From Candidatus Woesearchaeota archaeon (GTDB taxonomy: Archaea > Nanobdellota > Nanobdellia > Woesearchaeales > JAZDKJ01): DNA of 64,000 bases. A program made the position numbers and the translations under genes. Location of the stretch: the NCBI GenBank assembly GCA_043803105.1, contig JAZDKJ010000006.1, positions 96,001-160,000 of the forward strand. The letters run 5' to 3'. Positions 1 through 64,000 of this stretch are shown here, one piece after another (positions within the stretch are counted from its first letter, which is position 1; the number at the start of each line of letters is the position of its first letter). The notes under the pieces were generated by a model. That model ran no database searches. It saw nothing but the letters and a program-made list of their open reading frames with translations, and was not told the origin of the DNA.

Positions 1-1278
1 GGTTTGATTCAATCCCTTGTTAAGAGCCCGATTGGTTCAGGTATGGTGCAGAACGCTGCCTACAACCGTGGTAATCCCTTCTTCATTGAATTTAGGCCTA
101 TTCTCCACAGCGTCGAAAGGCTCTCTGACGATGAGCTTGCCCGCTACAACAAGTACAACAACCAGATTGATGATGTGGAGTACCAGATTGACCAGATTGA
201 GGAGCATGAGATTGATGTCTTTGATATGAGGCTTGAATTAAAGCTTGCAAAGGATAAGTTGCAGAGCGGTAACTTCAATATGGTAGATATTTATCTTGAG
301 GGCCTTGGCCCTAGGCTGAAGTCAAATTTCGAGAAGTTGGGTGTAACCCCAAAGAAGCGCACCATCAAGATGGTCGACAAGGCAAGCCTTGAGTCTGAGC
401 TTAAGGCTGCCAAGGACGCTCGTGCTGAATACGAAAAAGCAAATAAGAAGGACCAGCCTGTTGAGGCAAAGCCTCAAGGACCCTTGAAGTTTGGCGATGA
501 TGTGCCTCCTGACAAGATCCTCAGGCTGAAGAACGATATGCTTGTTGTCAACCTAAAGGGTTTGATTGACGAGATTGCTGCCTTGAAGCCAGCGTTGTAC
601 GCACAGCAAGTAAATGAGAAGAAGAATGATTTTGCTGATTGGATCGAAAACGTGATTGGCAACAAGAGGCTCGCCAAAAAGGTTAGGGAAACCTTGGGCC
701 AGCAGCAGCTTGTTGCGCTGCTTGATGATGCTTACAAGAAAGAGAAGAGTGGCGTTGTAGAGCCTGAGGAAAAGGAGGAGCCCCAGAAAAAGGAAGAACC
801 TCAAGAGAAAAAGGCAGAGCCTGCAGCGCAAGAGAAAAAGGAGGAGGTCAAGATGCCAGCACAAGCAGTTCTACCTGAGTCAATAAAGGCTCAGATTTCC
901 AAGACTCAATCGTTTATTGACAAGCACGATGTTGATAATGCAACCATTGCGTACAACGAGCTTACTGCGATGTACAGGCAGTTAAACAAAGAGCAGCAGG
1001 CTTTAGCCTCTCAGATGTGCATGGATCTTAGGAACAACCTACAGGAAATCATACGCTTGAGCAGTATGTTCAAGACAGGTTCACAGCAGATTGCTGAAAT
1101 AAATGACCTGCTTGAAAAGGCAGATGCCTTATTGAAATCAGGCCAGCATGCACAGGCTTTCAACACCTATCAGCAGATAATTGCAGAGTATCAGGCATTG
1201 CCTCCTGACCAAAAGCCTCTCGTATTTCAGAAATGTGTTGACCTACATTCGAAACTGTCTAAAAGGGTGGTAGCATGA
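1..1278 (+). CDS. 5'-truncated protein: probable C-terminal part of a HerA/DUF87-like ATPase, then a DUF5752-like domain and helical repeats
   Basis: The frame is open from base 1. The segment LRLKND...QQVNEKKNDFADWIENVIGNKRLAKKV resembles DUF5752. An E/K/P-rich linker and two Y-x2-[IL]-x3-Y-x2-L helical repeats follow. The ATPase call rests only on recalled similarity of the N-terminal YNRGNPFFIEFRP segment; Walker motifs are not in the window. Confidence 0.5.
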   Translation, partial: GLIQSLVKSPIGSGMVQNAAYNRGNPFFIEFRPILHSVERLSDDELARYNKYNNQIDDVEYQIDQIEEHEIDVFDMRLELKLAKDKLQSGNFNMVDIYLEGLGPRLKSNFEKLGVTPKKRTIKMVDKASLESELKAAKDARAEYEKANKKDQPVEAKPQGPLKFGDDVPPDKILRLKNDMLVVNLKGLIDEIAALKPALYAQQVNEKKNDFADWIENVIGNKRLAKKVRETLGQQQLVALLDDAYKKEKSGVVEPEEKEEPQKKEEPQEKKAEPAAQEKKEEVKMPAQAVLPESIKAQISKTQSFIDKHDVDNATIAYNELTAMYRQLNKEQQALASQMCMDLRNNLQEIIRLSSMFKTGSQQIAEINDLLEKADALLKSGQHAQAFNTYQQIIAEYQALPPDQKPLVFQKCVDLHSKLSKRVVA

Positions 1279-1865
1279 TTGAAGCTGCACAAGCAGACGA
1301 GGTTGCAATCTTAAGGGAGCATTTCCGCTTGTTAAGGGAGCGCTTGAGCCAGAACAGGAAGCTCGGTATGGACACAAAGATAGCCGACCTGAAGCTGATG
1401 TCAGTTGCGCCCAAGATTCAGATGGCTGCTATTACCAGCGAGAGGCGTGACCTTGAGGTTGTGCAGAGGCTTCTTTCTGAGATTGAATCTGAGATGAAGC
1501 AGTTAAGGAAAGAGCAGCGATTTGAGGACGTCCTCTCAAAGGTTGCTGTAGAAGAGCGGGAGCGCCTGGATAAGTCAGAATCCCCTGTTGAGTACTTGAA
1601 ATTGAGCCAGGATGAGATTATCGACAAAACCAATAAATTAATAAATCAGGCAATTGAGTTCTTGGACAAGGCAGAGTTCGAAAAGGTTTATCCAATCTAT
1701 GTGGAAATACAAGGCATCTACAAATATCTGCCAAAAGATTTGAAGCAGGAGGTCTTCACGCAGGCAATCCTCATTTATCGTCGCCTGAGGACAAGTGATA
1801 TCTTCAAGAAAAAGTCACGCCTTCAGCTGTTGGTCAAGAAGGTTAAGTGGAGGTTTGGATTGTGA
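1275..1865 (+). CDS. Hypothetical alpha-helical protein
   Basis: 196 aa with an ATGA overlap on the upstream gene. The helical repeat YVEIQGIYKYLPKDLK resembles those in the upstream protein. Confidence 0.8.
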   Translation: MIEAAQADEVAILREHFRLLRERLSQNRKLGMDTKIADLKLMSVAPKIQMAAITSERRDLEVVQRLLSEIESEMKQLRKEQRFEDVLSKVAVEERERLDKSESPVEYLKLSQDEIIDKTNKLINQAIEFLDKAEFEKVYPIYVEIQGIYKYLPKDLKQEVFTQAILIYRRLRTSDIFKKKSRLQLLVKKVKWRFGL

Positions 1866-2911
1866 AGCTCAAGTTTTGGAAGAAGACCGAGGCTGCAGAG
1901 CAGCCAGAGCAGCCAGAGGAGGAAGAACAGGCTGAATCTCAGCCTGATAGCCGGGCTTCCTCAGACCTTCTGGCGGAGTTTAACCGTTTAAGGGTTAAGG
2001 TTGAATCCTTGGATGAGATAAGGAAAGCAAACGCAGAGCGCTTTGCCCACACGAGCGAGCAGATTGGCGAATTGAGAGGCATGATCCTTGACACCAATCG
2101 CACAGTTTCCGGCATCGAGGTCAAGATTACCAAGACAAATGACTTGGTTGAGGCTGTCCAGCCCGACAAGCTGATGGTTGAGGTAAGGAAGACCGATGGC
2201 AAGATCGAGGCTGTGCGGGCAAACATTGAGAGCAATGAGGCATTGTTGAAGACCATGGTTGCTGAACTCAAGGATTTAAGGAACAAGATTTCATTTTTCA
2301 GGGGCCTTGAGCAGATTGTCAAATTGAACGAAGACATAAAGAAAGAGCTGACAGAAATCCAGAAGATAAAGGCCGTGGTTGAGCGTCACGCTGACAAGTC
2401 GGAAACCCTATTCTCAGAGATGCAGAATCGCTTTGCCGACCTTGACAAGTTTTCAGGCCAATTGAAAGACCTAGGTGATAACATCAAGCAGCTTAATGAT
2501 TCAGCAGACAAGCTCAAGGCTCAAACTGCGAAGAAGGCAGAAAAACAGGAGCTCGAACGGCTTGTTAAGAAGTTCAACGAGTTTGAGCTTCATGTTGGAA
2601 ATGTCATTGACCTAATGTCAAAGAAGGCCAAGGAGTTAAATGACCAATTTAAGTCTGACACTGAGAAGTTTCAACAGTTGTTCGATACAGAGCTGAAGCG
2701 CGGCAAGAAGATCATTGACCTTATTGGTGAGCTCTCAAGGGAAAATCCAAATCTTGAGAAAAATCTGCTTGCCGTAGAGGAGATGGAAAAGTCGCAGGAA
2801 GAACAGAAAAAGGCAGAGCAGGTTGTCGCCGATCTGCCTGCAAAAAAGGCATGGTTCACCTGGCCAAAGAAGAAGAAAGAAACAGAAAAGCCAGCGCCCA
2901 AACCTGCTTAA
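1862..2911 (+). CDS. Long coiled-coil protein
   Basis: Heptad-rich, E/K-rich ORF. The start was moved to GTG 1862, which gives a GTGA overlap with the upstream stop and has GGAGG upstream. Confidence 0.8.
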   Translation: MKLKFWKKTEAAEQPEQPEEEEQAESQPDSRASSDLLAEFNRLRVKVESLDEIRKANAERFAHTSEQIGELRGMILDTNRTVSGIEVKITKTNDLVEAVQPDKLMVEVRKTDGKIEAVRANIESNEALLKTMVAELKDLRNKISFFRGLEQIVKLNEDIKKELTEIQKIKAVVERHADKSETLFSEMQNRFADLDKFSGQLKDLGDNIKQLNDSADKLKAQTAKKAEKQELERLVKKFNEFELHVGNVIDLMSKKAKELNDQFKSDTEKFQQLFDTELKRGKKIIDLIGELSRENPNLEKNLLAVEEMEKSQEEQKKAEQVVADLPAKKAWFTWPKKKKETEKPAPKPA

Positions 2912-2932
2912 GCTATTTCTAGAAAGGGTCAC

Positions 2933-2956
2933 TTTTTTTTTCGAAAGATTTATAAA
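2933..2956 (+). promoter_or_regulatory. T-tract (possible terminator) directly followed by BRE+TATA (CGAAAGATTTATAAA)
   Basis: T9 run at 2933-2941. CGAAAG-ATTTATAAA at 2942-2956 matches the archaeal BRE/TATA consensus and the motifs at 21278 and 28060. Confidence 0.6.
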
Positions 2957-3066
2957 TCAATATACTAAAAAAGATATATAAATATAAAAAAAAAGAATAA
3001 TATAATATCAATTTTAATATAATGGCACATATGGATTAAGGGACGTGCTGATCACAGGGACTAAAA

Positions 3067-3627
3067 GTGGCTGCTAGCAAGCTCGAACAGAGGATAGTTG
3101 GGCTGTTTGTTGACGTCAAATCAGCCTTTAGTATTCTTCAGATTGCAAAGATGATGAACACATCCTATCCTCATGTATATAACGCTGTTCAAGGTTTGAT
3201 CGAGCAGGGCATACTCTCAAAGCTCGTTGTTGGCAATGTTCATCTTTGCCAATTGAACCTTGATAATGATCTTACCATAAGCCTGCTGTCGCTTCTCGCC
3301 TTACAAAAAAGAGAGCCGCTAATTCGCAAGCACAAATCTGTTCACCAGTTCCTCGCAAGCCTAAAGCACTCAAATCTGAGGTTTTCCGTTGACTTCTCAT
3401 TCTTCCTCAAGGGTGAATACTATCTTGTGGTGCACGATGCACATGAATGCAAATGGATACAGCAGTCCTTCGGCACAGCAAAGTGCTTGGACTTGGCTAG
3501 CGGCCTTGATCTCTTGGCATTGCATCACACAGAAGCTACTGTCCTACTGGGCTTCGAGCGCTATTATCAGGCCCTTTTCAGCATTTTCGACAGGCTTCAG
3601 GGACCGCTGGAGTTCAAACATGAATAA
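3067..3627 (+). CDS. Winged-helix transcriptional regulator with a C-terminal domain of unknown function
   Basis: The N-terminal FSILQIAKMMNTSYPHVYNAVQGLIEQGILSKLVVG has a wHTH pattern. The gene overlaps the start of the giant protein by 8 nt. Confidence 0.75.
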   Translation: MAASKLEQRIVGLFVDVKSAFSILQIAKMMNTSYPHVYNAVQGLIEQGILSKLVVGNVHLCQLNLDNDLTISLLSLLALQKREPLIRKHKSVHQFLASLKHSNLRFSVDFSFFLKGEYYLVVHDAHECKWIQQSFGTAKCLDLASGLDLLALHHTEATVLLGFERYYQALFSIFDRLQGPLEFKHE

Positions 3628-6600
3628 GGCAATTGTCTTCATTGGTTTGTTTGTAATCCTTGCCGCTCTCTCCTATAGCGAAGAATCCATTTTTACAGAC
3701 AAGTTCGAATATCAAGCTGGAGAAACCGTGAACATCTTTATAGGTGCAAACCTAAGCCCAGCGTTAGAGCTGGACATAATCTTTTCAGGCCAGCTCTTTA
3801 CTTTCAGTAGTACCAACAATTCTCGCTACGCATTTAAGCCCAGGACTGCCGGCGAATATTTTGTTACGCTCGTGAACCTGAGTTCCAACAGGTCTGTTGC
3901 AGTGATCTCATTTAAATTACTTGGTCAATCGCTAAGATGGGTTCGATGCACAGACCATGCGTCCTATAATATTGCTGACCGCGTCTTAATTGCTTTTAAT
4001 TCCTCAATAATAGATCTCAACCTTTCAGTTGGTGATAGAACTTATCAGTTTGCAGGAGACCTGGAAAAGCCTGTAATGTTTCGCCCTTTGTTTCCTGGGG
4101 CCTATTTGGTCCAGGCAACTGATCACACTGGTGAAAGTCTATTCTGCAATTTTTCAGTCTCTGGAAATCAGTCTGTGGTAGGGCCGCAAATTCTGAACAA
4201 TACACATTTTGTTTCCCCACCACGCTTCAAATTGCACGACTCAAGAAAGCATGAGCTTCTTGTACTCAACTATTCGATAAATTCTTCAGAGGCTGTTGTC
4301 TTGCCGCTAAACTCCTTTGCAAAGAAGATTGTTTTTCACGGGCTTCATAACAGCACGAACTTGTCCCTTGGTTTGGATGAGGTGTCTGGTTCCGTGCCCT
4401 CTCCATCAGGTGTTCGTTGGAAGCGCGTTTTTGCCATCGATCCTTCAAATCTAAATTTTACCTCCGCTCTCGTCACGCTCAGGGCACAAGGCAAGGCCCT
4501 ATACAAATGCAGAGAGTGGGACTTCTCTAGACAACAATGCCTAGGTTCATGGGAAAAGGTTAAGGACATAACCCCGGGCATTGACTACAACATTACTCTT
4601 GGTCCAGAAGATCCAGGCTATGCTGAGGCAGAAATCAATATCATAAACGTGCAGAGCTATCCTCAGGTTGGAGGCACATGGACTGTAATGTTCACCACTG
4701 TCGGTTCTGCTGACCTGGTTATTACGCCCATAAATGGAACCACATGGAATGGTCCTGGCCAAGACCTGATGTTTATGGAAATACGGTGTGGCGAATCTCC
4801 GCTTTCTTTTAGCTGGATAAACAACTCAGTTGTTGTCTCAAACTTTTCCTGCAATGATACAGCTTATGAGGTGAGTAAGGTTCTGACTTCAGGCAAGCAC
4901 CTGCTAGAATTTTCTTTTGGTGCCAGCAAGGCTTATGCTAGGAACGCTGCAGGAGATGGTTACCTGATCATGCTCTGGGATAAGGCAACCATTCCAACTA
5001 ACTGGACCTGCATATCCTGTACTTCCACCAGCCCGTTTTATCAGAGGTTGCCACGTGGCAACAGTACCTATGGTGCACCAAGCGGTTCTGCAACTCACAC
5101 CCATGCAGTCTCATTATTGTCTATAAGTTATGCCTCTTCCACTGTTTTTGGTGGCGAGACCAATACGGATGCCACTTCAACAACCCATACTCATGCAGTT
5201 GCATCCCAGACCTCCAGCTCTGCTTCGAGCCTGCCGAGATATCGCAACCTAAAGTTTATTATGTACAACTATAAGGTTCCTAAGACTCTGCCTGCAGGCA
5301 TTATCGGCCTTTTCAACTCTTCTCCACCTGCATTTTGGACTTTGTATTCCAAAGAGGATGGCTACTTTATTATGGGTGAGAACACTACCTCGACAGGAGG
5401 GGCAAACAGCCACAACCACACTGTCTCGTCATTCAGTCTTGACGCGACCGGCGACCTTGCAGGTAGGGTCTGGACAAACCAAGCGGGAGATGATGCTCGC
5501 GCAAATCACCAGCACACTGTAAGTCCTCCAACTTCTCAGAGTGCAAGCACTATGCCACCTTATATTCATGTTATCTTAGCCAATCTTTCAAAGGATTCTC
5601 CTTTGCCAATTGGTTTGATTGGTATGTTTAATGACACCCCATCAGCCTATTGGAGTCTGCTTTCAAGCTTAGGAGGAAAGTTTTCCGGCAAGTTTATTGT
5701 GGGAAATTCCACAGCGTACGGAAAAACCAGTTCTTCGCAATCGCATGCTCATGCAAATTACTTTTTTGCTTCTGGAGCAGCCACAACCAATAGGTTAAGC
5801 AGGTCAAGCGGCACTGTTGTTGCCAGTGATTCTCATACCCACAATGTGACCTTGAGTTTCACTAATGTTACAAATCTGCCGCCATACATCAATGTGATAT
5901 TTTCTTGGTCAAGGGCAGGTTGGGCCTATCCTAACGTGACGCAAATCACACCCGCTCCCGATTATGTGGATTCTGCCACCTCGCCAACAATACAGGTGAA
6001 TTTTACCTGCCGGATTACTGATGACTATGATGCCAAGAACCTTTCCTTGTATCTCACCAACAACAATAACCGGAGCATTAAGCTTAATGAAACATGTCTT
6101 ATCCCTTCTGTTAACGGTAGCTGCTCCTGGATAAAGGGCCTTCGCACAGGTAACTACACCTGGAACTGCGAGGGTTTTGATGAGACTGGTCTTGGCTCCT
6201 TCACCAAGAACAGGACGGTAAGGTTGCTCTGGGCAAACTCAAAGCCGCCCATAATCACAATTACAAGGCCTAAGAACAACACCTTTTCCAAGAATCCGGT
6301 AATCCTGAACCTCACCACTGACGAGGATGCTGTTTGCAGGTACTCAACAACAAGCACGTTTAGCTTTGCCGCAGGCACGCTCTTCTCAAAGACTGGAACA
6401 ACCATTCACGGCACAAACCTTGGAACCCTCTCAAACTCAACAACATATGTCTATTACGTGAAATGTAATGACACAGTCGGAAATGTGAATAATGTCTCAA
6501 ACCAGGCTGCTGTGCAGTTCACTGTGGACAACAAGCCGCCGAGGATTACCCTGAACATTCCTGTAAACGGTTATAACACTACTTCGGAGATAGTCAATTT

Positions 6601-9600
6601 TACCTGGACAACTTATGACGCGCTTGATACGAACATCACCTGCAACCTCACTCTCGACTCTGCTGTCATTTCTGCCTCAAAATACTCTCCAAACAACTCT
6701 AAGACTTCTATCGTCTCCTCTGTGACAGAGAAGATCCATCAATGGAATGTCTCTTGCTGGGATTCTGCAGGTAACCGAAATACAAGCAGCACAAGCATCT
6801 TCACAAGGCGCATTATCAAGGCAGTCCTTAGGGTGCAGACCAGGAACTACACTTACAAGCAGAACAAGGCAGTGAACCTTACCACACGGAAAGTCTATGA
6901 CTCAGGGGACTTGGAGCCATCCACTGTTTTGGTAACTTCATACAACAGGACAGGCACAGTTGAATACAATTTCACAAGTTATTCTGCCAAGGGCCACAGC
7001 GCTTTTTACAGCGATTCCGCAGGCAGCCAGCCTCCTGCTTCCGGTCCTTCAATAAACGGCGAGGCTGTGTTCACAGCAGCAGCTTACAACGCTTTGAATA
7101 AGTCCGATGATTCGCGCGCAGATTTTGGCAACGTGAACGATTTCAGGAGCCATAGGTTTCAATTTCGCATAAATGAAACCTCAGCCATAATGACAAAACT
7201 TGGCTTCTATTACGAGGGCTATGATGCAGGTGGCGATGTCTATCCGCTACAGTTCTTCCTCTGGGATTTTTCACAGCAGAGCTGGGTCTACCTTGGAGAG
7301 CATTTATCCTATACAACAGACGGTATAATCACCGCAACAAAGAGTTCCAGTCTTGCAAGCTATGTAAATTCGAGCCATTACCTGGACATCGCTGTCGTGA
7401 CAGGCAATCCTGGAAGCGCAAAGACTCTCTACACTGATTATGTTTACGTGAACGTTACCAAGCATGACGAGCTGGACGGTGACGCCTCTTCCGGTTTCAC
7501 CAACTACTCAAATGTTATTGCGGGTAACTTTACCAAGTTGCTTGATGCTTATGTGAGGCTCCAGGTTACTGCCTATAACGCATCTGGCTCAAAGAACGCC
7601 TCAAACACATACCCTGATATTGAGATACAGCTTTACGATGGTTCAAAGTTTGGATACTCATACCGCTGCAACCTCACCGGCAGCCTTGGTCTAAGCTCAA
7701 AGCAGCCAACAAACTGCTCAGTGCACGTTGTCAACTCGACTATTGTTACAGCTTGGACAAACTCTTCAAACAGGAGGGTCAGGGTCAGGGCTGTCAACCT
7801 TGACAGTACCACCAAGGCCAGCGACTTGATTAGCTGGAATGGTTTTTTTGTCAGGCTCGAATCTCCATCTGAGCTTCAGAACTACGGAGACCTGAACCTG
7901 ACCGGAAGGCTGATCATTCAAGTCAAGAATTCTACCGGCAGGGTGCTTGGCGTGCTTTATAACCAGTCTATTAAGGTGAGATACAACTCCAGCCTGAATT
8001 TTTCCGGTCTTCCCATATCTTGGAACACTGATTCTTATCCCTTGGGCATGTATAGGGTTTATGCAGGATTGTTCAACGCCTCCAATGGCATGATCCGAAA
8101 CTATGATGGCACCTTTGTCAACGACACCTCACCCTTTGTGATAGATTACCTGAGAATAACTGCGCAGTCCCCAACAAACAGGTCAGTGGTTGATGCAACT
8201 AGCTTTTGGGCAAACTTGACCTTAAGCTACCTGAGCTATAAGAGCGGCGGTTGGTGTGCCTATTCCATGGATAACAAGCCCAATGTTTCCATGCGCAACA
8301 ACTCGGCAACACATTTTTTTAATCGAACCTCAAATATCTCTGTCGGCCAGCACAGCATTCGCTTCTTCTGTAACGATACCCAGAAGGATATCTCCTCATC
8401 ACTGAAGATATATTTCAATGGCACTGACCAGACAGGCCCCCAGGTTCTCCTCACGTCGCCAGCAAATGAAGCCGAGGAGACTGACGGAAACGTTAGCTTC
8501 TTCTACAATGTAACAGACCTTGTGTCAGGGATTAAGAATTGCACCCTGGAATTCAATTTCGCCCCTGAAGCGACAAAGACCAGCATTCAGGAAGCCAAGA
8601 ATCTTAATTTTTCGATGGCAGAGATTCCAAACGGCGGTCCATATTACTGGCGCGTGTACTGCTATGACAATTCTCCCGCCAGAAACATCGGTTACTCATC
8701 ATATAGGAGTTTCATCATTGGAACTGATACAGATAAGCCAGTTGTCACCCTGAGCGACCCTGTGGACGGCTACAACACCTCCAATAATGACTTACCCCTC
8801 ATATACAGGGTGTATGACCCCACCACAGGAATCAAGAACTGCACCCTTGTGCTCAACAACAAGAAGAACGAAACAAGGACAAACATAATCCAGCAGGGCT
8901 TCCCATACAAATACAACAACTTTACTCTCCAGAACCTTGGTGACGGAAATTACACCTGGAGTGTGAACTGCACTGATACATCTTCTGCCCATAACCAGGG
9001 CAATTCCTCAACATGGCGTTTTACCGTGAACCGTGACACAGACTTTCCAATTGTTTACCTGGTCTTGCCAGCGGATAATTATACATCCAGTTCAGGCGCC
9101 ATGGACTTTTATTTTAATGTAACAGACTTTTCATCAGGAATTGCAAACTGCAGCCTGCTGATTAATGGGACAGTCAACTCAACTATCGACAATGTTACCG
9201 AAGGAATCCTGCAGCATTTGTATGTTCCGGGCTTTAAGGACGGAAGCTACGTTTGGCAGGTGAACTGCACTGACGATTCTTATGATACCAACACTAATAC
9301 CTCTGCGCACCTTCACTTCAATGTTGAGCGTCTCATGAATATGCGGCTCATTATGACAGCTTTCATGGCTGAGTACCAAAAAGGTAGCCAATTGAACGAG
9401 ACTGTGAACATTACTGCCCTTCTCTACGACCTTGTGGGTTACCCCCTAAGCGGCATGGTGGATTCTGATTTCATCAAGGCAAATACATCTGTCAAGTGGT
9501 GGAATTCTTCCTGGCAGCGCAGAAAGCCCATATACCTGAACAACTCTGTGCCATACAACAAGCCGAATTATCTCGTTGAAGTGAACATCACAGGCTTATC

Positions 9601-12600
9601 GAGCTTTATCCGTAACTGCACAAAGGAGATAAGGATTGTTGACATACATAATATAGAGGTGCCAAGCCAGGTTATTTCAGGCAATGACCTGACCTGGTGC
9701 TCAGTTGCTTTCAAGGCAAATGTTTCTGCCAGCGCAGTAAATGAGAACAGGTATTTTGCCTACCATAATTACACCTTGGCTACAAAGCCAAGCTACAAGA
9801 CCATTGCCCTGAAGGGTTGGCGAACCTACAACTTTTCCAATCGTGCCGTATTTGGCCACCATGCTTACAACAGCAACAATCCTTCGGATGGTGGCCCGCA
9901 GCCACCGAATATTGGGCCTGCCTTGAACAATGAAGTCGAATTTACCCCTCAGCAGTATTCAGACGTGCAGTTCTCTGACAATTCAAGGGCTACCTCAGGT
10001 ACTGTAAACACTGAGCGCAGCCATCGTTTTGTCTTCAACATCTCAGCCAATGCCTCAGACGCAGATTCCATAACCTTTGTCTGGGAGGGTTATACCACAG
10101 GCTCTGGCCCTAGCGTTGTTCTTTACCTTTGGAATTATTCCAGCTCTGCCTGGGTTCAATTTGGCACTCATAGCATTACCTCTGATAGGAACCTTTCCAA
10201 CTCTCTTAACGGCACTTCCCTTTCTTCTTTCGTGCATAACAATCTTTTGCATATTGCTGCAGTCTCTGATGACCCCTCAAATGCTCAGACCTTGTACACT
10301 GATTTTGTGCAGGCAAAAGTGCTAACAAATACAGTCACGAACAACTCCAAGGTCGGTTCAACTGAAGTATTTGTCGCAAGGCTTGCGAACAGCACAGGTT
10401 CAGATGGCATCCTCAAGATGAACCTCAGCACTGATTTCATGGAACTAGGATTCTTCAGCGTTGTCGGCTTGGCATCAACCTCAAGCTATTTCAACACCAC
10501 AAACCACACGCATTACACGGTTGCGATTGACCACACCAGCCCCCAGGTGTTGCTGAAAAAGCCGATAGACCTTAATATTAGCTACGTAAGCGACATCTCT
10601 CTTTTCTTCAATGTCACAGACCTGCTTTCAGGGATAAAGAACTGCTCTCTTATACTGAACAACAAGGTTAACCTGACCAACACCACAGTCTCTGAAGGCT
10701 CAACAATTGGATTCTCGCTCTATAATCTTGCAAACGGTGATTATAATTGGACTGTCAATTGCACTGATGATTCATCGCTGCAGAACCGAGGTACTGCTGC
10801 AAAGCGCAAGTTCACAATCGCAAAGGATACGGTTGCTCCAATTGCTAGTCTCAAGAATCCAAGCCCTGGTTGGACTGATGCAAACGGCAACATTACGCTT
10901 TTCTTCAATGTTACAGACAACCTGATGCCGACTGCTGATTGTACGCTGTATTTCAACAGCTCAAGAAACGAGACCAAGCAGGGCCTGCAGACCGGTGCGC
11001 ACACGCATAACTTCACCCTGACCGGTTTGAATAACGGCTTTTATTCATGGTTTGTTAACTGTTCCGATACATCATCCCAGCGAAATTATGCCTCTTCCCA
11101 AACCTGGAACTTCTCGGTGACTATTGACTTTGCCACTCCACTCATTAAACTCAGGTTTCCCCACAATGCGACCCAGCTGACAAACGAGAACATAACCTTT
11201 GCTTACAATGTGACTGACGCCCTCTTTAACGTCTCCAACTGCTCGCTTTACCTTAATGGAGAGCTGGACCAGACCAATATTACCATTAAGGAGCTTGCAA
11301 ATAACACCTTCCGTTACTTTTACATGGCTGGCCCATACAACTGGTCTGTCTATTGCATTGACAGTTCAGAGAATGCCAATGCTGTGATGTCTGACATTTG
11401 GGAGTTTCTTGTAGCGCCAGACAACGATGGCCCTCTGGTGAATCCTGTTTTCCCACCTGACAGTATTGAGCTTAGCGAGGGGAACATAACATTCTATTAC
11501 AATGTCTCTGATTTTGCCTCAGATGTTGAGAACTGCAGCCTGTTCATAAATCAAACAGGGATGGCATTCTCTTCAAACATTGCTGAGGGCATAAAGCAGA
11601 ACCTCAGCGTTGTCCTGCAGAACGGCAGCTATTATTGGATTGTTAACTGCACTGACAATTCGGAGAATCACAATACTGGCGCGTCGGCCGCAAGAAAGCT
11701 CACCATCGGCCTTGACCGCACCGGCCCTACTGTAACCTTGTTAAGCCCTGTTCCTCCTTACAATGACACTGATGGCAACGTGCTCTTGCAGTATAGCGTT
11801 ATCGACTATGCCTCAGGGGTAAGGAATTGCAGTCTTTTCATCAACGACAAGGTGAATGCCACCAACTCAACAATAGCTGAATCTGAGAATCTCCATTTCA
11901 GGCTAAGCACGCTCTCAAACGGCTTCTATACATGGCATATGAACTGCACCGACACATCCTCTCTCGCGAACACCGGAAAATCGCTGAAGTGGAATTTTAC
12001 CGTGACCCTGGACAACGAAGGCCCAGCCGTCAACCTTGTCTTGCCTGATGATTATGCTACAGACACTGACGGCAATAGGATTTTCTACTACTCTGTGGAT
12101 GATGTTATATCAGGCATAGTCAATTGCAGTTTAGTCATCAACAATAAACTAAACCTAACCAACAGTTCCCGCATAATCGAAAATGCTTTGTCGAACTTCA
12201 CCATCACTGGCCTCGGTACTGGCCAGTACAATTGGTCTGTGAACTGTACAGACAATTCTGACAATCATAATCGCAAAGGTGCACAGACTCGCCATCTGAC
12301 AGTTGTGGTTGATGCGACAGCACCGGTTGTTGAACTCATTTCGCCTTCAGACCTCACTGCTGACAATGACGGCAATCGCACCTTCTACTTCAATGTGACT
12401 GACTCTTTGACCAATGTCTCTTCCTGCACGCTGCATGTTGGTCCGTATACTTATATCAACACCTCACTGCTCCAAGGGCTAACCCAATCATTCAAGCTCT
12501 CCGCAATGTCTAACGGTGTCTATCGCTGGAACATTTCTTGTGTTGACAGCTCAGAAAACCAAAATAACGGGATTTCAGGGTCGCGTACCTTGACTGTCAG

Positions 12601-15600
12601 GATTGACCTAAGCCCTCCTTTAGTCACATTGAAGCTTCCCTTGAATTATACCCAGAGCTTTAGCAATGATGTTGTCTTCACCTTCAATGTTACCGATGTT
12701 TCGCCCCTAAAGAATTGTAGCCTGATAGCAAACAGTACCATATTGGCCTCAAACTCGACAATTGCGCGCAATGTCACGCAGGATTTTGCTCTCACAGTTC
12801 CAAGCGGCTCTTACCTCTGGAGCATAAACTGCACTGATTCCTCAGAGCACTTTCTCAAGTCCAGCTCAGAGAAGCGCGTCCTTGTTGTCGGCCCTGATGT
12901 GATAGGCCCGACTGTCCGGCTTACAAACCCCCCTAATAATGCTCAGGACACGGACGGAAACGTAATCTTTGAGTTCAATGCCTCAGACTTTGCCTCGGCG
13001 TTGAAGAATTGCAGTCTTATATTGAACGGTCACCTCAACAGGACTAAGGACAATCCCCCTGAGAACACCTACCTGAACTTCACTGTCTACAATCTTGGTA
13101 ACGGGAATTATACCTGGCAGGTAAACTGCACTGATGATTCATCGAATTTCAACACTGCAGCCTCGGAACAACGCCTTTTGGTGGTGGGTGTAGACCAGTC
13201 TCCCCCTGCCATTACTCTCTACTCGCCGGCAAATCTCTCAATCTACAACAGCAAGGACGTGGTTTTTGCCTTTATGGTTTATGACTACTCATCATCTGTG
13301 CCGAACTGCAGTCTCATCTTGAACAGCAGGTTTAACCAGTCAAAGAAGCCAGTTGTTGAGCAAGCCCCTCAGTATTTCTACTTGCAAGACCTTGCAGACG
13401 GCTTTTACAACTGGAGTGTGAACTGCACTGATAACATGTCAAACGTGGGAGCATCATCCACCTGGAAGGTAACAGTTTTCAGGCCGCGCCAACTGATTGC
13501 AGATGTATATGCAAGTGCTCCATCTTATGAGCTTGGCCTGACAGCTATTATTGTTGCAAATGTGACCAACTCCTCAAAAGGTAGTATGAACGCAACTGTC
13601 TTCTCTGATATTATCAGGGGCAATGCCACATCGCCGTGGTGGAGTTCCAGTTGGAAGCATAGGCTGCCTGTAGACATAAATTCCACAAACCTGACCCGCA
13701 AGGATTCGCTTGTCGAGCTGGCAGTCAATTTTACCAAGCTTCTGAAGACGGATATTGGCAACCTCACGGTCAGGTTTGATGCAAATTCAGTCAGGGTGGT
13801 GGAGTGGGCTTCCAACCAGTCAAAGGAGACAGTCTCCCAGTTTGACCAAGGTCCTTCCTTCAACAAGTCAAGAAATGCTATCGGCACAGTTCGCTGGATT
13901 ATGAATGGTACAACCCAGCAGAATACAATTAGAAAGTTCTATGTCTATTTTGACGTAGAGGAGAACGGCGCCAAATCACAGCCAAACTATGCAAAGCCCT
14001 CCTTCACATTCAAAGGCTCAGGCAAGAGTGTCCTTTATGACGGTGCCTCCCAATCAGCTGACCGCTTGACTATAAGGAAGTCTAACAGCTCGTTTACCCT
14101 GCAGTTCGGTAGCGGCCAGTCAAATACAAATCAGCAGAATGTGCACTTTCAGGGCGCCGGAAGCATCTGGAATATTACAGTCAACCGGACGCGGCTGACC
14201 AATTATTTTGACAGCATTGTCCCGATCTCCATTTACAACAGCTACTTCATCAATGCCAACTCATCGTCGGTTGTGCATTCGGGTGCTGTTCTTTCTGCTG
14301 TCAACATTCCAGGCTATATCAACGCAAGCCCTGGCTCTAAGGTGAACTTGAATTATTCTGTGTGGTTTACGAACGACGAAATCCGGCTTCGCGCCAATCT
14401 TGTTGCACAATTCAGCCAGGCAAACAACAACCCTGCAAGCTACTTCAACAACCTCTGGTTTGCCTACATGTTTGATTATTTGTCAAGCTGGAACTCGTTT
14501 GTGCATAGGCTGAACTCTTCAACCTATGGCCAGACCCACAACTATCACTCTCCAACAACGATGCAAGATACCACAAACCAGTTCAATGCCGGCCGCTGGT
14601 ATTCAGAGTATTGGGCTACAGTAGGCTCCCTCAACTTGTATGCAGAAAAATTCCTGCTTAATGGTGCCGCCAACACCGTTGGAGTAGTCACTTATGATGA
14701 TTATTACAATCCTGCCCAGGGAAAGCTGACTGAGTCTGACGCAGCAGGTTTTAACTACAACCAGGACAAGGCGATAGCTGCTCTTGACAAATACAACCTG
14801 ACTGTCTGGCTCGTGTTTTCCAGGAACGGTAGTTATCGTCGCGGCAGTGTATTAAGGTCAGAGCTCACCACTCCGCTCTTGATTCGACAGAGAAATCCTG
14901 AGACTCTGATGAAAAGACAGTCAGGCGTCACAGGCAGCCAGGGCTTTATTTCCTATCAGTGGGCAACCTCTGGCAATAGCCTGGGGTGGTATGCTGCAAC
15001 TATGCTTGCTAACAAGTCATTGTATTATAATGGGGCTGATTACTTCCCTTTCCAGATAACCCAGGACATAACAAAGCCGAATGTAACACTGATTAGTCCT
15101 TCGGGTTGGATCAATTATTCCTCAGTTCTCTTTACTTATAATGTCTCTGAGTCAAATCCGCTTGTTCCGAATTGTTCTCTAATCATTAACGGCAAGCTCA
15201 ATAAGACTAACAAGACAATTACCAACAATGCAAGGAATTATTTCAGGTTGTCCAACTTGGGAAATGCAGACTATAACTGGACCGTGAACTGTACTGATTA
15301 TGCAGGCAATGTTGCATCTGCTCTAACCAAAAAGATAATGATTGACACTGTAAGACCTCCCCTTAACATCTCATTCCCGCCCCAGTCAGCCCTGCTTTCA
15401 AGCACAAAAGTGGATTTCAACTTTACTGTGACTGACAATCGGGCCACCAACCTTACCTGCGAGCTGTTTGTTAATTCTGCCTTGAGGAAGACTGTTGTTG
15501 CTTTTAACAATACAAGAACAAACATGACAACCAATCTCTCTGACGGGACCTACACTTGGTATGTCCGTTGTACTGATTGGGCATCAAATCGGAACACCAG

Positions 15601-18241
15601 TTCTGTAAGGTCGCTCTCGGTTGATACTGGCCCGCCAACCATTCAGCTGATAAGCCCTGCGCCCGGCTCTTATGATAATGATGGCAACTTTGTGCTTGTG
15701 TATAAGCCATACGACACAGGCGGTCTTAAAAATTGTAGTCTAATAATAAACAACAGGTTGAATCGGACAAATCAATCTGCTTTGAAAAACAACCTGAACA
15801 ACAATTTTACGATTTCTGGATTTGGCCAAGCTGCTTACAACTGGAGTATTAACTGTACAGATATTTTTGGACGGGTTGCCAATTCTTCTACCAGAACACT
15901 TTATCTGGATCTGTTCAAGCCTTCAATTTCTCTTCTCAAGCCATTGCCAGGCTCAATCTTTAACATTAGCACTGTGAAATTCAACTTTACTGTGTATGAC
16001 TCATTTGACTGGAACCTAGTCTGCAACCTTACTGTTGATTCTGCCGTCCGCTCTCCAAATATTGCAGTCTCTAATGGTACCATCGGCTCCAGCTCTGTTT
16101 CCGGCCTCGTTGATGCTGTCCATTATTGGAATGTTTCATGTTGGGACCATGCCTCTAACAAGAACACCTCGCGTACGCAGAACTTTACAGTAAGGCAGCC
16201 ACCAATAGTGCGTCAATTGCTTCCGTCAAACAACTCATGGTCCCAAAATCACAACGTCACCTTTTATTTCAACGCAACTGACAATGATGGTATAGAGAAT
16301 TGCTCGCTCTTCTTCGACAACAAGTTGAATCTAACCAAGACGGTAATTGTGAACCGTGTAAAAAGCAACATCACCCTGGTTGATGCCCCACAAGGCCTGC
16401 ATAACTGGAGCATCAGGTGTTTTGACAACAGTTCTCTTTTCAACAACGCTTCAACCCCTGTATGGCTTGTCAAAATTGATTACACTTTGCCTAATGTTTC
16501 TCTCATCTCTCCAGCCACAGGCACTTGGAACCATTCAAGCACAGTCTCGTTTTCCTATTCCTTTGTTGAGGCTAACAAGGATGTTTGCCAATTGTATGCT
16601 AACTTCAGCGGCTCTTGGAAAGGCAATGCTTCAAACAGGACAATGATTTCCGGCCAGGCAAACAAACTCACAACAACCGTGCGTGACGGAAGCTATAAAT
16701 GGAATGTTAGATGCAATGACTCTGCTGCAAACATTGCATTTGCAGGTTCTAACTGGACCATAAGAATAGATGCCACTCCACCCTCGATAAGATTAAAGGC
16801 ACCCGCAATGAATTATTGGGACAATAATGGCCTCGTTGTCTTTAATTTCTCGTTCACAGAAAAGTATCCTGACAAGTGCCAACTGTGGGCCAACTTCTCA
16901 AGCACTTGGAAAATGAATCAGACCATAAACAGTCCTCTGCCAAATGTTGATAACTTGTTTGATCAGCTAAATCTCCCCGAAGGTGCCTATAAGTGGAATG
17001 TTTGGTGCAATGATTCTGCAGGAAACTTTGCGTGGAACTCAACCAACCAGACACTCTTTGTTGACAAGTTTTCGCCTCACCTCTTGCTCATCTCCCCACT
17101 CAATGGCTCGAACGCCTCTGCCGAAGTTTACTTTAATTTCACAGTTTCCGATAATGTGGACTCCAACCTGACCTGCAACCTCACTCTTGATAACAAGGTC
17201 AATAGGAGCAGGCTTAATGCCTTAAGCGGCTCAGTCACCTCTGTTCTGGTTGAGGGTCTTAAGATGGGATATCACAATTGGAGCGTTTTGTGCTGGGACA
17301 ATGCCCTTCATTACAACCAGTCTGCAACACTTTGGTTCAACGTGAGCTTAAGTGATTTGATTGCGCTCTACACCAATTTGCATTTTAGCGACAACACTCC
17401 CGAGGAAGGTGTCAATATTACTGTCAACGCGACTATCCTGAATGACGGTGGTACAGATGCATTCAATATTACTGTAAGGTTCCTTGAGCGGAAGCCTTCT
17501 GGCGCTTTCTCCCAAATAGATGGATTGAAAATAGTAAATATTAGCGTTGGTGCCAATGCCACATTAGCCGTTCCCTGGACACCTAAGATTGGTTTGTATT
17601 ACATTCGTGTTGCGGTCGATCCTGCGAACAAGATAAAAGAGATCAGTGAGTCCAATAATAATGCTACTGCCAACATCACAACCTCGCTCTGGCATACAGT
17701 TAGGGGTAATGCTACCGGCGCCCTTTCAGTAAGTGATACTACCAATAGCTCAATTTACAGTTGGTCTGTATTGAACTCGTCAAGAAGCAATGTCTATGTT
17801 GCAGATTCTGATTCATTGATTTTATGGACCAGGCTTGAACCCCTTACAAGGAACCTTTCACATCACCTTAGGGTTGTTGATATTGAATATCTTGATCGCG
17901 GCTTGGGCTCTGCAAACCTTACCGATTCGCTCAACCGGACCTTTGTCTCTCAAGGTTCAATTCTCGCCACAAGGAATATATCTGTCTACAACAGGCTCCT
18001 GTTGTATGTCCCTGTTGCGAATAGTACCAACAGCTCCGAGTTTGTGACAGGCATTCTATGGGATGCCTCTGACCTGGATCTTGGTTTCTACAACGGGACC
18101 CAGGATGTTGTTTTTGTCACCCAGGTTCGCGCCCCGACCAATTCATATGGTTTTGGTTACGAATTGAGGATTCCTGCTTATCTGAGAAGCTACAAGACAA
18201 ACACTTTAGGGACTGTGACCTTTTACACAGAGCTAAAATGA
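3620..18241 (+). CDS. Giant secreted surface protein 1 (~4873 aa): Ig-like repeats, triple tail-collar/HxH module, DUF2341-like and lectin-like inserts, CARDB domain, conserved C-terminal domain
   Basis: The true start is ATG 3620 (MNKAIVFIGLFVILAALSYS signal peptide), not 3389. It has dozens of ~100-aa repeats with NCxL...YxWxVxCxD, two WW-x2-SW-x2-R DUF2341-like starts and a CARDB-like VDPANKIKEISESNN. N-x-S/T sequons are very dense and there is no C-terminal TM. Confidence 0.92.
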   Translation: MNKAIVFIGLFVILAALSYSEESIFTDKFEYQAGETVNIFIGANLSPALELDIIFSGQLFTFSSTNNSRYAFKPRTAGEYFVTLVNLSSNRSVAVISFKLLGQSLRWVRCTDHASYNIADRVLIAFNSSIIDLNLSVGDRTYQFAGDLEKPVMFRPLFPGAYLVQATDHTGESLFCNFSVSGNQSVVGPQILNNTHFVSPPRFKLHDSRKHELLVLNYSINSSEAVVLPLNSFAKKIVFHGLHNSTNLSLGLDEVSGSVPSPSGVRWKRVFAIDPSNLNFTSALVTLRAQGKALYKCREWDFSRQQCLGSWEKVKDITPGIDYNITLGPEDPGYAEAEINIINVQSYPQVGGTWTVMFTTVGSADLVITPINGTTWNGPGQDLMFMEIRCGESPLSFSWINNSVVVSNFSCNDTAYEVSKVLTSGKHLLEFSFGASKAYARNAAGDGYLIMLWDKATIPTNWTCISCTSTSPFYQRLPRGNSTYGAPSGSATHTHAVSLLSISYASSTVFGGETNTDATSTTHTHAVASQTSSSASSLPRYRNLKFIMYNYKVPKTLPAGIIGLFNSSPPAFWTLYSKEDGYFIMGENTTSTGGANSHNHTVSSFSLDATGDLAGRVWTNQAGDDARANHQHTVSPPTSQSASTMPPYIHVILANLSKDSPLPIGLIGMFNDTPSAYWSLLSSLGGKFSGKFIVGNSTAYGKTSSSQSHAHANYFFASGAATTNRLSRSSGTVVASDSHTHNVTLSFTNVTNLPPYINVIFSWSRAGWAYPNVTQITPAPDYVDSATSPTIQVNFTCRITDDYDAKNLSLYLTNNNNRSIKLNETCLIPSVNGSCSWIKGLRTGNYTWNCEGFDETGLGSFTKNRTVRLLWANSKPPIITITRPKNNTFSKNPVILNLTTDEDAVCRYSTTSTFSFAAGTLFSKTGTTIHGTNLGTLSNSTTYVYYVKCNDTVGNVNNVSNQAAVQFTVDNKPPRITLNIPVNGYNTTSEIVNFTWTTYDALDTNITCNLTLDSAVISASKYSPNNSKTSIVSSVTEKIHQWNVSCWDSAGNRNTSSTSIFTRRIIKAVLRVQTRNYTYKQNKAVNLTTRKVYDSGDLEPSTVLVTSYNRTGTVEYNFTSYSAKGHSAFYSDSAGSQPPASGPSINGEAVFTAAAYNALNKSDDSRADFGNVNDFRSHRFQFRINETSAIMTKLGFYYEGYDAGGDVYPLQFFLWDFSQQSWVYLGEHLSYTTDGIITATKSSSLASYVNSSHYLDIAVVTGNPGSAKTLYTDYVYVNVTKHDELDGDASSGFTNYSNVIAGNFTKLLDAYVRLQVTAYNASGSKNASNTYPDIEIQLYDGSKFGYSYRCNLTGSLGLSSKQPTNCSVHVVNSTIVTAWTNSSNRRVRVRAVNLDSTTKASDLISWNGFFVRLESPSELQNYGDLNLTGRLIIQVKNSTGRVLGVLYNQSIKVRYNSSLNFSGLPISWNTDSYPLGMYRVYAGLFNASNGMIRNYDGTFVNDTSPFVIDYLRITAQSPTNRSVVDATSFWANLTLSYLSYKSGGWCAYSMDNKPNVSMRNNSATHFFNRTSNISVGQHSIRFFCNDTQKDISSSLKIYFNGTDQTGPQVLLTSPANEAEETDGNVSFFYNVTDLVSGIKNCTLEFNFAPEATKTSIQEAKNLNFSMAEIPNGGPYYWRVYCYDNSPARNIGYSSYRSFIIGTDTDKPVVTLSDPVDGYNTSNNDLPLIYRVYDPTTGIKNCTLVLNNKKNETRTNIIQQGFPYKYNNFTLQNLGDGNYTWSVNCTDTSSAHNQGNSSTWRFTVNRDTDFPIVYLVLPADNYTSSSGAMDFYFNVTDFSSGIANCSLLINGTVNSTIDNVTEGILQHLYVPGFKDGSYVWQVNCTDDSYDTNTNTSAHLHFNVERLMNMRLIMTAFMAEYQKGSQLNETVNITALLYDLVGYPLSGMVDSDFIKANTSVKWWNSSWQRRKPIYLNNSVPYNKPNYLVEVNITGLSSFIRNCTKEIRIVDIHNIEVPSQVISGNDLTWCSVAFKANVSASAVNENRYFAYHNYTLATKPSYKTIALKGWRTYNFSNRAVFGHHAYNSNNPSDGGPQPPNIGPALNNEVEFTPQQYSDVQFSDNSRATSGTVNTERSHRFVFNISANASDADSITFVWEGYTTGSGPSVVLYLWNYSSSAWVQFGTHSITSDRNLSNSLNGTSLSSFVHNNLLHIAAVSDDPSNAQTLYTDFVQAKVLTNTVTNNSKVGSTEVFVARLANSTGSDGILKMNLSTDFMELGFFSVVGLASTSSYFNTTNHTHYTVAIDHTSPQVLLKKPIDLNISYVSDISLFFNVTDLLSGIKNCSLILNNKVNLTNTTVSEGSTIGFSLYNLANGDYNWTVNCTDDSSLQNRGTAAKRKFTIAKDTVAPIASLKNPSPGWTDANGNITLFFNVTDNLMPTADCTLYFNSSRNETKQGLQTGAHTHNFTLTGLNNGFYSWFVNCSDTSSQRNYASSQTWNFSVTIDFATPLIKLRFPHNATQLTNENITFAYNVTDALFNVSNCSLYLNGELDQTNITIKELANNTFRYFYMAGPYNWSVYCIDSSENANAVMSDIWEFLVAPDNDGPLVNPVFPPDSIELSEGNITFYYNVSDFASDVENCSLFINQTGMAFSSNIAEGIKQNLSVVLQNGSYYWIVNCTDNSENHNTGASAARKLTIGLDRTGPTVTLLSPVPPYNDTDGNVLLQYSVIDYASGVRNCSLFINDKVNATNSTIAESENLHFRLSTLSNGFYTWHMNCTDTSSLANTGKSLKWNFTVTLDNEGPAVNLVLPDDYATDTDGNRIFYYSVDDVISGIVNCSLVINNKLNLTNSSRIIENALSNFTITGLGTGQYNWSVNCTDNSDNHNRKGAQTRHLTVVVDATAPVVELISPSDLTADNDGNRTFYFNVTDSLTNVSSCTLHVGPYTYINTSLLQGLTQSFKLSAMSNGVYRWNISCVDSSENQNNGISGSRTLTVRIDLSPPLVTLKLPLNYTQSFSNDVVFTFNVTDVSPLKNCSLIANSTILASNSTIARNVTQDFALTVPSGSYLWSINCTDSSEHFLKSSSEKRVLVVGPDVIGPTVRLTNPPNNAQDTDGNVIFEFNASDFASALKNCSLILNGHLNRTKDNPPENTYLNFTVYNLGNGNYTWQVNCTDDSSNFNTAASEQRLLVVGVDQSPPAITLYSPANLSIYNSKDVVFAFMVYDYSSSVPNCSLILNSRFNQSKKPVVEQAPQYFYLQDLADGFYNWSVNCTDNMSNVGASSTWKVTVFRPRQLIADVYASAPSYELGLTAIIVANVTNSSKGSMNATVFSDIIRGNATSPWWSSSWKHRLPVDINSTNLTRKDSLVELAVNFTKLLKTDIGNLTVRFDANSVRVVEWASNQSKETVSQFDQGPSFNKSRNAIGTVRWIMNGTTQQNTIRKFYVYFDVEENGAKSQPNYAKPSFTFKGSGKSVLYDGASQSADRLTIRKSNSSFTLQFGSGQSNTNQQNVHFQGAGSIWNITVNRTRLTNYFDSIVPISIYNSYFINANSSSVVHSGAVLSAVNIPGYINASPGSKVNLNYSVWFTNDEIRLRANLVAQFSQANNNPASYFNNLWFAYMFDYLSSWNSFVHRLNSSTYGQTHNYHSPTTMQDTTNQFNAGRWYSEYWATVGSLNLYAEKFLLNGAANTVGVVTYDDYYNPAQGKLTESDAAGFNYNQDKAIAALDKYNLTVWLVFSRNGSYRRGSVLRSELTTPLLIRQRNPETLMKRQSGVTGSQGFISYQWATSGNSLGWYAATMLANKSLYYNGADYFPFQITQDITKPNVTLISPSGWINYSSVLFTYNVSESNPLVPNCSLIINGKLNKTNKTITNNARNYFRLSNLGNADYNWTVNCTDYAGNVASALTKKIMIDTVRPPLNISFPPQSALLSSTKVDFNFTVTDNRATNLTCELFVNSALRKTVVAFNNTRTNMTTNLSDGTYTWYVRCTDWASNRNTSSVRSLSVDTGPPTIQLISPAPGSYDNDGNFVLVYKPYDTGGLKNCSLIINNRLNRTNQSALKNNLNNNFTISGFGQAAYNWSINCTDIFGRVANSSTRTLYLDLFKPSISLLKPLPGSIFNISTVKFNFTVYDSFDWNLVCNLTVDSAVRSPNIAVSNGTIGSSSVSGLVDAVHYWNVSCWDHASNKNTSRTQNFTVRQPPIVRQLLPSNNSWSQNHNVTFYFNATDNDGIENCSLFFDNKLNLTKTVIVNRVKSNITLVDAPQGLHNWSIRCFDNSSLFNNASTPVWLVKIDYTLPNVSLISPATGTWNHSSTVSFSYSFVEANKDVCQLYANFSGSWKGNASNRTMISGQANKLTTTVRDGSYKWNVRCNDSAANIAFAGSNWTIRIDATPPSIRLKAPAMNYWDNNGLVVFNFSFTEKYPDKCQLWANFSSTWKMNQTINSPLPNVDNLFDQLNLPEGAYKWNVWCNDSAGNFAWNSTNQTLFVDKFSPHLLLISPLNGSNASAEVYFNFTVSDNVDSNLTCNLTLDNKVNRSRLNALSGSVTSVLVEGLKMGYHNWSVLCWDNALHYNQSATLWFNVSLSDLIALYTNLHFSDNTPEEGVNITVNATILNDGGTDAFNITVRFLERKPSGAFSQIDGLKIVNISVGANATLAVPWTPKIGLYYIRVAVDPANKIKEISESNNNATANITTSLWHTVRGNATGALSVSDTTNSSIYSWSVLNSSRSNVYVADSDSLILWTRLEPLTRNLSHHLRVVDIEYLDRGLGSANLTDSLNRTFVSQGSILATRNISVYNRLLLYVPVANSTNSSEFVTGILWDASDLDLGFYNGTQDVVFVTQVRAPTNSYGFGYELRIPAYLRSYKTNTLGTVTFYTELK
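4955..5910 (+). repeat. Three tandem phage tail-collar-like repeats, each with two HxH motifs, within giant protein 1
   Basis: Each unit follows (P)xGxIxx[WF]...PxxW...[FL]xxG...HxH...HxH...[LM]P[PR]Y. The HxH pairs are HTH/HTH, HNH/HQH and HAH/HTH. Confidence 0.75.
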
Positions 18242-20394
18242 GAAGGTTTTTGATATGGGTGTTGTCATTTCTTGTTCTTATCCAGTTGGTCGCCTCGCCC
18301 CCGCCCCTTCCTCACAGTGTCTCAGGCACGATCTACAACTCAGATGGCATCAACCAGGTTTCGCTCGGAACAAAATATATTCTTAATGACACAACCATTA
18401 ATTCATTTGTTCTCGGCGAGACCAATGTTCCGATTCCTGGCATGTCAGGCATGTATTTTGAGACAATTGATGGTTCCGAATCAGATAGCCTAGCTATTTT
18501 GGCATGGAACTCTACTTACTACGGAAAAATGACTTACATCCTTGTTGGTGATATGGAGAATGTTGACGTTTCTTTGGGCACTTTACGGCCGCCCGAGGTA
18601 AAGGTTGTAATAGTGTCTCCTCTCAACAACACCAATGTGGAGATTAATGCCTCTTTCAACCTTACCGCTAACATCACCTCAATTGGCGGCTCATCAAGCA
18701 TCGGCTGCAATGTGACAATCAATTTCAGCAATCCATTCACAGTGCGCTTGAAGAATTCTGATGCTAGGCATTCGCTTGGCAACCTGCCACTAGCAAGCTC
18801 TGTCTTGACTAACTGGGAGCTTGTTGGTTCAAAGGGCTGGTCTGTGAATCTTACGGTGGCTGCAAAATGCTCTTCTGACTCCCAGAACTTTGACAATCTC
18901 AACCATTATACCGTCTATAATCTTGTTGTGAATGATGATGATCCCCCCATCATTCAGCTATTTGAGCCTTCAAACAATTCTTGGGCCAGGTCCTCACCTA
19001 CAGTATTTGTCTATCAGGTTAGTGACCTTAGTGGAATCGTGAACTGCAGTTTGTTCCTTGATGGAAAACTTAATAAGACAAACTTTTCTGTCTCCGATTC
19101 GATCAAGCAGAATTTCTCTATCCGCCCAACACAAGCCAATCACACCTGGAAGGTTTCCTGTGCAGATAATAGCAGCTGGCATAATCTCGGAACTAGCCTG
19201 ACCTGGTTCATGAGGGTTGATACTGTCGCTCCCAATATCACCTTGGTCGCTCCACCTAATGACACTGCTCGTGCCAACAATACTGTTGCCTTTGTGTATA
19301 ATGTGACAGACTCAAACCAGGTACTGAATTGTTCACTCGTGATAAACAGCTCTTTTTTTTCCTCTTCGTCATCAATCACTAAGGCAGTAAATTCTACAAT
19401 CACCTATACCCTCCGGCACGGCATGTATTTCTGGAGCATTAACTGCACTGATGCCGCAGGCAACATTGGCCATTCATTAAGCAGGGAACTTAACATTACA
19501 GACCCTGACCTTGAAGTTTCCAGTTTGCTGCTGAGTAATCCCAAGCCTGTTGAAGATGAGCTCGTGATTATTAACGCCAGTATCAGCAACATTGGTGATG
19601 AGAACGCTACTGGTATTGTCGTGAAGTTTCTTGAAGGAGACCCTGGTGTGGAATTCTCGAACTCAACAATAAACATTTCAAGGGGTAAAGTTGCTTATGT
19701 TGCTGCAAGCTGGCACGCCAAAGTGGGCCAGAACACGATTTTTGTGCTGGTCGATCCGCCAATTGAGACTAACGGATCAATCATGGAGATCCGAGAGGAC
19801 AATAACCTGGCAAATATTACAGTCTATGTGCCGATGTGGCAAATCTTCTACGGAAGCCTTTATGGTCAGCTCTTATTAGACACTACAGGTGATAGTTCAC
19901 TCGTAAGATGGTCCAATATAACTGACTTTTTTGGCAATGTTTATGTTGCAGATTCTGACTCCAGGGTTTCCTGGTCTTCTCTTTCTGCCTTGAGCCTCAA
20001 TCTGTCCTTTCAAGCGAACCTGTCAGACTTTCAGGTGCTGGATAATGCCTTGAACACCTCTGCATTCAATGATTCAATCAATCGCTCTTTTCTGGGCCGC
20101 CAAGGCTCGCCGGACAGGCGCACCTTTACAGTTTTTGACCTAAACATCACAGGGGTTCCTGTCATCAACAGCACCAATACCTCTAATTTTGTTACAGGCA
20201 TTCTTTGGGACTCGAGCGATTTGGCAATAGGGCATTACAACGGCACCCAGGACATAGTCTTTGTTGGAAACGTTCAGCACGCGCAGGGTTCTCATGGCAT
20301 TTATGATTATGAGGTTCGGATTCCTGCCTACCTGCGTTCTCTGGTGAATCCAAACAACCTTAACACTCTCACTTTTTATGTGGAGATTACCTGA
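18238..20394 (+). CDS. Secreted Ig-repeat/CARDB protein sharing the C-terminal domain of giant protein 1
   Basis: Signal peptide, N-terminal PPPLPH domain, Ig repeats and a CARDB domain. The C-terminal VYVADSDS...FVTGILWD...YNGTQD...RIPAYLRS...TFYxE is paralogous to that of giant 1. ATGA overlap. Confidence 0.9.
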   Translation: MRRFLIWVLSFLVLIQLVASPPPLPHSVSGTIYNSDGINQVSLGTKYILNDTTINSFVLGETNVPIPGMSGMYFETIDGSESDSLAILAWNSTYYGKMTYILVGDMENVDVSLGTLRPPEVKVVIVSPLNNTNVEINASFNLTANITSIGGSSSIGCNVTINFSNPFTVRLKNSDARHSLGNLPLASSVLTNWELVGSKGWSVNLTVAAKCSSDSQNFDNLNHYTVYNLVVNDDDPPIIQLFEPSNNSWARSSPTVFVYQVSDLSGIVNCSLFLDGKLNKTNFSVSDSIKQNFSIRPTQANHTWKVSCADNSSWHNLGTSLTWFMRVDTVAPNITLVAPPNDTARANNTVAFVYNVTDSNQVLNCSLVINSSFFSSSSSITKAVNSTITYTLRHGMYFWSINCTDAAGNIGHSLSRELNITDPDLEVSSLLLSNPKPVEDELVIINASISNIGDENATGIVVKFLEGDPGVEFSNSTINISRGKVAYVAASWHAKVGQNTIFVLVDPPIETNGSIMEIREDNNLANITVYVPMWQIFYGSLYGQLLLDTTGDSSLVRWSNITDFFGNVYVADSDSRVSWSSLSALSLNLSFQANLSDFQVLDNALNTSAFNDSINRSFLGRQGSPDRRTFTVFDLNITGVPVINSTNTSNFVTGILWDSSDLAIGHYNGTQDIVFVGNVQHAQGSHGIYDYEVRIPAYLRSLVNPNNLNTLTFYVEIT

Positions 20395-20398
20395 CTTG

Positions 20399-20413
20399 CA
20401 AAAAGTATTTAAA
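20399..20413 (+). promoter_or_regulatory. Putative BRE/TATA promoter of the KaiC-like gene
   Basis: CAAAAAGTATTTAAA ends ~35 nt upstream of ATG 20448. Confidence 0.45.
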
Positions 20414-20447
20414 CCATAAGAGCGCATCATTGCCAAAAGAGGTATGA

Positions 20448-21209
20448 ATGACAAATTCTGAACCTGAAAGGATTAGGGTGGGAGTGCCTGGGTTTGATGA
20501 CCTGATTGAAAAAGGCCTGCCTAAAGGCATCAATATACTGATTTCTGGTGGGCCTGGGACAGGCAAGACCACTTTTTGTCTTCAGGCGCTTGCCTATGGT
20601 GCGAAAAATGGCGAGAAATGTTTGTACATGTCATTTGAAGAAAGCAGGGAAAGGTTGTTGCAGCACATGCGAGACTATGGGTTTGACCCAGACAGCCTGC
20701 TAGAAAAAAATCTTCTTATGATAAAGTGCATTGACCCATTCCAGATTTCGCGTTCGGTTGAGGCCTTGCTGGCAAGCGCACGAGGAGAATTGCTGATTGA
20801 TATTAATGAGGTTGCACCGATGCTGCCTGTCGATTTTAAGCCTGACAGGATAATCTTTGATTCTTTATCTGCTGTTGCAGCTGCCTTCGCAGAAAAAGAG
20901 GAAGGCTTTAGGGTTTATATAGAACAGTTATTTCGGGAGTTGGGAAAAGTTGGAGCCACGTCATTTCTTATTTCTGAGGTGGAACAGGGGCTGACCAGAT
21001 ACAGCAAAAGCGGTGTTGAAGAGTTTCTGGCTGATGCAGTGATCGCTTTCTATAACCTGCGGAGGGAAAATCTGAGGCTAAATGCTCTTGAGATCATCAA
21101 GATTCGTGGTGCTGCCCACCAGAAAAAGGTCGTTCCTTTTAGCATGTTGTCTGGGAAAGGAATCGAGGTTTATCCTTTGGAGAACATTTTCACAACAGAC
21201 AAAGACTAG
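20448..21209 (+). CDS. KaiC-like (RecA-superfamily) single-domain signal-transduction ATPase
   Basis: GVPGFDDLI start, Walker A GGPGTGKT, SFEE, Walker B IIFDSL, EEFLADAVI, IIKIRG. Confidence 0.93.
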   Translation: MTNSEPERIRVGVPGFDDLIEKGLPKGINILISGGPGTGKTTFCLQALAYGAKNGEKCLYMSFEESRERLLQHMRDYGFDPDSLLEKNLLMIKCIDPFQISRSVEALLASARGELLIDINEVAPMLPVDFKPDRIIFDSLSAVAAAFAEKEEGFRVYIEQLFRELGKVGATSFLISEVEQGLTRYSKSGVEEFLADAVIAFYNLRRENLRLNALEIIKIRGAAHQKKVVPFSMLSGKGIEVYPLENIFTTDKD

Positions 21210-21245
21210 ACTTTTTTTTAACATAAAAAGTGCGAGTTCTAGTAT

Positions 21246-21320
21246 CTAATATTAGTAACTAATGATAGAACATTTGTCGAAAGATTTAAATACGAACATT
21301 AGTAATTATCATTAGTAATG
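21246..21320 (+). promoter_or_regulatory. Leaderless promoter (BRE CGAAAG, TATA TTTAAATA) with three ATTAGTAA operator-like sites
   Basis: The TATA box at 21285-21292 lies ~25 nt before ATG 21318. Palindromes ATTAGT-A-ACTAAT (21251-21263) and CATTA-G-TAATG (21310-21320) plus CATTAGTAAT (21297-21306). Confidence 0.7.
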
Positions 21321-21518
21321 AAGACTGGCATAAAAATTCAGAAGGATATACTAGAATTGTTGGCTTTGTATGATAGACCTCTCTCAACTAGGGAGCTTGC
21401 GCTTGACCTTGACCATGCCTGGCATTCTATCCAGAATAACTGCCTTCGCCTGCAGATTGCCGGCAAGGTGCGCGGTTTTAGGGTCGGCAACATGAACCTA
21501 TGGGAATTAAAAAAGTAG
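21318..21518 (+). CDS. Small winged-helix DNA-binding protein
   Basis: 66 aa: ILELL...PLSTRELALDLDHAWHSIQNNCLRLQIAGKVRGFRVG, an HTH plus wing. Confidence 0.85.
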   Translation: MKTGIKIQKDILELLALYDRPLSTRELALDLDHAWHSIQNNCLRLQIAGKVRGFRVGNMNLWELKK

Positions 21519-24500
21519 GGAAAGGCCTTGTACTAGGCTGCGCAGCAATACTTGTTATTCTTATAGTCATTGCCCCGGCAGGCAATGATTGTGGAAGCAA
21601 TTCACCTTGCACTTGTGGGGTTGCCTGCCAAGGCCAGCTTGATCCACAATCCAACGGTTACAATACCATCGACTCCTGCATCGATGGTTCTAATCCAAAG
21701 TATGAGTGGGTTCAGGATATCAACGTTACAGATTTTAACAGCTCCCAGTTTCGCACAGGTCATCGGGTTCAGGTAGATGTCTTATTCAAGTGCGACCTTG
21801 GTGAAGGTGATGAGGTCTCCATTAACTACTATAACGGGTCTGTCTGGCGTGTAATCAATAACGGCTCGTGCAACATCAATGCCTATGTTCACTTCAGGAA
21901 AAACATAACTCTCGATAAGGCTGTTGGCGCCCAGGCGTTTAGGGGAGTGATTGCTTGGGGTGGCATCCCGACAGGAATGATATGCGGTCATGATTATGAT
22001 ATCACCTATTCTGATACTGATGATGTCCTCTTGGATGTCTTGAGCAGTTCTGACACGGTTGGCCCGACAGTTAGTCTGATATATCCGCCCAATGCGGCAT
22101 CAGTAGTGTCCCGATACATGGATTTCAATTTCTCTGTTTCAGATAACAGCTCAGTCCTGAACTGCTCTTTGTGGTTCAACTCCACCGCTGGTTTCAAACT
22201 CAATAAGTCGATGACCTCAGGGCTCAACAATCACTCCCAGACCTACCGCTTCCAGGTTAACCTCTCTGACTCCAGTTATAGATGGAACATCCTTTGTTAT
22301 GATGACTGTGGCAACAGTGCCTGGTCTTCCGCAAATCGAACCTTTGGCCTCGATACCCATCGCCCAAAAGTGTATTACCTTCCCTCCACTCCTTCCGCTC
22401 CCTATCTAAACCTTACCTCTCTTGTCATCAATGTCTCTGCATTCGATAAGAATAATGTCAATCTGACCCTTGAGTTTAACGGAACAAACCAGACTGGTGT
22501 TTTTCAAACGTATGACCACAACATTTCCACTGTGGTCAAGACTGGACTTGCTGGTACATACTCATTCAAGATTTTTGCAAGAGACAGGTATAATAACACA
22601 AATCTTACTCCCAAAAGGACAGTGACGCTGGACAATGCGCCGCCTGCCGCATTTGACATAAACAAGCCTGCCAATAACACGCAAGGCACTCAGCCCATAC
22701 ACCTTATCCCCTTCCTGAACTGGTCTTGGTCCTTTGACCAGAATTTCAAGAATTATACCATCGAAGTTTCATCAAACCCTAGCTTTGCTTATAGGAATTA
22801 CACCTATTCTGTTATAGGTCCCTTTTCCCTGTCACATTATCAAGTCAGCCTTACTTGGACCGACCAGACCATTTGGTACTGGAGAGTCTGGGCTTTTGAC
22901 CTTATAGGAAATGCCAGACGCTCCACAAACTACTTTGTTTTCCGTGCGAATACCAGTTATCCGTCCGTGTTCTTGTCTTCACCTTTACACAATCTGTTTT
23001 CCAATGACGAATCTGTCGTTTTTACTTACACGCCTCGCGATTCAGACCTGGACCAATGCATGCTCTGGCACAATATTTCTGGAGAGTTCATGCCGAACGA
23101 GACAAACAGCTCGCCAGTCAGTTTTCAATTAAACCAGTTCAGCCCTCTCTCATTGCCTGAGGGATCCTTCATGTGGAACGTCCTGTGCAATGACTCTACA
23201 GGCTTGCAGTCCTTCGCAAGTTATGAATTCTTGTTCACAATACACCGCACCCCTCCAACTGTGGATTGTGATTCTTACACTCCAGATGAGGGAGAGACAG
23301 TTACGAACAGGACTTTCCATCTCGGCGCAGAAATTATTGAGAATTATCCAGATAGTTTGCTCATGCAGTTTAATGGCTCAAATCAGTCCTTCATGCTAAA
23401 CAGTTCAAATTTCTCGATTAACAAGACAGTCACCTCTGATGGCTCTTACTCCTTGCGGTTCTTTGCAAATGATTCAGCAGGCAACAAGGGTTCCACAGTT
23501 CAAAGGAACTTTGTTGTGGACACCTCTCCTCCAACAATATCCGACATCCAGGTCACTCCGCAGATTGCTTTGCCATCCAAGGTGTTCAACGTCTCCGCAA
23601 CCCTGTCCGATCTGACTGGCGTTCTTTCTGCTCATTGCGTGCTCACGATGCCTAACAGCACTGTCCATAATTACACAATGTACGGAACTTCAAAAAAGTA
23701 TTATGCTTACTCAGGTGCATCTGTAGGAAACTATTCGGTTGTGGTTTGTGCCACCGATAATAATGGTTTTAGCGGATGCAATTCTACTGCTCTCATTTTC
23801 ACTGTTGACAACTCGACCATCTTAATATCGAATATCTCCACAAAACCAAACTCTAGCGATGCTCTCGACCCTAACGTTGTCATCTACATCAACACCACCA
23901 TTCACTCCGCCAGGTCGCTTGCTTCTGTTTTGTTAAAATACAAAGAGCATAACTCTACTGCTTGGTCATCTTCTAAAAGCAAGGAATACATTGCAGACCA
24001 TTTCGTTTTCAATTTCACTCCAACGCGTGGCAATAATTGGACGTACAAGATATGGGCTAACAACACCTTAGGAAAGAATGTTTCTAGCAGTCTTTCAACT
24101 TTGCAGGTTTGGCTTGACCGTACGTGGACTGCGCAAAAATCCGGCTTGACCAGCATTGCTGCGCCCTACGGCGCAACCAATGTGGATTTGGGTATAATCC
24201 TTGTAAATAACACTGGTGATTCGCAATTGACTTTCAATTTGTCCAGGGTGTCTGGTGAAGTCCAGGTCAGCTTTAACCTTACTGACCTTTTTACCATTGC
24301 CTCAAAATCTTCTCAAGCCATAGCTCTTCACGCCTCCGCCCCGGCCCTGGCAGGCTCTTATCCAATCAGGCTGCGCCTGGATGCCCTGAATTCTATGGCA
24401 CAGCCTTCTGAAACAACCCTTAACATTACTCTTATTTCATATTCTTCAGGACCTTATGTACTGGTTTCTATTGCCGATTATTCCAATGCAGTTTCAGTGG

Positions 24501-26071
24501 GAGAAAATGTCCCTCTGCTCAAGGCTAGCGCCCGTAACATCGGAAACTCATCCTGCAATGATGCCTATCTTGTTTGGTCTCTGCCTCCTGATTGGACTTC
24601 TAGGGATTCATTGAATAATTCGCTCGGAGATATTGAGGTTGGTGCAGTTTTATACAGCAATATTTCTGCTGATGTTCCAGAATCTGCAGATACAGGAACA
24701 TTCTCCCTGTTGGCAAGCCTGGATTGCCAGGATGGTTTCCACTTTGAGGATTCGCGTGCAATCACAGTGTCTTCTAGTGCGCCAGAGCCTCCGCAGCAAA
24801 ATCCTGCTTCTTCATCCAGTGGCCGTGGTGGCGGAAGCATTGTGACTAAGACCATCCGTGCAAAACAACCAAACTTGAACCTGACCGCCCCTTCACAGGT
24901 TTATGCAGCCCTTGGGCATTCAGTTAATTTCACAGTGCTTGTTTCTAATGAGGATTTTGGGATAGACAACGCAACCCTTATTCTCACCGGCTATTACCTT
25001 ACGCATACAATAATCGAGCCTGTGCTGCTGCATCAATTGGCTCCGGCTGCCCAAGGCAAGTTCAAAGTTAATCTGTTTGTCCCAGATTACCTTCCGGTAA
25101 AGTCTTATGACCTCAAATTAATAGTTGAGGCAAAACTCGCAGGACAAAATCATTCAAGTCGCTACTCCAAGGACCTGATTTTGGTTGTAGCGGCTTCTAG
25201 CATGCAGGATGTGGCAAACTCTCTTATGGACGCACAAGATGATCTTTCCTCCCTGTCCAGTTTGGGCATGGACACAACTATTCCAAGAGCATGGCTAAAC
25301 CAGGCAATGTTAAGCTTCAATGAGTCAGATTACAGTTCTGCATCCGAGTTTGCATCGAAAATACATGACCTGCTTGCCAAAGCTAAACAATTTACAGCTT
25401 TGATTGCTGAAGTGCGGTTGCAGCTTGCAGAATCTGCTTCCAAAGGAATAAATCTTTCCCTATCAAATGATTTGATATCAATTGCAGAGCGTGAATTCAG
25501 GTCAGGTAGGGTTGATGATGCACTGCAGACCCTATCCAAAGCCTCTTTTGCAGAGCGTCTGCAGGTTAAGACTGAGCAAGCCAAGCTTGTTAGGAGCCTG
25601 GTCTGGTTTTTGCATGATAACCTTCTTGCACTATCAGTTGTATCTCTCATTGCAGCTGCAGCTTTCCTTCTCTCCTATAGTAAGCTTCATTCAGTTTTTA
25701 TCGCTAAAGGTTTACTGTTAATTAACAAGGGTGAACTTAAAGCCTACGAGGAATTAAGAAAGCTCCAACGGCAGTATTTTGTCGAAAAGATAATCAGCGC
25801 CAGGTTATACGCTAAAAACGTTCAGCGACTGCAGGAAAGGATTGCCAAGCTAAACTACAGGCGCTTCAATCTTACCTCTAAAAGAAAGTATGGCTTCAAA
25901 GATAAGCTGGCAGTTCAGGATGAGATCCAGCAGCTTAACCTGATGCAAAAGGAACTCGCAAACAAGTATTATGTGCTCAAGACCCTTGATAAAGCCTCTT
26001 TCATGCAATTGAAGGTCTTGTGCGAAAATCGTCGTGCAATCCTCGAGGGAGAACTGGTCAAACATGTTTAG
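21500..26071 (+). CDS. Large membrane-anchored surface protein (1523 aa): Cys-rich N-terminus, Ig repeats, helical stalk, TM, cytoplasmic SHOCT-like tail
   Basis: Signal peptide, Ig repeats of the same type as the giants and an SSSSGRGGG linker. A helical region precedes the TM LLALSVVSLIAAAAFLLSY, followed by tails LQRQYFVEKII and LANKYYVLKTL. Confidence 0.88.
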   Translation: MGIKKVGKGLVLGCAAILVILIVIAPAGNDCGSNSPCTCGVACQGQLDPQSNGYNTIDSCIDGSNPKYEWVQDINVTDFNSSQFRTGHRVQVDVLFKCDLGEGDEVSINYYNGSVWRVINNGSCNINAYVHFRKNITLDKAVGAQAFRGVIAWGGIPTGMICGHDYDITYSDTDDVLLDVLSSSDTVGPTVSLIYPPNAASVVSRYMDFNFSVSDNSSVLNCSLWFNSTAGFKLNKSMTSGLNNHSQTYRFQVNLSDSSYRWNILCYDDCGNSAWSSANRTFGLDTHRPKVYYLPSTPSAPYLNLTSLVINVSAFDKNNVNLTLEFNGTNQTGVFQTYDHNISTVVKTGLAGTYSFKIFARDRYNNTNLTPKRTVTLDNAPPAAFDINKPANNTQGTQPIHLIPFLNWSWSFDQNFKNYTIEVSSNPSFAYRNYTYSVIGPFSLSHYQVSLTWTDQTIWYWRVWAFDLIGNARRSTNYFVFRANTSYPSVFLSSPLHNLFSNDESVVFTYTPRDSDLDQCMLWHNISGEFMPNETNSSPVSFQLNQFSPLSLPEGSFMWNVLCNDSTGLQSFASYEFLFTIHRTPPTVDCDSYTPDEGETVTNRTFHLGAEIIENYPDSLLMQFNGSNQSFMLNSSNFSINKTVTSDGSYSLRFFANDSAGNKGSTVQRNFVVDTSPPTISDIQVTPQIALPSKVFNVSATLSDLTGVLSAHCVLTMPNSTVHNYTMYGTSKKYYAYSGASVGNYSVVVCATDNNGFSGCNSTALIFTVDNSTILISNISTKPNSSDALDPNVVIYINTTIHSARSLASVLLKYKEHNSTAWSSSKSKEYIADHFVFNFTPTRGNNWTYKIWANNTLGKNVSSSLSTLQVWLDRTWTAQKSGLTSIAAPYGATNVDLGIILVNNTGDSQLTFNLSRVSGEVQVSFNLTDLFTIASKSSQAIALHASAPALAGSYPIRLRLDALNSMAQPSETTLNITLISYSSGPYVLVSIADYSNAVSVGENVPLLKASARNIGNSSCNDAYLVWSLPPDWTSRDSLNNSLGDIEVGAVLYSNISADVPESADTGTFSLLASLDCQDGFHFEDSRAITVSSSAPEPPQQNPASSSSGRGGGSIVTKTIRAKQPNLNLTAPSQVYAALGHSVNFTVLVSNEDFGIDNATLILTGYYLTHTIIEPVLLHQLAPAAQGKFKVNLFVPDYLPVKSYDLKLIVEAKLAGQNHSSRYSKDLILVVAASSMQDVANSLMDAQDDLSSLSSLGMDTTIPRAWLNQAMLSFNESDYSSASEFASKIHDLLAKAKQFTALIAEVRLQLAESASKGINLSLSNDLISIAEREFRSGRVDDALQTLSKASFAERLQVKTEQAKLVRSLVWFLHDNLLALSVVSLIAAAAFLLSYSKLHSVFIAKGLLLINKGELKAYEELRKLQRQYFVEKIISARLYAKNVQRLQERIAKLNYRRFNLTSKRKYGFKDKLAVQDEIQQLNLMQKELANKYYVLKTLDKASFMQLKVLCENRRAILEGELVKHV

Positions 26072-27449
26072 CAAGTTGATCTTTGCAACCTTGTTTTTAT
26101 TAGTTTTATCCACGATCACCTTTGCTGCCGACAATTCGGCTTATTCCCTTCTGCACAAGGCTGAGTCTGCTGTCAAAATGGTTGAAGCAAACAACATCAG
26201 TTCTGCACGATTGACAGACCAACTTTCCGAAGCAAAATCCCTGTTGGCTCTTGGTGAATTTAATGAGTCAATCAAGGCCAGTAATATGACTATTGTGCTA
26301 GTTAATCTTGTTATCAATATCTCTTCCGAATCCAATCTCTCTCATGAACTCTTGTCCATCTGCGAAAATCTGCAATTCAATGTGACTTCAGAACAACACA
26401 TGTTGGACCTGGCACAGTCTGAATTCTCATCAAACCTCTTCGAGTCAGCAAGAAGGCGTATAGCAGATGCAAAGCAGTCATTAGAGTCAATACTTGAAGT
26501 ATTCAATGCGCAGCAATGCCTAATCTTAAAGAACCTATTGGACCAGGCAGCTTCACTGAACCTGACTTCGCAACATCTTCAAGTGCTTGCTTTTTCTTGT
26601 GCTGCAGGCTACCCCCCTCTTGAAGCTCCTCAGCTCATGAGCGAGGTTACATCACTTAACCTCTCGCTCCGCTGCCTTGGTGAAGTGCAAACGACAATTG
26701 ATATCCTTCAATCTCTGATGGCAACCCCTGCCTTCTCTGGTTTGTACCAGGAGGAACTTGCCCTGGTCAGGTCTGGGCAATTTGATTCTCTTGGTTCATT
26801 GTGCTCACAGCAGGCAATCCTTAAAGAGCAGGCTATCCAGGCATATCAGAGCCTTCAAATGCTGAATCTTCAAATAAATCAGAGCAAGCTTCCTGACTTG
26901 CAGTCTCCCAGGCAAATAGCAGCTACAGCAGAAGAAGAGCTGGCCACGAATCGCTTTGACTCTGCATTTCTCCTTGCAAAGCAAGGTTTGGCAGAGCTCG
27001 ATAGATTAGCAGCGGAAAGGTCGCTCTATGCTGTGGTCTTCAATAGCAAGGTTTCTTTTCATTTGTTTGTGTTCTTAGTCAATTATTGGTTATTGCTTTT
27101 GATCTCAGCATTGCTTCTCTCTGTTTTCAGCTTTGTTTCTTACAGAAGTTTTTCGCGATGGCATACGACAAGTTCAATCAGAAATCTTTCCAGGAATGAG
27201 ACAATAATCCGTAAGCAGATGCAAGATGTGCAAAAAGACTATTTCATTTTCAAAAAGCTCATGAAAGAAGACTATGAATCAAGGATGGATGCTCTTGAGG
27301 CAAACCTCGCAAGAGTCAGGGAAAAGCTTTCATTGTTTGAATTCAAGAAATCCAAGGTACGTGTACCGTGGCTCCGGCCGAAAGTTATCAAAATGTTAAA
27401 ATACTTCCTGGCAAAGCTTATTGAATACGAAGAGGCTCGCAAGCGGTGA
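26064..27449 (+). CDS. Secreted helical-repeat protein with a C-terminal TM and SHOCT-like tail
   Basis: Start ATG 26064 (MFSKLIFATLFLLVLSTITFA signal peptide). All-helical ectodomain, TM YWLLLLISALLLSVFSFV and tail VQKDYFIFKKLMKEDYE. Confidence 0.85.
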   Translation: MFSKLIFATLFLLVLSTITFAADNSAYSLLHKAESAVKMVEANNISSARLTDQLSEAKSLLALGEFNESIKASNMTIVLVNLVINISSESNLSHELLSICENLQFNVTSEQHMLDLAQSEFSSNLFESARRRIADAKQSLESILEVFNAQQCLILKNLLDQAASLNLTSQHLQVLAFSCAAGYPPLEAPQLMSEVTSLNLSLRCLGEVQTTIDILQSLMATPAFSGLYQEELALVRSGQFDSLGSLCSQQAILKEQAIQAYQSLQMLNLQINQSKLPDLQSPRQIAATAEEELATNRFDSAFLLAKQGLAELDRLAAERSLYAVVFNSKVSFHLFVFLVNYWLLLLISALLLSVFSFVSYRSFSRWHTTSSIRNLSRNETIIRKQMQDVQKDYFIFKKLMKEDYESRMDALEANLARVREKLSLFEFKKSKVRVPWLRPKVIKMLKYFLAKLIEYEEARKR

Positions 27450-27455
27450 AATTTA

Positions 27456-27965
27456 ATGTTTGATACAGAGGTGGAGAAAAATCAAGTAATCTTATGCGTG
27501 AGTTCTGAAGGCAGTTTTTATGTCTCCAGGTCAGAGATATTAAAGGCTTTGAAGCTGACAGGCAACAACATCTGTTATGTTGGTTTCTCAAAGCCATACC
27601 AGGCGTTAAAGAACGAGTTAACGGAGTTTCCCAGCATATTTTACATTGACACCTTGACAATGTCAGTTCAAATGCCCCCTCATGTGGATGACTGTTTCTT
27701 TGTCCAGGCTCCAAATGCTTTGACTGACCTCTCTGTTGCCATCTCCAAGGTTATGTCCGAGAAAGGACCTTCAAACATATTTTTTGACTCCCTTTCAAGT
27801 CTTCTGCTCTATCAGGATAGCCATACTCTGATCAAGTTCCTTCATAACCTTATCAACAAGGTTAGGGTGCTTAACGTGAAAATAGTATTTGTTGTCTTGC
27901 AGAAAGACGCCAAATCTGACCTCGTGAAAGACCTGTGCATGTTTGTTGATATTGTAGTCAACTGA
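27456..27965 (+). CDS. Degenerate (no Walker A) KaiC/RecA-fold protein
   Basis: ICYVGFSKPY, FYIDTLT and IFFDSLSSLLLYQD match the inactive KaiC-like pattern. There is no GxxxxGKT. Confidence 0.8.
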   Translation: MFDTEVEKNQVILCVSSEGSFYVSRSEILKALKLTGNNICYVGFSKPYQALKNELTEFPSIFYIDTLTMSVQMPPHVDDCFFVQAPNALTDLSVAISKVMSEKGPSNIFFDSLSSLLLYQDSHTLIKFLHNLINKVRVLNVKIVFVVLQKDAKSDLVKDLCMFVDIVVN

Positions 27966-27990
27966 TTCTCCCTTCCCTTATTGCCTGGTT

Positions 27991-28074
27991 TCCTGGATAA
28001 AAATCAAACTTTTTTTTCCTTTTTCCTGGTTTATTTACCTAAAAATTAGGATATTTATCCGAAAAATTTATAAA
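27991..28074 (+). promoter_or_regulatory. Promoter (CGAAAAATTTATAAA) with GGATA/TATCC operator-like motifs
   Basis: BRE/TATA at 28060-28074. Palindrome GGATA-TT-TATCC at 28049-28060 and CCTGGATAAAAATCAAA at 27992-28008. Confidence 0.6.
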
Positions 28075-28090
28075 GGTTTAAAAAGTTATC

Positions 28091-28399
28091 ATGTATATGG
28101 CCTCCATACTGAGCTCAAGGGTCAAAGATGATGGAAAAGTGGTTTTTGAAGTCATCGTAGATTATGATGAGGCCATCCAGCTTCAGGGCCACCTTGACAA
28201 CATCCATCTTTTTTCAGAGAATGTGATCAACGTAACTGCAAATCTTTCCCAAAGGGGCAAGAATGAGGCTACAAAGTACTTCCTTGTTCCTCGGGAGCTA
28301 CGGAAGAACCTTAAGATGTCAAGCGAAGTCACCTGCCAAAGGATTGAGACAAAATCAAGGATCTTTTTTGTGTATGTTATGGATAAGCTGAGGCCTTAA
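28091..28399 (+). CDS. Small beta-rich protein, probably an AbrB/SpoVT-like DNA-binding fold
   Basis: The C-terminal half SQRGKNEATKYFLVPRELRKNL resembles the AbrB 'IPKxxR' motif. The start could be ATG 28097. Confidence 0.55.
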   Translation: MYMASILSSRVKDDGKVVFEVIVDYDEAIQLQGHLDNIHLFSENVINVTANLSQRGKNEATKYFLVPRELRKNLKMSSEVTCQRIETKSRIFFVYVMDKLRP

Positions 28400-28400
28400 G

Positions 28401-29099
28401 ATGGAGAAGGTGCGAACAGAGATTCCCGGATTTGACCGCCTGTTGAAGGGAGGTTTTCCAAAGGGTTCGGTCATTTTATTGAGCGGCTCCCCCGCTACTG
28501 GCAAGACAATTCTCTCGCTGCAGTTTCTTGTGAACGGTGCAATAAATGATGAAAAGTGCCTCTTCATCACGTTTGAAGAGAAGATAGGAATGATTATTGA
28601 GCAGGCTAGCCAGTTTGGCTGGGACCTCCCAAAGCTTCAGAAAAAGAACACCCTATTCCTGCAGCATATTCCTTCTGAGGAGATTGACCACAGGACAGTC
28701 GAACGCATCATCGATTCTGTTAAGCGCTTGAACATCTCTCGGCTTGTTATAGACAGTATTAACATTCTTGCGTTAAACATCCCAGACCTTGCAAGCGACT
28801 ACAAGAATATTGGCAAGTATTCTGTAAAGCGTTTTATTTATAGGTTCATCAACTCTCTCAGGGGTCTGAAGGGCGTTACCACTATGCTGATTTCTCAGAC
28901 TGTGAATGAGGGCGCACTCTCTTCAGATGAGGTTTCTGAGTTCCTTTGTGACGGGATAATCCATCTTTCGTACGAGAGCATGGGCGGCAAGTATTCTCGG
29001 AGCCTACTTGTGAGAAAGATGCGCCAGGTAGAGAATGATGAAGACATCCATCCCTTGGAGATATCAAAGAAGGGCCTTGTCGTGCACACGATAAGATAA
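28401..29099 (+). CDS. KaiC-like single-domain ATPase
   Basis: TEIPGFDRLLKGG, Walker A GSPATGKT, TFEE, LVIDSI, EFLCDGII, VRKMR. Confidence 0.93.
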   Translation: MEKVRTEIPGFDRLLKGGFPKGSVILLSGSPATGKTILSLQFLVNGAINDEKCLFITFEEKIGMIIEQASQFGWDLPKLQKKNTLFLQHIPSEEIDHRTVERIIDSVKRLNISRLVIDSINILALNIPDLASDYKNIGKYSVKRFIYRFINSLRGLKGVTTMLISQTVNEGALSSDEVSEFLCDGIIHLSYESMGGKYSRSLLVRKMRQVENDEDIHPLEISKKGLVVHTIR

Positions 29100-29101
29100 C
29101 T

Positions 29102-29740
29102 ATGGCAACCCCAAGTATCCTGGAAAAGATAATTCGTTTTCAAGCCTTCAAGTGGAAGGACGGTAAGATCATTCTATGGAATGTTCCTGGTTATCTAAGC
29201 CCCCTCTTCTCCGTTGTTTATCAGCAAAGATTGTTGGAGAAGCTGCATGGCCATAATGAGGCTGCCGAGTTCTTTTACAATGTTGGCAAGTTCCAGGGCC
29301 AGCAAACCTTTCGCGTGATAGCCCGAAACTATGGATACAACAACCTAATCAAGGACAAGAAGAGGCTGCTCGAGTTTCAAACAGGTCAAAGTGCTCTTGT
29401 TGGCGTTGGAGAATACACCTGGGTAAAGTTTGACATGGACAACAAGAAGTTTGTTGTGAGGGGTAGGTCCTCATTTGCAGACGAGTACGTGGCGCTATTC
29501 GGGATTCAAAAAAAACCTGTCTGCCATCTTGTGCGAGGTCTTTGTGCTGGCTTCATTGAAGAGCTTATCAAAGAGCCGTGCCTGTCGATTGAGACGTCAT
29601 GCATTGCATCCTCTAACCCTGTCTGTGAGTTTGTTGTCCGGCCATTGAAGGCCTGGGATAAAACTGATCCTTTGGTAAAATCGCAGTGGGTTCGAAAAAT
29701 CCATGACCTGCGATCCTTGGGAAGCCTGAAATCTCCTTGA
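29102..29740 (+). CDS. V4R (4-vinyl reductase) domain ligand-binding protein
   Basis: FYNVGKFQG...PVCHLVRGLCAGFI...ETSCIASSNPVCEFVV is the V4R Cys motif. Confidence 0.88.
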   Translation: MATPSILEKIIRFQAFKWKDGKIILWNVPGYLSPLFSVVYQQRLLEKLHGHNEAAEFFYNVGKFQGQQTFRVIARNYGYNNLIKDKKRLLEFQTGQSALVGVGEYTWVKFDMDNKKFVVRGRSSFADEYVALFGIQKKPVCHLVRGLCAGFIEELIKEPCLSIETSCIASSNPVCEFVVRPLKAWDKTDPLVKSQWVRKIHDLRSLGSLKSP

Positions 29741-30350
29741 ATGCTCCTTCTTCGATGATGATGTTATCGCTCCTCTCAAACAAAAGCTTATCGTATGGGT
29801 GCGCAAAACCATTCATTTCTATATGCATCGGCACTGCGCCGTTGTGCATCGGTCCGTAGTACTTTTGTTCTCCTATGACTTTTACCCCAAGTTTTTCGTA
29901 TTCCACCACTCTGGCAGGCGGCACTGTGCAGACAAAGTCAGTAAGCCCGATTTTTCTCGAATACTGGCACATTGCCTTCAGCAGCCCAAAGGTTGCCCTT
30001 GGATGGTTCGGGAGCGTTGCGCGCCTCGTTATTTCCCCTAGCCTTTTCCCCTGCATTCTTATATCCGAGATGTCATACAGCTCTTCTATCGGCAGTCCAA
30101 ACTCGCTGTCTGGGATGATGCGTATGGTTCCCACAACCTGCCCGTCCGCCTTGTTTCTTGCATATATGTTTATTGAGAAGTTGTCGTACATATCGCTCAT
30201 AAGTTGTCCTGGAAAATCCTCGGCTACTATGAATTTTGAATCAAGGTACACAGAATATCTGAGCTTGAACACCTCTCTTTGTTCCTCTTCAGTGCATGCT
30301 ATTCTGAATTCCAGACCCATTGTACAGAAATGAATTGCGCTCTCCGTCAC
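29613..30350 (-). CDS. GNAT-fold acyltransferase of the LuxI / N-acyl amino acid synthase (FeeM)-like group
   Basis: VFKLRYSVY...SDMYD...VVGTIRII...GLPIE...GEITR...YEKLG. GTGA overlap with the radical SAM stop; alternative start ATG 30320. Confidence 0.8.
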   Translation of the reverse strand: MTESAIHFCTMGLEFRIACTEEEQREVFKLRYSVYLDSKFIVAEDFPGQLMSDMYDNFSINIYARNKADGQVVGTIRIIPDSEFGLPIEELYDISDIRMQGKRLGEITRRATLPNHPRATFGLLKAMCQYSRKIGLTDFVCTVPPARVVEYEKLGVKVIGEQKYYGPMHNGAVPMHIEMNGFAHPYDKLLFERSDNIIIEEGAFKEISGFPRIAGHGFFEPTAILPKDQFYPRPSMAGQQTHRQG

Positions 30351-31867
30351 GAGAGTGTTTGGTTTATTGATTCAATAGTCTTCCTGACCTCTTTGTAGTC
30401 CCCGGTTGCAAGATGCTTTCTCATATTATCCCGAAATGTCCTCGGGTCTGTCCCGCAGCAGCTGGCCATGAGTATTATCTCATCAATCACTTGTGTAAGG
30501 ATTCCGTGCTCCTCAAGACTTTGCGCGAAATCATTGCTTTCCCTTGCCAGTTCCAGGAAGCTCTTTCCATCTACCTGGTAGGACAATCTGTCCCACTGGC
30601 TTGGGGCCAGTAATAGCTTGGGCGTGAAATACATCAATTCCCGGTTGTGTTGCTCAGTTAACCTGATCCCGTATTTTTCTGCCTGGTTGTACCATTTGCT
30701 GTGCGGAGCTATTATTGGGATGCTTACAGGCACAGAGTCTGGCCTTGTCTCAACCAAAAGTTCGAGGGTCTCTTTTTTTGTCTTCTCTGTTTCGCCTGGT
30801 GCAGGCACGATTACGCTTGTGATTACAGTTATCCCTGCTGCCTTGGTGTCTGTCACAACGCGCCTGATTGTTTCTTTCTTCAGCTTCTTGTCTATCGAGT
30901 AGTCGAGTATCTCTTGGCTGCCTGATTCCATCCCGAAGAAAATGCTTGCATATCCCGCCTTTCTCATCGCAGCAAGATGGTCGCTCCTGATGTTGTTCAT
31001 GTGGGTTGTTCCTGCGTATGTGAACCCGTACTCCTGGCTTGCAAGTTTCTCTGCCACGCCCTCAAGCGCAGGTCTGCTCGTGTCAGAGTCTCCGCTCCTG
31101 AACACATGCGCGCCATAGGTTGTTTTGTATGTTTCCAGCTCCTGTACAATTCTTTCAGTGCTTCTGTCCCGCGATACAATTCCGCTTTTTGCCGGATGCA
31201 CGCAGAAATTGCACTGATAAGGGCACCCCCTGGTCCATTCCGTGACCAAGATCCTTATTTTCTCTTCAAAAGCTGGATATACCTTTGTATCATATGTTGG
31301 CACAGGAAGCGCATCAAGGTCTGCTATCCTTTGTTGCTTGTTCTTCTTGACCGCTCCATTTGACATATACATCAGGTTTGGCACCCTGGTGATGTCCTGT
31401 TTTCCTTTAATGAAGTTAGCCAGTTCGACAATTGTTTCCTCTCCCTCGCCTGAGGACAGAAAATCAAAAGAATGTGTTACCTCAAAAACCTCCTCCCCAA
31501 ATATGTCCACATGCGGACCCCCGCCACAAACAGGCAACTTTGGATTGAGTTTTTTCAGCCAGTCTGCTGTAATAGTGGACACCCTGAAGCCTTCACCTGT
31601 CCAAAGCTTCATTCCGACAAGGCTTGGTTGCTGGTCAAGTATGATTTCAGCGATTTCTCTTGAATATTGGTTCTGGTTGTTTTCAAGCTCTTCTGGCGAT
31701 TTTCCGTACAATCTCTTCATGGACTCTGGAGTGTTAAAATCCAGGATTAGTGGTTCATGGCCTGCTTGGATTAGGCAGGCTGCAAGCCCTCCCAGGCCAT
31801 TATCAGGCAGAAACGCGCTCGGTGTTTGTGGATAACCGTTAAAGCTCACAAGGACTATCTTGTCCAT
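30347..31867 (-). CDS. Cobalamin-binding radical SAM enzyme (class B methyltransferase-like)
   Basis: N-terminal B12-binding pattern (GGPHV...GEGEETI), TRGCPYQCNFC CxxxCxxC motif and FGMESGSQEIL. Confidence 0.92.
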   Translation of the reverse strand: MDKIVLVSFNGYPQTPSAFLPDNGLGGLAACLIQAGHEPLILDFNTPESMKRLYGKSPEELENNQNQYSREIAEIILDQQPSLVGMKLWTGEGFRVSTITADWLKKLNPKLPVCGGGPHVDIFGEEVFEVTHSFDFLSSGEGEETIVELANFIKGKQDITRVPNLMYMSNGAVKKNKQQRIADLDALPVPTYDTKVYPAFEEKIRILVTEWTRGCPYQCNFCVHPAKSGIVSRDRSTERIVQELETYKTTYGAHVFRSGDSDTSRPALEGVAEKLASQEYGFTYAGTTHMNNIRSDHLAAMRKAGYASIFFGMESGSQEILDYSIDKKLKKETIRRVVTDTKAAGITVITSVIVPAPGETEKTKKETLELLVETRPDSVPVSIPIIAPHSKWYNQAEKYGIRLTEQHNRELMYFTPKLLLAPSQWDRLSYQVDGKSFLELARESNDFAQSLEEHGILTQVIDEIILMASCCGTDPRTFRDNMRKHLATGDYKEVRKTIESINQTLS

Positions 31868-31892
31868 TTTTTGCCCTCTTTTTAACAGTTGT

Positions 31893-31967
31893 CCAGGATA
31901 ATCAGATATTTAAACCTTATCGGCTAAATTTATCCTAAAAAAGTATTATTAGGATAAAAAAATCAAA
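31893..31967 (-). promoter_or_regulatory. Promoter of the radical SAM-GNAT operon with inverted repeat TTTATCCTAA-N10-TTAGGATAAA
   Basis: Minus-strand CGATAAGG-TTTAAATA at 31907-31922. Perfect 10-bp inverted repeat at 31929-31938/31949-31958 and an extra CCAGGATAA at 31893-31901. Confidence 0.65.
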
Positions 31968-32076
31968 ATATTTACAATAAAATGGCAATATTTATATAAT
32001 ATTGAACATCTAGGGAGAGTATTCAACAAAACAGGTGTAGCTCCATCAGTAGTCCGAACCATCATCACATTACCCG

Positions 32077-32123
32077 GAAGCGCCAGCCAGGCAACGAATC
32101 TTCCATCGACCTCCTGGCGCTTC
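32077..32123 (+). other. GC-rich hairpin just upstream of ATG 32135
   Basis: GAAGCGCCAG (32077-32086) pairs perfectly with CTGGCGCTTC (32114-32123), and further inner pairing is possible. Confidence 0.5.
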
Positions 32124-32134
32124 TGAAGTCTCAC

Positions 32135-32662
32135 ATGGGCTCTAGGCCAACCTCAAATCGACTGCTGCTCTTTCTCTTGAGTGAGGGCCAGTATGTAAGT
32201 CGGTTGTTATACCTTCTGCATTTGGTGGGGATGACGAAGAATAAGATATGTTATGTTTGCCTGACCAAGCCTTTCAAGGACTTGCTGCAGGACTTTGCTG
32301 ACAACCGGATTGATAGTAGTTTTTTCTTTTTTGTGGATGTGCTGAGCAGTCATTATGGCCTCCCTGATCCTTGCAGCAATTGTATTTTTGTCGATTCACC
32401 ACAAAACCTTGAAGGAATTGCTGATGCTATCGCACAGGCTGTTGAGCGCGAGAACTGCAACCTAATAGTTATAGACACAATCTCAAATCTTCTTTTGTAC
32501 CAGGAAGGGTTTCCCTTGCTGCGCTTTGCCCATCAGCTTGGAGAAAAAGATATAGTTAAGCTCTTCCTTGCCCTCAAGCATGACAGTGTCCCTGCAAAAG
32601 AGAATCTCGAGTTGATAAATGACCTCAGGATGCTCGCTGACCAGACTATTGATTTAGGATGA
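32135..32662 (+). CDS. Degenerate KaiC/RecA-fold protein (paralog of 27456-27965)
   Basis: ICYVCLTKPF, FFVDVLS and IVIDTISNLLLYQE, with no Walker A. Confidence 0.8.
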   Translation: MGSRPTSNRLLLFLLSEGQYVSRLLYLLHLVGMTKNKICYVCLTKPFKDLLQDFADNRIDSSFFFFVDVLSSHYGLPDPCSNCIFVDSPQNLEGIADAIAQAVERENCNLIVIDTISNLLLYQEGFPLLRFAHQLGEKDIVKLFLALKHDSVPAKENLELINDLRMLADQTIDLG

Positions 32663-33025
32663 TAGCTTTTTTACTCTGGCTACAAGGTCGTCATTGTCGA
32701 ACGGTTTGGTGATGTAATCAAGAACGTGCATCTTGTTCAGCACCTCCTTTCCCACTTCAGAGAATCTTGCGACCGTGACGAACGCGACCTTCAATTTCTT
32801 TGTCTTTGGGTTTGCCCTGATCTTTTCGCAGGTCTCTCTTCCTGACATTCCAGGCATCATCATGTCAAGTAGTATTGCGTCAGGTTTTGTTTTCTTTAGT
32901 TTTTCCAAAGCCTCAGGCCCTGATCCTGCAGTTATCACATCAAAACCGTTGCCCTCGAGCACTGCCTTCACGAGCTCAACTATGTGTTCCTCGTCATCGA
33001 CAATCATGATTTTCTTTTTTGCCAT
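32654..33025 (-). CDS. Single-domain response regulator (receiver)
   Basis: IMIVDDE, LLDMMMPGMSG and ITKPF. The start at ATG 33025 is supported by a minus-strand AGAAAAATTAATAAA BRE/TATA ~26 nt upstream. Confidence 0.95.
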   Translation of the reverse strand: MAKKKIMIVDDEEHIVELVKAVLEGNGFDVITAGSGPEALEKLKKTKPDAILLDMMMPGMSGRETCEKIRANPKTKKLKVAFVTVARFSEVGKEVLNKMHVLDYITKPFDNDDLVARVKKLSS

Positions 33026-33154
33026 CTGGTTGTTGCGCTGCACAGCGCTGTTTATTAATTTTTCTGTTGCGCCTTCATCCTGTTGGCAACCTACCTTTTG
33101 TTACTATGTAGTTTGTGCGCACGTTTATATATCAATATCTTAGAATGCTTGCCT

Positions 33155-33373
33155 GTGACTGGTTTGAAGCGTGACATCGTGGGTATTATTTCAGGTTTCT
33201 TTGGCAAGGAGACTGCCGATATGGTTGACAACTACTATTCAGAAGATAAGCCGGACGAATTGATTGCGGTGGCAATAAAGATGCTTTCTGGATTCCTGGG
33301 ACCTGCAAGCGCGAACAAACAACTGCAGCCGCTGCTGACAAAATATCGGAAGGTGATCCACAATGCATCATAA
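33155..33373 (+). CDS. Small helical protein of unknown function (paralog of 34155-34382)
   Basis: Likely GTG start at 33155, ~24 nt after TTTATATA. Sequence LKRDIVGIISGFFGKETADMVD...FLGPASANKQLQPLLTKY. Confidence 0.7.
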   Translation: MTGLKRDIVGIISGFFGKETADMVDNYYSEDKPDELIAVAIKMLSGFLGPASANKQLQPLLTKYRKVIHNAS

Positions 33374-34178
33374 AGACCTTTTCAAGATTCTCTTGGTTGT
33401 CTACACCCTAATGTTGGTTTTTGCCTACTCGACCACTTCTGTCCCTGTTGAACTGAGAAACCTTTGGCAGAATTCATTGTTTGTTATTGCTCCTCTTGTT
33501 GCCACAGGAATTGGTATCTATGCCTTGCGCAGGTTTGATTTTAGGAGCATCCACGGCAAGACCTTGTTGTTGGTTGCAGTCGGCCTTGCTTTTTGGTCCA
33601 TCGCTGAATTGCTGTGGCTGATTTTCGAATCAATCCTGGGAAGCAGTGCCTTTCCGTCGGTTGCTGACTTCTTCTACCTTGCAGCATATCCAATGTTTAT
33701 TCTTGCTGCAGTTAATGAGCTTAGGCTTGGTAGCATAGAATGGACAAAAATCAGGTTGCTTGTCAGTCTTGCTGTTCTTGCTCTCTTGTCTTTTGTTACC
33801 CTGCATTTTAATAGCTATTTGTACAATGCAAACCAGAGCTTTTGGGTAAACATGATTCTGCTTGCTTACGTTGTGGCTGACCTATTGGTGATAGCTGCCT
33901 TGGTTCTGTTGGTAAACCTCTCTCTTTCCTTTAAGGGCGGTGCCTTCTTCAGCTCCTGGTTCATTTTTGCGTTTGCCATGTTGTTCTACTGGCTTGCAGA
34001 TCTCTTGTTTGCAGTCTATCAGAAGCAGTATGGCGCATTGCAGCCCCTCTACAGGCAGATAGATTATTTGTGGATTATAGCTTATCTCCTAATCTCTTAT
34101 GCCTTGTTCAGGCAAATAGATGCAGTCAACAAGATGAAAGATATGGTCCTTGCCTCAGTGCGGAAGGCTTCTCGCTGA
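33363..34178 (+). CDS. Polytopic membrane protein resembling a stand-alone membrane sensor domain
   Basis: About 7-8 TM helices. The FPSVADFFYLAAYP motif is typical of the N-terminal membrane region of kinases and cyclases. No output domain is present. Confidence 0.75.
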   Translation: MHHKDLFKILLVVYTLMLVFAYSTTSVPVELRNLWQNSLFVIAPLVATGIGIYALRRFDFRSIHGKTLLLVAVGLAFWSIAELLWLIFESILGSSAFPSVADFFYLAAYPMFILAAVNELRLGSIEWTKIRLLVSLAVLALLSFVTLHFNSYLYNANQSFWVNMILLAYVVADLLVIAALVLLVNLSLSFKGGAFFSSWFIFAFAMLFYWLADLLFAVYQKQYGALQPLYRQIDYLWIIAYLLISYALFRQIDAVNKMKDMVLASVRKASR

Positions 34179-34382
34179 GGATTGTGCAGCGAATTTTTTA
34201 TAGAGCGGCAGGAATTTCTTTTTTGATGTCTCCTCACCCACTAGTTTGCCAAGAAAGTAGACACATTGGTCAAGGAAATCAACAGGATACTTGTTCGGAT
34301 CCTCAAAAGTATCTAGCTGGTGTGCCACTTCGCTGCCAAAGGTCTTTAGCACTATTTGCGCTGCTTCTTCCTTGAGTTTCAT
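34155..34382 (-). CDS. Small helical protein of unknown function
   Basis: 75 aa with GGAGG upstream. LKEEAAQIVLKTFGSEVAHQLD...LVGEETSKKKFLPLYKKF aligns with 33155-33373. Confidence 0.75.
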   Translation of the reverse strand: MKLKEEAAQIVLKTFGSEVAHQLDTFEDPNKYPVDFLDQCVYFLGKLVGEETSKKKFLPLYKKFAAQSSARSLPH

Positions 34383-34487
34383 TGTGTCTACCTCCTTTGT
34401 TTTCCGTTATGAGATAACCAGTCTGCAGTGAGCAAACTGCATGATGCCCCCATGCAAGGAGGTTTGAATAGATGGTTGTTTGCTCTT

Positions 34488-36494
34488 TCATATTTCTTTC
34501 GCTTCCTGGTGTGTTATTGTGCTTGGCTTGAAGGGTATGGTAAAAAAGAAAGTAGAGCCCTTCCCCAATTTGCTCTCAAACCATATCCTCCCTCCCAAAC
34601 CCTCTATCAATTCTTTGCATATTGAGAGTCCTAGGCCGCTGCCTCCAACCTCTCTTGTTAAGGGGTTCTCAATCTGGTAGAACCTGGTGAATAATTTTGA
34701 GAAATACTCTTTAGGTATTCCAATGCCATTGTCTGCCACACTGATCCTGACAAATTTGTTGTCCCGTTTTGCTGCAACCTCGACAGTGCCTTTTTTGCTG
34801 TATTTTATCGCATTATCCACCAGGTTGATGAGCACCTGACGTGTTCTTTCCTTGTCTGTTTCTGCCTGCGGTATGCCTCGATCCACCTTAATCTTTAGCT
34901 TCAGTCCCCTTGCTGTTGCTTTCGGTTGCAGTTCCTCCACGACCTCTCCTACCATCTTCGGAACATCCAGTGTTTCTATGGTGAATTTCAATGTGCCAAG
35001 GTCGAGCCTTGACAAATCAAGTACCTCTGTCACTAGTTTGGCAAGGCGCTTCACTTCATCCCTGATTATGCCCAGATACCTACTCCTTGTCTTGACGTCG
35101 CTGATTGTCTTTTCACTTTCAAGCAGCTGTGCAAACCCTGTTATTGCAGTCATTGGTGTCTTTAGCTCGTGCGCTGCAATCGATATGAAGGTGTCCTTTT
35201 CTTGGTCGAGTTTTTTTAGCTCTAACACATTAGCTTTAAGGCCTTTCTGGGCTTCCAAAAGTTCTTTGTTGCTCTTGTCTAGGTCTTCCATCATGTTGAG
35301 CATCGCATTTTTTGTGCCTGTGAGCTCGGCAACTTTCTTCTTCAACTCCCTAGTTCGTGCGTCAACTGTTGTTTCCATTTCTCCGCTGTGCCTTTCTATT
35401 TGAGCCTTTGATTTTTTCAGCTCTTCAGTCATTTTGTTGAATATCTCTACAAGCTGCCGGAATTCATATATTGCACTTGGTTTCACTTTCGTGCTTAAAT
35501 CCCCGCTGGCGAGTCTTGTTACTGCGTCCTTCAGGTCTATTATTGGCTTCTCAATCATCTTGGAAACATAAAGGCCTATGCCCAGGGAAACAAAAATCAT
35601 GCATATGACAATGAGTATTATGATTGCCTGCAGCCGGGTTACCGGTGCCATGGCTTCCTGCTCGTTCATTTTTGCGATCAGGCACAGTTCTGTTTCCGGC
35701 AGCCAAACATACATTGTCAGGCTTCTTACACCTCTATAATCCGCGAAAACCCCTTGTCCTGACTCTCGCTTCAGGCACCTTTTCACAGCCTCCGTGAATA
35801 TTGCTTTGTTGAATTCTGCTCCTGGTATGAATCTGGATGATGTAACCAAGAGGTTTAGCCTGTTCACGAGTATTGTCTCGCCGCTCTGTCCTAGCCCAGC
35901 CCTTTCTGCCATTATTTCAGATACCTCATCAGGATCGATTTTGCCTGCCAGGACTGCTATTGTGTTACCAGCGCTGTTGCGCAACGGTGTGGAAATGATT
36001 ATGATTGATTTCTGCGTTGATGCATCATAACGGAAGCTCTGGACAAATGTCCTGGTCTTTGCTTGTGTGAAAAAATCTTCTTCAGATCTCATTTTTCCTT
36101 CTTCCTGTTCATCCGTAGACAGGTGCACCCTGCCTTCTTTGTCCATCACGAATAACTCTAAGAAATCCGGCGATATTGAGAGCGATTGTATCAGGAGCTG
36201 CCTCATCTCATTGTGCGTGCTCAGATTGTGATATTTTGTCCCGTTTGGCAGAAAGAGTGGGCTAAAGGCATGCACCAGGGCATGCTCTGAGGCAACCCCT
36301 TCCAGCTCACGCTTCTCCTGTTTGATAAACATGTTGATTTCTGTTTCCTTGAGAACTGCCACGCTGTTCAGTTGGTCAAATATCCTGGCCCCTACAGCAT
36401 CTCTACTGTACAGGTAGATTCCGTAGCTCCCCAGGGACATAACTATCAGTGAGGATATTGTGAACATTACTGTCAGCTTAAGTCCTATTCTCAT
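34488..36494 (-). CDS. Sensor histidine kinase (TM-dCache-TM-HAMP-coiled coil-HisKA-HATPase)
   Basis: H-box AAHELKTPM, N-box NLVDNAIKYS, G1 DNGIGI and G2 GGSGLGL. A Cache-like extracellular region lies between two TMs. Confidence 0.95.
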   Translation of the reverse strand: MRIGLKLTVMFTISSLIVMSLGSYGIYLYSRDAVGARIFDQLNSVAVLKETEINMFIKQEKRELEGVASEHALVHAFSPLFLPNGTKYHNLSTHNEMRQLLIQSLSISPDFLELFVMDKEGRVHLSTDEQEEGKMRSEEDFFTQAKTRTFVQSFRYDASTQKSIIIISTPLRNSAGNTIAVLAGKIDPDEVSEIMAERAGLGQSGETILVNRLNLLVTSSRFIPGAEFNKAIFTEAVKRCLKRESGQGVFADYRGVRSLTMYVWLPETELCLIAKMNEQEAMAPVTRLQAIIILIVICMIFVSLGIGLYVSKMIEKPIIDLKDAVTRLASGDLSTKVKPSAIYEFRQLVEIFNKMTEELKKSKAQIERHSGEMETTVDARTRELKKKVAELTGTKNAMLNMMEDLDKSNKELLEAQKGLKANVLELKKLDQEKDTFISIAAHELKTPMTAITGFAQLLESEKTISDVKTRSRYLGIIRDEVKRLAKLVTEVLDLSRLDLGTLKFTIETLDVPKMVGEVVEELQPKATARGLKLKIKVDRGIPQAETDKERTRQVLINLVDNAIKYSKKGTVEVAAKRDNKFVRISVADNGIGIPKEYFSKLFTRFYQIENPLTREVGGSGLGLSICKELIEGLGGRIWFESKLGKGSTFFFTIPFKPSTITHQEAKEI

Positions 36495-37461
36495 TGTATT
36501 CGTAGTTCAGGAATTCCATTGCATACACTGAACTTACATTAATTTCTCCTGTTAGGTTCTCTTCACGCAGGATTCTGTATATATAATCCCAGTTGCTCTT
36601 TTTCATCGTGCCAAGGTACGAATCTCCTGTGTTTATCAACGGTATGGAAATTCTCAAAGTCTCGAGTTCATATTCAAGATTTCTTCCAGGTGCGTACTTC
36701 AATGTTATTGCTGCAGCTTCCTTGTTATTCTCAATTGCATATTGCCAGCCTTTGAGTGTGGCTCTCAGGAACCCTTGCACTATCTTCGGGTTGTTCTCGA
36801 TCATGTCATCCCTAGTGAAGAGCACATCCGCATAAATGTTTGCTCCGTAGTCTGCCATCATGATGATGCTTACATTCTTTCCCTCTGCTTCTGCCAGCCT
36901 TGGCTCATTTATGATGTACCCTGTGGAGATATCAGTAGTCCCATTCAAAAGCTCCTTGGCATCGTACCCGATGGTTATCTCTCTAATCTTGCTTCTGTTG
37001 ATGCCAAGCTTTTTCAACATGACTCTGTACAGCAGTTCCACATTGGTTCCCCTCTCCAGCCCAACAGTCCTGCCCATAAAATCCTCAGGCTTTGTTATTC
37101 CTGATTCCTTGAGAGAATAGGCGCAGACTGGATTTATTTTGTAGATTACTGCGAAGGCCTTAAGCCTCAACCCTTTTGATCGTGCCACCACAAGTTCGTC
37201 TGCACCTGTGATTCCGAAATCTGCCTTTTTGTTGGCAACAGCCTCTATTGTTGGTTCTTCAAACGTAAATGGCTCAAACTTCACTTTCAGGCCTTCTTCA
37301 GCATAGAATCCTTTTTCCTCTGCCACATAATTGCCTGCAAACTGTGCATGATTTATCCACTTGAGTTTTAGCGTCACTTGCTGAAGCTGTTTTTGATCAT
37401 GCTCGCAACCGATAAGGAGGATAATCAAGATTGCCAGCCAGATTAGGGCATGCTTTCTCAT
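36478..37461 (-). CDS. NMT1/THI5-like solute-binding lipoprotein
   Basis: Lipobox LLIGC, LKWINHAQFAGNYVAEEKGFYAEEGL and FLRATLKGWQYA. Confidence 0.88.
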   Translation of the reverse strand: MRKHALIWLAILIILLIGCEHDQKQLQQVTLKLKWINHAQFAGNYVAEEKGFYAEEGLKVKFEPFTFEEPTIEAVANKKADFGITGADELVVARSKGLRLKAFAVIYKINPVCAYSLKESGITKPEDFMGRTVGLERGTNVELLYRVMLKKLGINRSKIREITIGYDAKELLNGTTDISTGYIINEPRLAEAEGKNVSIIMMADYGANIYADVLFTRDDMIENNPKIVQGFLRATLKGWQYAIENNKEAAAITLKYAPGRNLEYELETLRISIPLINTGDSYLGTMKKSNWDYIYRILREENLTGEINVSSVYAMEFLNYEYNENRT

Positions 37462-38762
37462 TTTGCACCCTTTAGCTTTTCTTCAAGCTCTCTGATCCTT
37501 TTTTTCAGTTCTATCATCTTCAGCTCCCTACCCACTGTAATTTTGCTGAGTTTTTCAAGCTCGTCAATTTTTTCTTTCAGTTTTTTCGTTCTTTCAGCAA
37601 CCTGTGTTTCCAGAGTTTTGCTGTAGTTTTCCAGCTGGACTTTTGACTTTTTCAGGTCCTCTGCCATCCTGTCGAATGCCCGCGAGAGTTCCCCTATTTC
37701 ATCTGCTGACCTTATTCCAGTTCTTGCGTTCAAGTCACCGCCTGATATTTTCTCTGCAGCAGATATCAGATCTTTTATCGGCTTCGTAACCCTTCTTGAG
37801 AGATAAAACCCGGCAACGACTACAAATCCAATATTTAATATTACTATTATTGCAGTGAATATAAGCTGCTTAAGTACTGAGGCATATGCCTCCTGGACCG
37901 GCATTTCCGTAACAACCGCCCAGTCGGGCGTGCCAAGTGGCACATAGTTTATGATCACAGCGTTGCCCCCTATGCCTTTTGTCACCTCGGTTCCGTGTGC
38001 CTCAGTCGTCTGATTGCTGCTGACAAAATCGCTTACCTCACTCAACCGGATTAGGTTCTCCCCGCCTAAAACGCGGCTGATGTCTCTGGAAGCTATGAGG
38101 TTGCCCTGCCTGTCTACCACATAAGCCTGGCCTGTATTGCCAATCTTTATCCTTCCCACCATATCCCACAGGAATTTTAAATTAACCTCAGCCATGAGTA
38201 TCCCTTCAAAATCACCGAAGACGTTTTTCACAGGAACTGTCATTACCACCATTGGCTCGCTGGTTACTTCATTTATATATACTGGGCTGATGTATGTTCT
38301 TCCTTGCTTTACCTGGGAGAACATATGGCTCCCGGCCCGCTCTGTTAAGTTGCCTGACATAAAACTTGACAGCCGGGAGACCTTTAGCGATTCATGTCCC
38401 TGCGCATCTAACAGGGTCAATTGGCGAAAGGCTGATTCAATGCCAAGCAACTTATTCAAAACTTGTTTCTGATCTTCTTTTTTTGCGTTTGCCAAATTGC
38501 CAAGACTGGCTGCCATATCTAGAATAGTAAACTTCTCTTGCACAAAGCTCTTGACAGAGTTGGCAGCCTCTTTGGCAACGAGCTGCTGCTGGTTGGCAAC
38601 GATTTCTTGCTGTGCTTGGAAGTTGAAATATGTATTCAGGCCGCTGGAAATTAGCAGTATTACTGCGCTCAAGGCCAAAAAAGCTATCATTAAAGTAACA
38701 GTGAGGCTCCTAAACTTTGCTTTTTTTGCTTTGGTTTTTTCAGACATTTCTACGTTATTCAT
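37458..38762 (-). CDS. Membrane sensor (dCache-HAMP) lacking a catalytic domain and ending in a GRELKMIELK coiled coil
   Basis: Two TMs, Cache-like GQAYVVDRQGNLIA, HAMP DEIGELSRAFDRM and C-terminal ELEKLSKITVGRELKMIELKKRI. Confidence 0.88.
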   Translation of the reverse strand: MNNVEMSEKTKAKKAKFRSLTVTLMIAFLALSAVILLISSGLNTYFNFQAQQEIVANQQQLVAKEAANSVKSFVQEKFTILDMAASLGNLANAKKEDQKQVLNKLLGIESAFRQLTLLDAQGHESLKVSRLSSFMSGNLTERAGSHMFSQVKQGRTYISPVYINEVTSEPMVVMTVPVKNVFGDFEGILMAEVNLKFLWDMVGRIKIGNTGQAYVVDRQGNLIASRDISRVLGGENLIRLSEVSDFVSSNQTTEAHGTEVTKGIGGNAVIINYVPLGTPDWAVVTEMPVQEAYASVLKQLIFTAIIVILNIGFVVVAGFYLSRRVTKPIKDLISAAEKISGGDLNARTGIRSADEIGELSRAFDRMAEDLKKSKVQLENYSKTLETQVAERTKKLKEKIDELEKLSKITVGRELKMIELKKRIRELEEKLKGAK

Positions 38763-39779
38763 TCAGCGGATGATCTCCTTTGCCCTGCTCAGTAATCCTT
38801 CACTAACATTCAGCCCCAGTTCTTGAGCAACTTTGTAGTTGATCCGCAGATAGTTCTCGGGTGTGACAACCGGAATTGTGCCGGCTGGGGTGCCTTTAAA
38901 TATTTTATCAGCTATGACTGCGGCCATCCGGCCTTGCTCAGCCATGTCAGGAGCATAATTGCATATAGCTCCAAGGTCTGTCATAAAATTCAGAGTGCCG
39001 CCAACAGGGATTTTATGTTCTTTTGCGAACTTCATGATTGCCGCAAAACCATCGGGCGAAGGGGTAAGGGTATCAGGCATCATCAGAATGGCATCAATGC
39101 CAATATCTTTCGCTTCAGCTCGTACCTTAAGATCAGCCTGAAGTTCTTCTAGATTACTGACAGAATCTTGCACTAATGTTATGCCTAAAGAGGAGGCCGC
39201 CAAGCGCGCCCCCTCAAGAGCGGGAGGGGTATTGGGGTAATTGAGGTCATAGATTAAATAAAATCTTTTGGCCTGAGGTACCAACTCGTGCAAAATCTCA
39301 AGACGATTGGCTGTATCATCCACCAAGGCCGGGCCACGAACACCGGTGATATTTCCGCCCGGCCGCTGCACACTTTCTATCAAATTATTCATATCTACAC
39401 CGGTTTGGGCAAAAACCACCGGGATGCCTGTTCCTTGGGCGACTGCTTTGGCCTCTACGGCTGGCTCACTGGGAAATGCAAAAATCAGGTCAACCTTGTC
39501 ATCCACGAATTTCTTGAGAGCTCGCTTCTCTCCTTCAGGGTCAGCGTTAAATTTCTGAAAGTCATAAACGATGTCCTTGCCTTCTATGTAGCCTAATTCA
39601 GTCATTTTTGCCTTGAAGCCGTCTGCTATAGGGGTAAAAGGTTCTGCGCCAGACAGAATCCCCACGTGATAGACCTTTGGCGTTTCTGGTGAAGTGCAGC
39701 CGCTCAAAAAAATGACAACCGCTAACAAAACTACAAGCGTTATTTGCCGCCTCAACGCGATTTCCTTGTCCCCAGCCAT
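38763..39779 (-). CDS. ABC-type substrate-binding lipoprotein (ABC_sub_bind-like)
   Basis: Lipobox FLSGC, GFKAKMTELGYIEG, PGGNITGV and LRINYKVAQELGL. Confidence 0.88.
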   Translation of the reverse strand: MAGDKEIALRRQITLVVLLAVVIFLSGCTSPETPKVYHVGILSGAEPFTPIADGFKAKMTELGYIEGKDIVYDFQKFNADPEGEKRALKKFVDDKVDLIFAFPSEPAVEAKAVAQGTGIPVVFAQTGVDMNNLIESVQRPGGNITGVRGPALVDDTANRLEILHELVPQAKRFYLIYDLNYPNTPPALEGARLAASSLGITLVQDSVSNLEELQADLKVRAEAKDIGIDAILMMPDTLTPSPDGFAAIMKFAKEHKIPVGGTLNFMTDLGAICNYAPDMAEQGRMAAVIADKIFKGTPAGTIPVVTPENYLRINYKVAQELGLNVSEGLLSRAKEIIR

Positions 39780-39792
39780 CCCTATCCCTCCT

Positions 39793-41202
39793 TCACTTCT
39801 TTCTAGGCCCTTCCTCCTGCTCCGCTATCCTCTTCTTGAGCTCTATCATCTTGAGTTCTCTTCCCACAGTGAGTTTGCTGAATTTTTCCAATTCCTCAAC
39901 TTTTGACCCTAGCTCTTTGTTCAGTTTAATCAGTTGTTCCTCTGCTTTCTTGCGTTCGCTGATGTCTCGAAAAAAACCCAATAATAATTCTCGATTTTTG
40001 ATTTTTATTGGTTTGGAGCTAACATCGCAATAAATTATTGTTCCATCTTTTTTTAAAACCTGAACGTCTTTTGCAATAATTATTTTTCCTTGAAGTTGTT
40101 TTTGGAATTGTTCTAAGATATATGGCAGCTCTTTTTTTGGATGAATGTCGTTTGGGCTAAGCTTAAGTAATTCATGCTTGAGATAGCCGGTTATCTCACA
40201 AATTCTTGGATTGGCAAAAACAAAATTTCCTGTTTTTGCATCGGCAACTAAAATTCCATCTGCTGCCCCTTCAAAAATTACCCTGAATTTTTCTTCGCTG
40301 ATTTGTAGTGCCTCCTCTGCTTTTTTCCGCTCGGTTATGTCTTGAAGCGTCTCCAAAGCGCAGGTTGGTTTTCCTTTTTTGTCTTTGAGTGCTATGGCTG
40401 TAAAATGCAGCCATATTCCTCCCTCTTTCATTTTCGGGAAAAAGGCTGTTGCCTCGTATGCACCTCTCACAAATTTTGATTTACTGTGATTATCTCCGTA
40501 CCATTTTCTCAAATTCTGCACAGAGCCTTCTAAAAGCAGGTCTGCCATGCAGGGTCTTCTTTTGCTGTAGAAAGCCTTCCAATGATCTCTGGTATTAAGC
40601 ACTCTTTCAGCTTTTATCCCGCTGTATTCTTCCAGCGCTTTGTTCCAAGCGATGACTTTATGGTATCTGTCAATAATGAACTGTGGTATAGGGGAGCCTT
40701 GGATGATTTCCTTTAATGTATTTTCAGTATCATGCACCGCTTCCTCCATCTTCTTGGACTGTGTGTTGTCCGTAAAAAGCCCCACAAGCACTTTCTGTCC
40801 TCCTAACATGATGGAACTGGCATTAATATCGCAGTAGATTATCCCCTTATCTTTCCTCAAGATTGGAACGTCACGATCAATCGATATTTTATTGTTTGAC
40901 AGTTTCTTGAGTTGGTCAATTGCTTCAGGCAAGTATTTTTTGGGATGAATGTCGTTCACACTCAATTTAAGTAATTCTTGTGTTGCATAGCCCGTTAACT
41001 CAGACATCCTGGAATTTGCAAAAACAAATCTTCTTGTTAGAACCTCAGCACCCAAAATTCCTGCACCCGCTCCTTCGAAAATCGCCCTATATTTTTCTTC
41101 GCTTTCTCGAAGCGACTCCTGTATTTTCTTAAGGTCTAACATCTGTTTATTGTACCTTGCGTTCGTGTCTTTCTTTTTCTTGCGAGACCATTTTTTTGTC
41201 AT
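39793..41202 (-). CDS. Cytoplasmic triple-PAS sensor ending in a GRELKMIELK coiled coil
   Basis: Three PAS/PAC units (SEEKYRAIFE, DITERKKAEE, DISERKKAEE) and C-terminal ELEKFSKLTVGRELKMIELKKRI. Confidence 0.9.
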   Translation of the reverse strand: MTKKWSRKKKKDTNARYNKQMLDLKKIQESLRESEEKYRAIFEGAGAGILGAEVLTRRFVFANSRMSELTGYATQELLKLSVNDIHPKKYLPEAIDQLKKLSNNKISIDRDVPILRKDKGIIYCDINASSIMLGGQKVLVGLFTDNTQSKKMEEAVHDTENTLKEIIQGSPIPQFIIDRYHKVIAWNKALEEYSGIKAERVLNTRDHWKAFYSKRRPCMADLLLEGSVQNLRKWYGDNHSKSKFVRGAYEATAFFPKMKEGGIWLHFTAIALKDKKGKPTCALETLQDITERKKAEEALQISEEKFRVIFEGAADGILVADAKTGNFVFANPRICEITGYLKHELLKLSPNDIHPKKELPYILEQFQKQLQGKIIIAKDVQVLKKDGTIIYCDVSSKPIKIKNRELLLGFFRDISERKKAEEQLIKLNKELGSKVEELEKFSKLTVGRELKMIELKKRIAEQEEGPRKK

Positions 41203-41337
41203 TTTTATCCTGTATTATGGTTGGTTATGCCTAAATTGCGCAATATAGAAGATAGCATTCATCTGGCCCTCTTTTTTACCTTAGCTTCATCCCTGACAGG
41301 CATATCTTATAAGCTTTTTGATTAAACACATTGCCGA

Positions 41338-41889
41338 TTAGGCCTTTCTCCTGTCATTTTTCAGCATGTCCAGTCTCCTTTTTATTTTCCTGTTTTCTTT
41401 TGTGATTTTAGATTTATTCAAACCCCTGCCCATGCTGACCCTTAGAGTATAGAAATCCTCAAGTGTTTGTTCCAGCTCCATATTCTTTGCTTCCAGGTGT
41501 CGTTTCGCCGTTTCGAGCTGGTTTTGCTGGCCTTTTAACTCGTGCGTTAGCCTTGTAAGTTCCCGGTTTGAGTTTTCGAGAGCCTTGCTCTTTTGAATAA
41601 GCTTGAATATCAATGTGAGATTAGTCTTCATCATGAACACTGCAAACAGCGCTGCTGTGGCAAGAATCGTTGCGACCAGGATGTTGCTGAAAAACAAGTT
41701 TGACAGTCCGTTCCTCACCACGTAAACATACGCCACATAGCTCAAAAGAAAAAAGCATACAAATGCGAACAGAAAGAGCCAAGGCCTTCTCAGCTCTTTG
41801 TTCTTTATGTTGAGTATCGTCGTCCTGCAGAGAAGCACTGCATAAACAAGCAATATAATGCCTATTAGCCCAAACAGAACTTCTATCAT
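41338..41889 (-). CDS. Three-TM membrane protein with a C-terminal coiled coil
   Basis: Three hydrophobic segments followed by heptads ending in ELEQTLEDFYTLRV. A minus-strand BRE/TATA at 41914-41930 lies ~25 nt upstream. Confidence 0.8.
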   Translation of the reverse strand: MIEVLFGLIGIILLVYAVLLCRTTILNIKNKELRRPWLFLFAFVCFFLLSYVAYVYVVRNGLSNLFFSNILVATILATAALFAVFMMKTNLTLIFKLIQKSKALENSNRELTRLTHELKGQQNQLETAKRHLEAKNMELEQTLEDFYTLRVSMGRGLNKSKITKENRKIKRRLDMLKNDRRKA

Positions 41890-41976
41890 TCTTTCCTACA
41901 AACAGGAACCTCACTTATAAATAATTTGCGCAAGTCTGCACATCTTTAAGCAGCCATTATGTTGATAAGCGCAGTT

Positions 41977-42030
41977 TGTAAGTAAAATATAGAAAGCCTT
42001 AAATACCACTACTTACAGATTCGCTGTAAG
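41977..42030 (+). promoter_or_regulatory. Promoter of cassette 3 with operator palindrome CTTACAG-N5-CTGTAAG
   Basis: BRE/TATA AGAAAGCCTTAAATA at 41991-42005. Palindrome at 42012-42030 and an extra half-site TGTAAGTA at 41977-41984. Confidence 0.7.
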
Positions 42031-42062
42031 GGGTTGCTTTGTTTACCAGAGAGTTCGAGTGA

Positions 42063-42677
42063 ATGCAGAAAAAGGGGCATGTAGTAACTAAAACGAGGCT
42101 TGAGAATAATGCTTTCTTTAGGTTGAAGAATCAAAACCATCTGCAAGACATTCGTGAAAGCCTTTCTGACCTCTCTGTAAAGGATGTTGATAATCTTTTA
42201 CAGAGCATGATTGAGAAGTATAATCTCCCTTATGAGGAGGTTGTGAATCTGTTCAGGCAAAAATCCCATTCTGCTCCTGCAATATCTGTGCCCTTGCTCG
42301 TTTTCCGTGAGAAAAGGCTAACCCATCTACAGTCTCTCGTTAAGTACTTGAGAGAATCAGAGAATGTCTCATTGCCAGAAATAGCACTGCTTTTGGCTAG
42401 GGATGTTTCCGCTGTCTCTCAATTATACTCCCAGGCAAAGCACCTCACGCCTGAGCCATTTCAGATAGTCGATGACGAGATCTGCGTGCCAATAGCTGTG
42501 TTTAAGGACAGGAACCTAAGCATTCTCGAGCATCTCGCAGAGTTCCTAAAAGACACGATTAAACTTCGGTATAGTGAGATTGCGAGGCTTCTTGACCGTG
42601 ACCAACGTACTGTCTGGACAGCCTATGTGAGGGGCAAGGACAAAAGGTTAAGGCTTTTGGAAGGGGTGCCTGCATGA
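42063..42677 (+). CDS. Tandem-HTH DNA-binding protein
   Basis: Two internal repeats: VPLLVFREKRLT...EIALLLARDVSAV and VPIAVFKDRNLS...EIARLLDRDQRTVW. ATGA overlap with giant protein 2. Confidence 0.82.
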   Translation: MQKKGHVVTKTRLENNAFFRLKNQNHLQDIRESLSDLSVKDVDNLLQSMIEKYNLPYEEVVNLFRQKSHSAPAISVPLLVFREKRLTHLQSLVKYLRESENVSLPEIALLLARDVSAVSQLYSQAKHLTPEPFQIVDDEICVPIAVFKDRNLSILEHLAEFLKDTIKLRYSEIARLLDRDQRTVWTAYVRGKDKRLRLLEGVPA

Positions 42678-45600
42678 GGTCTGTGCAAAAAATGATTTTG
42701 CCCCTGATTTTCCTTCTTGTTCTTGTACTCGTTTCAGCCTCTGATTACGAGAATGCCTCGTTTTCCAACATCACCATGTTGAACTGTACCGATTCCTCAG
42801 AGATGCAGGTCAATCAGACAATTAACATTTCCATTTCTGCTCAGGCTAACCTGTCTTCATTGGCTAATGTGTCCCTTTTCGGCAATTTGTCCCTGCCTGG
42901 CAATCTTTCGGATGCAGGCAACTGGTCCAACGCAAGCTCCTTTACAGCTAATGAGACTCAACCGATCAACTGGACCAATGCAAATGTCATCAATTCAACT
43001 AATCTGTCTGCTAACATCACCTTGAATCAATCAATGAATGGCTTGAACTCCCCTAATTCAAGTTCTGTGCAAGCCGCTTCTTCCCTTTGCGACCGTATCT
43101 CTGTGTTCAGGGAACAGGCTTCGATTGCTGGCCCTAAGAAAACGATTGCAGTTCATCTCGTTCTGTTATCTCAAGAGTTTGTGCCCCAGTTTGTTTTTGA
43201 TGAGTCAGTGCCTGCAAACTGGCAGGTTCTTGATTATTCTGGTTCACTGCCTTATAGCATAGTCAATTCAAGCCATCTTCTCTACCGCCTCTCTAACCTG
43301 ACCGGCCTTCAGATTTTTGGTTATCGGATTCTGGCACCTGAGGCTCAAGGCAATTACACCTTTGCCGCTTCCTTGAATTTTGTCAATCAAAGTTGTCCTC
43401 TTCCTTTGCATAAGGTCGAGGTTGTTCGCTCAAGAGCCTCTTTTGAGGTTGGAATATCCTCTAACAGGTCTTTGCCTCTCCTGGACTTCTCTTTGTTGAA
43501 TTTTTCTGTGAGAAATATTGGTGACAAGTCTGTTGAGGATTACCACACCTTTTTCTATTGGTACTATAACAAGACTGTTTTTGATATACTCTGGGTTGAG
43601 AAGAACTGTCGCCTGGCTCACGGTCTGCTCTCTTGTGAATGGAATACTTTTCTTGAGAATGAGACCAAGTTTTTCTCTATAGCAATTTTGCCAAAGCTAG
43701 CTTCACCGCAGTTTGTGAAATCAAACATCACCTATGATCCTCCCGAGCAGCCTGCAAAGGTTTCTGTACTCAAACGCATAACAGGGCTGTTTTCCAGTGT
43801 CTTCAGCCTGCTCAAGGAATTCTTTGTCCGGCTGTTTTCAGGCGGTATCACTGGCGAGGTTGTAAAGGAAGTCGGTCCAGATAAAGAAAATAAGAATGAA
43901 ACAAGACCAGCACCCAATGTTTCATTGCCAGAAACAGTGCCGACAATAGAACCTCCTGCCGCACCTAATCGGACAGAGCTGCCTGCAAGTGTGCCAGAAC
44001 CAGCACAGCCTGTAAAGAAAGTCACCCAGATTTCAGGCTCAGGCTCTTCCTCAAGTTCTTCCTCAGGCTCTAATCATCATCCTGAAGAGCCGAAAGCACC
44101 TCCCGAGGCGCCTAAGAAGATTTGGTATACCTCTGTCGCTTACAATTTCCTGAGGGCTTCAAACGTAAGCACAAATCAATCACGTCTGCCTGCTGTAGAG
44201 ATTTTTGACTCAAATCATCATCGCGTGGAAGCCACAGAACTTATTGAACAAAACAGCTACGGTTCATACGATATTTCTTTCTCATTCTCTTCAGGAGCAA
44301 CACTTGAGATACTTAATTTGTCAGCAGGCTTTGACCATTCTAAGGCTATCGGGTTTGAGGAGTTTGTTCCAGCGCAACACTCAAATCTTGAGTCTTTCAG
44401 TCGGGTGATTTCCATTGATCCTAGCTCGTTCAATTTCACTCATGCCGTCCTGCGCTACACTGCTTTAGGCACTAAGCTCTTTAAGTGTGCTGATTGGAAT
44501 TTTACCCTGCAAAAATGCCTGGGCAGTTGGGAAAACGTAATGAATCTCACCCCCGGACAAGAATATTCTGTCTTGTTCAACAATCTTGATCCTGCTTTTG
44601 CAGAGGCCTCTGTCTCTGGACCAAAAAAATTGCGAAGGCATGATTTCAAATCCTTTGAAAATCCAATTTTTGAGATAAACATGACCTCCAACATCACTTC
44701 CTATCTGTTGAATCCGGACGGGGATATGCAGAGGCTTCCTGACTCAAATGTTTTGAGGAAAGGGTTTAGCTCTTTTGAGATTACTGTGGACTCAAGGCGC
44801 TACTTCCGGCCAGGGCTTTACAAATTGCTTGTGTATTCTGGTAATGCAAGCTATGAGCAGAATTTTACCTGGGGTGTTCTTGCGGTCAACACTCAAAAAT
44901 CAATCTATAATCAGAACGAGCTTGCCAAGATTGGCATGGCTGTCCTTGATGACTTGGGAAAGATGGTCTGCAATGCAAACGTCACTTTGTTGATTACCTC
45001 CCCTGATAATCTTACCACAGTCCTTAGCACTGACAATGCCTTGATAAAAGTCAGCCCAGAATGTGCTGTTTACGGAATCACTGAGCTGCCTGATTACTAT
45101 GCTAACTATACGACCACCATTCCTGGCACCTACTCTCTTAATCTTACTGCGGTAACCTTTAATGGTGTAAGGTCAGTCTCAGACTCTTTCATCGTCGGCA
45201 AATCTGACTTTGATGTCTCGCGCAAAACTGCCACAAGAATATTCCCGTTTGTGCCATACATCGTGAATATTTCTATCACTGCAAACCATAATTACAAGGG
45301 AACAATCTCAGATTTTGTTCCCTCTGTCTTCGCGATTAACCCTCAGTCTGGCTTAACAATATCTGAATTAGGTGACACAAAATCACTTTCTTGGGATGTT
45401 GACTTAAAGAAAGGTGACACCTTGAGTCTTGCCTATGAGTATGATGCCCCTGATACTAGCCCTATGTTCTATCTGCTCGGCAAGCTGCAGATTGGCTCTT
45501 GGCAGGAATACCGTTACTGGCAGATTGCCTCTGACGCAGGCTGCAGTGCGAACAACATCAACGCTCCTGTGAGCCCCTTGAAATGTGCTGTTGATAGCTC

Positions 45601-48600
45601 TTTTTCCATGAACTGCACTGTTGTGGTAAATGGCAAGGATACCTTTACCCAACACGCACAGTATTCTTTGGGTTCTTCTTACCCAGTCATAACTGGTACT
45701 TCTGTCCATATGGATACCTTCAGCTCAAATCCTGTCTCTCATTCAAGCAGCGGTACAGTCACAGATGTTTGGACTGTTAACTGTAGGTTTCCTGGTGTTT
45801 ATGCTGTCAGGTGCAATGTGGTCTGCGGCACAAACACCACAAGCTCTACACGCCAGGTCAACATAACAGATGCATATCCTCATTGGTCTGCAAACAAGAC
45901 TGACTATCCTTCAACCTATTCAAAAACAACGCAGACAAAATTCAATGTCACCTGGGCTGACAACAAAGGAATCAGTCTCGCCAGGATTGAATTGAATTTT
46001 TCAGGCAGCAAGGTCAATTATACAATGAACAGGATTACCGGTAGTGTTACAGAGGGGGTCTATAACTTCAGCAGAGTTTTCAAGGTCGGCTCTTATCAGT
46101 GGAAAGGCTTTGCCAATGACACCTTCAACCAGAAGAACAGTACCCCTGTCTGGCGCTTTAATATTGTAAGGGCAACGCCTGTCCTTAACATCACTATCAA
46201 CAGGACAAGGAGGAACTGGACTGTTCAGGAACGCTCTTCCCTCTGGCTTAACGGCTCTATTGTTGTTGGCGAGTCACCCTATATTGAGCTTTACCTGAAC
46301 AGCACTAAGATTAACAATCGTTCAAGCCCTGCTGCAAACTATACTTATTTCCGCAAGCCTGGCAGATACAATGTTACTGCTAAAGTGCCTCAAACCCAGA
46401 ACTATACTGCAGCTCAGACTATTATCCTCTTCATCAATGTGACTGATGCAAGCCCGCCGAATATAACCCTTTTATTGCCTTTGAACAAGAGCTTCAGCAA
46501 TAACGGGAATGTGAATTTCACCTTCAATGTTGCTGATTACTCTAATATTGCGAACTGCAGTCTCTATTACGGAACATCACTCATTACTGTCAACAAGACT
46601 GTGAATAAGGCAATTACCCAAAGGTTCGTTAAGACTGGCCTTGCTGTTGATGTCTATGACTGGAAGATAAGGTGCTTTGATGTTTTGGGATATAGCTCTA
46701 ATTCTACTGTCTGGAGGGTTATTGTTGACAAGACTGCTCCTGCTGTGGTCTTGTCTTCTCCTGTCAATCGCAGCTTCAGCTCAACCGGAACAGTTCAGCA
46801 GTCTTATACGCTGACAGAAACAAATAAGGACAGGTGCATCCTTTATACTAACTATTCATCAGTCTGGAAGGTCAACCAGTCGCAGGTTCCTGTTTCTGGC
46901 TCAAACAGCTTTGTGGCAAAGACTGTGCCAGAAGGTACCTATATATGGAATGTCTGGTGCAATGATTCAGCAAAGTTTTCTTCCTGGCACTACATCAACT
47001 GGACCATTTTTGTTGATATGTATAAGCCGAAGATTAATTTCACCGGACCCACACCCGCCAACAGGACCAATCTCTCTACCCGTAATGTTGTCATTAATGT
47101 TACGCTCTTTGACAAAAATCCGAACACCTTTATCCTCAATTGGAATGGCACAAACCAAAGCATAAAGCCGTATGGCACTTACGTAAACATTTCCAAGACC
47201 TTAAACGATGGTGTTTATTCATATTATGCTGTGGCAAATGATTCATTTGGCCAGACCAACAACACTGGAAAAAGGATTCTTATTATTGACGCAACCGCTC
47301 CAAGGTTGTACCTGCGCCAGCCTTCCAATCGCACCTGGATTAATAATAACTCTGTGAAGTTTGAGTATAATATTACAGAAAATCTTGCAGGCCTCAAGAA
47401 TTGCAGCCTTATTATCAATAACAAGCTGAACCGCACCAATACAACTGTCCAGCTTGGAATAACCCAATACTTCAGGGTTAATCTCAGCAACAGCCTTGGC
47501 TACAATTGGATGATTAATTGTTCTGACAAGTTTAGGAACCGTAATTCCTCGCCTCTTAGGCTGATTAAGGTTGACTCTGCATTTCCAACCGTAAAAGATG
47601 AGAAGAGCAACACTTCAGGAACTGTTGGCATTGGCAGCACTGTCTGCTTGAATCTGACCACCTCAGATGCGTTTTCAGGTGTCAGGAACGTTACAGTAGA
47701 GCTTGATTTGCCTGCTACAGGAAAGAAAAATTATTCTTTTAGTAATGCCACTGGCGGCTGTGGTGGTGCCGGCGCATCTGTCTGGTCTCAGAAGATTGCC
47801 TGTACAGAAACCGGCTCCTATGCCTGGGTCAGGACCTTTGTTTATGATAATGCAGTAAACAAGAACACGACAGTGCCTTCGATTGCTGTCGCCTGGTCTG
47901 CTGTCACCCAGATTTTCCTCAACATCAACATGTCAAAGCCCAAGGTAAACTTTGAGCTTAATGAGTCAAAAACCAGCAGAAACTCGTCATTTCTCCAGAA
48001 CTGTAATGTCACATGCAACCAGTCATCTACCGGCTCATGCGAGGGTGTATTGATTTATGCACAATACAAGTACGGCACGTGGATAGAGTTGAACAAAACG
48101 ACAACCTTGTTGACGAACAGTCTTAACTTTAAGAACTGCAGCACACTTGCCAAGGGGCAGAATTGCAGCCAATCTTTTAACATTACTGTTGGGAAAAATT
48201 CTGGCGCAAATACCTTTGGCCTGCGATGCATGGTTTATTCGGCAAACGGCGGAACAATCTTTTCAAAGACTCAGATTAACCTCACAATAGATGATTTCCC
48301 TGTTGCCAGGTTCACATCTCCGCTTAACCGTTCTTATCTTAGGTCAAAGGTCAGGCTCAACGCCTCGAGTTCCAGTGATGATAAGTCAATTGTGTCATAC
48401 TCTTTTGAGATTGACAATAACGCAGCCTTCAGCCATCCATCCACTCTCTGCGTTACAACAAATAAGAACTGCACACTTAACACCACTTCGCAGACTCAAT
48501 GCTCTGAGAACAGTTGGGCCTGCTTTTTGAGGCTTAATGTGACTGATATCAGCAGCCTAAAAAACAGCACCATCATTAATGTCCAGATAGACAACGCAAA

Positions 48601-51600
48601 GCCTACTGTCAGGCTTAATTTACCGTCAACCTCTTCATGGTCTGCCTCACCTAGTGTAAGCCTCAAGTACACCCCCACTGACCAGAACCTTGCTTACTGT
48701 GTTCTTTATGATAACTCTTCTGGATTTGCTGCTGTGCAGACCCATGGTTCCATTACCAGTGGCTCAGAGGACACTTTTACTGATTCATTGGCTGACGGCT
48801 CTTACAAGTGGAATGTGCGCTGCAATGATTCTGCAGGAAATTTTGCTTTTAACAATACCAACCGAACTTTTTCTGTTGACACAACCTATCCAAAGCTGGT
48901 CTATGCTGGCGGCACCTTAGCCAATAACTCTTTTGCAGGGCAGGATTATGTTTATGTTAACGTCTCTGTTAATGAGAAGAATACTGCAAATCTTACTTTT
49001 TACCTGTATAATGTCTCACGAAAGCTCGTTAACTCCACTTTCAGGTCTGCCGGCTCAAGAAGCGTGAACTTCACAAAGCTTAATCCTAATTCTGTTTACT
49101 ATTTCAATGTCTCTGTGCTCGACAAGGCTGGCAATCGCAACCGCACTATCTTGAGGAAGATAACCCTGGATAACACCAGGCCAAAAATTGTGTATGGCCT
49201 CGGCACTTCTCAGAATGGGGTGTTTGTCAATCGCAACTGGATTTACGTCAATGTTTCTGTGACAGAGACTAATTTCAATAATATCACATTCTACCTGTAT
49301 AATATCTCTGGCCTTGTTAACAGGACAAATTACACCTCCTCCAGTTTCTTCATAAACTTCACGAATTTGAAGAACACAAACATGGTTTATTTCTATAATG
49401 TGACTGTGAGGGACAAGTCTGGTTTCTCAAATTCAACTGTGAAGCGCAACATCACCCTGGACACTACCCTGCCTTCAGTGAAGTTGTTGCAGCCTTCGAA
49501 TGCAAATATTACCCGCGGCAACACTAACCTGCGGTTTAACTTTAGTGTTATTGACACAAACATAAAGAATTGCTCATTGTACTCTAACTTCAGCGGGGCA
49601 TATAAGCTGAACCAGACCAATACCACTGTTAGGAACGGCACAAAGACTGTCTTTAAGCCGTTAACCCTGCAGTCAGGGACCTATCTTTGGAATGTACGTT
49701 GTTATGATATGGCCGGCAATAATGCCTTTAACAAGACCAACTGGACTTTGCAGGTTGACATCTCTGCTCCCTCTGCTTTCATCCTGAGGTATCCTGTGAA
49801 CGGCAAGGTCAGCAAGGTCCTGACTCCGCTTTTGAACTGGTCTCCGACTGTGGAGGCACACTTCAAGAATTACACTGTTCGGGTTAGTGAAAACAAGAAT
49901 TTTGCCAGCATCAATTATATTTACTCTAACCGCAGGAACATTTCAAACACCTCTTATCAGGTTTCTTCTGCCTGGACAGCCAACCGGGTTTTCTTTTGGA
50001 GGGTTACCGCTTATGATACCCTTGGGTTCTACACCAATGCCACACAAGACTTCAACTATACCACAGATACAATATCTCCAAGGACAAGGCTGCAGAGGCC
50101 TTTGAACAATTCAGTCTGGACCTCAAGCAATCTTGTGCAGTTTATTTTCAATGCAACAGACTCCAATCCGATAGCAAACTGCACTCTCCTGGTTAATGGG
50201 GTCACCTCATCCGTTAGCCCAGTGTCAAACAATACTGCCACAGTTATTCAGCGCTCGCTTGCCAATGGCAATTACAAGTGGTATGTTAACTGCACTGATA
50301 TTGGCGGAAACGTAAACAAGTCTCTCACGCGGAACGTAAGTGTAAAGGTGCAGATTCCTATTATAACATTTTTTGAATCCTATGGTTCTTCCGGCGCTCC
50401 AACCATTGACTTGAACTACACCCAGGACCAGACACCCAATTCCTATGCAAAGGTATGCGTCAAGAATTCAGAAAACACTTTGGTCACCGCAACAACTGTT
50501 CAGGGTGTCAAGGTAAATGGTTTTCTTATCAAGGCAAGTCAGCCTATCAATTTCAGCGGCTCATTCTCAGGAGCCCAAAACGCGTACATAAGCTGGAGGC
50601 TCTATTACAACAACGGCACTCAGGAGCCTTTGATAGCGCAGGACGGTGACCGCCAGTTGGGAGGGACTCTTTATACAGCCACAGCTCAAAGCACTGTCTC
50701 AAGCAAGAGGAATTCGACTCCCTCGCAGGACATCCACCTTGGTCCGAATGATAAGGTTAAGATAATTAATTACCTCTACTACAGCACAGGTGCCAATGTC
50801 GAGTACACCCATTATTGGGACAACAGCCAATCCTTTGTCAAGCTATATGGTTATATTCTTGGCTGGCTAAAGACAAATCTCTCAGCACCCCTTACAGACC
50901 CTGCGCCCGCAGAGTCCGCCCAGTTCAATGCAACATGCAACATTTCGTGCTCATCAGGCTACTGCATGGGAACTGAAGTGACAATCCAGACAAGGCCAAA
51001 CCCCTCAAGTCCTTGGTCAACTATTAGCTATTCCTCAGGCAACATAAGGCTTTATTCTATTGCTGCATCAAATCCGCAGTCTGCAGGTAATTTCAACGGC
51101 TCTGCCAAGAGAAACTTTACCCTTGTTGCTTATGCAATCTCAAGGAACAATCAGCTGAGATGCCTTGCCAACTCCACTTATTCAAGTGTTGCAGGTAGTC
51201 TATTGACCACAGTCACTGTACGCGATATAACAAAACCCTCTGCCTCTCTGGTTAGCCCTGCAAATGCCTCCTTTAGCAGCAGCGGTAACCTTACTCTTGG
51301 TTATATTCCGAAGGACAATTACAATGTCTCTAACTGCAGCCTTGTCATCAACCGCAAGCTGAACCAGACAAACAAGACTATAACTGAAGACCTGACAAAC
51401 TATTTTAGGGTCAAGAATCTTGGCTCAGGCAGGTATAATTGGAGTGTTAACTGTACTGATAGTTTTGCTAACAAGAACAACAGCATCTCTTGGCTGGTTA
51501 TAGTTGACAGGACCCGGCCTTTGATAAGATTCAATAACGGAACTGCCAAGAACAACACCTTTGCAAGCAGGAATTATATTTTTGTTAATGTGAGCGCTTT

Positions 51601-54600
51601 TGATGCCAATGAGGCGAACATCACTTTCTACCTGTATAACTCAAGCAAGAATCTTGTAAACCTAACCACAAAGCAAGCCGGCTCAAGGAGCATCAATTTT
51701 ACAAAGCTCAACAGCAACATGGTTTACTATTATAATGTCTCAATCCGGGACAAGGCAAACAACTACAACAATACAAGGACCAGGAAGATCACTCTTGACA
51801 CCACTCCCCCGACTTCAAGGCTTGATGCTCCGTCCACAGGTAGTTGGACAAGGACTAATCCGCAGTTCACATACACCCCTTACGATGCCAACCTCGACGC
51901 ATGTAAGGTCTACCATAATGCAAGCGGCATCTTCAAGGCAAATGCCTCAAACACCAATGTTGTTTCCACCCAGCAGTCCAGCTTTACAGTTGCCTTGTCT
52001 GATGGTAGCCATAAGTGGACTATCTGGTGTAATGACACTGCAGGAAATTATGCCTTTAACAGCACAAACCGAACAATCCTTGTAGACAAGACTGTTCCAA
52101 AGATATTCTTTGGGAGTAATACTGAGCCTGCTGACACATATTTTAACAGGGATTGGATTTACGTTAACACAACTGTTTTGGAGCTTCACGAGTCAAACAT
52201 AACCTTCAAGCTGTTCAATGAGACAAAACTCCTCAACTTGACAACCCTTGCTGCAGGTACTCGAAGCATAAACTTCACCAAGCTTGCCAGCAACAAGGAC
52301 TATTATTACAATGTGACAGCTGTGGACCTGGCAGGTAACTCTAACTCAACCCTGACAAGGAAGCTCACCCTCGATTCCACCTTCCCAACCATCCAGCTTG
52401 CCTCGCCCGGTGACAGGGAGGCTGACCCTGATGGCCTGTTGACAATGAGCTACATTCCGGATGATCCCCTCAGCCCGCACCTTGATAATTGTGAACTGTT
52501 TGGCAACTTCTCAGGTTCATGGAAGTTGAATCAGACAGACATTAGCCCAAGGGAGCAGGTGACAAATTCATTCCTGGAGATGAGCCTTCCTTACGGCACC
52601 TACATATGGAATGTTCGCTGCAATGATTCAGCTGGCAATTCCAACTGGTCTGCAAGCAACTTTACGGTTTTCGTTGACAATATTGCGCCGGTTGTTTTGC
52701 TTCTTTCTCCCAAGAACGCAAGCTACACATCCAACAGCGTACTGACTTTTGAATACTCCTTTAGTGAGGCGCATGAGGAGGTCTGTATCCTTTGGTCAAA
52801 TTTTTCAGGCACTTGGAAGAAGAACGAGACTGACCCTACTCCAAGGCCTGATTCTGTTAACTCTATTGAAGCCCATGCTCCTGACGGTTCTTACAAGTGG
52901 AATATCTGGTGTAATGATTCAGCTGGCAACCATGCTTTCAATAACACGAACCGCACTCTTTTTGTTGACAGGGTTCCGCCCAAGATTTTCTATGCCGGTG
53001 GCACTGAGTCAAATAATTCTTTCATGTCAAGGAATTGGCTTTTCGTCAATGTAAGCATAATCGATCCCAACAAAGCAAACGTCACTTTCTACCTCTACAA
53101 CAGCACCAAGAAACTTGTGAATCTTACCGTGCTCACAGGCAGCTCTCACTCGATTAACTTCACGAAGCTTAACGGCAATATGGTGTATTTCTACAATGTC
53201 ACTGCCGCTGATCGCGCCAACAACAAGAATTCAACAGTTTTAAGGAAGCTAACACTTGATTCAACAAAACCAAGGTCCTCCTACCTATACCCCACCCCTC
53301 CAGAAAACTGGAACCAGAGTTCAACGACTGTGGTCATCAATGTGAGCCATATCGACGTCAATCCCAACACTTTCATCTTCACCTGGAACACCAGCGTCGA
53401 AGCGTCCAAGCCGTATATTGGCAATTATACCAATATCACAAAGCAGAACCTTGTTGATGGTGTATACACATACTATATGTGGTCTGACGACAAGGCAGGC
53501 AATGTTAACCAGACGCGGACAAGAACATTAAGGGTTGACACAAAACCCCCATTGGTTCAGCTGCGCCTGCCGCTAAACAACAAGTGGATAAATACAGAGA
53601 ACCTGACCTTCTGGTTCAATGTCTCTGACCAGCTTTTGTCTGTTGCGAATTGCACCCTTTTGATTAATGGTTCTGTGAACCAGACCAATCGGACGATCAG
53701 GAAGGACATTTTACAGTCATTTAAGGTCAAAGGCTTGCGGGACTCCGGCTACAGTTGGCAGGTGAATTGCTCAGATTCAATAAACAACCGCAATGGCTCA
53801 CCGGTAAGGATTACCAAGATTGATCTAACCTATCCCACCATAGAGCTAATGTCTGCTAATGTGACAAAGATAAATATCACACAGACTCTTTGCCTGAACG
53901 CAACCGTCTTTGATGCACTTTCAGGTGTTAATCAGACTTGGGCTATTGTGCGGGCTCCAAATTCCATACAGTTCAAAGTACCCTTAACCCATGGGGCAAC
54001 TAGCTGCAACAAGGTGAATAACCCTGATGTTTATTCCTCCACCTATAAGGTGACTAATGTTGGTATTTACAACTGGACCTTCACCTGGGCAAACGATACT
54101 GCCTCGAACAAAAATTCGACCTATACAGGCATTATCTGGAATTCGACAAGCATTGGTACTATCACTGTCAACGCTACAAAGCCTTCAATCAATCTTAGGC
54201 TCAATGAGTCAGAACCGGGTCGGAATTATACATTTGAATTGAACTGCAAGGCCTATTGTGACGACAAGCCTCAGAACTGCACCAATGTTACACTGTATCC
54301 TATGTACAATTATAGTGACATATCTGATATCAATAGCACTTCTCCCTTCCTGCGCAGCCATAACAACAGCTACAATCTTGGGAATCTTACTGCAGGAGGT
54401 TCACCTAAGAACTATACTTTCGTGATTCGGACCACAACAGATTCTGGTCATACAAGCTGGAGTGTTTTCTGCAGGGCCACCTCTAACATAGTTGGAACAT
54501 ATTATTCAAAGAGGCAAATGAACATCTCAGTTAATGACCATCCCCATGCCTTCTTTACTTATCCTTCAAACGCCTCGTGGCTTGCGCGCACAGAAAGGCT

Positions 54601-57600
54601 TAATGCCTCAGCCTCAATAGATGAGGGGAGCATTATTAGTTATTCTTTTGAGCTTGACAACAATGTTGCTTTTAGCAGCCCAACCACACTATGTGCTTCT
54701 CAGTCCAAGAATTGCAGTTTCAATACCATAACTCAGGGCCAATGCGCTGAACAGAGCACTGCCTGCTTCCTCAGGCTAAATGTTACTGACAACGAAGGAC
54801 TGAGAAATGATTATCGTCTGTCAATAGGCATTGACAACATAGGCCCGACATCAGTCCTTGACATTCTGCGCAACTTCACAAACATCTCGCAGTCCTCTGT
54901 TAATGTGAACGCCTCTGTAACTGATCTTGGCTCAGGTGTTGACACTGTAGTCTTCAAGTACAGGCAGAATACCACTTCTGCATGGAATACTGCCTGCGTC
55001 AAGAGAGGCCTTCCATACCAGTGCGCCTGGAATCTTGCAGGGCTTGCAGACAGCAAGGCTTACCAGCTCAGGGTTTTCTCGAATGACAGCAAGTCTAACC
55101 TCGGATTGAACAGCACCCACTCAAACATCACAATTGACAAGACCCCTCCGAAGATAATGATTCAGTCTCCTGTCAATAATTCTTGGAACAATACTGTCAT
55201 CGTCTTCTTTTTTAATGCAACTGATCGGACTTCTAGGATGAAGAATTGTAGCTTAGTCATCAACAACAAGGTCAATCTTACTCAAAATGCCACTGCTGTA
55301 AGGATGAATTTCTCCCAGCAGTTCGCTGAGGGAGCCTACAATTGGCGCATCAACTGCACAGACTATTCAGGCAATACCAACACCACAAAGGCCAGGATAT
55401 TTCACGTTGATACCACAGGTCCTGTTCTTGTGCTTGACAGGCCCAGGTCATTCTATAATACCTCTCGCGCCCTGATACCTCTCAATGCCTCTGTCTCTGA
55501 CTCAGGTATAGGCGTAAAAGTGGCAGTCTATGAGTACAGGCAGAACTCTTCCTCGTCTTGGATTCCTGCCTGCAACTCCTCTGTTGCACCGTTCAACTGC
55601 ACATGGAACAGCGCCTCTTTGCCTGACAGCAACCAGTACGCAATACGTGCAAAGGCCTTTGACCTGCTTGACAACAATGGTTCCCTAAGCATTCATTATA
55701 ACATAACTATTGACAGGACTAACCCCATAATTCGCCTTATTGGTCCATTGAACAATTCGCGCGACATTGACGGCAAGGTTATCTTCCTGTACAATGTTAC
55801 TGATGCCTTGTCCAAGATCTCCAACTGTTCTTTGATCATTGACCAGAAGCTTAATAGGACTAACAAGACAGTTACCAAGGGAGTGCAGCAGTACTTCAGG
55901 GTTACAGGAATAGTTGACGGTTTCCACAAGTGGAGCATCAATTGCACTGACAAGGTTGGCAACAAGGCCTACTCCCTTACCTATAACCTTTCAGTTTTCC
56001 CTGACACAGAGGCACCTGTTGTAAGGCTGGTTTCTCCTTCCAACAGGTCCATCTACACCAGAAATACTGTTTTGTTCGTTTACAATGTCACAGACATGTG
56101 GTCTGGAATAAAGAACTGCAGTCTCTATATCGGCAGCAGGCTAAACAAGAGCTCAAACAATGTTCCAAGAGGCCTGCTCCAGACCTTTACAACAAATCTT
56201 GGCGACGGCAACTATTCGTGGAGTGTTAAGTGTTTTGACAACAGCACAGGCTACTTTAACATGGGCTCAAGCCTGAAATACAATCTTTCAGTGATAAAGG
56301 CTACCTCCATCATTGTTTCTGTTGTTCCTGAGCACACTCTCTTTGAGAAGGGCGAAATTGCCCGCTTTAACATTTCAACTCATGACAGGTTCAACAATCT
56401 CCTGGAGACAAATATCACCACTGATATTGTAACCTCCAACACCTCGCTTCCCTGGTGGAATACCTCCTTTAAGTATCGCAGCCAGATAAACATTACTCCA
56501 AGGCAGCTCCTCGAGGCAAACTATACGATGAACCACACCCTTAACACCATGGCCTTGATAAATGCGAGCAAGATGCGCCAGGATGCCTTGGACCTTAGGG
56601 TTGTCTGGTGGGATAATGAGACCAATTCCTGGAAGCACCTTGCGCGCATACTGAGGAACATTAACAAGACCACCACAGAGGTCATGTTCAGGATACAAAG
56701 GAATATTACATCAAAAAATTATTTTTACTATGTTTATTACGGGAATTCCACTGTTTCAAGCGCCCCCTCAAGCAGGAGCGAGATATTTTTCTTCTATGAT
56801 TCCTTTACTGCAAACACTCTCGGTAACTATTCTCTCGCAAGCTCATTCGACGATTCCAATGAGGACCAGAACTCAACACTTAGGTATGATTCCTCAAAGA
56901 GGCATCTGAACTACACCTCTTCTGCAGGAAACGGCAAGTCCATTAGGATGATGTCAAAACCGATCAAGGATGCAATTATTGAGGTCAGGCAGAATTACCA
57001 GCAGAAGAACGGCTTGTATGCCAAGCTTGAGCTAGGCACTTTGGTAAGCGGTTCCAGTTATTACTATTTCTGGGCCTCGACCAACAACTATCCAAGCGAG
57101 CTTGGCCGCTACAACGACGGTTCAAAAACATTTTCTACGACCAGCGACACCCAGTACACTGATTTCAACGTGAATCATCTGCTTACCTTCATTGTTTATT
57201 CCAATGACACCACTGTCTTCCTCAAGTCGTTTGTGGACGGCAGCGCACTAATAAGCTATAATGACAGTTCTGCACAGCGCCTCTTGGGCCCTGGCGGCTT
57301 TGGGCCTGGTGCTTTCCAGTTCAATGGCTCCTGGGACAACATAAGTGTTCGCAGGTTTGTGAAGAACCTGCCCTTGACTGGAAATCTAAAGGAGGAGCGC
57401 TTTGTCTTCAGGTCTTCAAATTCTTCTGGTAAGGACGCTTTGTGGACAATGTCCTGGAATACCGCTAGCGCCTCCCTTGGCAATTACTCTGCAGTCTCTT
57501 TGGCTGCAAACTCCAATTACTTAAACGGTGTTGGCTATGCTAGTTTCAGGCTTGGCCCTGATTTGAGCCCTCCGGTCATTACACCTTTGCTGCCAGTTCA

Positions 57601-58717
57601 TGGGCTCAACACCACCAACACAACAATCGTGTTCAACTGGCTTGCGACCGACAGGGTTGACACAAACATCTCATGCAATTTCAGCCTCAATGGAGTCTTC
57701 AAGTCAAAGGTCTACAGTGTTAACAGCAAGCAGTCGAATTACACACTTGCCAATCCTGCTGCTGGCTTCAACTACTGGAATGTCACCTGTATTGATGATG
57801 CCAACAATTCCAACAAGAGCCAGACAAGGTTTGTTGTAGTTGTAAAGGCTCCACAAACCTTTATGGTCATGCTTGCACCTGACAACCGTAGTGTGAGCCT
57901 TAATTGGTCAAATGCCAGTTATTCTGATTACTATGCAGTCTATATTGGCAAGAACCAGACATATTTCTACTCTACACCAAATATTACCCTCTCGAAGGTT
58001 TTGAACTGGACTGACCAAAGCTCTGCGTCCTCTCTAATTAGGTTCTATAGGATTGCTGTTGTAAGGGGAGATGCAAGAAAATTCCATAACAACACTGTCG
58101 GAAAGCACCTTGTTACTCTCTATCCTGATTGGAATATGGTGAGTCTGCCGCTCATATTGGCAAATTCTGAGCTGAAGAACCAGACCAATAATGGCTATGA
58201 CCCGCTCTTTAAGCCCTCCCATTGTGTTAAAGAGATTTGGCGTTATAACTCCACAATGTCTGCTTTGTGGGAGGAAACAGTTTACGAGGGCAGCTACTGG
58301 CTTCCTGGCTCAGGGAGCACTAACTTTACCAGCCTTGACCGCGTGGCTGGTTACTGGTTCTACAACAATCTTACGCAGAACTGCAATTACACTGTTGTGG
58401 GCAGTCTGCCAACCTCCAATACTACAGTGCATCTCAATTCTGACTATAATCTTGTTGGTTGGAATTCTGAGGACTCATCGCTCTTGCCAACGAACGCACA
58501 GCCAGATTATCCGCTTCAAATTGCCCCTGTGAACTCGATCAAGTATGCCTATTATTATGATTCTGTCATTGACCAGTTTAAGGGTTCAATTCACTATGAC
58601 AACTGGGGTTGGTGGCCCTCTTCTGCACCTAGAAACCTGCTCGGTCTTGAGCCAGGAAAATCCTATTATCTCAAGACCTTGCGCAAATCCAATTGGACTT
58701 TGAGGTCGATAAAATGA
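42674..58717 (+). CDS. Giant secreted surface protein 2 (5347 aa): many Ig-like repeats, DUF2341-like/lectin-like insert, duplicated C-terminal WN/YN-motif domain
   Basis: Signal peptide, sequon-rich N-terminus, Pro/Ser linker and many YxWxVxCxD repeats. The C-terminus reads LYPDWNMVSLP...GYWFY...LNSDYNLVGW...PGKSYYL. There is no C-terminal TM. Confidence 0.93.
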   Translation: MRSVQKMILPLIFLLVLVLVSASDYENASFSNITMLNCTDSSEMQVNQTINISISAQANLSSLANVSLFGNLSLPGNLSDAGNWSNASSFTANETQPINWTNANVINSTNLSANITLNQSMNGLNSPNSSSVQAASSLCDRISVFREQASIAGPKKTIAVHLVLLSQEFVPQFVFDESVPANWQVLDYSGSLPYSIVNSSHLLYRLSNLTGLQIFGYRILAPEAQGNYTFAASLNFVNQSCPLPLHKVEVVRSRASFEVGISSNRSLPLLDFSLLNFSVRNIGDKSVEDYHTFFYWYYNKTVFDILWVEKNCRLAHGLLSCEWNTFLENETKFFSIAILPKLASPQFVKSNITYDPPEQPAKVSVLKRITGLFSSVFSLLKEFFVRLFSGGITGEVVKEVGPDKENKNETRPAPNVSLPETVPTIEPPAAPNRTELPASVPEPAQPVKKVTQISGSGSSSSSSSGSNHHPEEPKAPPEAPKKIWYTSVAYNFLRASNVSTNQSRLPAVEIFDSNHHRVEATELIEQNSYGSYDISFSFSSGATLEILNLSAGFDHSKAIGFEEFVPAQHSNLESFSRVISIDPSSFNFTHAVLRYTALGTKLFKCADWNFTLQKCLGSWENVMNLTPGQEYSVLFNNLDPAFAEASVSGPKKLRRHDFKSFENPIFEINMTSNITSYLLNPDGDMQRLPDSNVLRKGFSSFEITVDSRRYFRPGLYKLLVYSGNASYEQNFTWGVLAVNTQKSIYNQNELAKIGMAVLDDLGKMVCNANVTLLITSPDNLTTVLSTDNALIKVSPECAVYGITELPDYYANYTTTIPGTYSLNLTAVTFNGVRSVSDSFIVGKSDFDVSRKTATRIFPFVPYIVNISITANHNYKGTISDFVPSVFAINPQSGLTISELGDTKSLSWDVDLKKGDTLSLAYEYDAPDTSPMFYLLGKLQIGSWQEYRYWQIASDAGCSANNINAPVSPLKCAVDSSFSMNCTVVVNGKDTFTQHAQYSLGSSYPVITGTSVHMDTFSSNPVSHSSSGTVTDVWTVNCRFPGVYAVRCNVVCGTNTTSSTRQVNITDAYPHWSANKTDYPSTYSKTTQTKFNVTWADNKGISLARIELNFSGSKVNYTMNRITGSVTEGVYNFSRVFKVGSYQWKGFANDTFNQKNSTPVWRFNIVRATPVLNITINRTRRNWTVQERSSLWLNGSIVVGESPYIELYLNSTKINNRSSPAANYTYFRKPGRYNVTAKVPQTQNYTAAQTIILFINVTDASPPNITLLLPLNKSFSNNGNVNFTFNVADYSNIANCSLYYGTSLITVNKTVNKAITQRFVKTGLAVDVYDWKIRCFDVLGYSSNSTVWRVIVDKTAPAVVLSSPVNRSFSSTGTVQQSYTLTETNKDRCILYTNYSSVWKVNQSQVPVSGSNSFVAKTVPEGTYIWNVWCNDSAKFSSWHYINWTIFVDMYKPKINFTGPTPANRTNLSTRNVVINVTLFDKNPNTFILNWNGTNQSIKPYGTYVNISKTLNDGVYSYYAVANDSFGQTNNTGKRILIIDATAPRLYLRQPSNRTWINNNSVKFEYNITENLAGLKNCSLIINNKLNRTNTTVQLGITQYFRVNLSNSLGYNWMINCSDKFRNRNSSPLRLIKVDSAFPTVKDEKSNTSGTVGIGSTVCLNLTTSDAFSGVRNVTVELDLPATGKKNYSFSNATGGCGGAGASVWSQKIACTETGSYAWVRTFVYDNAVNKNTTVPSIAVAWSAVTQIFLNINMSKPKVNFELNESKTSRNSSFLQNCNVTCNQSSTGSCEGVLIYAQYKYGTWIELNKTTTLLTNSLNFKNCSTLAKGQNCSQSFNITVGKNSGANTFGLRCMVYSANGGTIFSKTQINLTIDDFPVARFTSPLNRSYLRSKVRLNASSSSDDKSIVSYSFEIDNNAAFSHPSTLCVTTNKNCTLNTTSQTQCSENSWACFLRLNVTDISSLKNSTIINVQIDNAKPTVRLNLPSTSSWSASPSVSLKYTPTDQNLAYCVLYDNSSGFAAVQTHGSITSGSEDTFTDSLADGSYKWNVRCNDSAGNFAFNNTNRTFSVDTTYPKLVYAGGTLANNSFAGQDYVYVNVSVNEKNTANLTFYLYNVSRKLVNSTFRSAGSRSVNFTKLNPNSVYYFNVSVLDKAGNRNRTILRKITLDNTRPKIVYGLGTSQNGVFVNRNWIYVNVSVTETNFNNITFYLYNISGLVNRTNYTSSSFFINFTNLKNTNMVYFYNVTVRDKSGFSNSTVKRNITLDTTLPSVKLLQPSNANITRGNTNLRFNFSVIDTNIKNCSLYSNFSGAYKLNQTNTTVRNGTKTVFKPLTLQSGTYLWNVRCYDMAGNNAFNKTNWTLQVDISAPSAFILRYPVNGKVSKVLTPLLNWSPTVEAHFKNYTVRVSENKNFASINYIYSNRRNISNTSYQVSSAWTANRVFFWRVTAYDTLGFYTNATQDFNYTTDTISPRTRLQRPLNNSVWTSSNLVQFIFNATDSNPIANCTLLVNGVTSSVSPVSNNTATVIQRSLANGNYKWYVNCTDIGGNVNKSLTRNVSVKVQIPIITFFESYGSSGAPTIDLNYTQDQTPNSYAKVCVKNSENTLVTATTVQGVKVNGFLIKASQPINFSGSFSGAQNAYISWRLYYNNGTQEPLIAQDGDRQLGGTLYTATAQSTVSSKRNSTPSQDIHLGPNDKVKIINYLYYSTGANVEYTHYWDNSQSFVKLYGYILGWLKTNLSAPLTDPAPAESAQFNATCNISCSSGYCMGTEVTIQTRPNPSSPWSTISYSSGNIRLYSIAASNPQSAGNFNGSAKRNFTLVAYAISRNNQLRCLANSTYSSVAGSLLTTVTVRDITKPSASLVSPANASFSSSGNLTLGYIPKDNYNVSNCSLVINRKLNQTNKTITEDLTNYFRVKNLGSGRYNWSVNCTDSFANKNNSISWLVIVDRTRPLIRFNNGTAKNNTFASRNYIFVNVSAFDANEANITFYLYNSSKNLVNLTTKQAGSRSINFTKLNSNMVYYYNVSIRDKANNYNNTRTRKITLDTTPPTSRLDAPSTGSWTRTNPQFTYTPYDANLDACKVYHNASGIFKANASNTNVVSTQQSSFTVALSDGSHKWTIWCNDTAGNYAFNSTNRTILVDKTVPKIFFGSNTEPADTYFNRDWIYVNTTVLELHESNITFKLFNETKLLNLTTLAAGTRSINFTKLASNKDYYYNVTAVDLAGNSNSTLTRKLTLDSTFPTIQLASPGDREADPDGLLTMSYIPDDPLSPHLDNCELFGNFSGSWKLNQTDISPREQVTNSFLEMSLPYGTYIWNVRCNDSAGNSNWSASNFTVFVDNIAPVVLLLSPKNASYTSNSVLTFEYSFSEAHEEVCILWSNFSGTWKKNETDPTPRPDSVNSIEAHAPDGSYKWNIWCNDSAGNHAFNNTNRTLFVDRVPPKIFYAGGTESNNSFMSRNWLFVNVSIIDPNKANVTFYLYNSTKKLVNLTVLTGSSHSINFTKLNGNMVYFYNVTAADRANNKNSTVLRKLTLDSTKPRSSYLYPTPPENWNQSSTTVVINVSHIDVNPNTFIFTWNTSVEASKPYIGNYTNITKQNLVDGVYTYYMWSDDKAGNVNQTRTRTLRVDTKPPLVQLRLPLNNKWINTENLTFWFNVSDQLLSVANCTLLINGSVNQTNRTIRKDILQSFKVKGLRDSGYSWQVNCSDSINNRNGSPVRITKIDLTYPTIELMSANVTKINITQTLCLNATVFDALSGVNQTWAIVRAPNSIQFKVPLTHGATSCNKVNNPDVYSSTYKVTNVGIYNWTFTWANDTASNKNSTYTGIIWNSTSIGTITVNATKPSINLRLNESEPGRNYTFELNCKAYCDDKPQNCTNVTLYPMYNYSDISDINSTSPFLRSHNNSYNLGNLTAGGSPKNYTFVIRTTTDSGHTSWSVFCRATSNIVGTYYSKRQMNISVNDHPHAFFTYPSNASWLARTERLNASASIDEGSIISYSFELDNNVAFSSPTTLCASQSKNCSFNTITQGQCAEQSTACFLRLNVTDNEGLRNDYRLSIGIDNIGPTSVLDILRNFTNISQSSVNVNASVTDLGSGVDTVVFKYRQNTTSAWNTACVKRGLPYQCAWNLAGLADSKAYQLRVFSNDSKSNLGLNSTHSNITIDKTPPKIMIQSPVNNSWNNTVIVFFFNATDRTSRMKNCSLVINNKVNLTQNATAVRMNFSQQFAEGAYNWRINCTDYSGNTNTTKARIFHVDTTGPVLVLDRPRSFYNTSRALIPLNASVSDSGIGVKVAVYEYRQNSSSSWIPACNSSVAPFNCTWNSASLPDSNQYAIRAKAFDLLDNNGSLSIHYNITIDRTNPIIRLIGPLNNSRDIDGKVIFLYNVTDALSKISNCSLIIDQKLNRTNKTVTKGVQQYFRVTGIVDGFHKWSINCTDKVGNKAYSLTYNLSVFPDTEAPVVRLVSPSNRSIYTRNTVLFVYNVTDMWSGIKNCSLYIGSRLNKSSNNVPRGLLQTFTTNLGDGNYSWSVKCFDNSTGYFNMGSSLKYNLSVIKATSIIVSVVPEHTLFEKGEIARFNISTHDRFNNLLETNITTDIVTSNTSLPWWNTSFKYRSQINITPRQLLEANYTMNHTLNTMALINASKMRQDALDLRVVWWDNETNSWKHLARILRNINKTTTEVMFRIQRNITSKNYFYYVYYGNSTVSSAPSSRSEIFFFYDSFTANTLGNYSLASSFDDSNEDQNSTLRYDSSKRHLNYTSSAGNGKSIRMMSKPIKDAIIEVRQNYQQKNGLYAKLELGTLVSGSSYYYFWASTNNYPSELGRYNDGSKTFSTTSDTQYTDFNVNHLLTFIVYSNDTTVFLKSFVDGSALISYNDSSAQRLLGPGGFGPGAFQFNGSWDNISVRRFVKNLPLTGNLKEERFVFRSSNSSGKDALWTMSWNTASASLGNYSAVSLAANSNYLNGVGYASFRLGPDLSPPVITPLLPVHGLNTTNTTIVFNWLATDRVDTNISCNFSLNGVFKSKVYSVNSKQSNYTLANPAAGFNYWNVTCIDDANNSNKSQTRFVVVVKAPQTFMVMLAPDNRSVSLNWSNASYSDYYAVYIGKNQTYFYSTPNITLSKVLNWTDQSSASSLIRFYRIAVVRGDARKFHNNTVGKHLVTLYPDWNMVSLPLILANSELKNQTNNGYDPLFKPSHCVKEIWRYNSTMSALWEETVYEGSYWLPGSGSTNFTSLDRVAGYWFYNNLTQNCNYTVVGSLPTSNTTVHLNSDYNLVGWNSEDSSLLPTNAQPDYPLQIAPVNSIKYAYYYDSVIDQFKGSIHYDNWGWWPSSAPRNLLGLEPGKSYYLKTLRKSNWTLRSIK

Positions 58718-61700
58718 GGCTTTGTGCTTTCGGATTGATTTGCCTTTTGATGATTCCTGGAGCCTTTGCCCTTGTATCACCTCATGGAATCACTGGCAAA
58801 GTGCTTGAGCTTGACGGCCTGACTCAGGTGCGGGGCACCACATACTTTACAGTCAACAACACTAATAATGGTTTCTTCCTTTCAGGCATGGTCGGTCGCG
58901 GCCAGTCTACAGGAAAGTATCTCGCTGCCTTGAATGGAAAAGACGGAGACCTAATAACAATAAAGGTCTCAAATGATTATCATTTGGCATCACGCTCTAT
59001 TATCCTCCAAGGTGTAATGCACAATGTTGATCTTTTACTGAACACCACAATGCCGATTAACCCTCCGCAGTTTACTTCTGTGCCAATAACAGGTGCCCTT
59101 GAAGATTCACTTTATCTGTACAAGGCTTTTGTTTATGACCCTGATCTGGACACCATTGAATACTCTCTTTCAACGGCCCCTGCTTCAATGCAGGTAAACT
59201 CTACCTCAGGCCTGATAAGCTGGCTGCCAACTGGCAATGATGTGGGTTCGCATACAATTGTTGTCAAGGCCGATGACGGAATCTTTTCAGTTAACCAGTC
59301 ATTTGTCTTGATTGTGCAAAACGTTAACGACCCCCCAATAATCAGCTCGTCCCCAATCATAACTGCAACAGAGGACTATCCATACTTCTATCAGCTGAAC
59401 GCCAGTGACGAAGACAGCGCAAGCTTGTCATATCTCTTGGTTGTCGGCCCAAAAGGTATGTTTATTGACCAAGCATCAGGTCTGCTCCGATGGATTCCAA
59501 CAAATTCAGATATAGGAATAAATCCTGTTAGGCTTTTGGTTGATGACTCTGATGGTGGCCAAGCCTTCCAGGATTTCAACATTACAGTAGCCCCTGTGGA
59601 TGACCCTCCAGTCTTTATTTCAATTCCTGATATTTCTTCCACTCAAGGCTATCCTTATTCGTACCAGGTCCAGGTCATTGACGAGGAAAATGATGAATTG
59701 TTTTTTTCCTTGGCATCGAGCCCAGAGGGAATGTCTATCAGCCAGTCAGGTCTTGTCATTTTCACTCCCTCAAGTTCCCAGGTTGGAAGTTTTTTTGTCT
59801 CCATTATCGTAAGCGAATCCGCACACACAATTTCCCAAAACTACACCCTCTTTGTAGAGGACGTGAATGATGCTCCAATCATAACCTCAATCCCGATGCT
59901 GGTTGCGGTGCAAGGCAGCAATTACAAATACATGGTGCTGGCATTTGACCCGGATCAGGACAATCTTTCATATTCTTTGGGAACTGCTCCTGCAACAATG
60001 CAGATAGATTCCAAAACCGGTTTGATAAACTGGACTCCTGCAAATGATGATGTCGGCTTGCACAATATCACTGTTTTTGTTAGCGACTATAATTCATCTG
60101 CCATGCAATCATTTGTTCTCACTGTCTTGAATGTCAACGATGCTCCGCGAATCGTCTCCGCACCTGTCTTGTCTGCAACACAGGGTGTTTCGTATTCGTA
60201 TCAGGTCATTGCGTCTGATATTGATAATGATCCTCTTTCATTCAGTCTTCTTTCAAGTCCAAAAGGCATGACAATAGATTCAAGCACAGGCCTGATTATC
60301 TGGACTCCAACTGCTTGGCAGGTTTCTTCGTACAACATTACTGTCGTGGTTTCTGATGGTCTGCTCACAGACCAGCAATCTTTTGTTCTGTATGTCCAGA
60401 ATGTTAACGATGCGCCAACAATAACCTCTGAGCCCATAACAATCGCAAATGTTGGTGTGCAATACACCTATCAGGTAAATTCGACGGATTTTGACCATGA
60501 TATATTGACCTATTCTTTGCTTGCCAAGCCTTCAACCATGAGTATAGAGCCATTGACTGGTTTGATTACCTGGCTTCCAAAGCACAAGGACCGTGGCCTG
60601 CATTACATTACTGTGATGGTTAATGATAGTTCACTCGTTTCTGTTCAGACCTATCCCTTGGTTGTGCTTGACGATAATTCATGCCGCAAATCGTGTTACG
60701 AAGTCTCAGATGCAATTTTGCAGGTCTCTGCCACAGCATATTCTAGCTGCAAAACAATTGCCTCAGATGATTTAGATTCCTGCTCTAAATCCTGTGCTGG
60801 CTGTAGTTCATGCAAGCAGTCATATTTCTCTTCCCTGCACTCCTGCTCCTCATCCTACAAAACCTCCCTTTCAGGAGCTGATGAGGTTGAGCAATCTTGC
60901 CTTGATGCCTGCATCGGCGAGTCGCTCAATCTTCAGTCTTACAGTTACAGCGTTGACAATACCTCCATAATTTCTCTTGATGTGCTATCAAGTCAAAAAC
61001 CACTCACTGAAGTCCGTGAGCTTGATTCCAGGCCGCTTGACAGCTCTCCTCCAGGTGCCACTGTCTTCAAGTATTTGGCAATTGACCAGATTGACGATGC
61101 TTCGATTAGTTCTGCGAATATTACTTTCTATGTCGAAAGGCTTTGGCTTGTTGAGCACGGTCTTATAGCATCTGATATAGTTCTCACCCACTTCCACAAC
61201 AATACCTGGATTGTCCTGCCCACAATCTTGCTCTACTCTGATGAATCAAGGTTCTATTATCGCGCAACAACACCCTCATTTTCTTATTTTGCAATTGCCT
61301 CAAGCCACCTGTCACCGAAGATTAGCGATGTCTCGACAAGTAGGCTCATACGCGTGCCGATTGTCATGTCAGGCATCCTTTTCGCCCCTGATTCGACAGA
61401 ACTCCCTAGAGGCACACACTTTGTGATTTTTAACAGGAACAGTAACAAGACTGTTGAGGCCTTTACCGGAGGCCCGTCACCTGGTGCTTTCTTTATTCTT
61501 GTTGAAGGCAATCCTGGGGATGAGCTTGTATTCAGCGTAGAAGGGTTTCCAGATGCAATTCTGGCCAGCCCTGGCGATGTTGACCTTGGAAAATTCAGGC
61601 TTGACCCTGTTAATAATAAGGTTGTTTTGGAGATGCAAAAGGTCTCAAGCGAAGTGCCTCAGCCTGCAGCAGATGTTGTTTCCGAAGTTGTTTCTTCTGT

Positions 61701-61794
61701 CAAATCCATGAATCCGGTTTTCTCCCTTGTTGTGCTCTGCGCATCTTTCCTTGCAGTCTACGCCTTTGTTCGTTTTAGGAGGAAAAATGATTAA
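58714..61794 (+). CDS. Membrane-anchored surface protein: six cadherin-like/He_PIG repeats, Cys-rich segment, PGF-pre-PGF domain, C-terminal TM
   Basis: Start ATG 58714 (ATGA overlap, signal peptide). Six [ND]xPx[IF]xSxP repeats, YYRATTPSFSYFAI, and a TM followed by RFRRKND. Confidence 0.88.
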   Translation: MRLCAFGLICLLMIPGAFALVSPHGITGKVLELDGLTQVRGTTYFTVNNTNNGFFLSGMVGRGQSTGKYLAALNGKDGDLITIKVSNDYHLASRSIILQGVMHNVDLLLNTTMPINPPQFTSVPITGALEDSLYLYKAFVYDPDLDTIEYSLSTAPASMQVNSTSGLISWLPTGNDVGSHTIVVKADDGIFSVNQSFVLIVQNVNDPPIISSSPIITATEDYPYFYQLNASDEDSASLSYLLVVGPKGMFIDQASGLLRWIPTNSDIGINPVRLLVDDSDGGQAFQDFNITVAPVDDPPVFISIPDISSTQGYPYSYQVQVIDEENDELFFSLASSPEGMSISQSGLVIFTPSSSQVGSFFVSIIVSESAHTISQNYTLFVEDVNDAPIITSIPMLVAVQGSNYKYMVLAFDPDQDNLSYSLGTAPATMQIDSKTGLINWTPANDDVGLHNITVFVSDYNSSAMQSFVLTVLNVNDAPRIVSAPVLSATQGVSYSYQVIASDIDNDPLSFSLLSSPKGMTIDSSTGLIIWTPTAWQVSSYNITVVVSDGLLTDQQSFVLYVQNVNDAPTITSEPITIANVGVQYTYQVNSTDFDHDILTYSLLAKPSTMSIEPLTGLITWLPKHKDRGLHYITVMVNDSSLVSVQTYPLVVLDDNSCRKSCYEVSDAILQVSATAYSSCKTIASDDLDSCSKSCAGCSSCKQSYFSSLHSCSSSYKTSLSGADEVEQSCLDACIGESLNLQSYSYSVDNTSIISLDVLSSQKPLTEVRELDSRPLDSSPPGATVFKYLAIDQIDDASISSANITFYVERLWLVEHGLIASDIVLTHFHNNTWIVLPTILLYSDESRFYYRATTPSFSYFAIASSHLSPKISDVSTSRLIRVPIVMSGILFAPDSTELPRGTHFVIFNRNSNKTVEAFTGGPSPGAFFILVEGNPGDELVFSVEGFPDAILASPGDVDLGKFRLDPVNNKVVLEMQKVSSEVPQPAADVVSEVVSSVKSMNPVFSLVVLCASFLAVYAFVRFRRKND
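59055..60675 (+). repeat. Six tandem ~90-aa cadherin-like Ig repeats
   Basis: Repeat pattern PxxxSxP...YxYxVxAxDxDxDxLxYSL...GLIxWxP...F.L.V. Confidence 0.8.
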
Positions 61795-63541
61795 GGCCTT
61801 GTTTCTCTGCTGTCTTCTTGTGTCCATCGCTGTGCTATGCACTCTCGTTTACGCACCTCCCACACCTCACAGCATGGCTGGCTTTATTTTTACAAGCGGC
61901 AAAAGGCAGGTCCCCTTCAACACACCATTTTCAGTCAACGATACAAATAGCTCTGATTTTATCCGTTCCAGGACAAGCGTTCCGGCTGCAGCCCTCTCTG
62001 GCCGCTATTTTGTTGTGATAAATGGTACAGACAATGATACAATTCTTATGTATGCGTGGAATATAACATACTATGGTAAGACCACCTCAAAGCTCAAGCC
62101 TGATGAGGATAATGTCAATGCCACAATAAACCTTTTGAGGTCCCCTGAGCTCAATATCACAGTCACATTTCCCGCGCAAAATGCGAGCCTGGAGACAGAC
62201 CTGTTTTATAATGTGTCTGCTAGCGCTAAGGTCCTGGGTGCAGATGGTGTATCCTGCAATCTTACCCTAGGTTTTTCTGACACTGGGCCTTTTAACATAA
62301 GTCCTTCTGACAGCGTGACCCATGGCCTTGGAAATCCCTCCAGGGGTTCGACCCTCTCCACTAAATGGAATATTACGGCAGACTCTGTTGGTAATTCTTC
62401 TCTTGTGATTACTGGGAGATGTGCAAACGAAAACCTGAAACTTGAGGCAAACCAATTTGTTTCCCTTTCTGGAATCCAGGCAAAAGACAAGACTCCTCCT
62501 AGGGTCAGGCTAAAGAGCCCTGCAAACAATACTGCCCTGTTCAGGTCAAAGACTGTAGTCTTTTACTACAATGTGACCGATGCCTCTGCCATCAAGAACT
62601 GTACACTGAACATCAACAAGAAGATTAACATGACCAATTCAACGCGGATTGTAAGGAATACAAGATTGAATTTCACCCTGTCTCTCAACAACGGAAGATA
62701 CAATTGGTCTGTTAACTGCACTGATATTTATGGTAATGTTGGCTTTTCAGGTAATTTCAATCTTACCATGAAGGTCCATCCGCCGCTCTTCACTCGCCTT
62801 GCAATAGATGATCCCATAGACCTGGTGTCTGGTGGTCTCATAAACGTGACTTGCAATGCCACAATTTTTGACGAGATTAGTGCTGGAAATATCCTTCTTG
62901 TCAATGCCACTTTTTTTGACTTCTCTCAGGCTAAATCAACCTCTTCTGATGACCGCAATAATCATTACCATAACCATAATTGCTCGAAGATCGCAAACTC
63001 GAGCAATTACCTGAACGTGAGCTGCAAATTCGAGCTTTTCTATTATGCAAACAGCGGCACCTGGATTTGCAACCTGACCGCCTTTAGCACTGACAACCTG
63101 ACCAACCGTTCTTCGGTTAGCACCACTGTTGACGAGTTGTTTGCAGTTGGCGCAGACCCATTTCTGGATTTTGGCAACTTAGGTCCATCGTCTGTTTCCA
63201 CTGACTCAAACCTTAGCCTGGTCAATCTTGGTAACAAGGACATTTTGGTGAGCCTTGAAGGCTATGGCAAGGTTCTTGCAGACAACCTTTCGATGCGCTG
63301 TCCAAAGGGAAACATTTCTGTCGGCTATGAGCATTACTCAGTGTCTTATCAGACTCCCTTCTCTTCAATGACCAACCTGACCTCCGCGCCTGTTCTTGTT
63401 GAAGGCTTTGTCCTGTCCCGCCGGACTAATGACTATATATATACTAATGATACGAATAAGACTTTTTGGAAGCTTGCAATTCCATACGGTCTAAAGGGGG
63501 CCTGTAACGGTACTGTTGTGGTAGGCGCAACACCTACATAA
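61787..63541 (+). CDS. Secreted protein: PPTPH N-terminal domain, Ig repeats, C-terminal pilin/WxL-like beta domain
   Basis: Start ATG 61787 after AGGAGG, with a signal peptide. The first ~300 aa are paralogous to 18238-20394. The C-terminus reads LDFGNLGP...NLGN...WKLAIPYGLKGACNGTVVVGAT. Confidence 0.85.
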   Translation: MIKALFLCCLLVSIAVLCTLVYAPPTPHSMAGFIFTSGKRQVPFNTPFSVNDTNSSDFIRSRTSVPAAALSGRYFVVINGTDNDTILMYAWNITYYGKTTSKLKPDEDNVNATINLLRSPELNITVTFPAQNASLETDLFYNVSASAKVLGADGVSCNLTLGFSDTGPFNISPSDSVTHGLGNPSRGSTLSTKWNITADSVGNSSLVITGRCANENLKLEANQFVSLSGIQAKDKTPPRVRLKSPANNTALFRSKTVVFYYNVTDASAIKNCTLNINKKINMTNSTRIVRNTRLNFTLSLNNGRYNWSVNCTDIYGNVGFSGNFNLTMKVHPPLFTRLAIDDPIDLVSGGLINVTCNATIFDEISAGNILLVNATFFDFSQAKSTSSDDRNNHYHNHNCSKIANSSNYLNVSCKFELFYYANSGTWICNLTAFSTDNLTNRSSVSTTVDELFAVGADPFLDFGNLGPSSVSTDSNLSLVNLGNKDILVSLEGYGKVLADNLSMRCPKGNISVGYEHYSVSYQTPFSSMTNLTSAPVLVEGFVLSRRTNDYIYTNDTNKTFWKLAIPYGLKGACNGTVVVGATPT

Positions 63542-63603
63542 TTCACTAGTAAATCATGACAAAACTTTTTAAACAACAGCCTGCGAATTTCTGTTAGATA
63601 CCT

Positions 63604-64000
63604 ATGCCTATATTCAGCCTGAAAAAGGAAAAAAAGGACGATGCCAAAGGTTCTGAGGTGCCAGACGAGCTTCCTTCCCTTTCAGAACCTGAGATTTCTC
63701 CCCCTAAACCTCAGGTTAAGCAAGATTCTAAAGTTGGGGTTCAGCCCATTCAGGCCAATCCATTAGTCAAGCCAGTTGAGCCTTCCCCTGAACTTCCAAA
63801 GCTTGAGCCCGAGCCATTTATTCAACAACCCGTTGCTGCACCTGTGGCCACTTTTGTCATGCCTGAGGATCCGGAACCTTCTCAACCAAAAAAATTGATT
63901 GATCACATCAACCTTATCGACAAACTGCGTGGCCAGCTCACTCTAACTGAGTTCGAGATAAACCAATTGGGTAAAATGCTTTCTGACAAGCATCGTTTCC
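63604..64000 (+). CDS. 3'-truncated protein with a Pro/Glu-rich N-terminus (not in the ORF track)
   Basis: Translated by hand: MPIFSLKKEKKDDAKGSEVPDELPSL... stays open to the window end. BRE/TATA-like CAAAACTTTTTAAA at 63560-63573. Confidence 0.7.
   Translation, partial: MPIFSLKKEKKDDAKGSEVPDELPSLSEPEISPPKPQVKQDSKVGVQPIQANPLVKPVEPSPELPKLEPEPFIQQPVAAPVATFVMPEDPEPSQPKKLIDHINLIDKLRGQLTLTEFEINQLGKMLSDKHRF

Follow-up and report, generated by a model that had tools for sequence, protein, structure and literature searches.

A probable single-chain counterpart of trimeric phage fibre tips in a giant surface protein of a woesearchaeal archaeon

Results

The giant surface protein and its gene

The window analysed in the present study is a 64,000-nucleotide stretch of a Candidatus Woesearchaeota genome (contig JAZDKJ010000006.1, positions 96,001 to 160,000 of the forward strand). 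An open reading frame (ORF; 3389-18241, plus strand) encodes a sequon-rich protein of 4950 aa with 282 N-x-S/T sequons, which mostly consists of Ig-like domains. Its features are listed in Table 1. The true start of the protein is likely the ATG at 3620 (MNKAIVF...), which opens its sole strongly hydrophobic segment. This segment is a signal peptide or, alternatively, an anchor at the N-terminus. Numbered from this ATG, the protein has approximately 4870 aa, and the triple module described below begins approximately 445 residues in. The beta-rich domain that immediately precedes the module in the window also does so in four homologues (P0021, P0013, P0003, and P0036). The C-terminal region of the giant protein is homologous to residues 233-717 of the product of the next ORF (18238-20394).

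Table 1. Features of the giant surface protein gene and its triple module (positions in the window)
Feature	Position	Strand	Description
Giant surface protein gene	3620..18241	+	ORF open from TTG 3389; ATG 3620 is the probable start
N-terminal hydrophobic segment (MNKAIVFIGLFVILAAL...)	3620..3688	+	Only strongly hydrophobic stretch of the protein
Beta-rich domain, ~110 aa	4625..4954	+	Immediately 5' of the triple module
Unit 1	4955..5266	+	Collar-like start; HTH 5096-5104; HTH 5186-5194; closing LPRYRNLKFI
Variable loop between the HxH pair, unit 1	5105..5185	+	Low family conservation and low model confidence
Unit 2	5276..5593	+	Start PAGIIGLF...FW; HNH 5411-5419; HQH 5507-5515; closing MPPYIHVILA
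Equivalent variable loop, unit 2	5420..5506	+	By equivalence to the unit 1 loop
Unit 3	5600..5908	+	Start PIGLIGMF...YW; HAH 5744-5752; HTH 5834-5842; closing LPPYINVIFS
Equivalent variable loop, unit 3	5753..5833	+	By equivalence to the unit 1 loop
Long stalk of Ig-like repeats	5911..16768	+	Big_13, Big_3_3, Big_7, and related domains (Pfam)
C-terminal region, ~490 aa	16769..18238	+	Includes CARDB (residues 4656-4760); Pfam and homology

Three units in one chain

The module occupies positions 4955-5910, which, read in frame 1 of this segment, encode 318 residues without a stop codon (residues 523-840 of the 4950-aa ORF). A preliminary description of this DNA had claimed three tandem units of ~105 aa, each with a collar-like start, two HxH motifs, and a closing strand, and all of these elements were found in every unit. 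The collar-like start follows the pattern P-x-G-x-I-x-x-F/W ... P-x-x-W ... F-x-x-G. The HxH motifs lie at residues 48, 78, 153, 185, 264, and 294 of the 318-residue segment, and they represent six of the nine HxH motifs in the whole protein. Pairwise identity among the units is 21-32%, and the unit borders are approximate. The loops between the HxH pairs are candidate distal binding loops.

Distribution of the family and conservation of the histidines

A search with the 318-aa block against 1.84 billion representatives yielded 610 matches at E<=1e-3, including 182 at E<=1e-30. Among the best 150 of the 610 matches, almost all span query residues ~2-317 in a single stretch. We compared 158 homologues: one full in-register triple was present in 134 and two triples in 17, and 7 gave partial matches only. 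By unit number, 134/158 have three units, 20/158 have six, and 4/158 have two, a count that is biased towards threes because the query is itself a triple and the best 150 of the 610 matches were considered. All four two-unit homologues are truncated at a protein end. On genome contigs, three units were carried by all nine complete cellular loci and by L002; L012 ends at the contig start and is hence incomplete. A 39-row alignment was too diverse for the pattern scanning of these contigs, and a 7-row alignment was substituted. The units follow one conserved order in archaea, bacteria, and viruses, and they are positionally orthologous and diverged. Judged from these alignments, the three units are conserved together as one block and come in multiples of three only (three or six units in complete homologues).

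Each HxH site was retained in 144-167 of 169 aligned modules. This retention and the 610 cluster representatives place the module above chance. Only 84/169 modules kept all six HxH motifs; therefore, a full six-histidine first layer is not universally required. Most losses were single; the first motif was lost 28 times in unit 1 and 21 times in unit 3. The joint loss of equivalent motifs across units was not seen in the 169 modules, which is uninformative.

Gene layouts of the viral relatives

We examined 49 viral loci. One ORF with three units was found in 24, nine units in one, and a 3+3 arrangement in one. Two units and one unit were encoded on adjacent ORFs (2+1) in five loci (L023, L030, L044, L046, and L051), and one unit on each of three genes (1+1+1) in L054, L060, and, by HMM count, L059. 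Among the ambiguous viral ORFs, 19/22 had exactly three HxH clusters. The viral module genes adjoin tape-measure, baseplate, or virion structural genes and thus occupy tail-gene positions.

The two-unit and one-unit chains of L051 were co-predicted with a score of 0.38, against 0.00 for the best of three controls. The runs agreed in at least 88% of contacts, and the pLDDT of the partner was at least 68. In the benchmark, which holds only roughly for L051 because custom alignments were used and Zn was included, the co-prediction mark was reached by 58/80 solved complexes and 2/110 mismatched pairs; at scores of 0.60 or lower, 7/80 solved complexes passed, together with both of the passing mismatched pairs. 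This prediction hints that the two-unit chain pairs with the one-unit chain. In a quick unit tree, the units of L051 and L060 grouped within their own locus, and the cellular units grouped by position, which suggests that the three-unit state arose more than once.

Sequence relationship to phage and injection-system fibre tips

A unit profile built from cellular and viral units matched four PDB sequences: 9qgo 'Tail fiber protein' (E 8.3e-7), the T4 gp37 tip 2xgf (E 1.9e-5, residues 28-148), the JUB59 receptor-binding protein 6ov6 (4.1e-4), and the SU10 short fibre 7z47_I (8.1e-4). In its PDB entry, every one of the four occurs as three chains. With the cellular-only unit profile, the best match was 7z47_I (E 0.041, not significant), and the T4 short fibre gp12 (1OCY, 1PDI) aligned with the collar part only (E 0.5-3, not significant). 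The whole-module profile reached 2xgf at E 2.7, and phmmer found no PDB sequence for the module at E<=10.

The preliminary description had proposed a comparison with the phage tail collar family. A link to this family was found through viral units, but the module in the window did not match it directly. Pfam Collar (PF07484, gathering score 24 bits) had no match at E<=1 on the protein of the window (P0001) and matched 0/39 family members at E<=0.01. In a Collar search of the same genome, there was none in the window, and the only match was one of 11.6 bits on another contig. Two viral ORFs of L051 match Collar at 28.5 and 25.8 bits, at profile positions 1-22 only, and the units of this locus also match the cellular unit HMM (2.6e-17, 4.7e-17, and 2.8e-18). 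Overall, 5/10 viral ORFs scanned had a Collar match, two of them over the cut-off. At the level of sequence, membership of the window's module in Pfam Collar is thus only transitive, via viral intermediates. The claimed kinship with phage and extracellular contractile injection system (eCIS) fibre tips is supported by the mixed-profile PDB matches, by these Collar-bearing viral units, and by the predicted structures of phage Pas28 and Pas29 given below.

In the searches made, the module was not covered by any Pfam, NCBIfam, or PHROGs model: the only Pfam match on it was DUF6143 (17 bits, below the cut-off of 27), the only PHROGs match was phrog_13924 (E 0.026), and NCBIfam gave nothing. A lookup in the ESM Atlas returned a viral cluster (0.96), an 11%-Collar cluster (0.94), and Gp10_C (0.93); the recognition value of the lookup was below the usual mark, and the lookup is taken as a lead only. 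Gp10_C was absent from all Pfam scans made (P0001, viral ORFs, and family members). A tblastn search of 50,697 phage records gave three non-significant matches (E 7-9), the top one being phiAsp2 Pas29. Single-protein scans of genome contigs and viral contigs revealed no relative.

Predicted structure

AlphaFold2 predicted the triple as one body (pLDDT 89.1, pTM 0.84). The model is all-beta without helices, with a nine-strand pattern that is similar in units 1 and 2, and the HxH motifs lie in or beside predicted strands. When unit 2 was predicted alone, on a different, mixed alignment of 34 rows, only the three collar strands formed (pLDDT 71.1, pTM 0.42). The preliminary description had named independent folding of the units as an outcome against an intramolecular trimer, and the lone unit was predicted without a fold beyond its collar strands. 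The units are thus predicted to be mutually dependent parts of one body, and the intramolecular trimer gains support from this model and from the conservation of the triple as a block in multiples of three.

A structural comparison of the model with known tail-fibre structures, also proposed at the outset, succeeded with predicted phage proteins but not with PDB entries. Foldseek gave 0 matches in the PDB at E<=1e-3. This empty result is expected when a one-chain model is matched to a single protomer from an intertwined trimer. Against BFVD, the best matches were Pas29 and Pas28 of phage phiAsp2 (E ~5e-14, TMq 0.63 and 0.65), followed by a 'tail collar domain containing protein' (E 0.026) and an Aeromonas phage tail fibre (E 0.12). 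The best VIA match was to C2 domains (Z 5.1; range Z 3-5), and PAAR gave Z 3.6 with an rmsd of 3.9 over 106 residues. We regard both as generic beta-sandwich matches and do not take them as kinship. In VIA, alignments of ~100 residues reach from residue 44 to residue 309 of the model, which indicates that the core draws on all three units. Since no solved structure matched convincingly, the fold link rests on sequence profiles and predicted viral structures.

Discussion

We consider it probable that residues 523-840 form a single-chain pseudo-trimer of a gp37-type fibre tip, namely, one knob with putative HxH metal staples that would act as an adhesion head. Each unit would be the counterpart of one chain in a trimeric phage or eCIS fibre tip. 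Its path may run from a collar-like strand pair to an outgoing HxH strand, through the variable distal loop to a returning HxH strand, and finally to the closing LPPY strand. Three such units packed about a pseudo-threefold axis would yield one beta-rich knob. The first HxH motifs of the three units would form one putative six-histidine Fe2+/Zn2+ site and the second motifs another, and both sites would staple the knob; we infer this convergence of the histidines by analogy with T4 gp37, SU10, and JUB59. Since the three units have diverged, their distal loops differ, and we propose that the binding face is asymmetric. The fusion into one chain would allow a three-chain fold to become part of a monomeric, N-glycosylated surface protein built like beads on a string. 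The most likely role of the module, by inference, is that of an adhesion or recognition head for the surface of another cell.

The T4 gp37 tip (2XGF) resembles the module in its collar-like start (YPIGAPIPW...P.GF in gp37), a G-rich turn, HxH motifs in strands, and metal stapling, which is presumed here. However, both gp37 and gp12 assemble from three identical chains with true threefold symmetry, and HxH layers are numerous in gp37, whereas the module consists of three diverged units with two HxH motifs each, in one chain within a cellular surface protein. It thus differs from a homotrimeric gp37-type tip, being a predicted single body of units that are only 21-32% identical. The best match among solved sequences, 9qgo, shares the start (LPKGMIVMFSG...P.GW), one HxH motif, and a C-terminal PPYYLLAFIM that resembles LPPY..V.F. 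In contrast to the module, it has one unit per chain and three chains in the entry, and forms the C-terminal tip of the fibre of a contractile injection particle. The preprint on the Photorhabdus PlPVC1 eCIS cites 9qgo and describes the fibre as a Pvc13 trimer, and 9qgo is, accordingly, presumably Pvc13. The short tail fibre of SU10 (7Z47 chain I) and the JUB59 receptor-binding protein (6OV6) match by profile, but are homotrimeric phage proteins; each chain of the SU10 fibre has two histidine pairs for which Fe2+ binding is proposed, by comparison with T4 and JUB59 (PMC9509320).

The virophage DSLV2 encodes three consecutive gp37-like proteins that form a 1:1:1 heterotrimeric tail, as shown by co-purification (PMC12724248). 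Like the module, this tail has three diverged collar and receptor-binding units per trimer, and the same three-gene layout is found in the viral loci L054 and L060. The units of DSLV2 are on three chains, whereas those in the window are fused in one gene and embedded in a cellular giant protein. The DSLV2 heterotrimer is a precedent for the 1+1+1 viral form. In the comparison with predicted viral structures, Pas28 and Pas29 of phiAsp2, an Actinoplanes phage, came closest in fold, and they have three HxH clusters per chain; the annotation of Pas29 describes a possible receptor-recognizing protein and names HXHY motifs. However, they are phage tail proteins with units of ~140 aa, four HxH motifs per unit, and 17-20% identity. 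PAAR spike-tip proteins (e.g., Pvc10, 6P22) are an analogy only: they also build, from a single chain, a beta structure with pseudo-threefold symmetry that sits on a threefold axis, but no sequence relation was found and the VIA score lies within noise.

The three units may instead be successive layers of an ordinary homotrimeric fibre, in which the giant protein, or just its N-terminal part, associates in threes and each unit pairs with its like in the manner of the HxH layers of gp37. Solved fibres do repeat HxH layers along each chain, as in the alignment with 2xgf, and Pas28 and Pas29 have several HxH motifs per unit. However, layers could be present in any number, and complete homologues have three or six units, whereas viral loci have 3, 9, 2+1, or 1+1+1. 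Furthermore, the monomer model is compact and confident, the units are diverged and positionally orthologous, and the remainder of the protein consists of Ig-like beads, which do not usually trimerise. We consider stacked layers unlikely. The same regularity of number and order across archaea, bacteria, and viruses weighs against three independent tandem collar-like lectin or adhesin beads with separate small metal or ligand sites and no common axis. Tandem repeats of small beta-domains are the rule elsewhere in the giant protein, and the low identity among the units would suit separate beads; however, the lone unit lacked a predicted fold beyond the collar strands, and the pTM of the triple points to one fixed arrangement. 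Independent beads are quite improbable, and we rejected them.

Metallohydrolases also carry HxH motifs, and the module may accordingly be read as a metal-dependent enzyme (an HxH-type hydrolase or oxidase) rather than a binding head. However, the helix-free, all-beta model places the histidines in strands, unlike the pocket-forming pattern of any matched enzyme. By sequence, the module is significantly related to fibre tips and receptor-binding proteins only, and no enzyme family in Pfam, NCBIfam, or PHROGs matched. An enzyme is very hard to reconcile with these results, and this reading was also rejected.

We return to the single-chain pseudo-trimer. Four forms occur in nature: a homotrimer from one gene, a heterotrimer from three tandem genes, a 2+1 form from two genes, and a single chain. 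Three-chain fibre tips with HxH motifs are known, whereas a diverged triple in one chain of an archaeal giant surface protein is probably new. In the searchable literature (main texts outside subscription journals), we found no description of the fused form. We tentatively speculate, at somewhat less than even chance, that the fibre-tip trimer was 'linearised' repeatedly, and that its fused asymmetric form, in which the phage receptor-binding fold no longer had to trimerise, was spliced into monomeric giant adhesins. In this scenario, it spread among ultra-small archaea (DPANN) and bacteria (CPR) that depend on hosts, and among a few other lineages, as a head that recognises hosts through three binding loops, each of them different.

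Tailed phages, tailocins, and contractile injection systems bind their receptors, as a rule, with trimeric fibre tips. If the one-chain version is true, it represents a route from an obligate trimer to a portable monomeric domain. It would also be a natural single-gene asymmetric scaffold for receptor-binding engineering, in which the three distal loops could vary independently. The present study defines a large family, with 610 cluster representatives, outside Pfam, NCBIfam, and PHROGs as searched. The module is a concrete candidate for the host-recognition part of giant surface proteins in tiny archaeal and bacterial symbionts.

Results

The giant surface protein and its module

Conceptual translation yielded 318 stop-free residues for the module, which lies near the N-terminal end of the first giant gene product. 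The sole strongly hydrophobic stretch of this protein opens at the ATG at window position 3620, MNKAIVFIGLFVILAAL, and this codon is therefore the likely start; the stretch itself is a likely signal peptide or N-terminal anchor. The protein contains 282 N-x-S/T sequons (5.7 per 100 residues), and a Pfam scan detected only Ig-like and CARDB domains outside the module. The segment comprises three units of ~105 residues each, with pairwise identities of 21-32%. All three begin with P-x-G-x-I-x-x-F/W ... P-x-x-W, continue through F-x-x-G ... a G-G turn, a first HxH, a variable stretch and a second HxH, and end with a closing L/M-P-P/R-Y-x-x-V/L-x-F/I. The whole protein has nine HxH motifs, and six of them fall inside the segment. 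The preliminary description of three units, each with a collar-like start, two HxH motifs and a closing motif, was accurate according to the translation and the unit alignment.

That description also proposed a single-chain pseudo-trimer, to be examined with AlphaFold. AlphaFold2 with a 39-row alignment predicted one confident body for the triple (mean pLDDT 89.1, pTM 0.84, pLDDT of at least 90 at 220 of 318 residues). The model is all-beta, with a similar nine-strand pattern in units 1 and 2, and its confidence drops where a stretch separates the two HxH motifs, in all three units. As a control, unit 2 alone, predicted from a 34-row alignment of cellular units that mixes the three unit types and is thus imperfect, reached a pLDDT of 71.1 and a pTM of 0.42; only three short strands formed, corresponding to the collar strands, and the HxH-bearing middle lacked regular structure. 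This result is in line with the pTM of the triple, which was high, and the units appear to depend on one another in these predictions. VIA alignments of about 100 residues were distributed across model residues 44-309, and the central sandwich therefore draws strands from all three units.

Conservation and distribution

The 318-residue segment was searched against 1.84 billion cluster representatives and matched 610 at E<=1e-3, 425 at <=1e-10 and 182 at <=1e-30. Nearly all of the best 150 of the 610 matches covered query residues about 2-317 in one stretch; the module is conserved as a block. A module profile found one full in-register triple in 134 of 158 homologues, two full triples in 17 and partial matches only in 7. 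With a single-unit profile, the same 158 proteins contained three units in 134 cases, six in 20 and two in 4, and none had four or five; this count is biased towards threes because the query is itself a triple and only the best 150 of the 610 matches were listed. The four two-unit proteins look like fragments, since the array touches the protein end in all of them. Flanks were common to only 4-9 of the 158 homologues; it is therefore the module as a whole that moves from one protein to another.

Each of the six HxH sites was retained in 144-167 of 169 aligned modules, and the stretch between the HxH pair of each unit was poorly conserved. All six motifs are present in the window copy. However, only 84 of the 169 modules retained all six, and the losses were single rather than joint, which counts against a strict metal requirement.

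A single copy is present in the organism's own genome (1.56 Mb, 13 contigs, 96.5% complete), and the module occurred in 2 of 301 sampled genomes of the same phylum, this genome included. Species-representative genomes provided ten loci, assigned by record title to Methanocellales, Micrarchaeota, Bilamarchaeaceae, Aenigmatarchaeota and an uncultured archaeon, and to the bacterial groups Parcubacteria, Patescibacteria and Kerfeldbacteria, an actinobacterium and a Geobacter. Three units are present in nine of these loci, and the tenth is interrupted by a contig start. The module has no name in any source searched and no covering precomputed Pfam family, and scans of Pfam, PHROGs and NCBIfam returned nothing usable for it.

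Kinship with phage fibre tips

Direct comparisons with fibre tips were weak. Pfam Collar matched neither the window protein nor any of 39 family members. Among the sequences of solved structures, the whole-module profile found only T4 gp37 (2xgf, E 2.7), and a cellular-only unit profile reached E 0.041 at best (SU10 fibre) and gave 0.5-3 for gp12 entries. However, the link appeared significant at the sequence level through viral intermediates. Scanning IMG/VR with a 7-row module alignment identified 49 viral loci. Their units matched the cellular unit profile, in some cases strongly (5e-21 to 1e-16 for the single-unit ORFs of locus L060, about 1e-17 for the units of L051). Five of ten viral ORFs matched Collar and five did not; two of the five, both from L051, exceeded the cut-off (28.5 and 25.8 bits vs 24). 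A mixed unit profile that included viral units (66 rows) matched the solved fibre proteins 9qgo ('Tail fiber protein', E 8.3e-7), the T4 gp37 tip 2xgf (1.9e-5), 6ov6 (4.1e-4) and 7z47 chain I (8.1e-4); in each entry the matched sequence is present as three chains. According to the SU10 paper (PMC9509320), 6OV6 is the protein with which phage JUB59 binds its receptor, and the SU10 short fibre has two histidine pairs that may bind Fe2+, like T4 and JUB59. In a preprint on Photorhabdus PlPVC1, the fibre is a Pvc13 trimer and 9QGO is cited once; we infer that 9QGO is this Pvc13 fibre.

Foldseek against predicted viral structures identified Pas29 and Pas28 of Actinoplanes phage phiAsp2 (E ~5e-14, TMq 0.63 and 0.65), followed by an uncharacterised Caudovirales protein (8e-3) and a 'tail collar domain containing protein' (0.026). 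The annotation of Pas29 notes HXHY motifs and suggests a receptor-recognizing protein, and its gene is located after the phiAsp2 tail genes. Similar to the module, Pas28 and Pas29 each carry exactly three HxH clusters in one chain. The fibre-tip kinship put forward in the preliminary description was supported through the viral intermediates and Foldseek, but not as a direct Pfam Collar match.

Arrangement of units in viruses

At loose thresholds, 24 of the 49 viral loci had one ORF with three units, one had an ORF with nine, one (L037) had two ORFs with three each, five had two units in one ORF and one in the next, and three had three adjacent one-unit ORFs (L059 by count); the remainder had other counts. 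These counts are not independent, as they include the near-duplicates L018/L019, L043/L044/L046 and L048/L049. A stricter count gave three units in 18 loci only and scored more loci as two. Rechecking HxH clusters in 22 ambiguous ORFs found exactly three in 19; the exceptions were a 5'-cut ORF, a 405-aa ORF of L045 with one cluster, which is probably an ordinary homotrimeric fibre, and an ORF without clusters. The adjoining genes encode tape-measure, baseplate-wedge, neck and virion structural proteins. Frameshift artefacts were rejected as the origin of the split genes: every small ORF begins with a start codon and carries the N-terminal motif itself, and the 2+1 and 1+1+1 layouts recurred in diverged loci.

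When the two-unit and one-unit chains of L051 were predicted as a complex, the score was 0.38 (best of three controls, 0.00). In the calibration, 58 of 80 solved complexes and 2 of 110 mismatched pairs reached the mark; of these, only 7 solved complexes, but both mismatches, passed with a score of 0.60 or less, and the calibration is only roughly applicable to a run with custom alignments and Zn. Contacts agreed between runs in at least 88% of cases, and partner pLDDT was at least 68. The prediction lends weak support to a pairing of the two-unit chain with its one-unit neighbour. The layout of L054 and L060 is that of virophage DSLV2, in which, according to PMC12724248, consecutive genes encode three gp37-like tail proteins that all combine a collar with a receptor-binding domain and that were co-purified in a heterotrimer of 1:1:1 stoichiometry. 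The unit is of a known kind, and its heterotrimeric form is already published. Full-text searches of the main texts of openly available articles turned up no account of a single-chain, fused form, nor of giant surface proteins of cells that make use of it.

Coordinates of features in the window and in viral loci
Feature	Sequence	Coordinates	Strand	Remarks
Giant surface-protein ORF	window	3389-18241	+	4950 aa
Triple module	window	4955-5910	+	residues 523-840 of ORF 3389-18241
Giant gene part encoding the C-terminal match to the 718-aa ORF	window	16769-18238	+	
718-aa ORF	window	18238-20394	+	overlaps stop of giant gene; partial paralogue
Two KaiC-like ATPase genes, DUF7504 gene, V4R-domain gene	window	20448-21209, 27456-27965, 28401-29099, 29102-29740	+	
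Sensor and transport gene cluster	window	34488-41202	-	
Second giant ORF	window	42674-58717	+	5347 aa; signal-like N-terminus
ORF after second giant gene	window	61727-63541		
Two-unit gene, then one-unit gene	L051	4986-6222		
Two-unit gene, then one-unit gene	L023	5941-7283		
Two-unit gene, then one-unit gene	L030	5944-7238		
Two-unit gene, then one-unit gene	L044	2167-3484		
Two-unit gene, then one-unit gene	L046	5638-6937		
Three tandem one-unit genes	L054	5178-7152		downstream of tape-measure gene
Three tandem one-unit genes	L060	4768-6399		downstream of tape-measure gene
Nine-unit ORF	L039	5947-12048		2034 aa; three triples in one chain

Neighbouring genes

Residues 233-717 of the 718-aa ORF matched the C-terminal residues 4461-4949 of the giant protein (35% identity, 501 aa, E 1e-68), and its N-terminal 338 residues matched the N-terminus of the ORF after the second giant gene (31% identity, E 1e-49). 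It thus seems that downstream of each giant gene lies a gene for a small secreted partner from the same family. The second giant protein has many Ig-like repeats in common with the first (25-46% identity); the own-genome search, with one copy in total, found no triple HxH module in it. The KaiC-like, DUF7504 and V4R genes sit between and beside the surface-protein genes and could be part of a conserved secretion or assembly cluster. An HVO_A0114-type HTH gene is also among the neighbours, and this set fits an archaeon. The minus-strand cluster, which appears unrelated to the module, encodes a dCache-HAMP histidine kinase, two substrate-binding proteins (one NMT1-like, one ABC), a further dCache-HAMP protein and a double-PAS protein.

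Discussion

The units might be stacked layers of a homotrimer; however, such layers would permit any unit number, unlike the observed counts, and do not fit the confident monomer model. Independent beads do not fit either, as the lone-unit control and the pTM of the triple disagree with them. The notion that the module is an enzyme found no backing in any family search.

In a quick tree built on 121 columns from 66 units, with SH-aLRT as the sole support measure and many open forks, cellular units clustered by position, with eight first units (support 92) and nine third units (87) grouped, as did those of the viral triples L014, L015 and L022. Position labels required 15 changes (shuffled mean 31.5; none of 200 shuffles as low). 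The three units of L051 (99) and of L060 (90) clustered by locus. Read literally, the tree makes the fused cellular module the product of one old triplication, which later spread, and has other lineages reach three units separately; the separate origin is only suggestive because within-locus gene conversion could mimic the L051 and L060 clustering.

The module is probably a single-chain, pseudo-trimeric fibre tip. The computations support this through block conservation, a predicted one-body fold, units that depend on one another and kinship with fibre tips. Each unit would run from a proximal collar strand through an outward HxH strand to a variable distal loop, and come back by way of the second HxH strand, ending in the LPPY strand that closes the unit. 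The three hairpins would pack around a pseudo-threefold axis, and, by analogy with gp37, SU10 and JUB59, the three first and three second HxH motifs may form two six-histidine metal sites. The three unlike distal loops would then present an asymmetric face, through which the giant surface protein may bind.

Follow-up and report, generated by a model that had tools for sequence, protein, structure and literature searches.

Within a 64,000-nucleotide stretch of a Candidatus Woesearchaeota genome (the window), two minus-strand genes, for a cobalamin radical SAM enzyme and a GNAT acyltransferase, converge on a plus-strand operon (28091-29740) that encodes a small conserved protein called here s102, a KaiC-like ATPase and a V4R protein. 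All but one of the five products can be assigned to a known protein family, gene adjacency and orientation are conserved in other genomes, and a common motif lies in the promoters of both operons. The chances that this arrangement constitutes a self-regulated circuit, in which a small-molecule synthase unit is coupled to a V4R-KaiC sensor unit, appear evenly balanced. No description of such a module, synthase plus KaiC-V4R, was found in the literature searched.

The five open reading frames were borne out, and ORF and Pfam analysis returned the gene content and facing orientation claimed in the original prediction. The plus-strand operon is preceded by a gene for a 169-residue P-loop-less KaiC-like protein (iKaiC, DUF7504; 27456-27965, plus strand; PF24336 at 35.3 bits, cut-off 27; KaiC itself matches weakly), homologues of which adjoin the cassette at other loci. 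Between this gene and s102 lies a candidate operator (27995-28060), composed of the word GGATAAA at 27995-28001 and an inverted repeat, GGATA-TT-TATCC, at 28049-28060; a TTTATAAA box stands between these elements and the s102 start codon, nearer the latter. The operon itself comprises s102 (28091-28399; a 102-residue ORF with a likely start at the ATG at 28097), the single-domain KaiC-like ATPase (28401-29099; 232 residues) and the stand-alone V4R protein (29102-29740; 212 residues). Facing it on the minus strand are the GNAT gene (29613-30350, with 30320 as the probable start) and the gene for the 506-residue class B, cobalamin-binding radical SAM enzyme (30347-31867). The latter is separated from a divergent second P-loop-less KaiC-like gene (32135-32662, plus strand; 175 residues, a paralogue of the first with a weak DUF835 match) by a promoter region containing the perfect inverted repeat TTTATCCTAA-N10-TTAGGATAAA (31929-31958), a candidate shared operator. 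A stand-alone response regulator follows (REC; 32654-33043, minus strand; PF00072, 1.2e-27); it is a recurrent neighbour of iKaiC, the pair being found together at other loci. A dCache-HAMP histidine kinase (34488-36494, minus strand) belongs to the surrounding signalling island, and giant Ig-like surface-protein genes flank the region, in keeping with the predicted setting among giant adhesins.

By Pfam, sequence profile and predicted fold, the GNAT belongs to the FeeM/LuxI clade of N-acyltransferases, as had been predicted. It matches the Pfam FeeM family (PF21926) at 96.4 bits against a cut-off of 27 (1.9e-27), with residues 26-177 covering profile positions 1-157 of 158, and every motif that had been named for it is present in the translation (FKLRYSVY; DMYD, 43-46; GTIR, 64-67; EITRR, 96-100). 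Its best solved relatives by both sequence profile and fold are FeeM (2g0b) and the LuxI-type enzymes BjaI, TofI, LasI and RpaI. A profile search of PDB sequences gave FeeM 1.6e-13, BjaI 6.7e-9, TofI 7e-6 and LasI 4e-5, and a Foldseek search with an AlphaFold2 model (pLDDT 84.3) returned 2g0b chains at ranks 1-6 (E about 1e-11, TM 0.75-0.79), with BjaI at TM 0.63/0.69. Among the LuxI-type enzymes the best matches are the CoA-dependent BjaI, MesI and RpaI, and in alignment R21, Y25, D43/D46, R67 and E96-x-T98-R99 coincide with matching BjaI residues, the Trp position not being kept; this set (Arg/aromatic, Asp-x-x-Asp, Arg, Glu-x-Ser-Arg) presumably corresponds to the conserved LuxI residues. 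Pfam Autoind_synth (PF00765) does not match the window GNAT at E <= 0.01; a fused relative at another locus (L051) just reaches the cut-off of 24, with 24.0 bits. Two relatives carry the JGI/IMG label 'N-acyl-L-homoserine lactone synthetase'. Other acyltransferase identities were rejected: the ornithine-lipid N-acyltransferase model OlsB (NF052554) gave 20.6 bits against an NCBIfam cut-off of 350, the PEP-CTERM/exosortase-associated acyltransferase model (TIGR03694) gave 56.2 against 111.95 bits over the N-terminal 80 residues only, and protein acetyltransferases came further down the Foldseek ranking, so that the grouping with OlsB or protein acetylases, against which the prediction was to be checked, did not emerge. 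Homologues begin at the ATG at 30320 and stop about 45 residues short of the end of the window ORF, so the 128-nucleotide overlap with the 3' end of the V4R gene is a non-conserved tail, predicted to be disordered in the model. The gene is present in a single copy in the genome.

Its partner matches the radical SAM (PF04055, 69.1 against 29.5 bits) and B12-binding (PF02310, 42.1 against 32.1 bits) families and carries the CxxxCxxC motif as CPYQCNFC (residues 215-222). Among the best 25 of its 36 NCBIfam matches none of the characterised equivalogs (ApyD, HpnJ, PhpK, BchE and others) was above cut-off; the best was ApyD (141 against 750, 3.3e-41), and rSAM_ocin_1 (1.5e-31) also fell far below. 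The enzyme is a putative methyltransferase. Counting its own gene, it has at least 12 matching places in the genome. Searches of the genome, which is 96% complete, turned up neither a PP-binding (ACP) domain nor an AMP-binding acyl-CoA ligase, an acyl-CoA dehydrogenase or CobS. The suspected lack of ACP and B12 synthesis agrees with what is detectable. It also weighs against the circuit, which would need an external source of both acyl donor and B12.

On the sensor side, the KaiC-like protein is a clear member of its family (PF06745, 180.3 bits against a cut-off of 26.6, 5e-53), with Walker A (GSPATGKT, 29-36), catalytic-Glu (FEE, 58-60) and Walker B (LVIDS, 115-119) columns that are invariant across 15 orthologues. 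The V4R protein, encoded once in the genome, scores 41.8 against 31 bits (PF02830, 1.1e-10) and matches MopR (5kbe) at 1.6e-6, while the NCBIfam MobR alignment spans residues 40-193. It carries E164-x2-C167-x7-C175, the pattern of the zinc site in such sensor domains; among 12 orthologues C167 is always kept and C175 almost always. By this resemblance to the sensor domains of MopR and PoxR, the V4R protein probably is the ligand-sensor-like domain that had been supposed. The third protein fared differently: "AbrB-like", as s102 had been called, failed every sequence test applied. The AbrB/MazE/SpoVT model (PF04014) finds 8 other places in the genome and none at s102, only 1 of 16 orthologues matches it (E 0.16), there is no Pfam, NCBIfam or PDB match, hhalign against the genome's own AbrB proteins gives 21.6% over 24 columns, and the AlphaFold2 model (pLDDT 59.7) is too poor for a structure search. 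The protein is nonetheless conserved, with 43-66% identity to KaiC neighbours in other genomes, and its ESM Atlas clusters are mostly archaeal, with Nanobdellota the commonest phylum among members with a record. Although not recognisable as a DNA-binding protein by sequence, s102 may be the output and DNA-binding component of the module.

The linkage between enzymes and sensor unit was surveyed in 400 other genomes of the phylum with GNAT and V4R profiles, genomes that are related and hence not independent samples. The GNAT profile was found in 17 of them and the V4R profile in 46, and 15 of the 17 GNAT genomes have both. In 14 of 15 evaluable Woesearchaeota/Nanoarchaeota genomes the FeeM-type GNAT adjoins KaiC-V4R, nearly always tail-to-tail (13/13 once two unpublished genomes are left out). 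An independent set anchored on s102 contains 22 evaluable KaiC-V4R loci: the next gene is convergent in all 22, a FeeM-profile GNAT lies no more than two genes away in 19, and a methyltransferase or radical SAM gene is present in 20. Recurrence across so many genomes places the arrangement far beyond chance. Of the neighbourhood originally predicted, radical SAM, GNAT, V4R and KaiC together, the adjacency of the last three therefore stands, whereas the radical SAM enzyme is not constant: it occurs in 6 of 15 GNAT loci, and a class I methyltransferase often takes its place or accompanies it. Further partners named by Pfam are class I methyltransferase fusions, ThiF and acyl-CoA dehydrogenase; a REC-FeeM fusion beside a histidine kinase, a PLP enzyme and an LPG_synthase_C protein with NAD_binding_4 also occur. 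The distribution of the module is patchy, and single-protein queries found neither GNAT nor V4R in a same-genus genome (84% complete).

Both operons have the palindromic motif GGATAAA/TTTATCC in their promoters. Nowhere else in the intergenic DNA of the 1.56-Mb genome than in the two regions that flank the module do these words form an oppositely oriented pair. In the module promoters of 47 V4R loci the word reaches a density of 5.5 per kb, against 1.15 per kb in other intergenic DNA, and inverted pairs no more than 30 nucleotides apart number 38 in 1.22 Mb, compared with a mean of 1.26 and a maximum of 17 for 104 permuted heptamers. At 11 loci such pairs precede a radical SAM, GNAT, methyltransferase or acyl-CoA dehydrogenase gene, and at 9 loci they precede s102.

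Together, these observations suggest how a circuit could work. The GNAT would acylate an amine, which could be an amino acid or the amino-acid moiety of SAM, and the cobalamin radical SAM enzyme would tailor the substrate or the product, most likely by C-methylation. A modified N-acyl amide would result, for instance a lipoamino acid or a compound resembling an AHL. The hydrophobic product or its precursor could be bound by V4R, which in its ligand-bound state would alter the state of the KaiC-like ATPase, and s102 might then relay the output to DNA. Because both promoter regions share the GGATAAA/TTTATCC element, the two operons are proposed to form a feedback loop, closed by s102 binding to the palindrome, with a logic like that of a LuxI/LuxR pair and its lux box.

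Could the product be structural rather than a signal? The enzymes might make or modify an envelope lipid, such as a methylated lipoamino acid, with V4R-KaiC-s102 sensing the state of membrane or host-derived lipid in a homeostatic feedback. A sister cassette, s102-KaiC with a tandem V4R-like protein, lies tail-to-tail with operons for UbiA prenyltransferase, a FAD-dependent (geranylgeranyl-reductase-like) oxidoreductase and HMGL-like proteins, which weakens a reading specific to signalling and, given the prenyltransferase operons, makes regulated lipid synthesis a rival. The LPG_synthase_C neighbour and the fatty-acyl-reductase-type NAD_binding_4 protein found with it, an NCBIfam lipid-biosynthesis B12 radical SAM model among the matches, though below cut-off, and the lack of an exporter on the enzyme side of any mapped locus point the same way; bacterial FeeM and OlsB relatives make aminolipids, according to the portion of the source available (PMC11631085). 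Set against this, the OlsB score is far below its cut-off, the REC-FeeM fusion beside a histidine kinase suggests a signal-controlled enzyme, so patchy a distribution (V4R in 46 of 400 genomes) would be strange for a core function in membrane maintenance, and the genome has no visible genes for fatty-acid activation. Lipid remodelling of this kind is possible, if rather doubtful.

A narrower version of the circuit, in which the host supplies acyl donor and B12 for a diffusible autoinducer that acts through V4R on community or attachment behaviour, the neighbouring giant surface proteins included, is unlikely. All the evidence for a synthase-sensor circuit applies to it. It also draws on the residues that align with conserved LuxI positions, the CoA-dependent enzymes among the best matches, the JGI/IMG names of two relatives, and a resemblance to luxI/luxR pairs in the tail-to-tail genes and palindromic promoter box. 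Homologues of the window's 1523- and 718-residue surface proteins recur beside s102/KaiC cassettes, and at one locus (L141) the palindrome stands directly upstream of such a gene. However, no palindrome lies upstream of the surface-protein genes in the window itself, the GNAT escapes Autoind_synth, and no locus protein matches a LuxR-type family in Pfam or NCBIfam. The accessible part of a published survey places LuxI homologues in CPR bacteria only, with none in DPANN (PMC7567580).

V4R need not be a sensor at all. Bet3 holds an acyl chain, and a lipid-binding carrier could pass acyl substrate or product to or from the GNAT and radical SAM enzyme, replacing the ACP that was not found, with KaiC powering or gating the step. 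At three loci V4R is co-directional with the enzymes and not with KaiC (with radical SAM, and GNAT, at L056 and L057, and with a GNAT-methyltransferase fusion at L070), so a role inside the enzyme machinery would fit too. Yet at most loci, including all 22 of the s102-anchored set, V4R shares its direction of transcription with KaiC and runs opposite to the enzymes, the solved structures nearest to it are sensor domains of regulators, and the common promoter palindrome points to transcriptional control, leaving a carrier role very improbable. In the part of the source available (PMC2253512), V4R is described as homologous to Bet3, and V4R domains as probable binders of hydrophobic ligands that would signal either in cis or in trans. 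Least credible of all is peptide or protein modification, be it through a lipopeptide pathway of RiPP type or by acylating a surface protein or one of KaiC, V4R and s102: the RiPP enzymes ApyD and rSAM_ocin_1 lead the NCBIfam matches, far below cut-off, and sets of ThiF, methyltransferase and GNAT recall peptide tailoring, but 11 radical SAM/GNAT loci hold no conserved small ORF outside known genes, all the shared ones being shadows of the KaiC, V4R, s102 or radical SAM gene, and the nearest relatives of the GNAT act on small amines.

The proposed synthase-sensor circuit can be set beside several known systems. The FeeM-type N-acyl amino acid synthases (PF21926; 2g0b) provide the best solved relative by profile and fold, although the profile alignment of the window GNAT with FeeM covers positions 54-168 only, its N-terminal part aligning with LuxI-type enzymes. 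Unlike them, it sits in an archaeon in which no ACP was found, and is paired with a B12 radical SAM enzyme or methyltransferase and with a KaiC-V4R cassette. To LuxI, and especially to the CoA-dependent BjaI, MesI and RpaI, the GNAT is remotely homologous, its R, D-x-Y-D, G-x-R and E-x-S/T-R positions aligning with those of BjaI. Convergent luxI/luxR pairs that use a lux box are known; here too a synthase gene lies tail-to-tail with a ligand-sensor gene, with a palindromic box in the synthase promoter, but the GNAT lacks an Autoind_synth match and the candidate receptor is V4R with a KaiC ATPase and s102, not a LuxR protein. In bacterial enhancer-binding proteins such as MopR, PoxR and XylR, V4R domains sense phenols; the window V4R aligns with these domains and keeps E-x2-C-x7-C, whereas it stands alone, without AAA+ or HTH output modules, and is encoded with a KaiC ATPase. 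Archaeal KaiC-like ATPases have been conceived as 'signal transduction hubs' (Makarova, Galperin and Koonin 2017, mBio, as cited in the available part of PMC5847659). The accessible portions of the literature on KaiC, V4R and archaea hold no description of a link between KaiC-V4R and a FeeM-type GNAT. The locus resembles such hubs in that a single island combines a single-domain KaiC and its P-loop-less paralogues with REC proteins and with sensor domains.

Two operons meet tail to tail within the island. On the plus strand, s102, a 102-aa protein to which family searches assign no family (28091-28399), is followed by a KaiC-like ATPase (28401-29099; PF06745, 5e-53), in which Walker A, Walker B and the catalytic glutamates are all kept, and by a V4R protein (29102-29740; PF02830, 1.1e-10). 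Facing them on the minus strand are a GNAT (29613-30350; PF21926 FeeM, 1.9e-27) and a B12-binding radical SAM enzyme (30347-31867; PF04055 and PF02310), which carries CPYQCNFC and reaches no NCBIfam equivalog cut-off. Family searches recognise P-loop-less KaiC-like proteins (iKaiC) on both sides, one (DUF7504) at 27456-27965 and a second paralogue at 32135-32662, both on the plus strand, and a minus-strand response regulator at 32654-33043; rightward of 33.0 kb come a dCache-HAMP histidine kinase, two solute-binding proteins, a dCache-HAMP protein and a PAS protein. The island as a whole is bordered on both sides by genes for giant Ig-like surface proteins, the setting among adhesin genes that the original prediction had described. 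These flanking Ig-like/CARDB genes encode 4950, 1523 and 5347 aa (3389-18241, 21500-26071 and 42674-58717), and a second active-type KaiC gene (20448-21209, 253 aa; PF06745, 5.6e-47, with a weak MEDS match) sits between the 718-aa and 1523-aa surface-protein genes. tRNA and Rfam scans of the window found nothing.

A word-indexed homologue search with the GNAT finds one weak relative; exhaustive HMMER finds 1352 at E <= 0.001, four of them at E <= 1e-30. The best relatives are about 190 aa long; they share the window protein's ATG at 30320 and lack its last 45 or so residues. A profile built from 16 relatives recovers FeeM 2g0b (1.6e-13), then the LuxI-type BjaI, TofI, LasI, MesI and RpaI, and the AF2 model (pLDDT 84, predicted tail disordered) has as its nearest folds FeeM (TM 0.75-0.79) and then BjaI. 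Every motif quoted in the original prediction is present in the window protein, and the alignment with BjaI has R, D-x-Y-D, G-x-R and E-x-S/T-R in common. The Pfam Autoind_synth model does not match the GNAT, which also stays below the cut-offs of the NCBIfam OlsB and exosortase-associated acyltransferase models. Pfam, profile and fold thus agree in placing it, among the LuxI, FeeM and OlsB families that had been proposed for comparison, in the FeeM family as a remote relative of LuxI enzymes. Automatic JGI/IMG naming calls two relatives "N-acyl-L-homoserine lactone synthetase".

The convergent layout recurs in other genomes of the phylum. A single GNAT protein as query gave no match in 60 relatives; a GNAT profile is present in 17 of 400 other genomes and a V4R profile in 46 of 400, with both in 15 of the 17 GNAT genomes. 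Once loci were fetched and ORFs mapped, the GNAT adjoined a V4R or V4R-like gene downstream of KaiC in 14 of 15 evaluable genomes; another two GNAT genomes were left out because the contig ends at the gene. The exception, G388, has a 162-aa GNAT and no V4R within 3.4 kb; leaving aside the two unpublished genomes, of which G278 shows the adjacency and G388 does not, gives 13 of 13. An independent sample anchored on s102 (89 relatives, 80 loci kept, eleven duplicating loci fetched earlier) contains KaiC followed by V4R in 23 loci, 22 of them judgeable. The gene after V4R is convergent in all 22. In 19 of them one of the first two convergent genes encodes a FeeM-profile GNAT, and 20 carry a class I methyltransferase or a B12 radical SAM enzyme. 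At the convergent 3' ends, an overlap of 4-20 nt or a gap of a few bases is usual. Protein identity between loci is only about 25-65%, so the layout is old. The expectation that the neighbourhood would be conserved was thus borne out for GNAT, KaiC and V4R; the predicted linkage to radical SAM was not general, that enzyme often being replaced by, or accompanied by, a methyltransferase.

The enzyme side of the module is variable and the sensor side constant. In the window and in 5 of the first 14 loci, the gene immediately upstream of the GNAT encodes a radical SAM enzyme; in others the GNAT has a class I SAM methyltransferase as fusion partner or neighbour. Additional enzymes at some loci include a ThiF-family protein, an acyl-CoA dehydrogenase, a Haem_oxygenas_2 protein or a PLP enzyme. 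A REC-FeeM fusion occurs at one locus, next to a histidine kinase and an FAD oxidase, and at another an LPG_synthase_C protein with an NAD_binding_4 reductase takes the place of the GNAT. Gene orientation also varies: in L056 and L057 V4R shares the direction of the radical SAM gene and converges on KaiC, and in L070 KaiC, V4R and a GNAT-methyltransferase fusion all point the same way. In a sister cassette (L081, L095, L106, L143, L117, L124 and similar), s102 and KaiC are joined by a 371-aa tandem V4R-like protein, with resemblance to V4R in its N-terminal half (hhalign 96.7%); the cassette converges on genes for an FAD-dependent oxidoreductase, an HMGL-like protein of homocitrate/isopropylmalate-synthase type and a UbiA prenyltransferase. 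Judged from these families, the common theme appears to be the attachment of lipid-like groups to amino acids or other small amines. Such chemistry fits a sensor of hydrophobic ligands, the role suggested for V4R by PMC2253512 and by its similarity to MopR/PoxR. A third arrangement consists of s102, a P-loop-less KaiC and a response regulator (L123, L126, L128, L132, L135), where palindromes lie 5' of a 450-500-aa gene that is two genes ahead of s102. In L123 and L132 this arrangement continues with a homologue of the 271-aa multi-pass membrane protein encoded in the window (33363-34178).

The constant partner of KaiC or iKaiC in the mapped loci is s102, which is highly conserved (mean column identity 53% over 16 sequences). 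It has no Pfam or NCBIfam match (Pfam at E <= 10 gives noise only), its profile finds nothing among PDB sequences at E <= 10, and its AF2 monomer model is poor (pLDDT 59.7). It had been called AbrB-like, a label that did not hold beyond motif-level resemblance: the MazE/AbrB model has eight matches elsewhere in the genome and misses s102, and hhalign of s102 with AbrB proteins encoded by this genome yields only 21.6%, over the RG-x-IP-x-x-R loop.

Both operons carry the same palindromic word. Upstream of s102 are GGATAAA at 27995 and GGATA-TT-TATCC at 28049-28060, and the divergent region between the radical SAM and second iKaiC genes holds a perfect repeat, TTTATCCTAA-N10-TTAGGATAAA, at 31929-31958. 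The heptamer has 37 intergenic copies in the whole genome, with oppositely oriented copies only in these two intergenic regions, and it recurs in matching promoters of other loci. Over 47 V4R loci, module promoter DNA (16.1 kb) contains 88 sites and other intergenic DNA (26.1 kb) 30, with at least one site in 27 loci and at least two in 23; this set includes one duplicate, L137 = L047, and two near-identical members, L072 and L073. In 1.22 Mb there are 38 inverted pairs spaced within 30 nt, against a mean of 1.26 and a maximum of 17, the latter from an overlapping word, for 104 permuted heptamers; their spacings cluster at N11-12 and N15-16. Genes with a pair in the 250 nt before them encode a radical SAM enzyme, GNAT, methyltransferase or acyl-CoA dehydrogenase in 11 loci and s102 in 9; other pairs precede iKaiC genes, V4R-like genes, UbiA-operon genes and genes for surface proteins. 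The sequence itself is thus direct evidence for a regulator common to the two operons, and s102 is a candidate for the protein acting at the palindrome. Many loci contain two divergent s102 paralogues (L078, L087, L092, L094-L096, L098, L100, L103, L106, L112, L118), and in L078, L112 and L118 the palindrome lies in the short region between them.

Homologues of the 1523-aa surface protein and its 471-aa neighbour recur beside s102-KaiC cassettes (L112, L044, L087, L106, L094, L098), and homologues of the 718-aa CARDB protein (18238-20394) directly follow s102 genes in L141, L140, L142, L082 and L126. In L141 (7303-9629), a GGATAAA-N12-TTTATCC palindrome separates s102 from the CARDB homologue. 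These arrangements hint that surface proteins belong to the palindrome regulon in some lineages.

The organism is a DPANN-type archaeon. Contigs encoding s102 relatives are titled almost entirely Woesearchaeota, Nanoarchaeota or Pacearchaeota, and the ESM Atlas clusters for s102 are unnamed and mostly archaeal, Nanobdellota being the commonest phylum among members with a record. One contig titled 'Candidatus Nomurabacteria bacterium' (L073) has the ORF order, module ORF lengths and s102 match of a Woesearchaeota contig from the same sample series (L072) and is probably a mis-binned archaeal contig. The genome (1.56 Mb, 13 contigs, 96% complete) holds one FeeM-type GNAT and one V4R of module type. 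The B12 radical SAM protein has at least 12 matching places, itself included (contigs C13, C3 and C8 besides the window gene, with seven within about 40 kb on C13), despite CobS not being found. Family searches of the whole genome also found no PP-binding/ACP, AMP-binding ligase or acyl-CoA dehydrogenase; SAM synthetase is the bacterial-type MetK (PF02773, C5:107422-107841), and the archaeal type (PF01941) was not found. With ACP, acyl-CoA ligase and CobS absent, acyl substrates and B12 are probably supplied by the host or surroundings, as first proposed, and in such a genome the circuit may report on host supply. The sequencing runs listed for the organism comprise one DNA run (share 0.06) and no RNA run.

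What might the module do? Conserved adjacency, the single copy of each unit in the genome and the shared candidate operator make it well supported that the enzyme unit and the KaiC-V4R-s102 unit are functionally coupled. The most economical mechanism would be a ligand synthase and its cognate sensor with feedback, in which the ligand may act between cells as a signal, serve as a cue inside the cell or form part of the membrane. A complex prediction for KaiC and V4R scored 0.00 without controls and gives no verdict either way. Could this be a regulated lipid pathway that has nothing to do with signalling? The sister cassette's link to prenyltransferase genes and the LPG-synthase variant speak for such lipid remodelling, whereas the LuxI-like residues of the GNAT, the REC-FeeM fusion and the lux-box-like layout speak for a signal; we regard lipid remodelling as possible but doubtful. 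If true, it would mean control of amphiphile production in an organism without fatty-acid synthesis. Three other readings appear unlikely: GC content is flat over the whole window (mobile origin), PADLOC gives two weak domain-level matches only (mad8 7.4e-5 for KaiC, PDC-M51A 3e-9 for the radical SAM enzyme; defence system), and each conserved small ORF in 11 radical SAM/GNAT loci is the shadow of a known gene (RiPP precursor).

Archaeal chemical signalling is poorly understood, least of all in DPANN symbionts. In the portions of the literature retrieved by our searches (archaeal KaiC/V4R, LuxI in archaea/DPANN, Woesearchaeota AHL/N-acyl amino acids), neither the module nor a LuxI/FeeM-type synthase with a cognate sensor in DPANN is described, and the KaiC-V4R neighbourhood may be listed in Makarova et al. 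2017. A survey of quorum-sensing genes in CPR and DPANN gives, in the part consulted, LuxI homologues for CPR only (PMC7567580), and the NAME paper (PMC11580390) offers no biosynthetic genes for comparison.

Carried to its fullest form, the synthase-sensor mechanism would have the FeeM/LuxI-type enzyme and the radical SAM enzyme draw on acyl donor and cobalamin from the host to make an autoinducer, a methylated N-acyl amide, which V4R would bind, with the KaiC ATPase as the switch and s102 binding the lux-box-like GGATAAA palindromes. A DPANN cell could in this way sense host contact or population density and adjust both its signal synthesis and, in certain lineages, the giant adhesins on its surface. 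If so, the KaiC-like "hub" would gain a concrete input (V4R and ligand) and output (s102 and palindrome). The locus offers a defined, conserved test bed: an enzyme pair, a candidate receptor, an ATPase, a candidate DNA-binding protein and a 30-bp candidate operator. That FeeM/LuxI-type and B12 radical SAM synthesis, with V4R-KaiC-s102 reception at lux-box-like palindromes, amounts to an archaeal counterpart of LuxI/LuxR quorum sensing is, taken as a whole, unlikely; in such a counterpart, the receptor parts of the archaeal module would differ from those of LuxI/LuxR.
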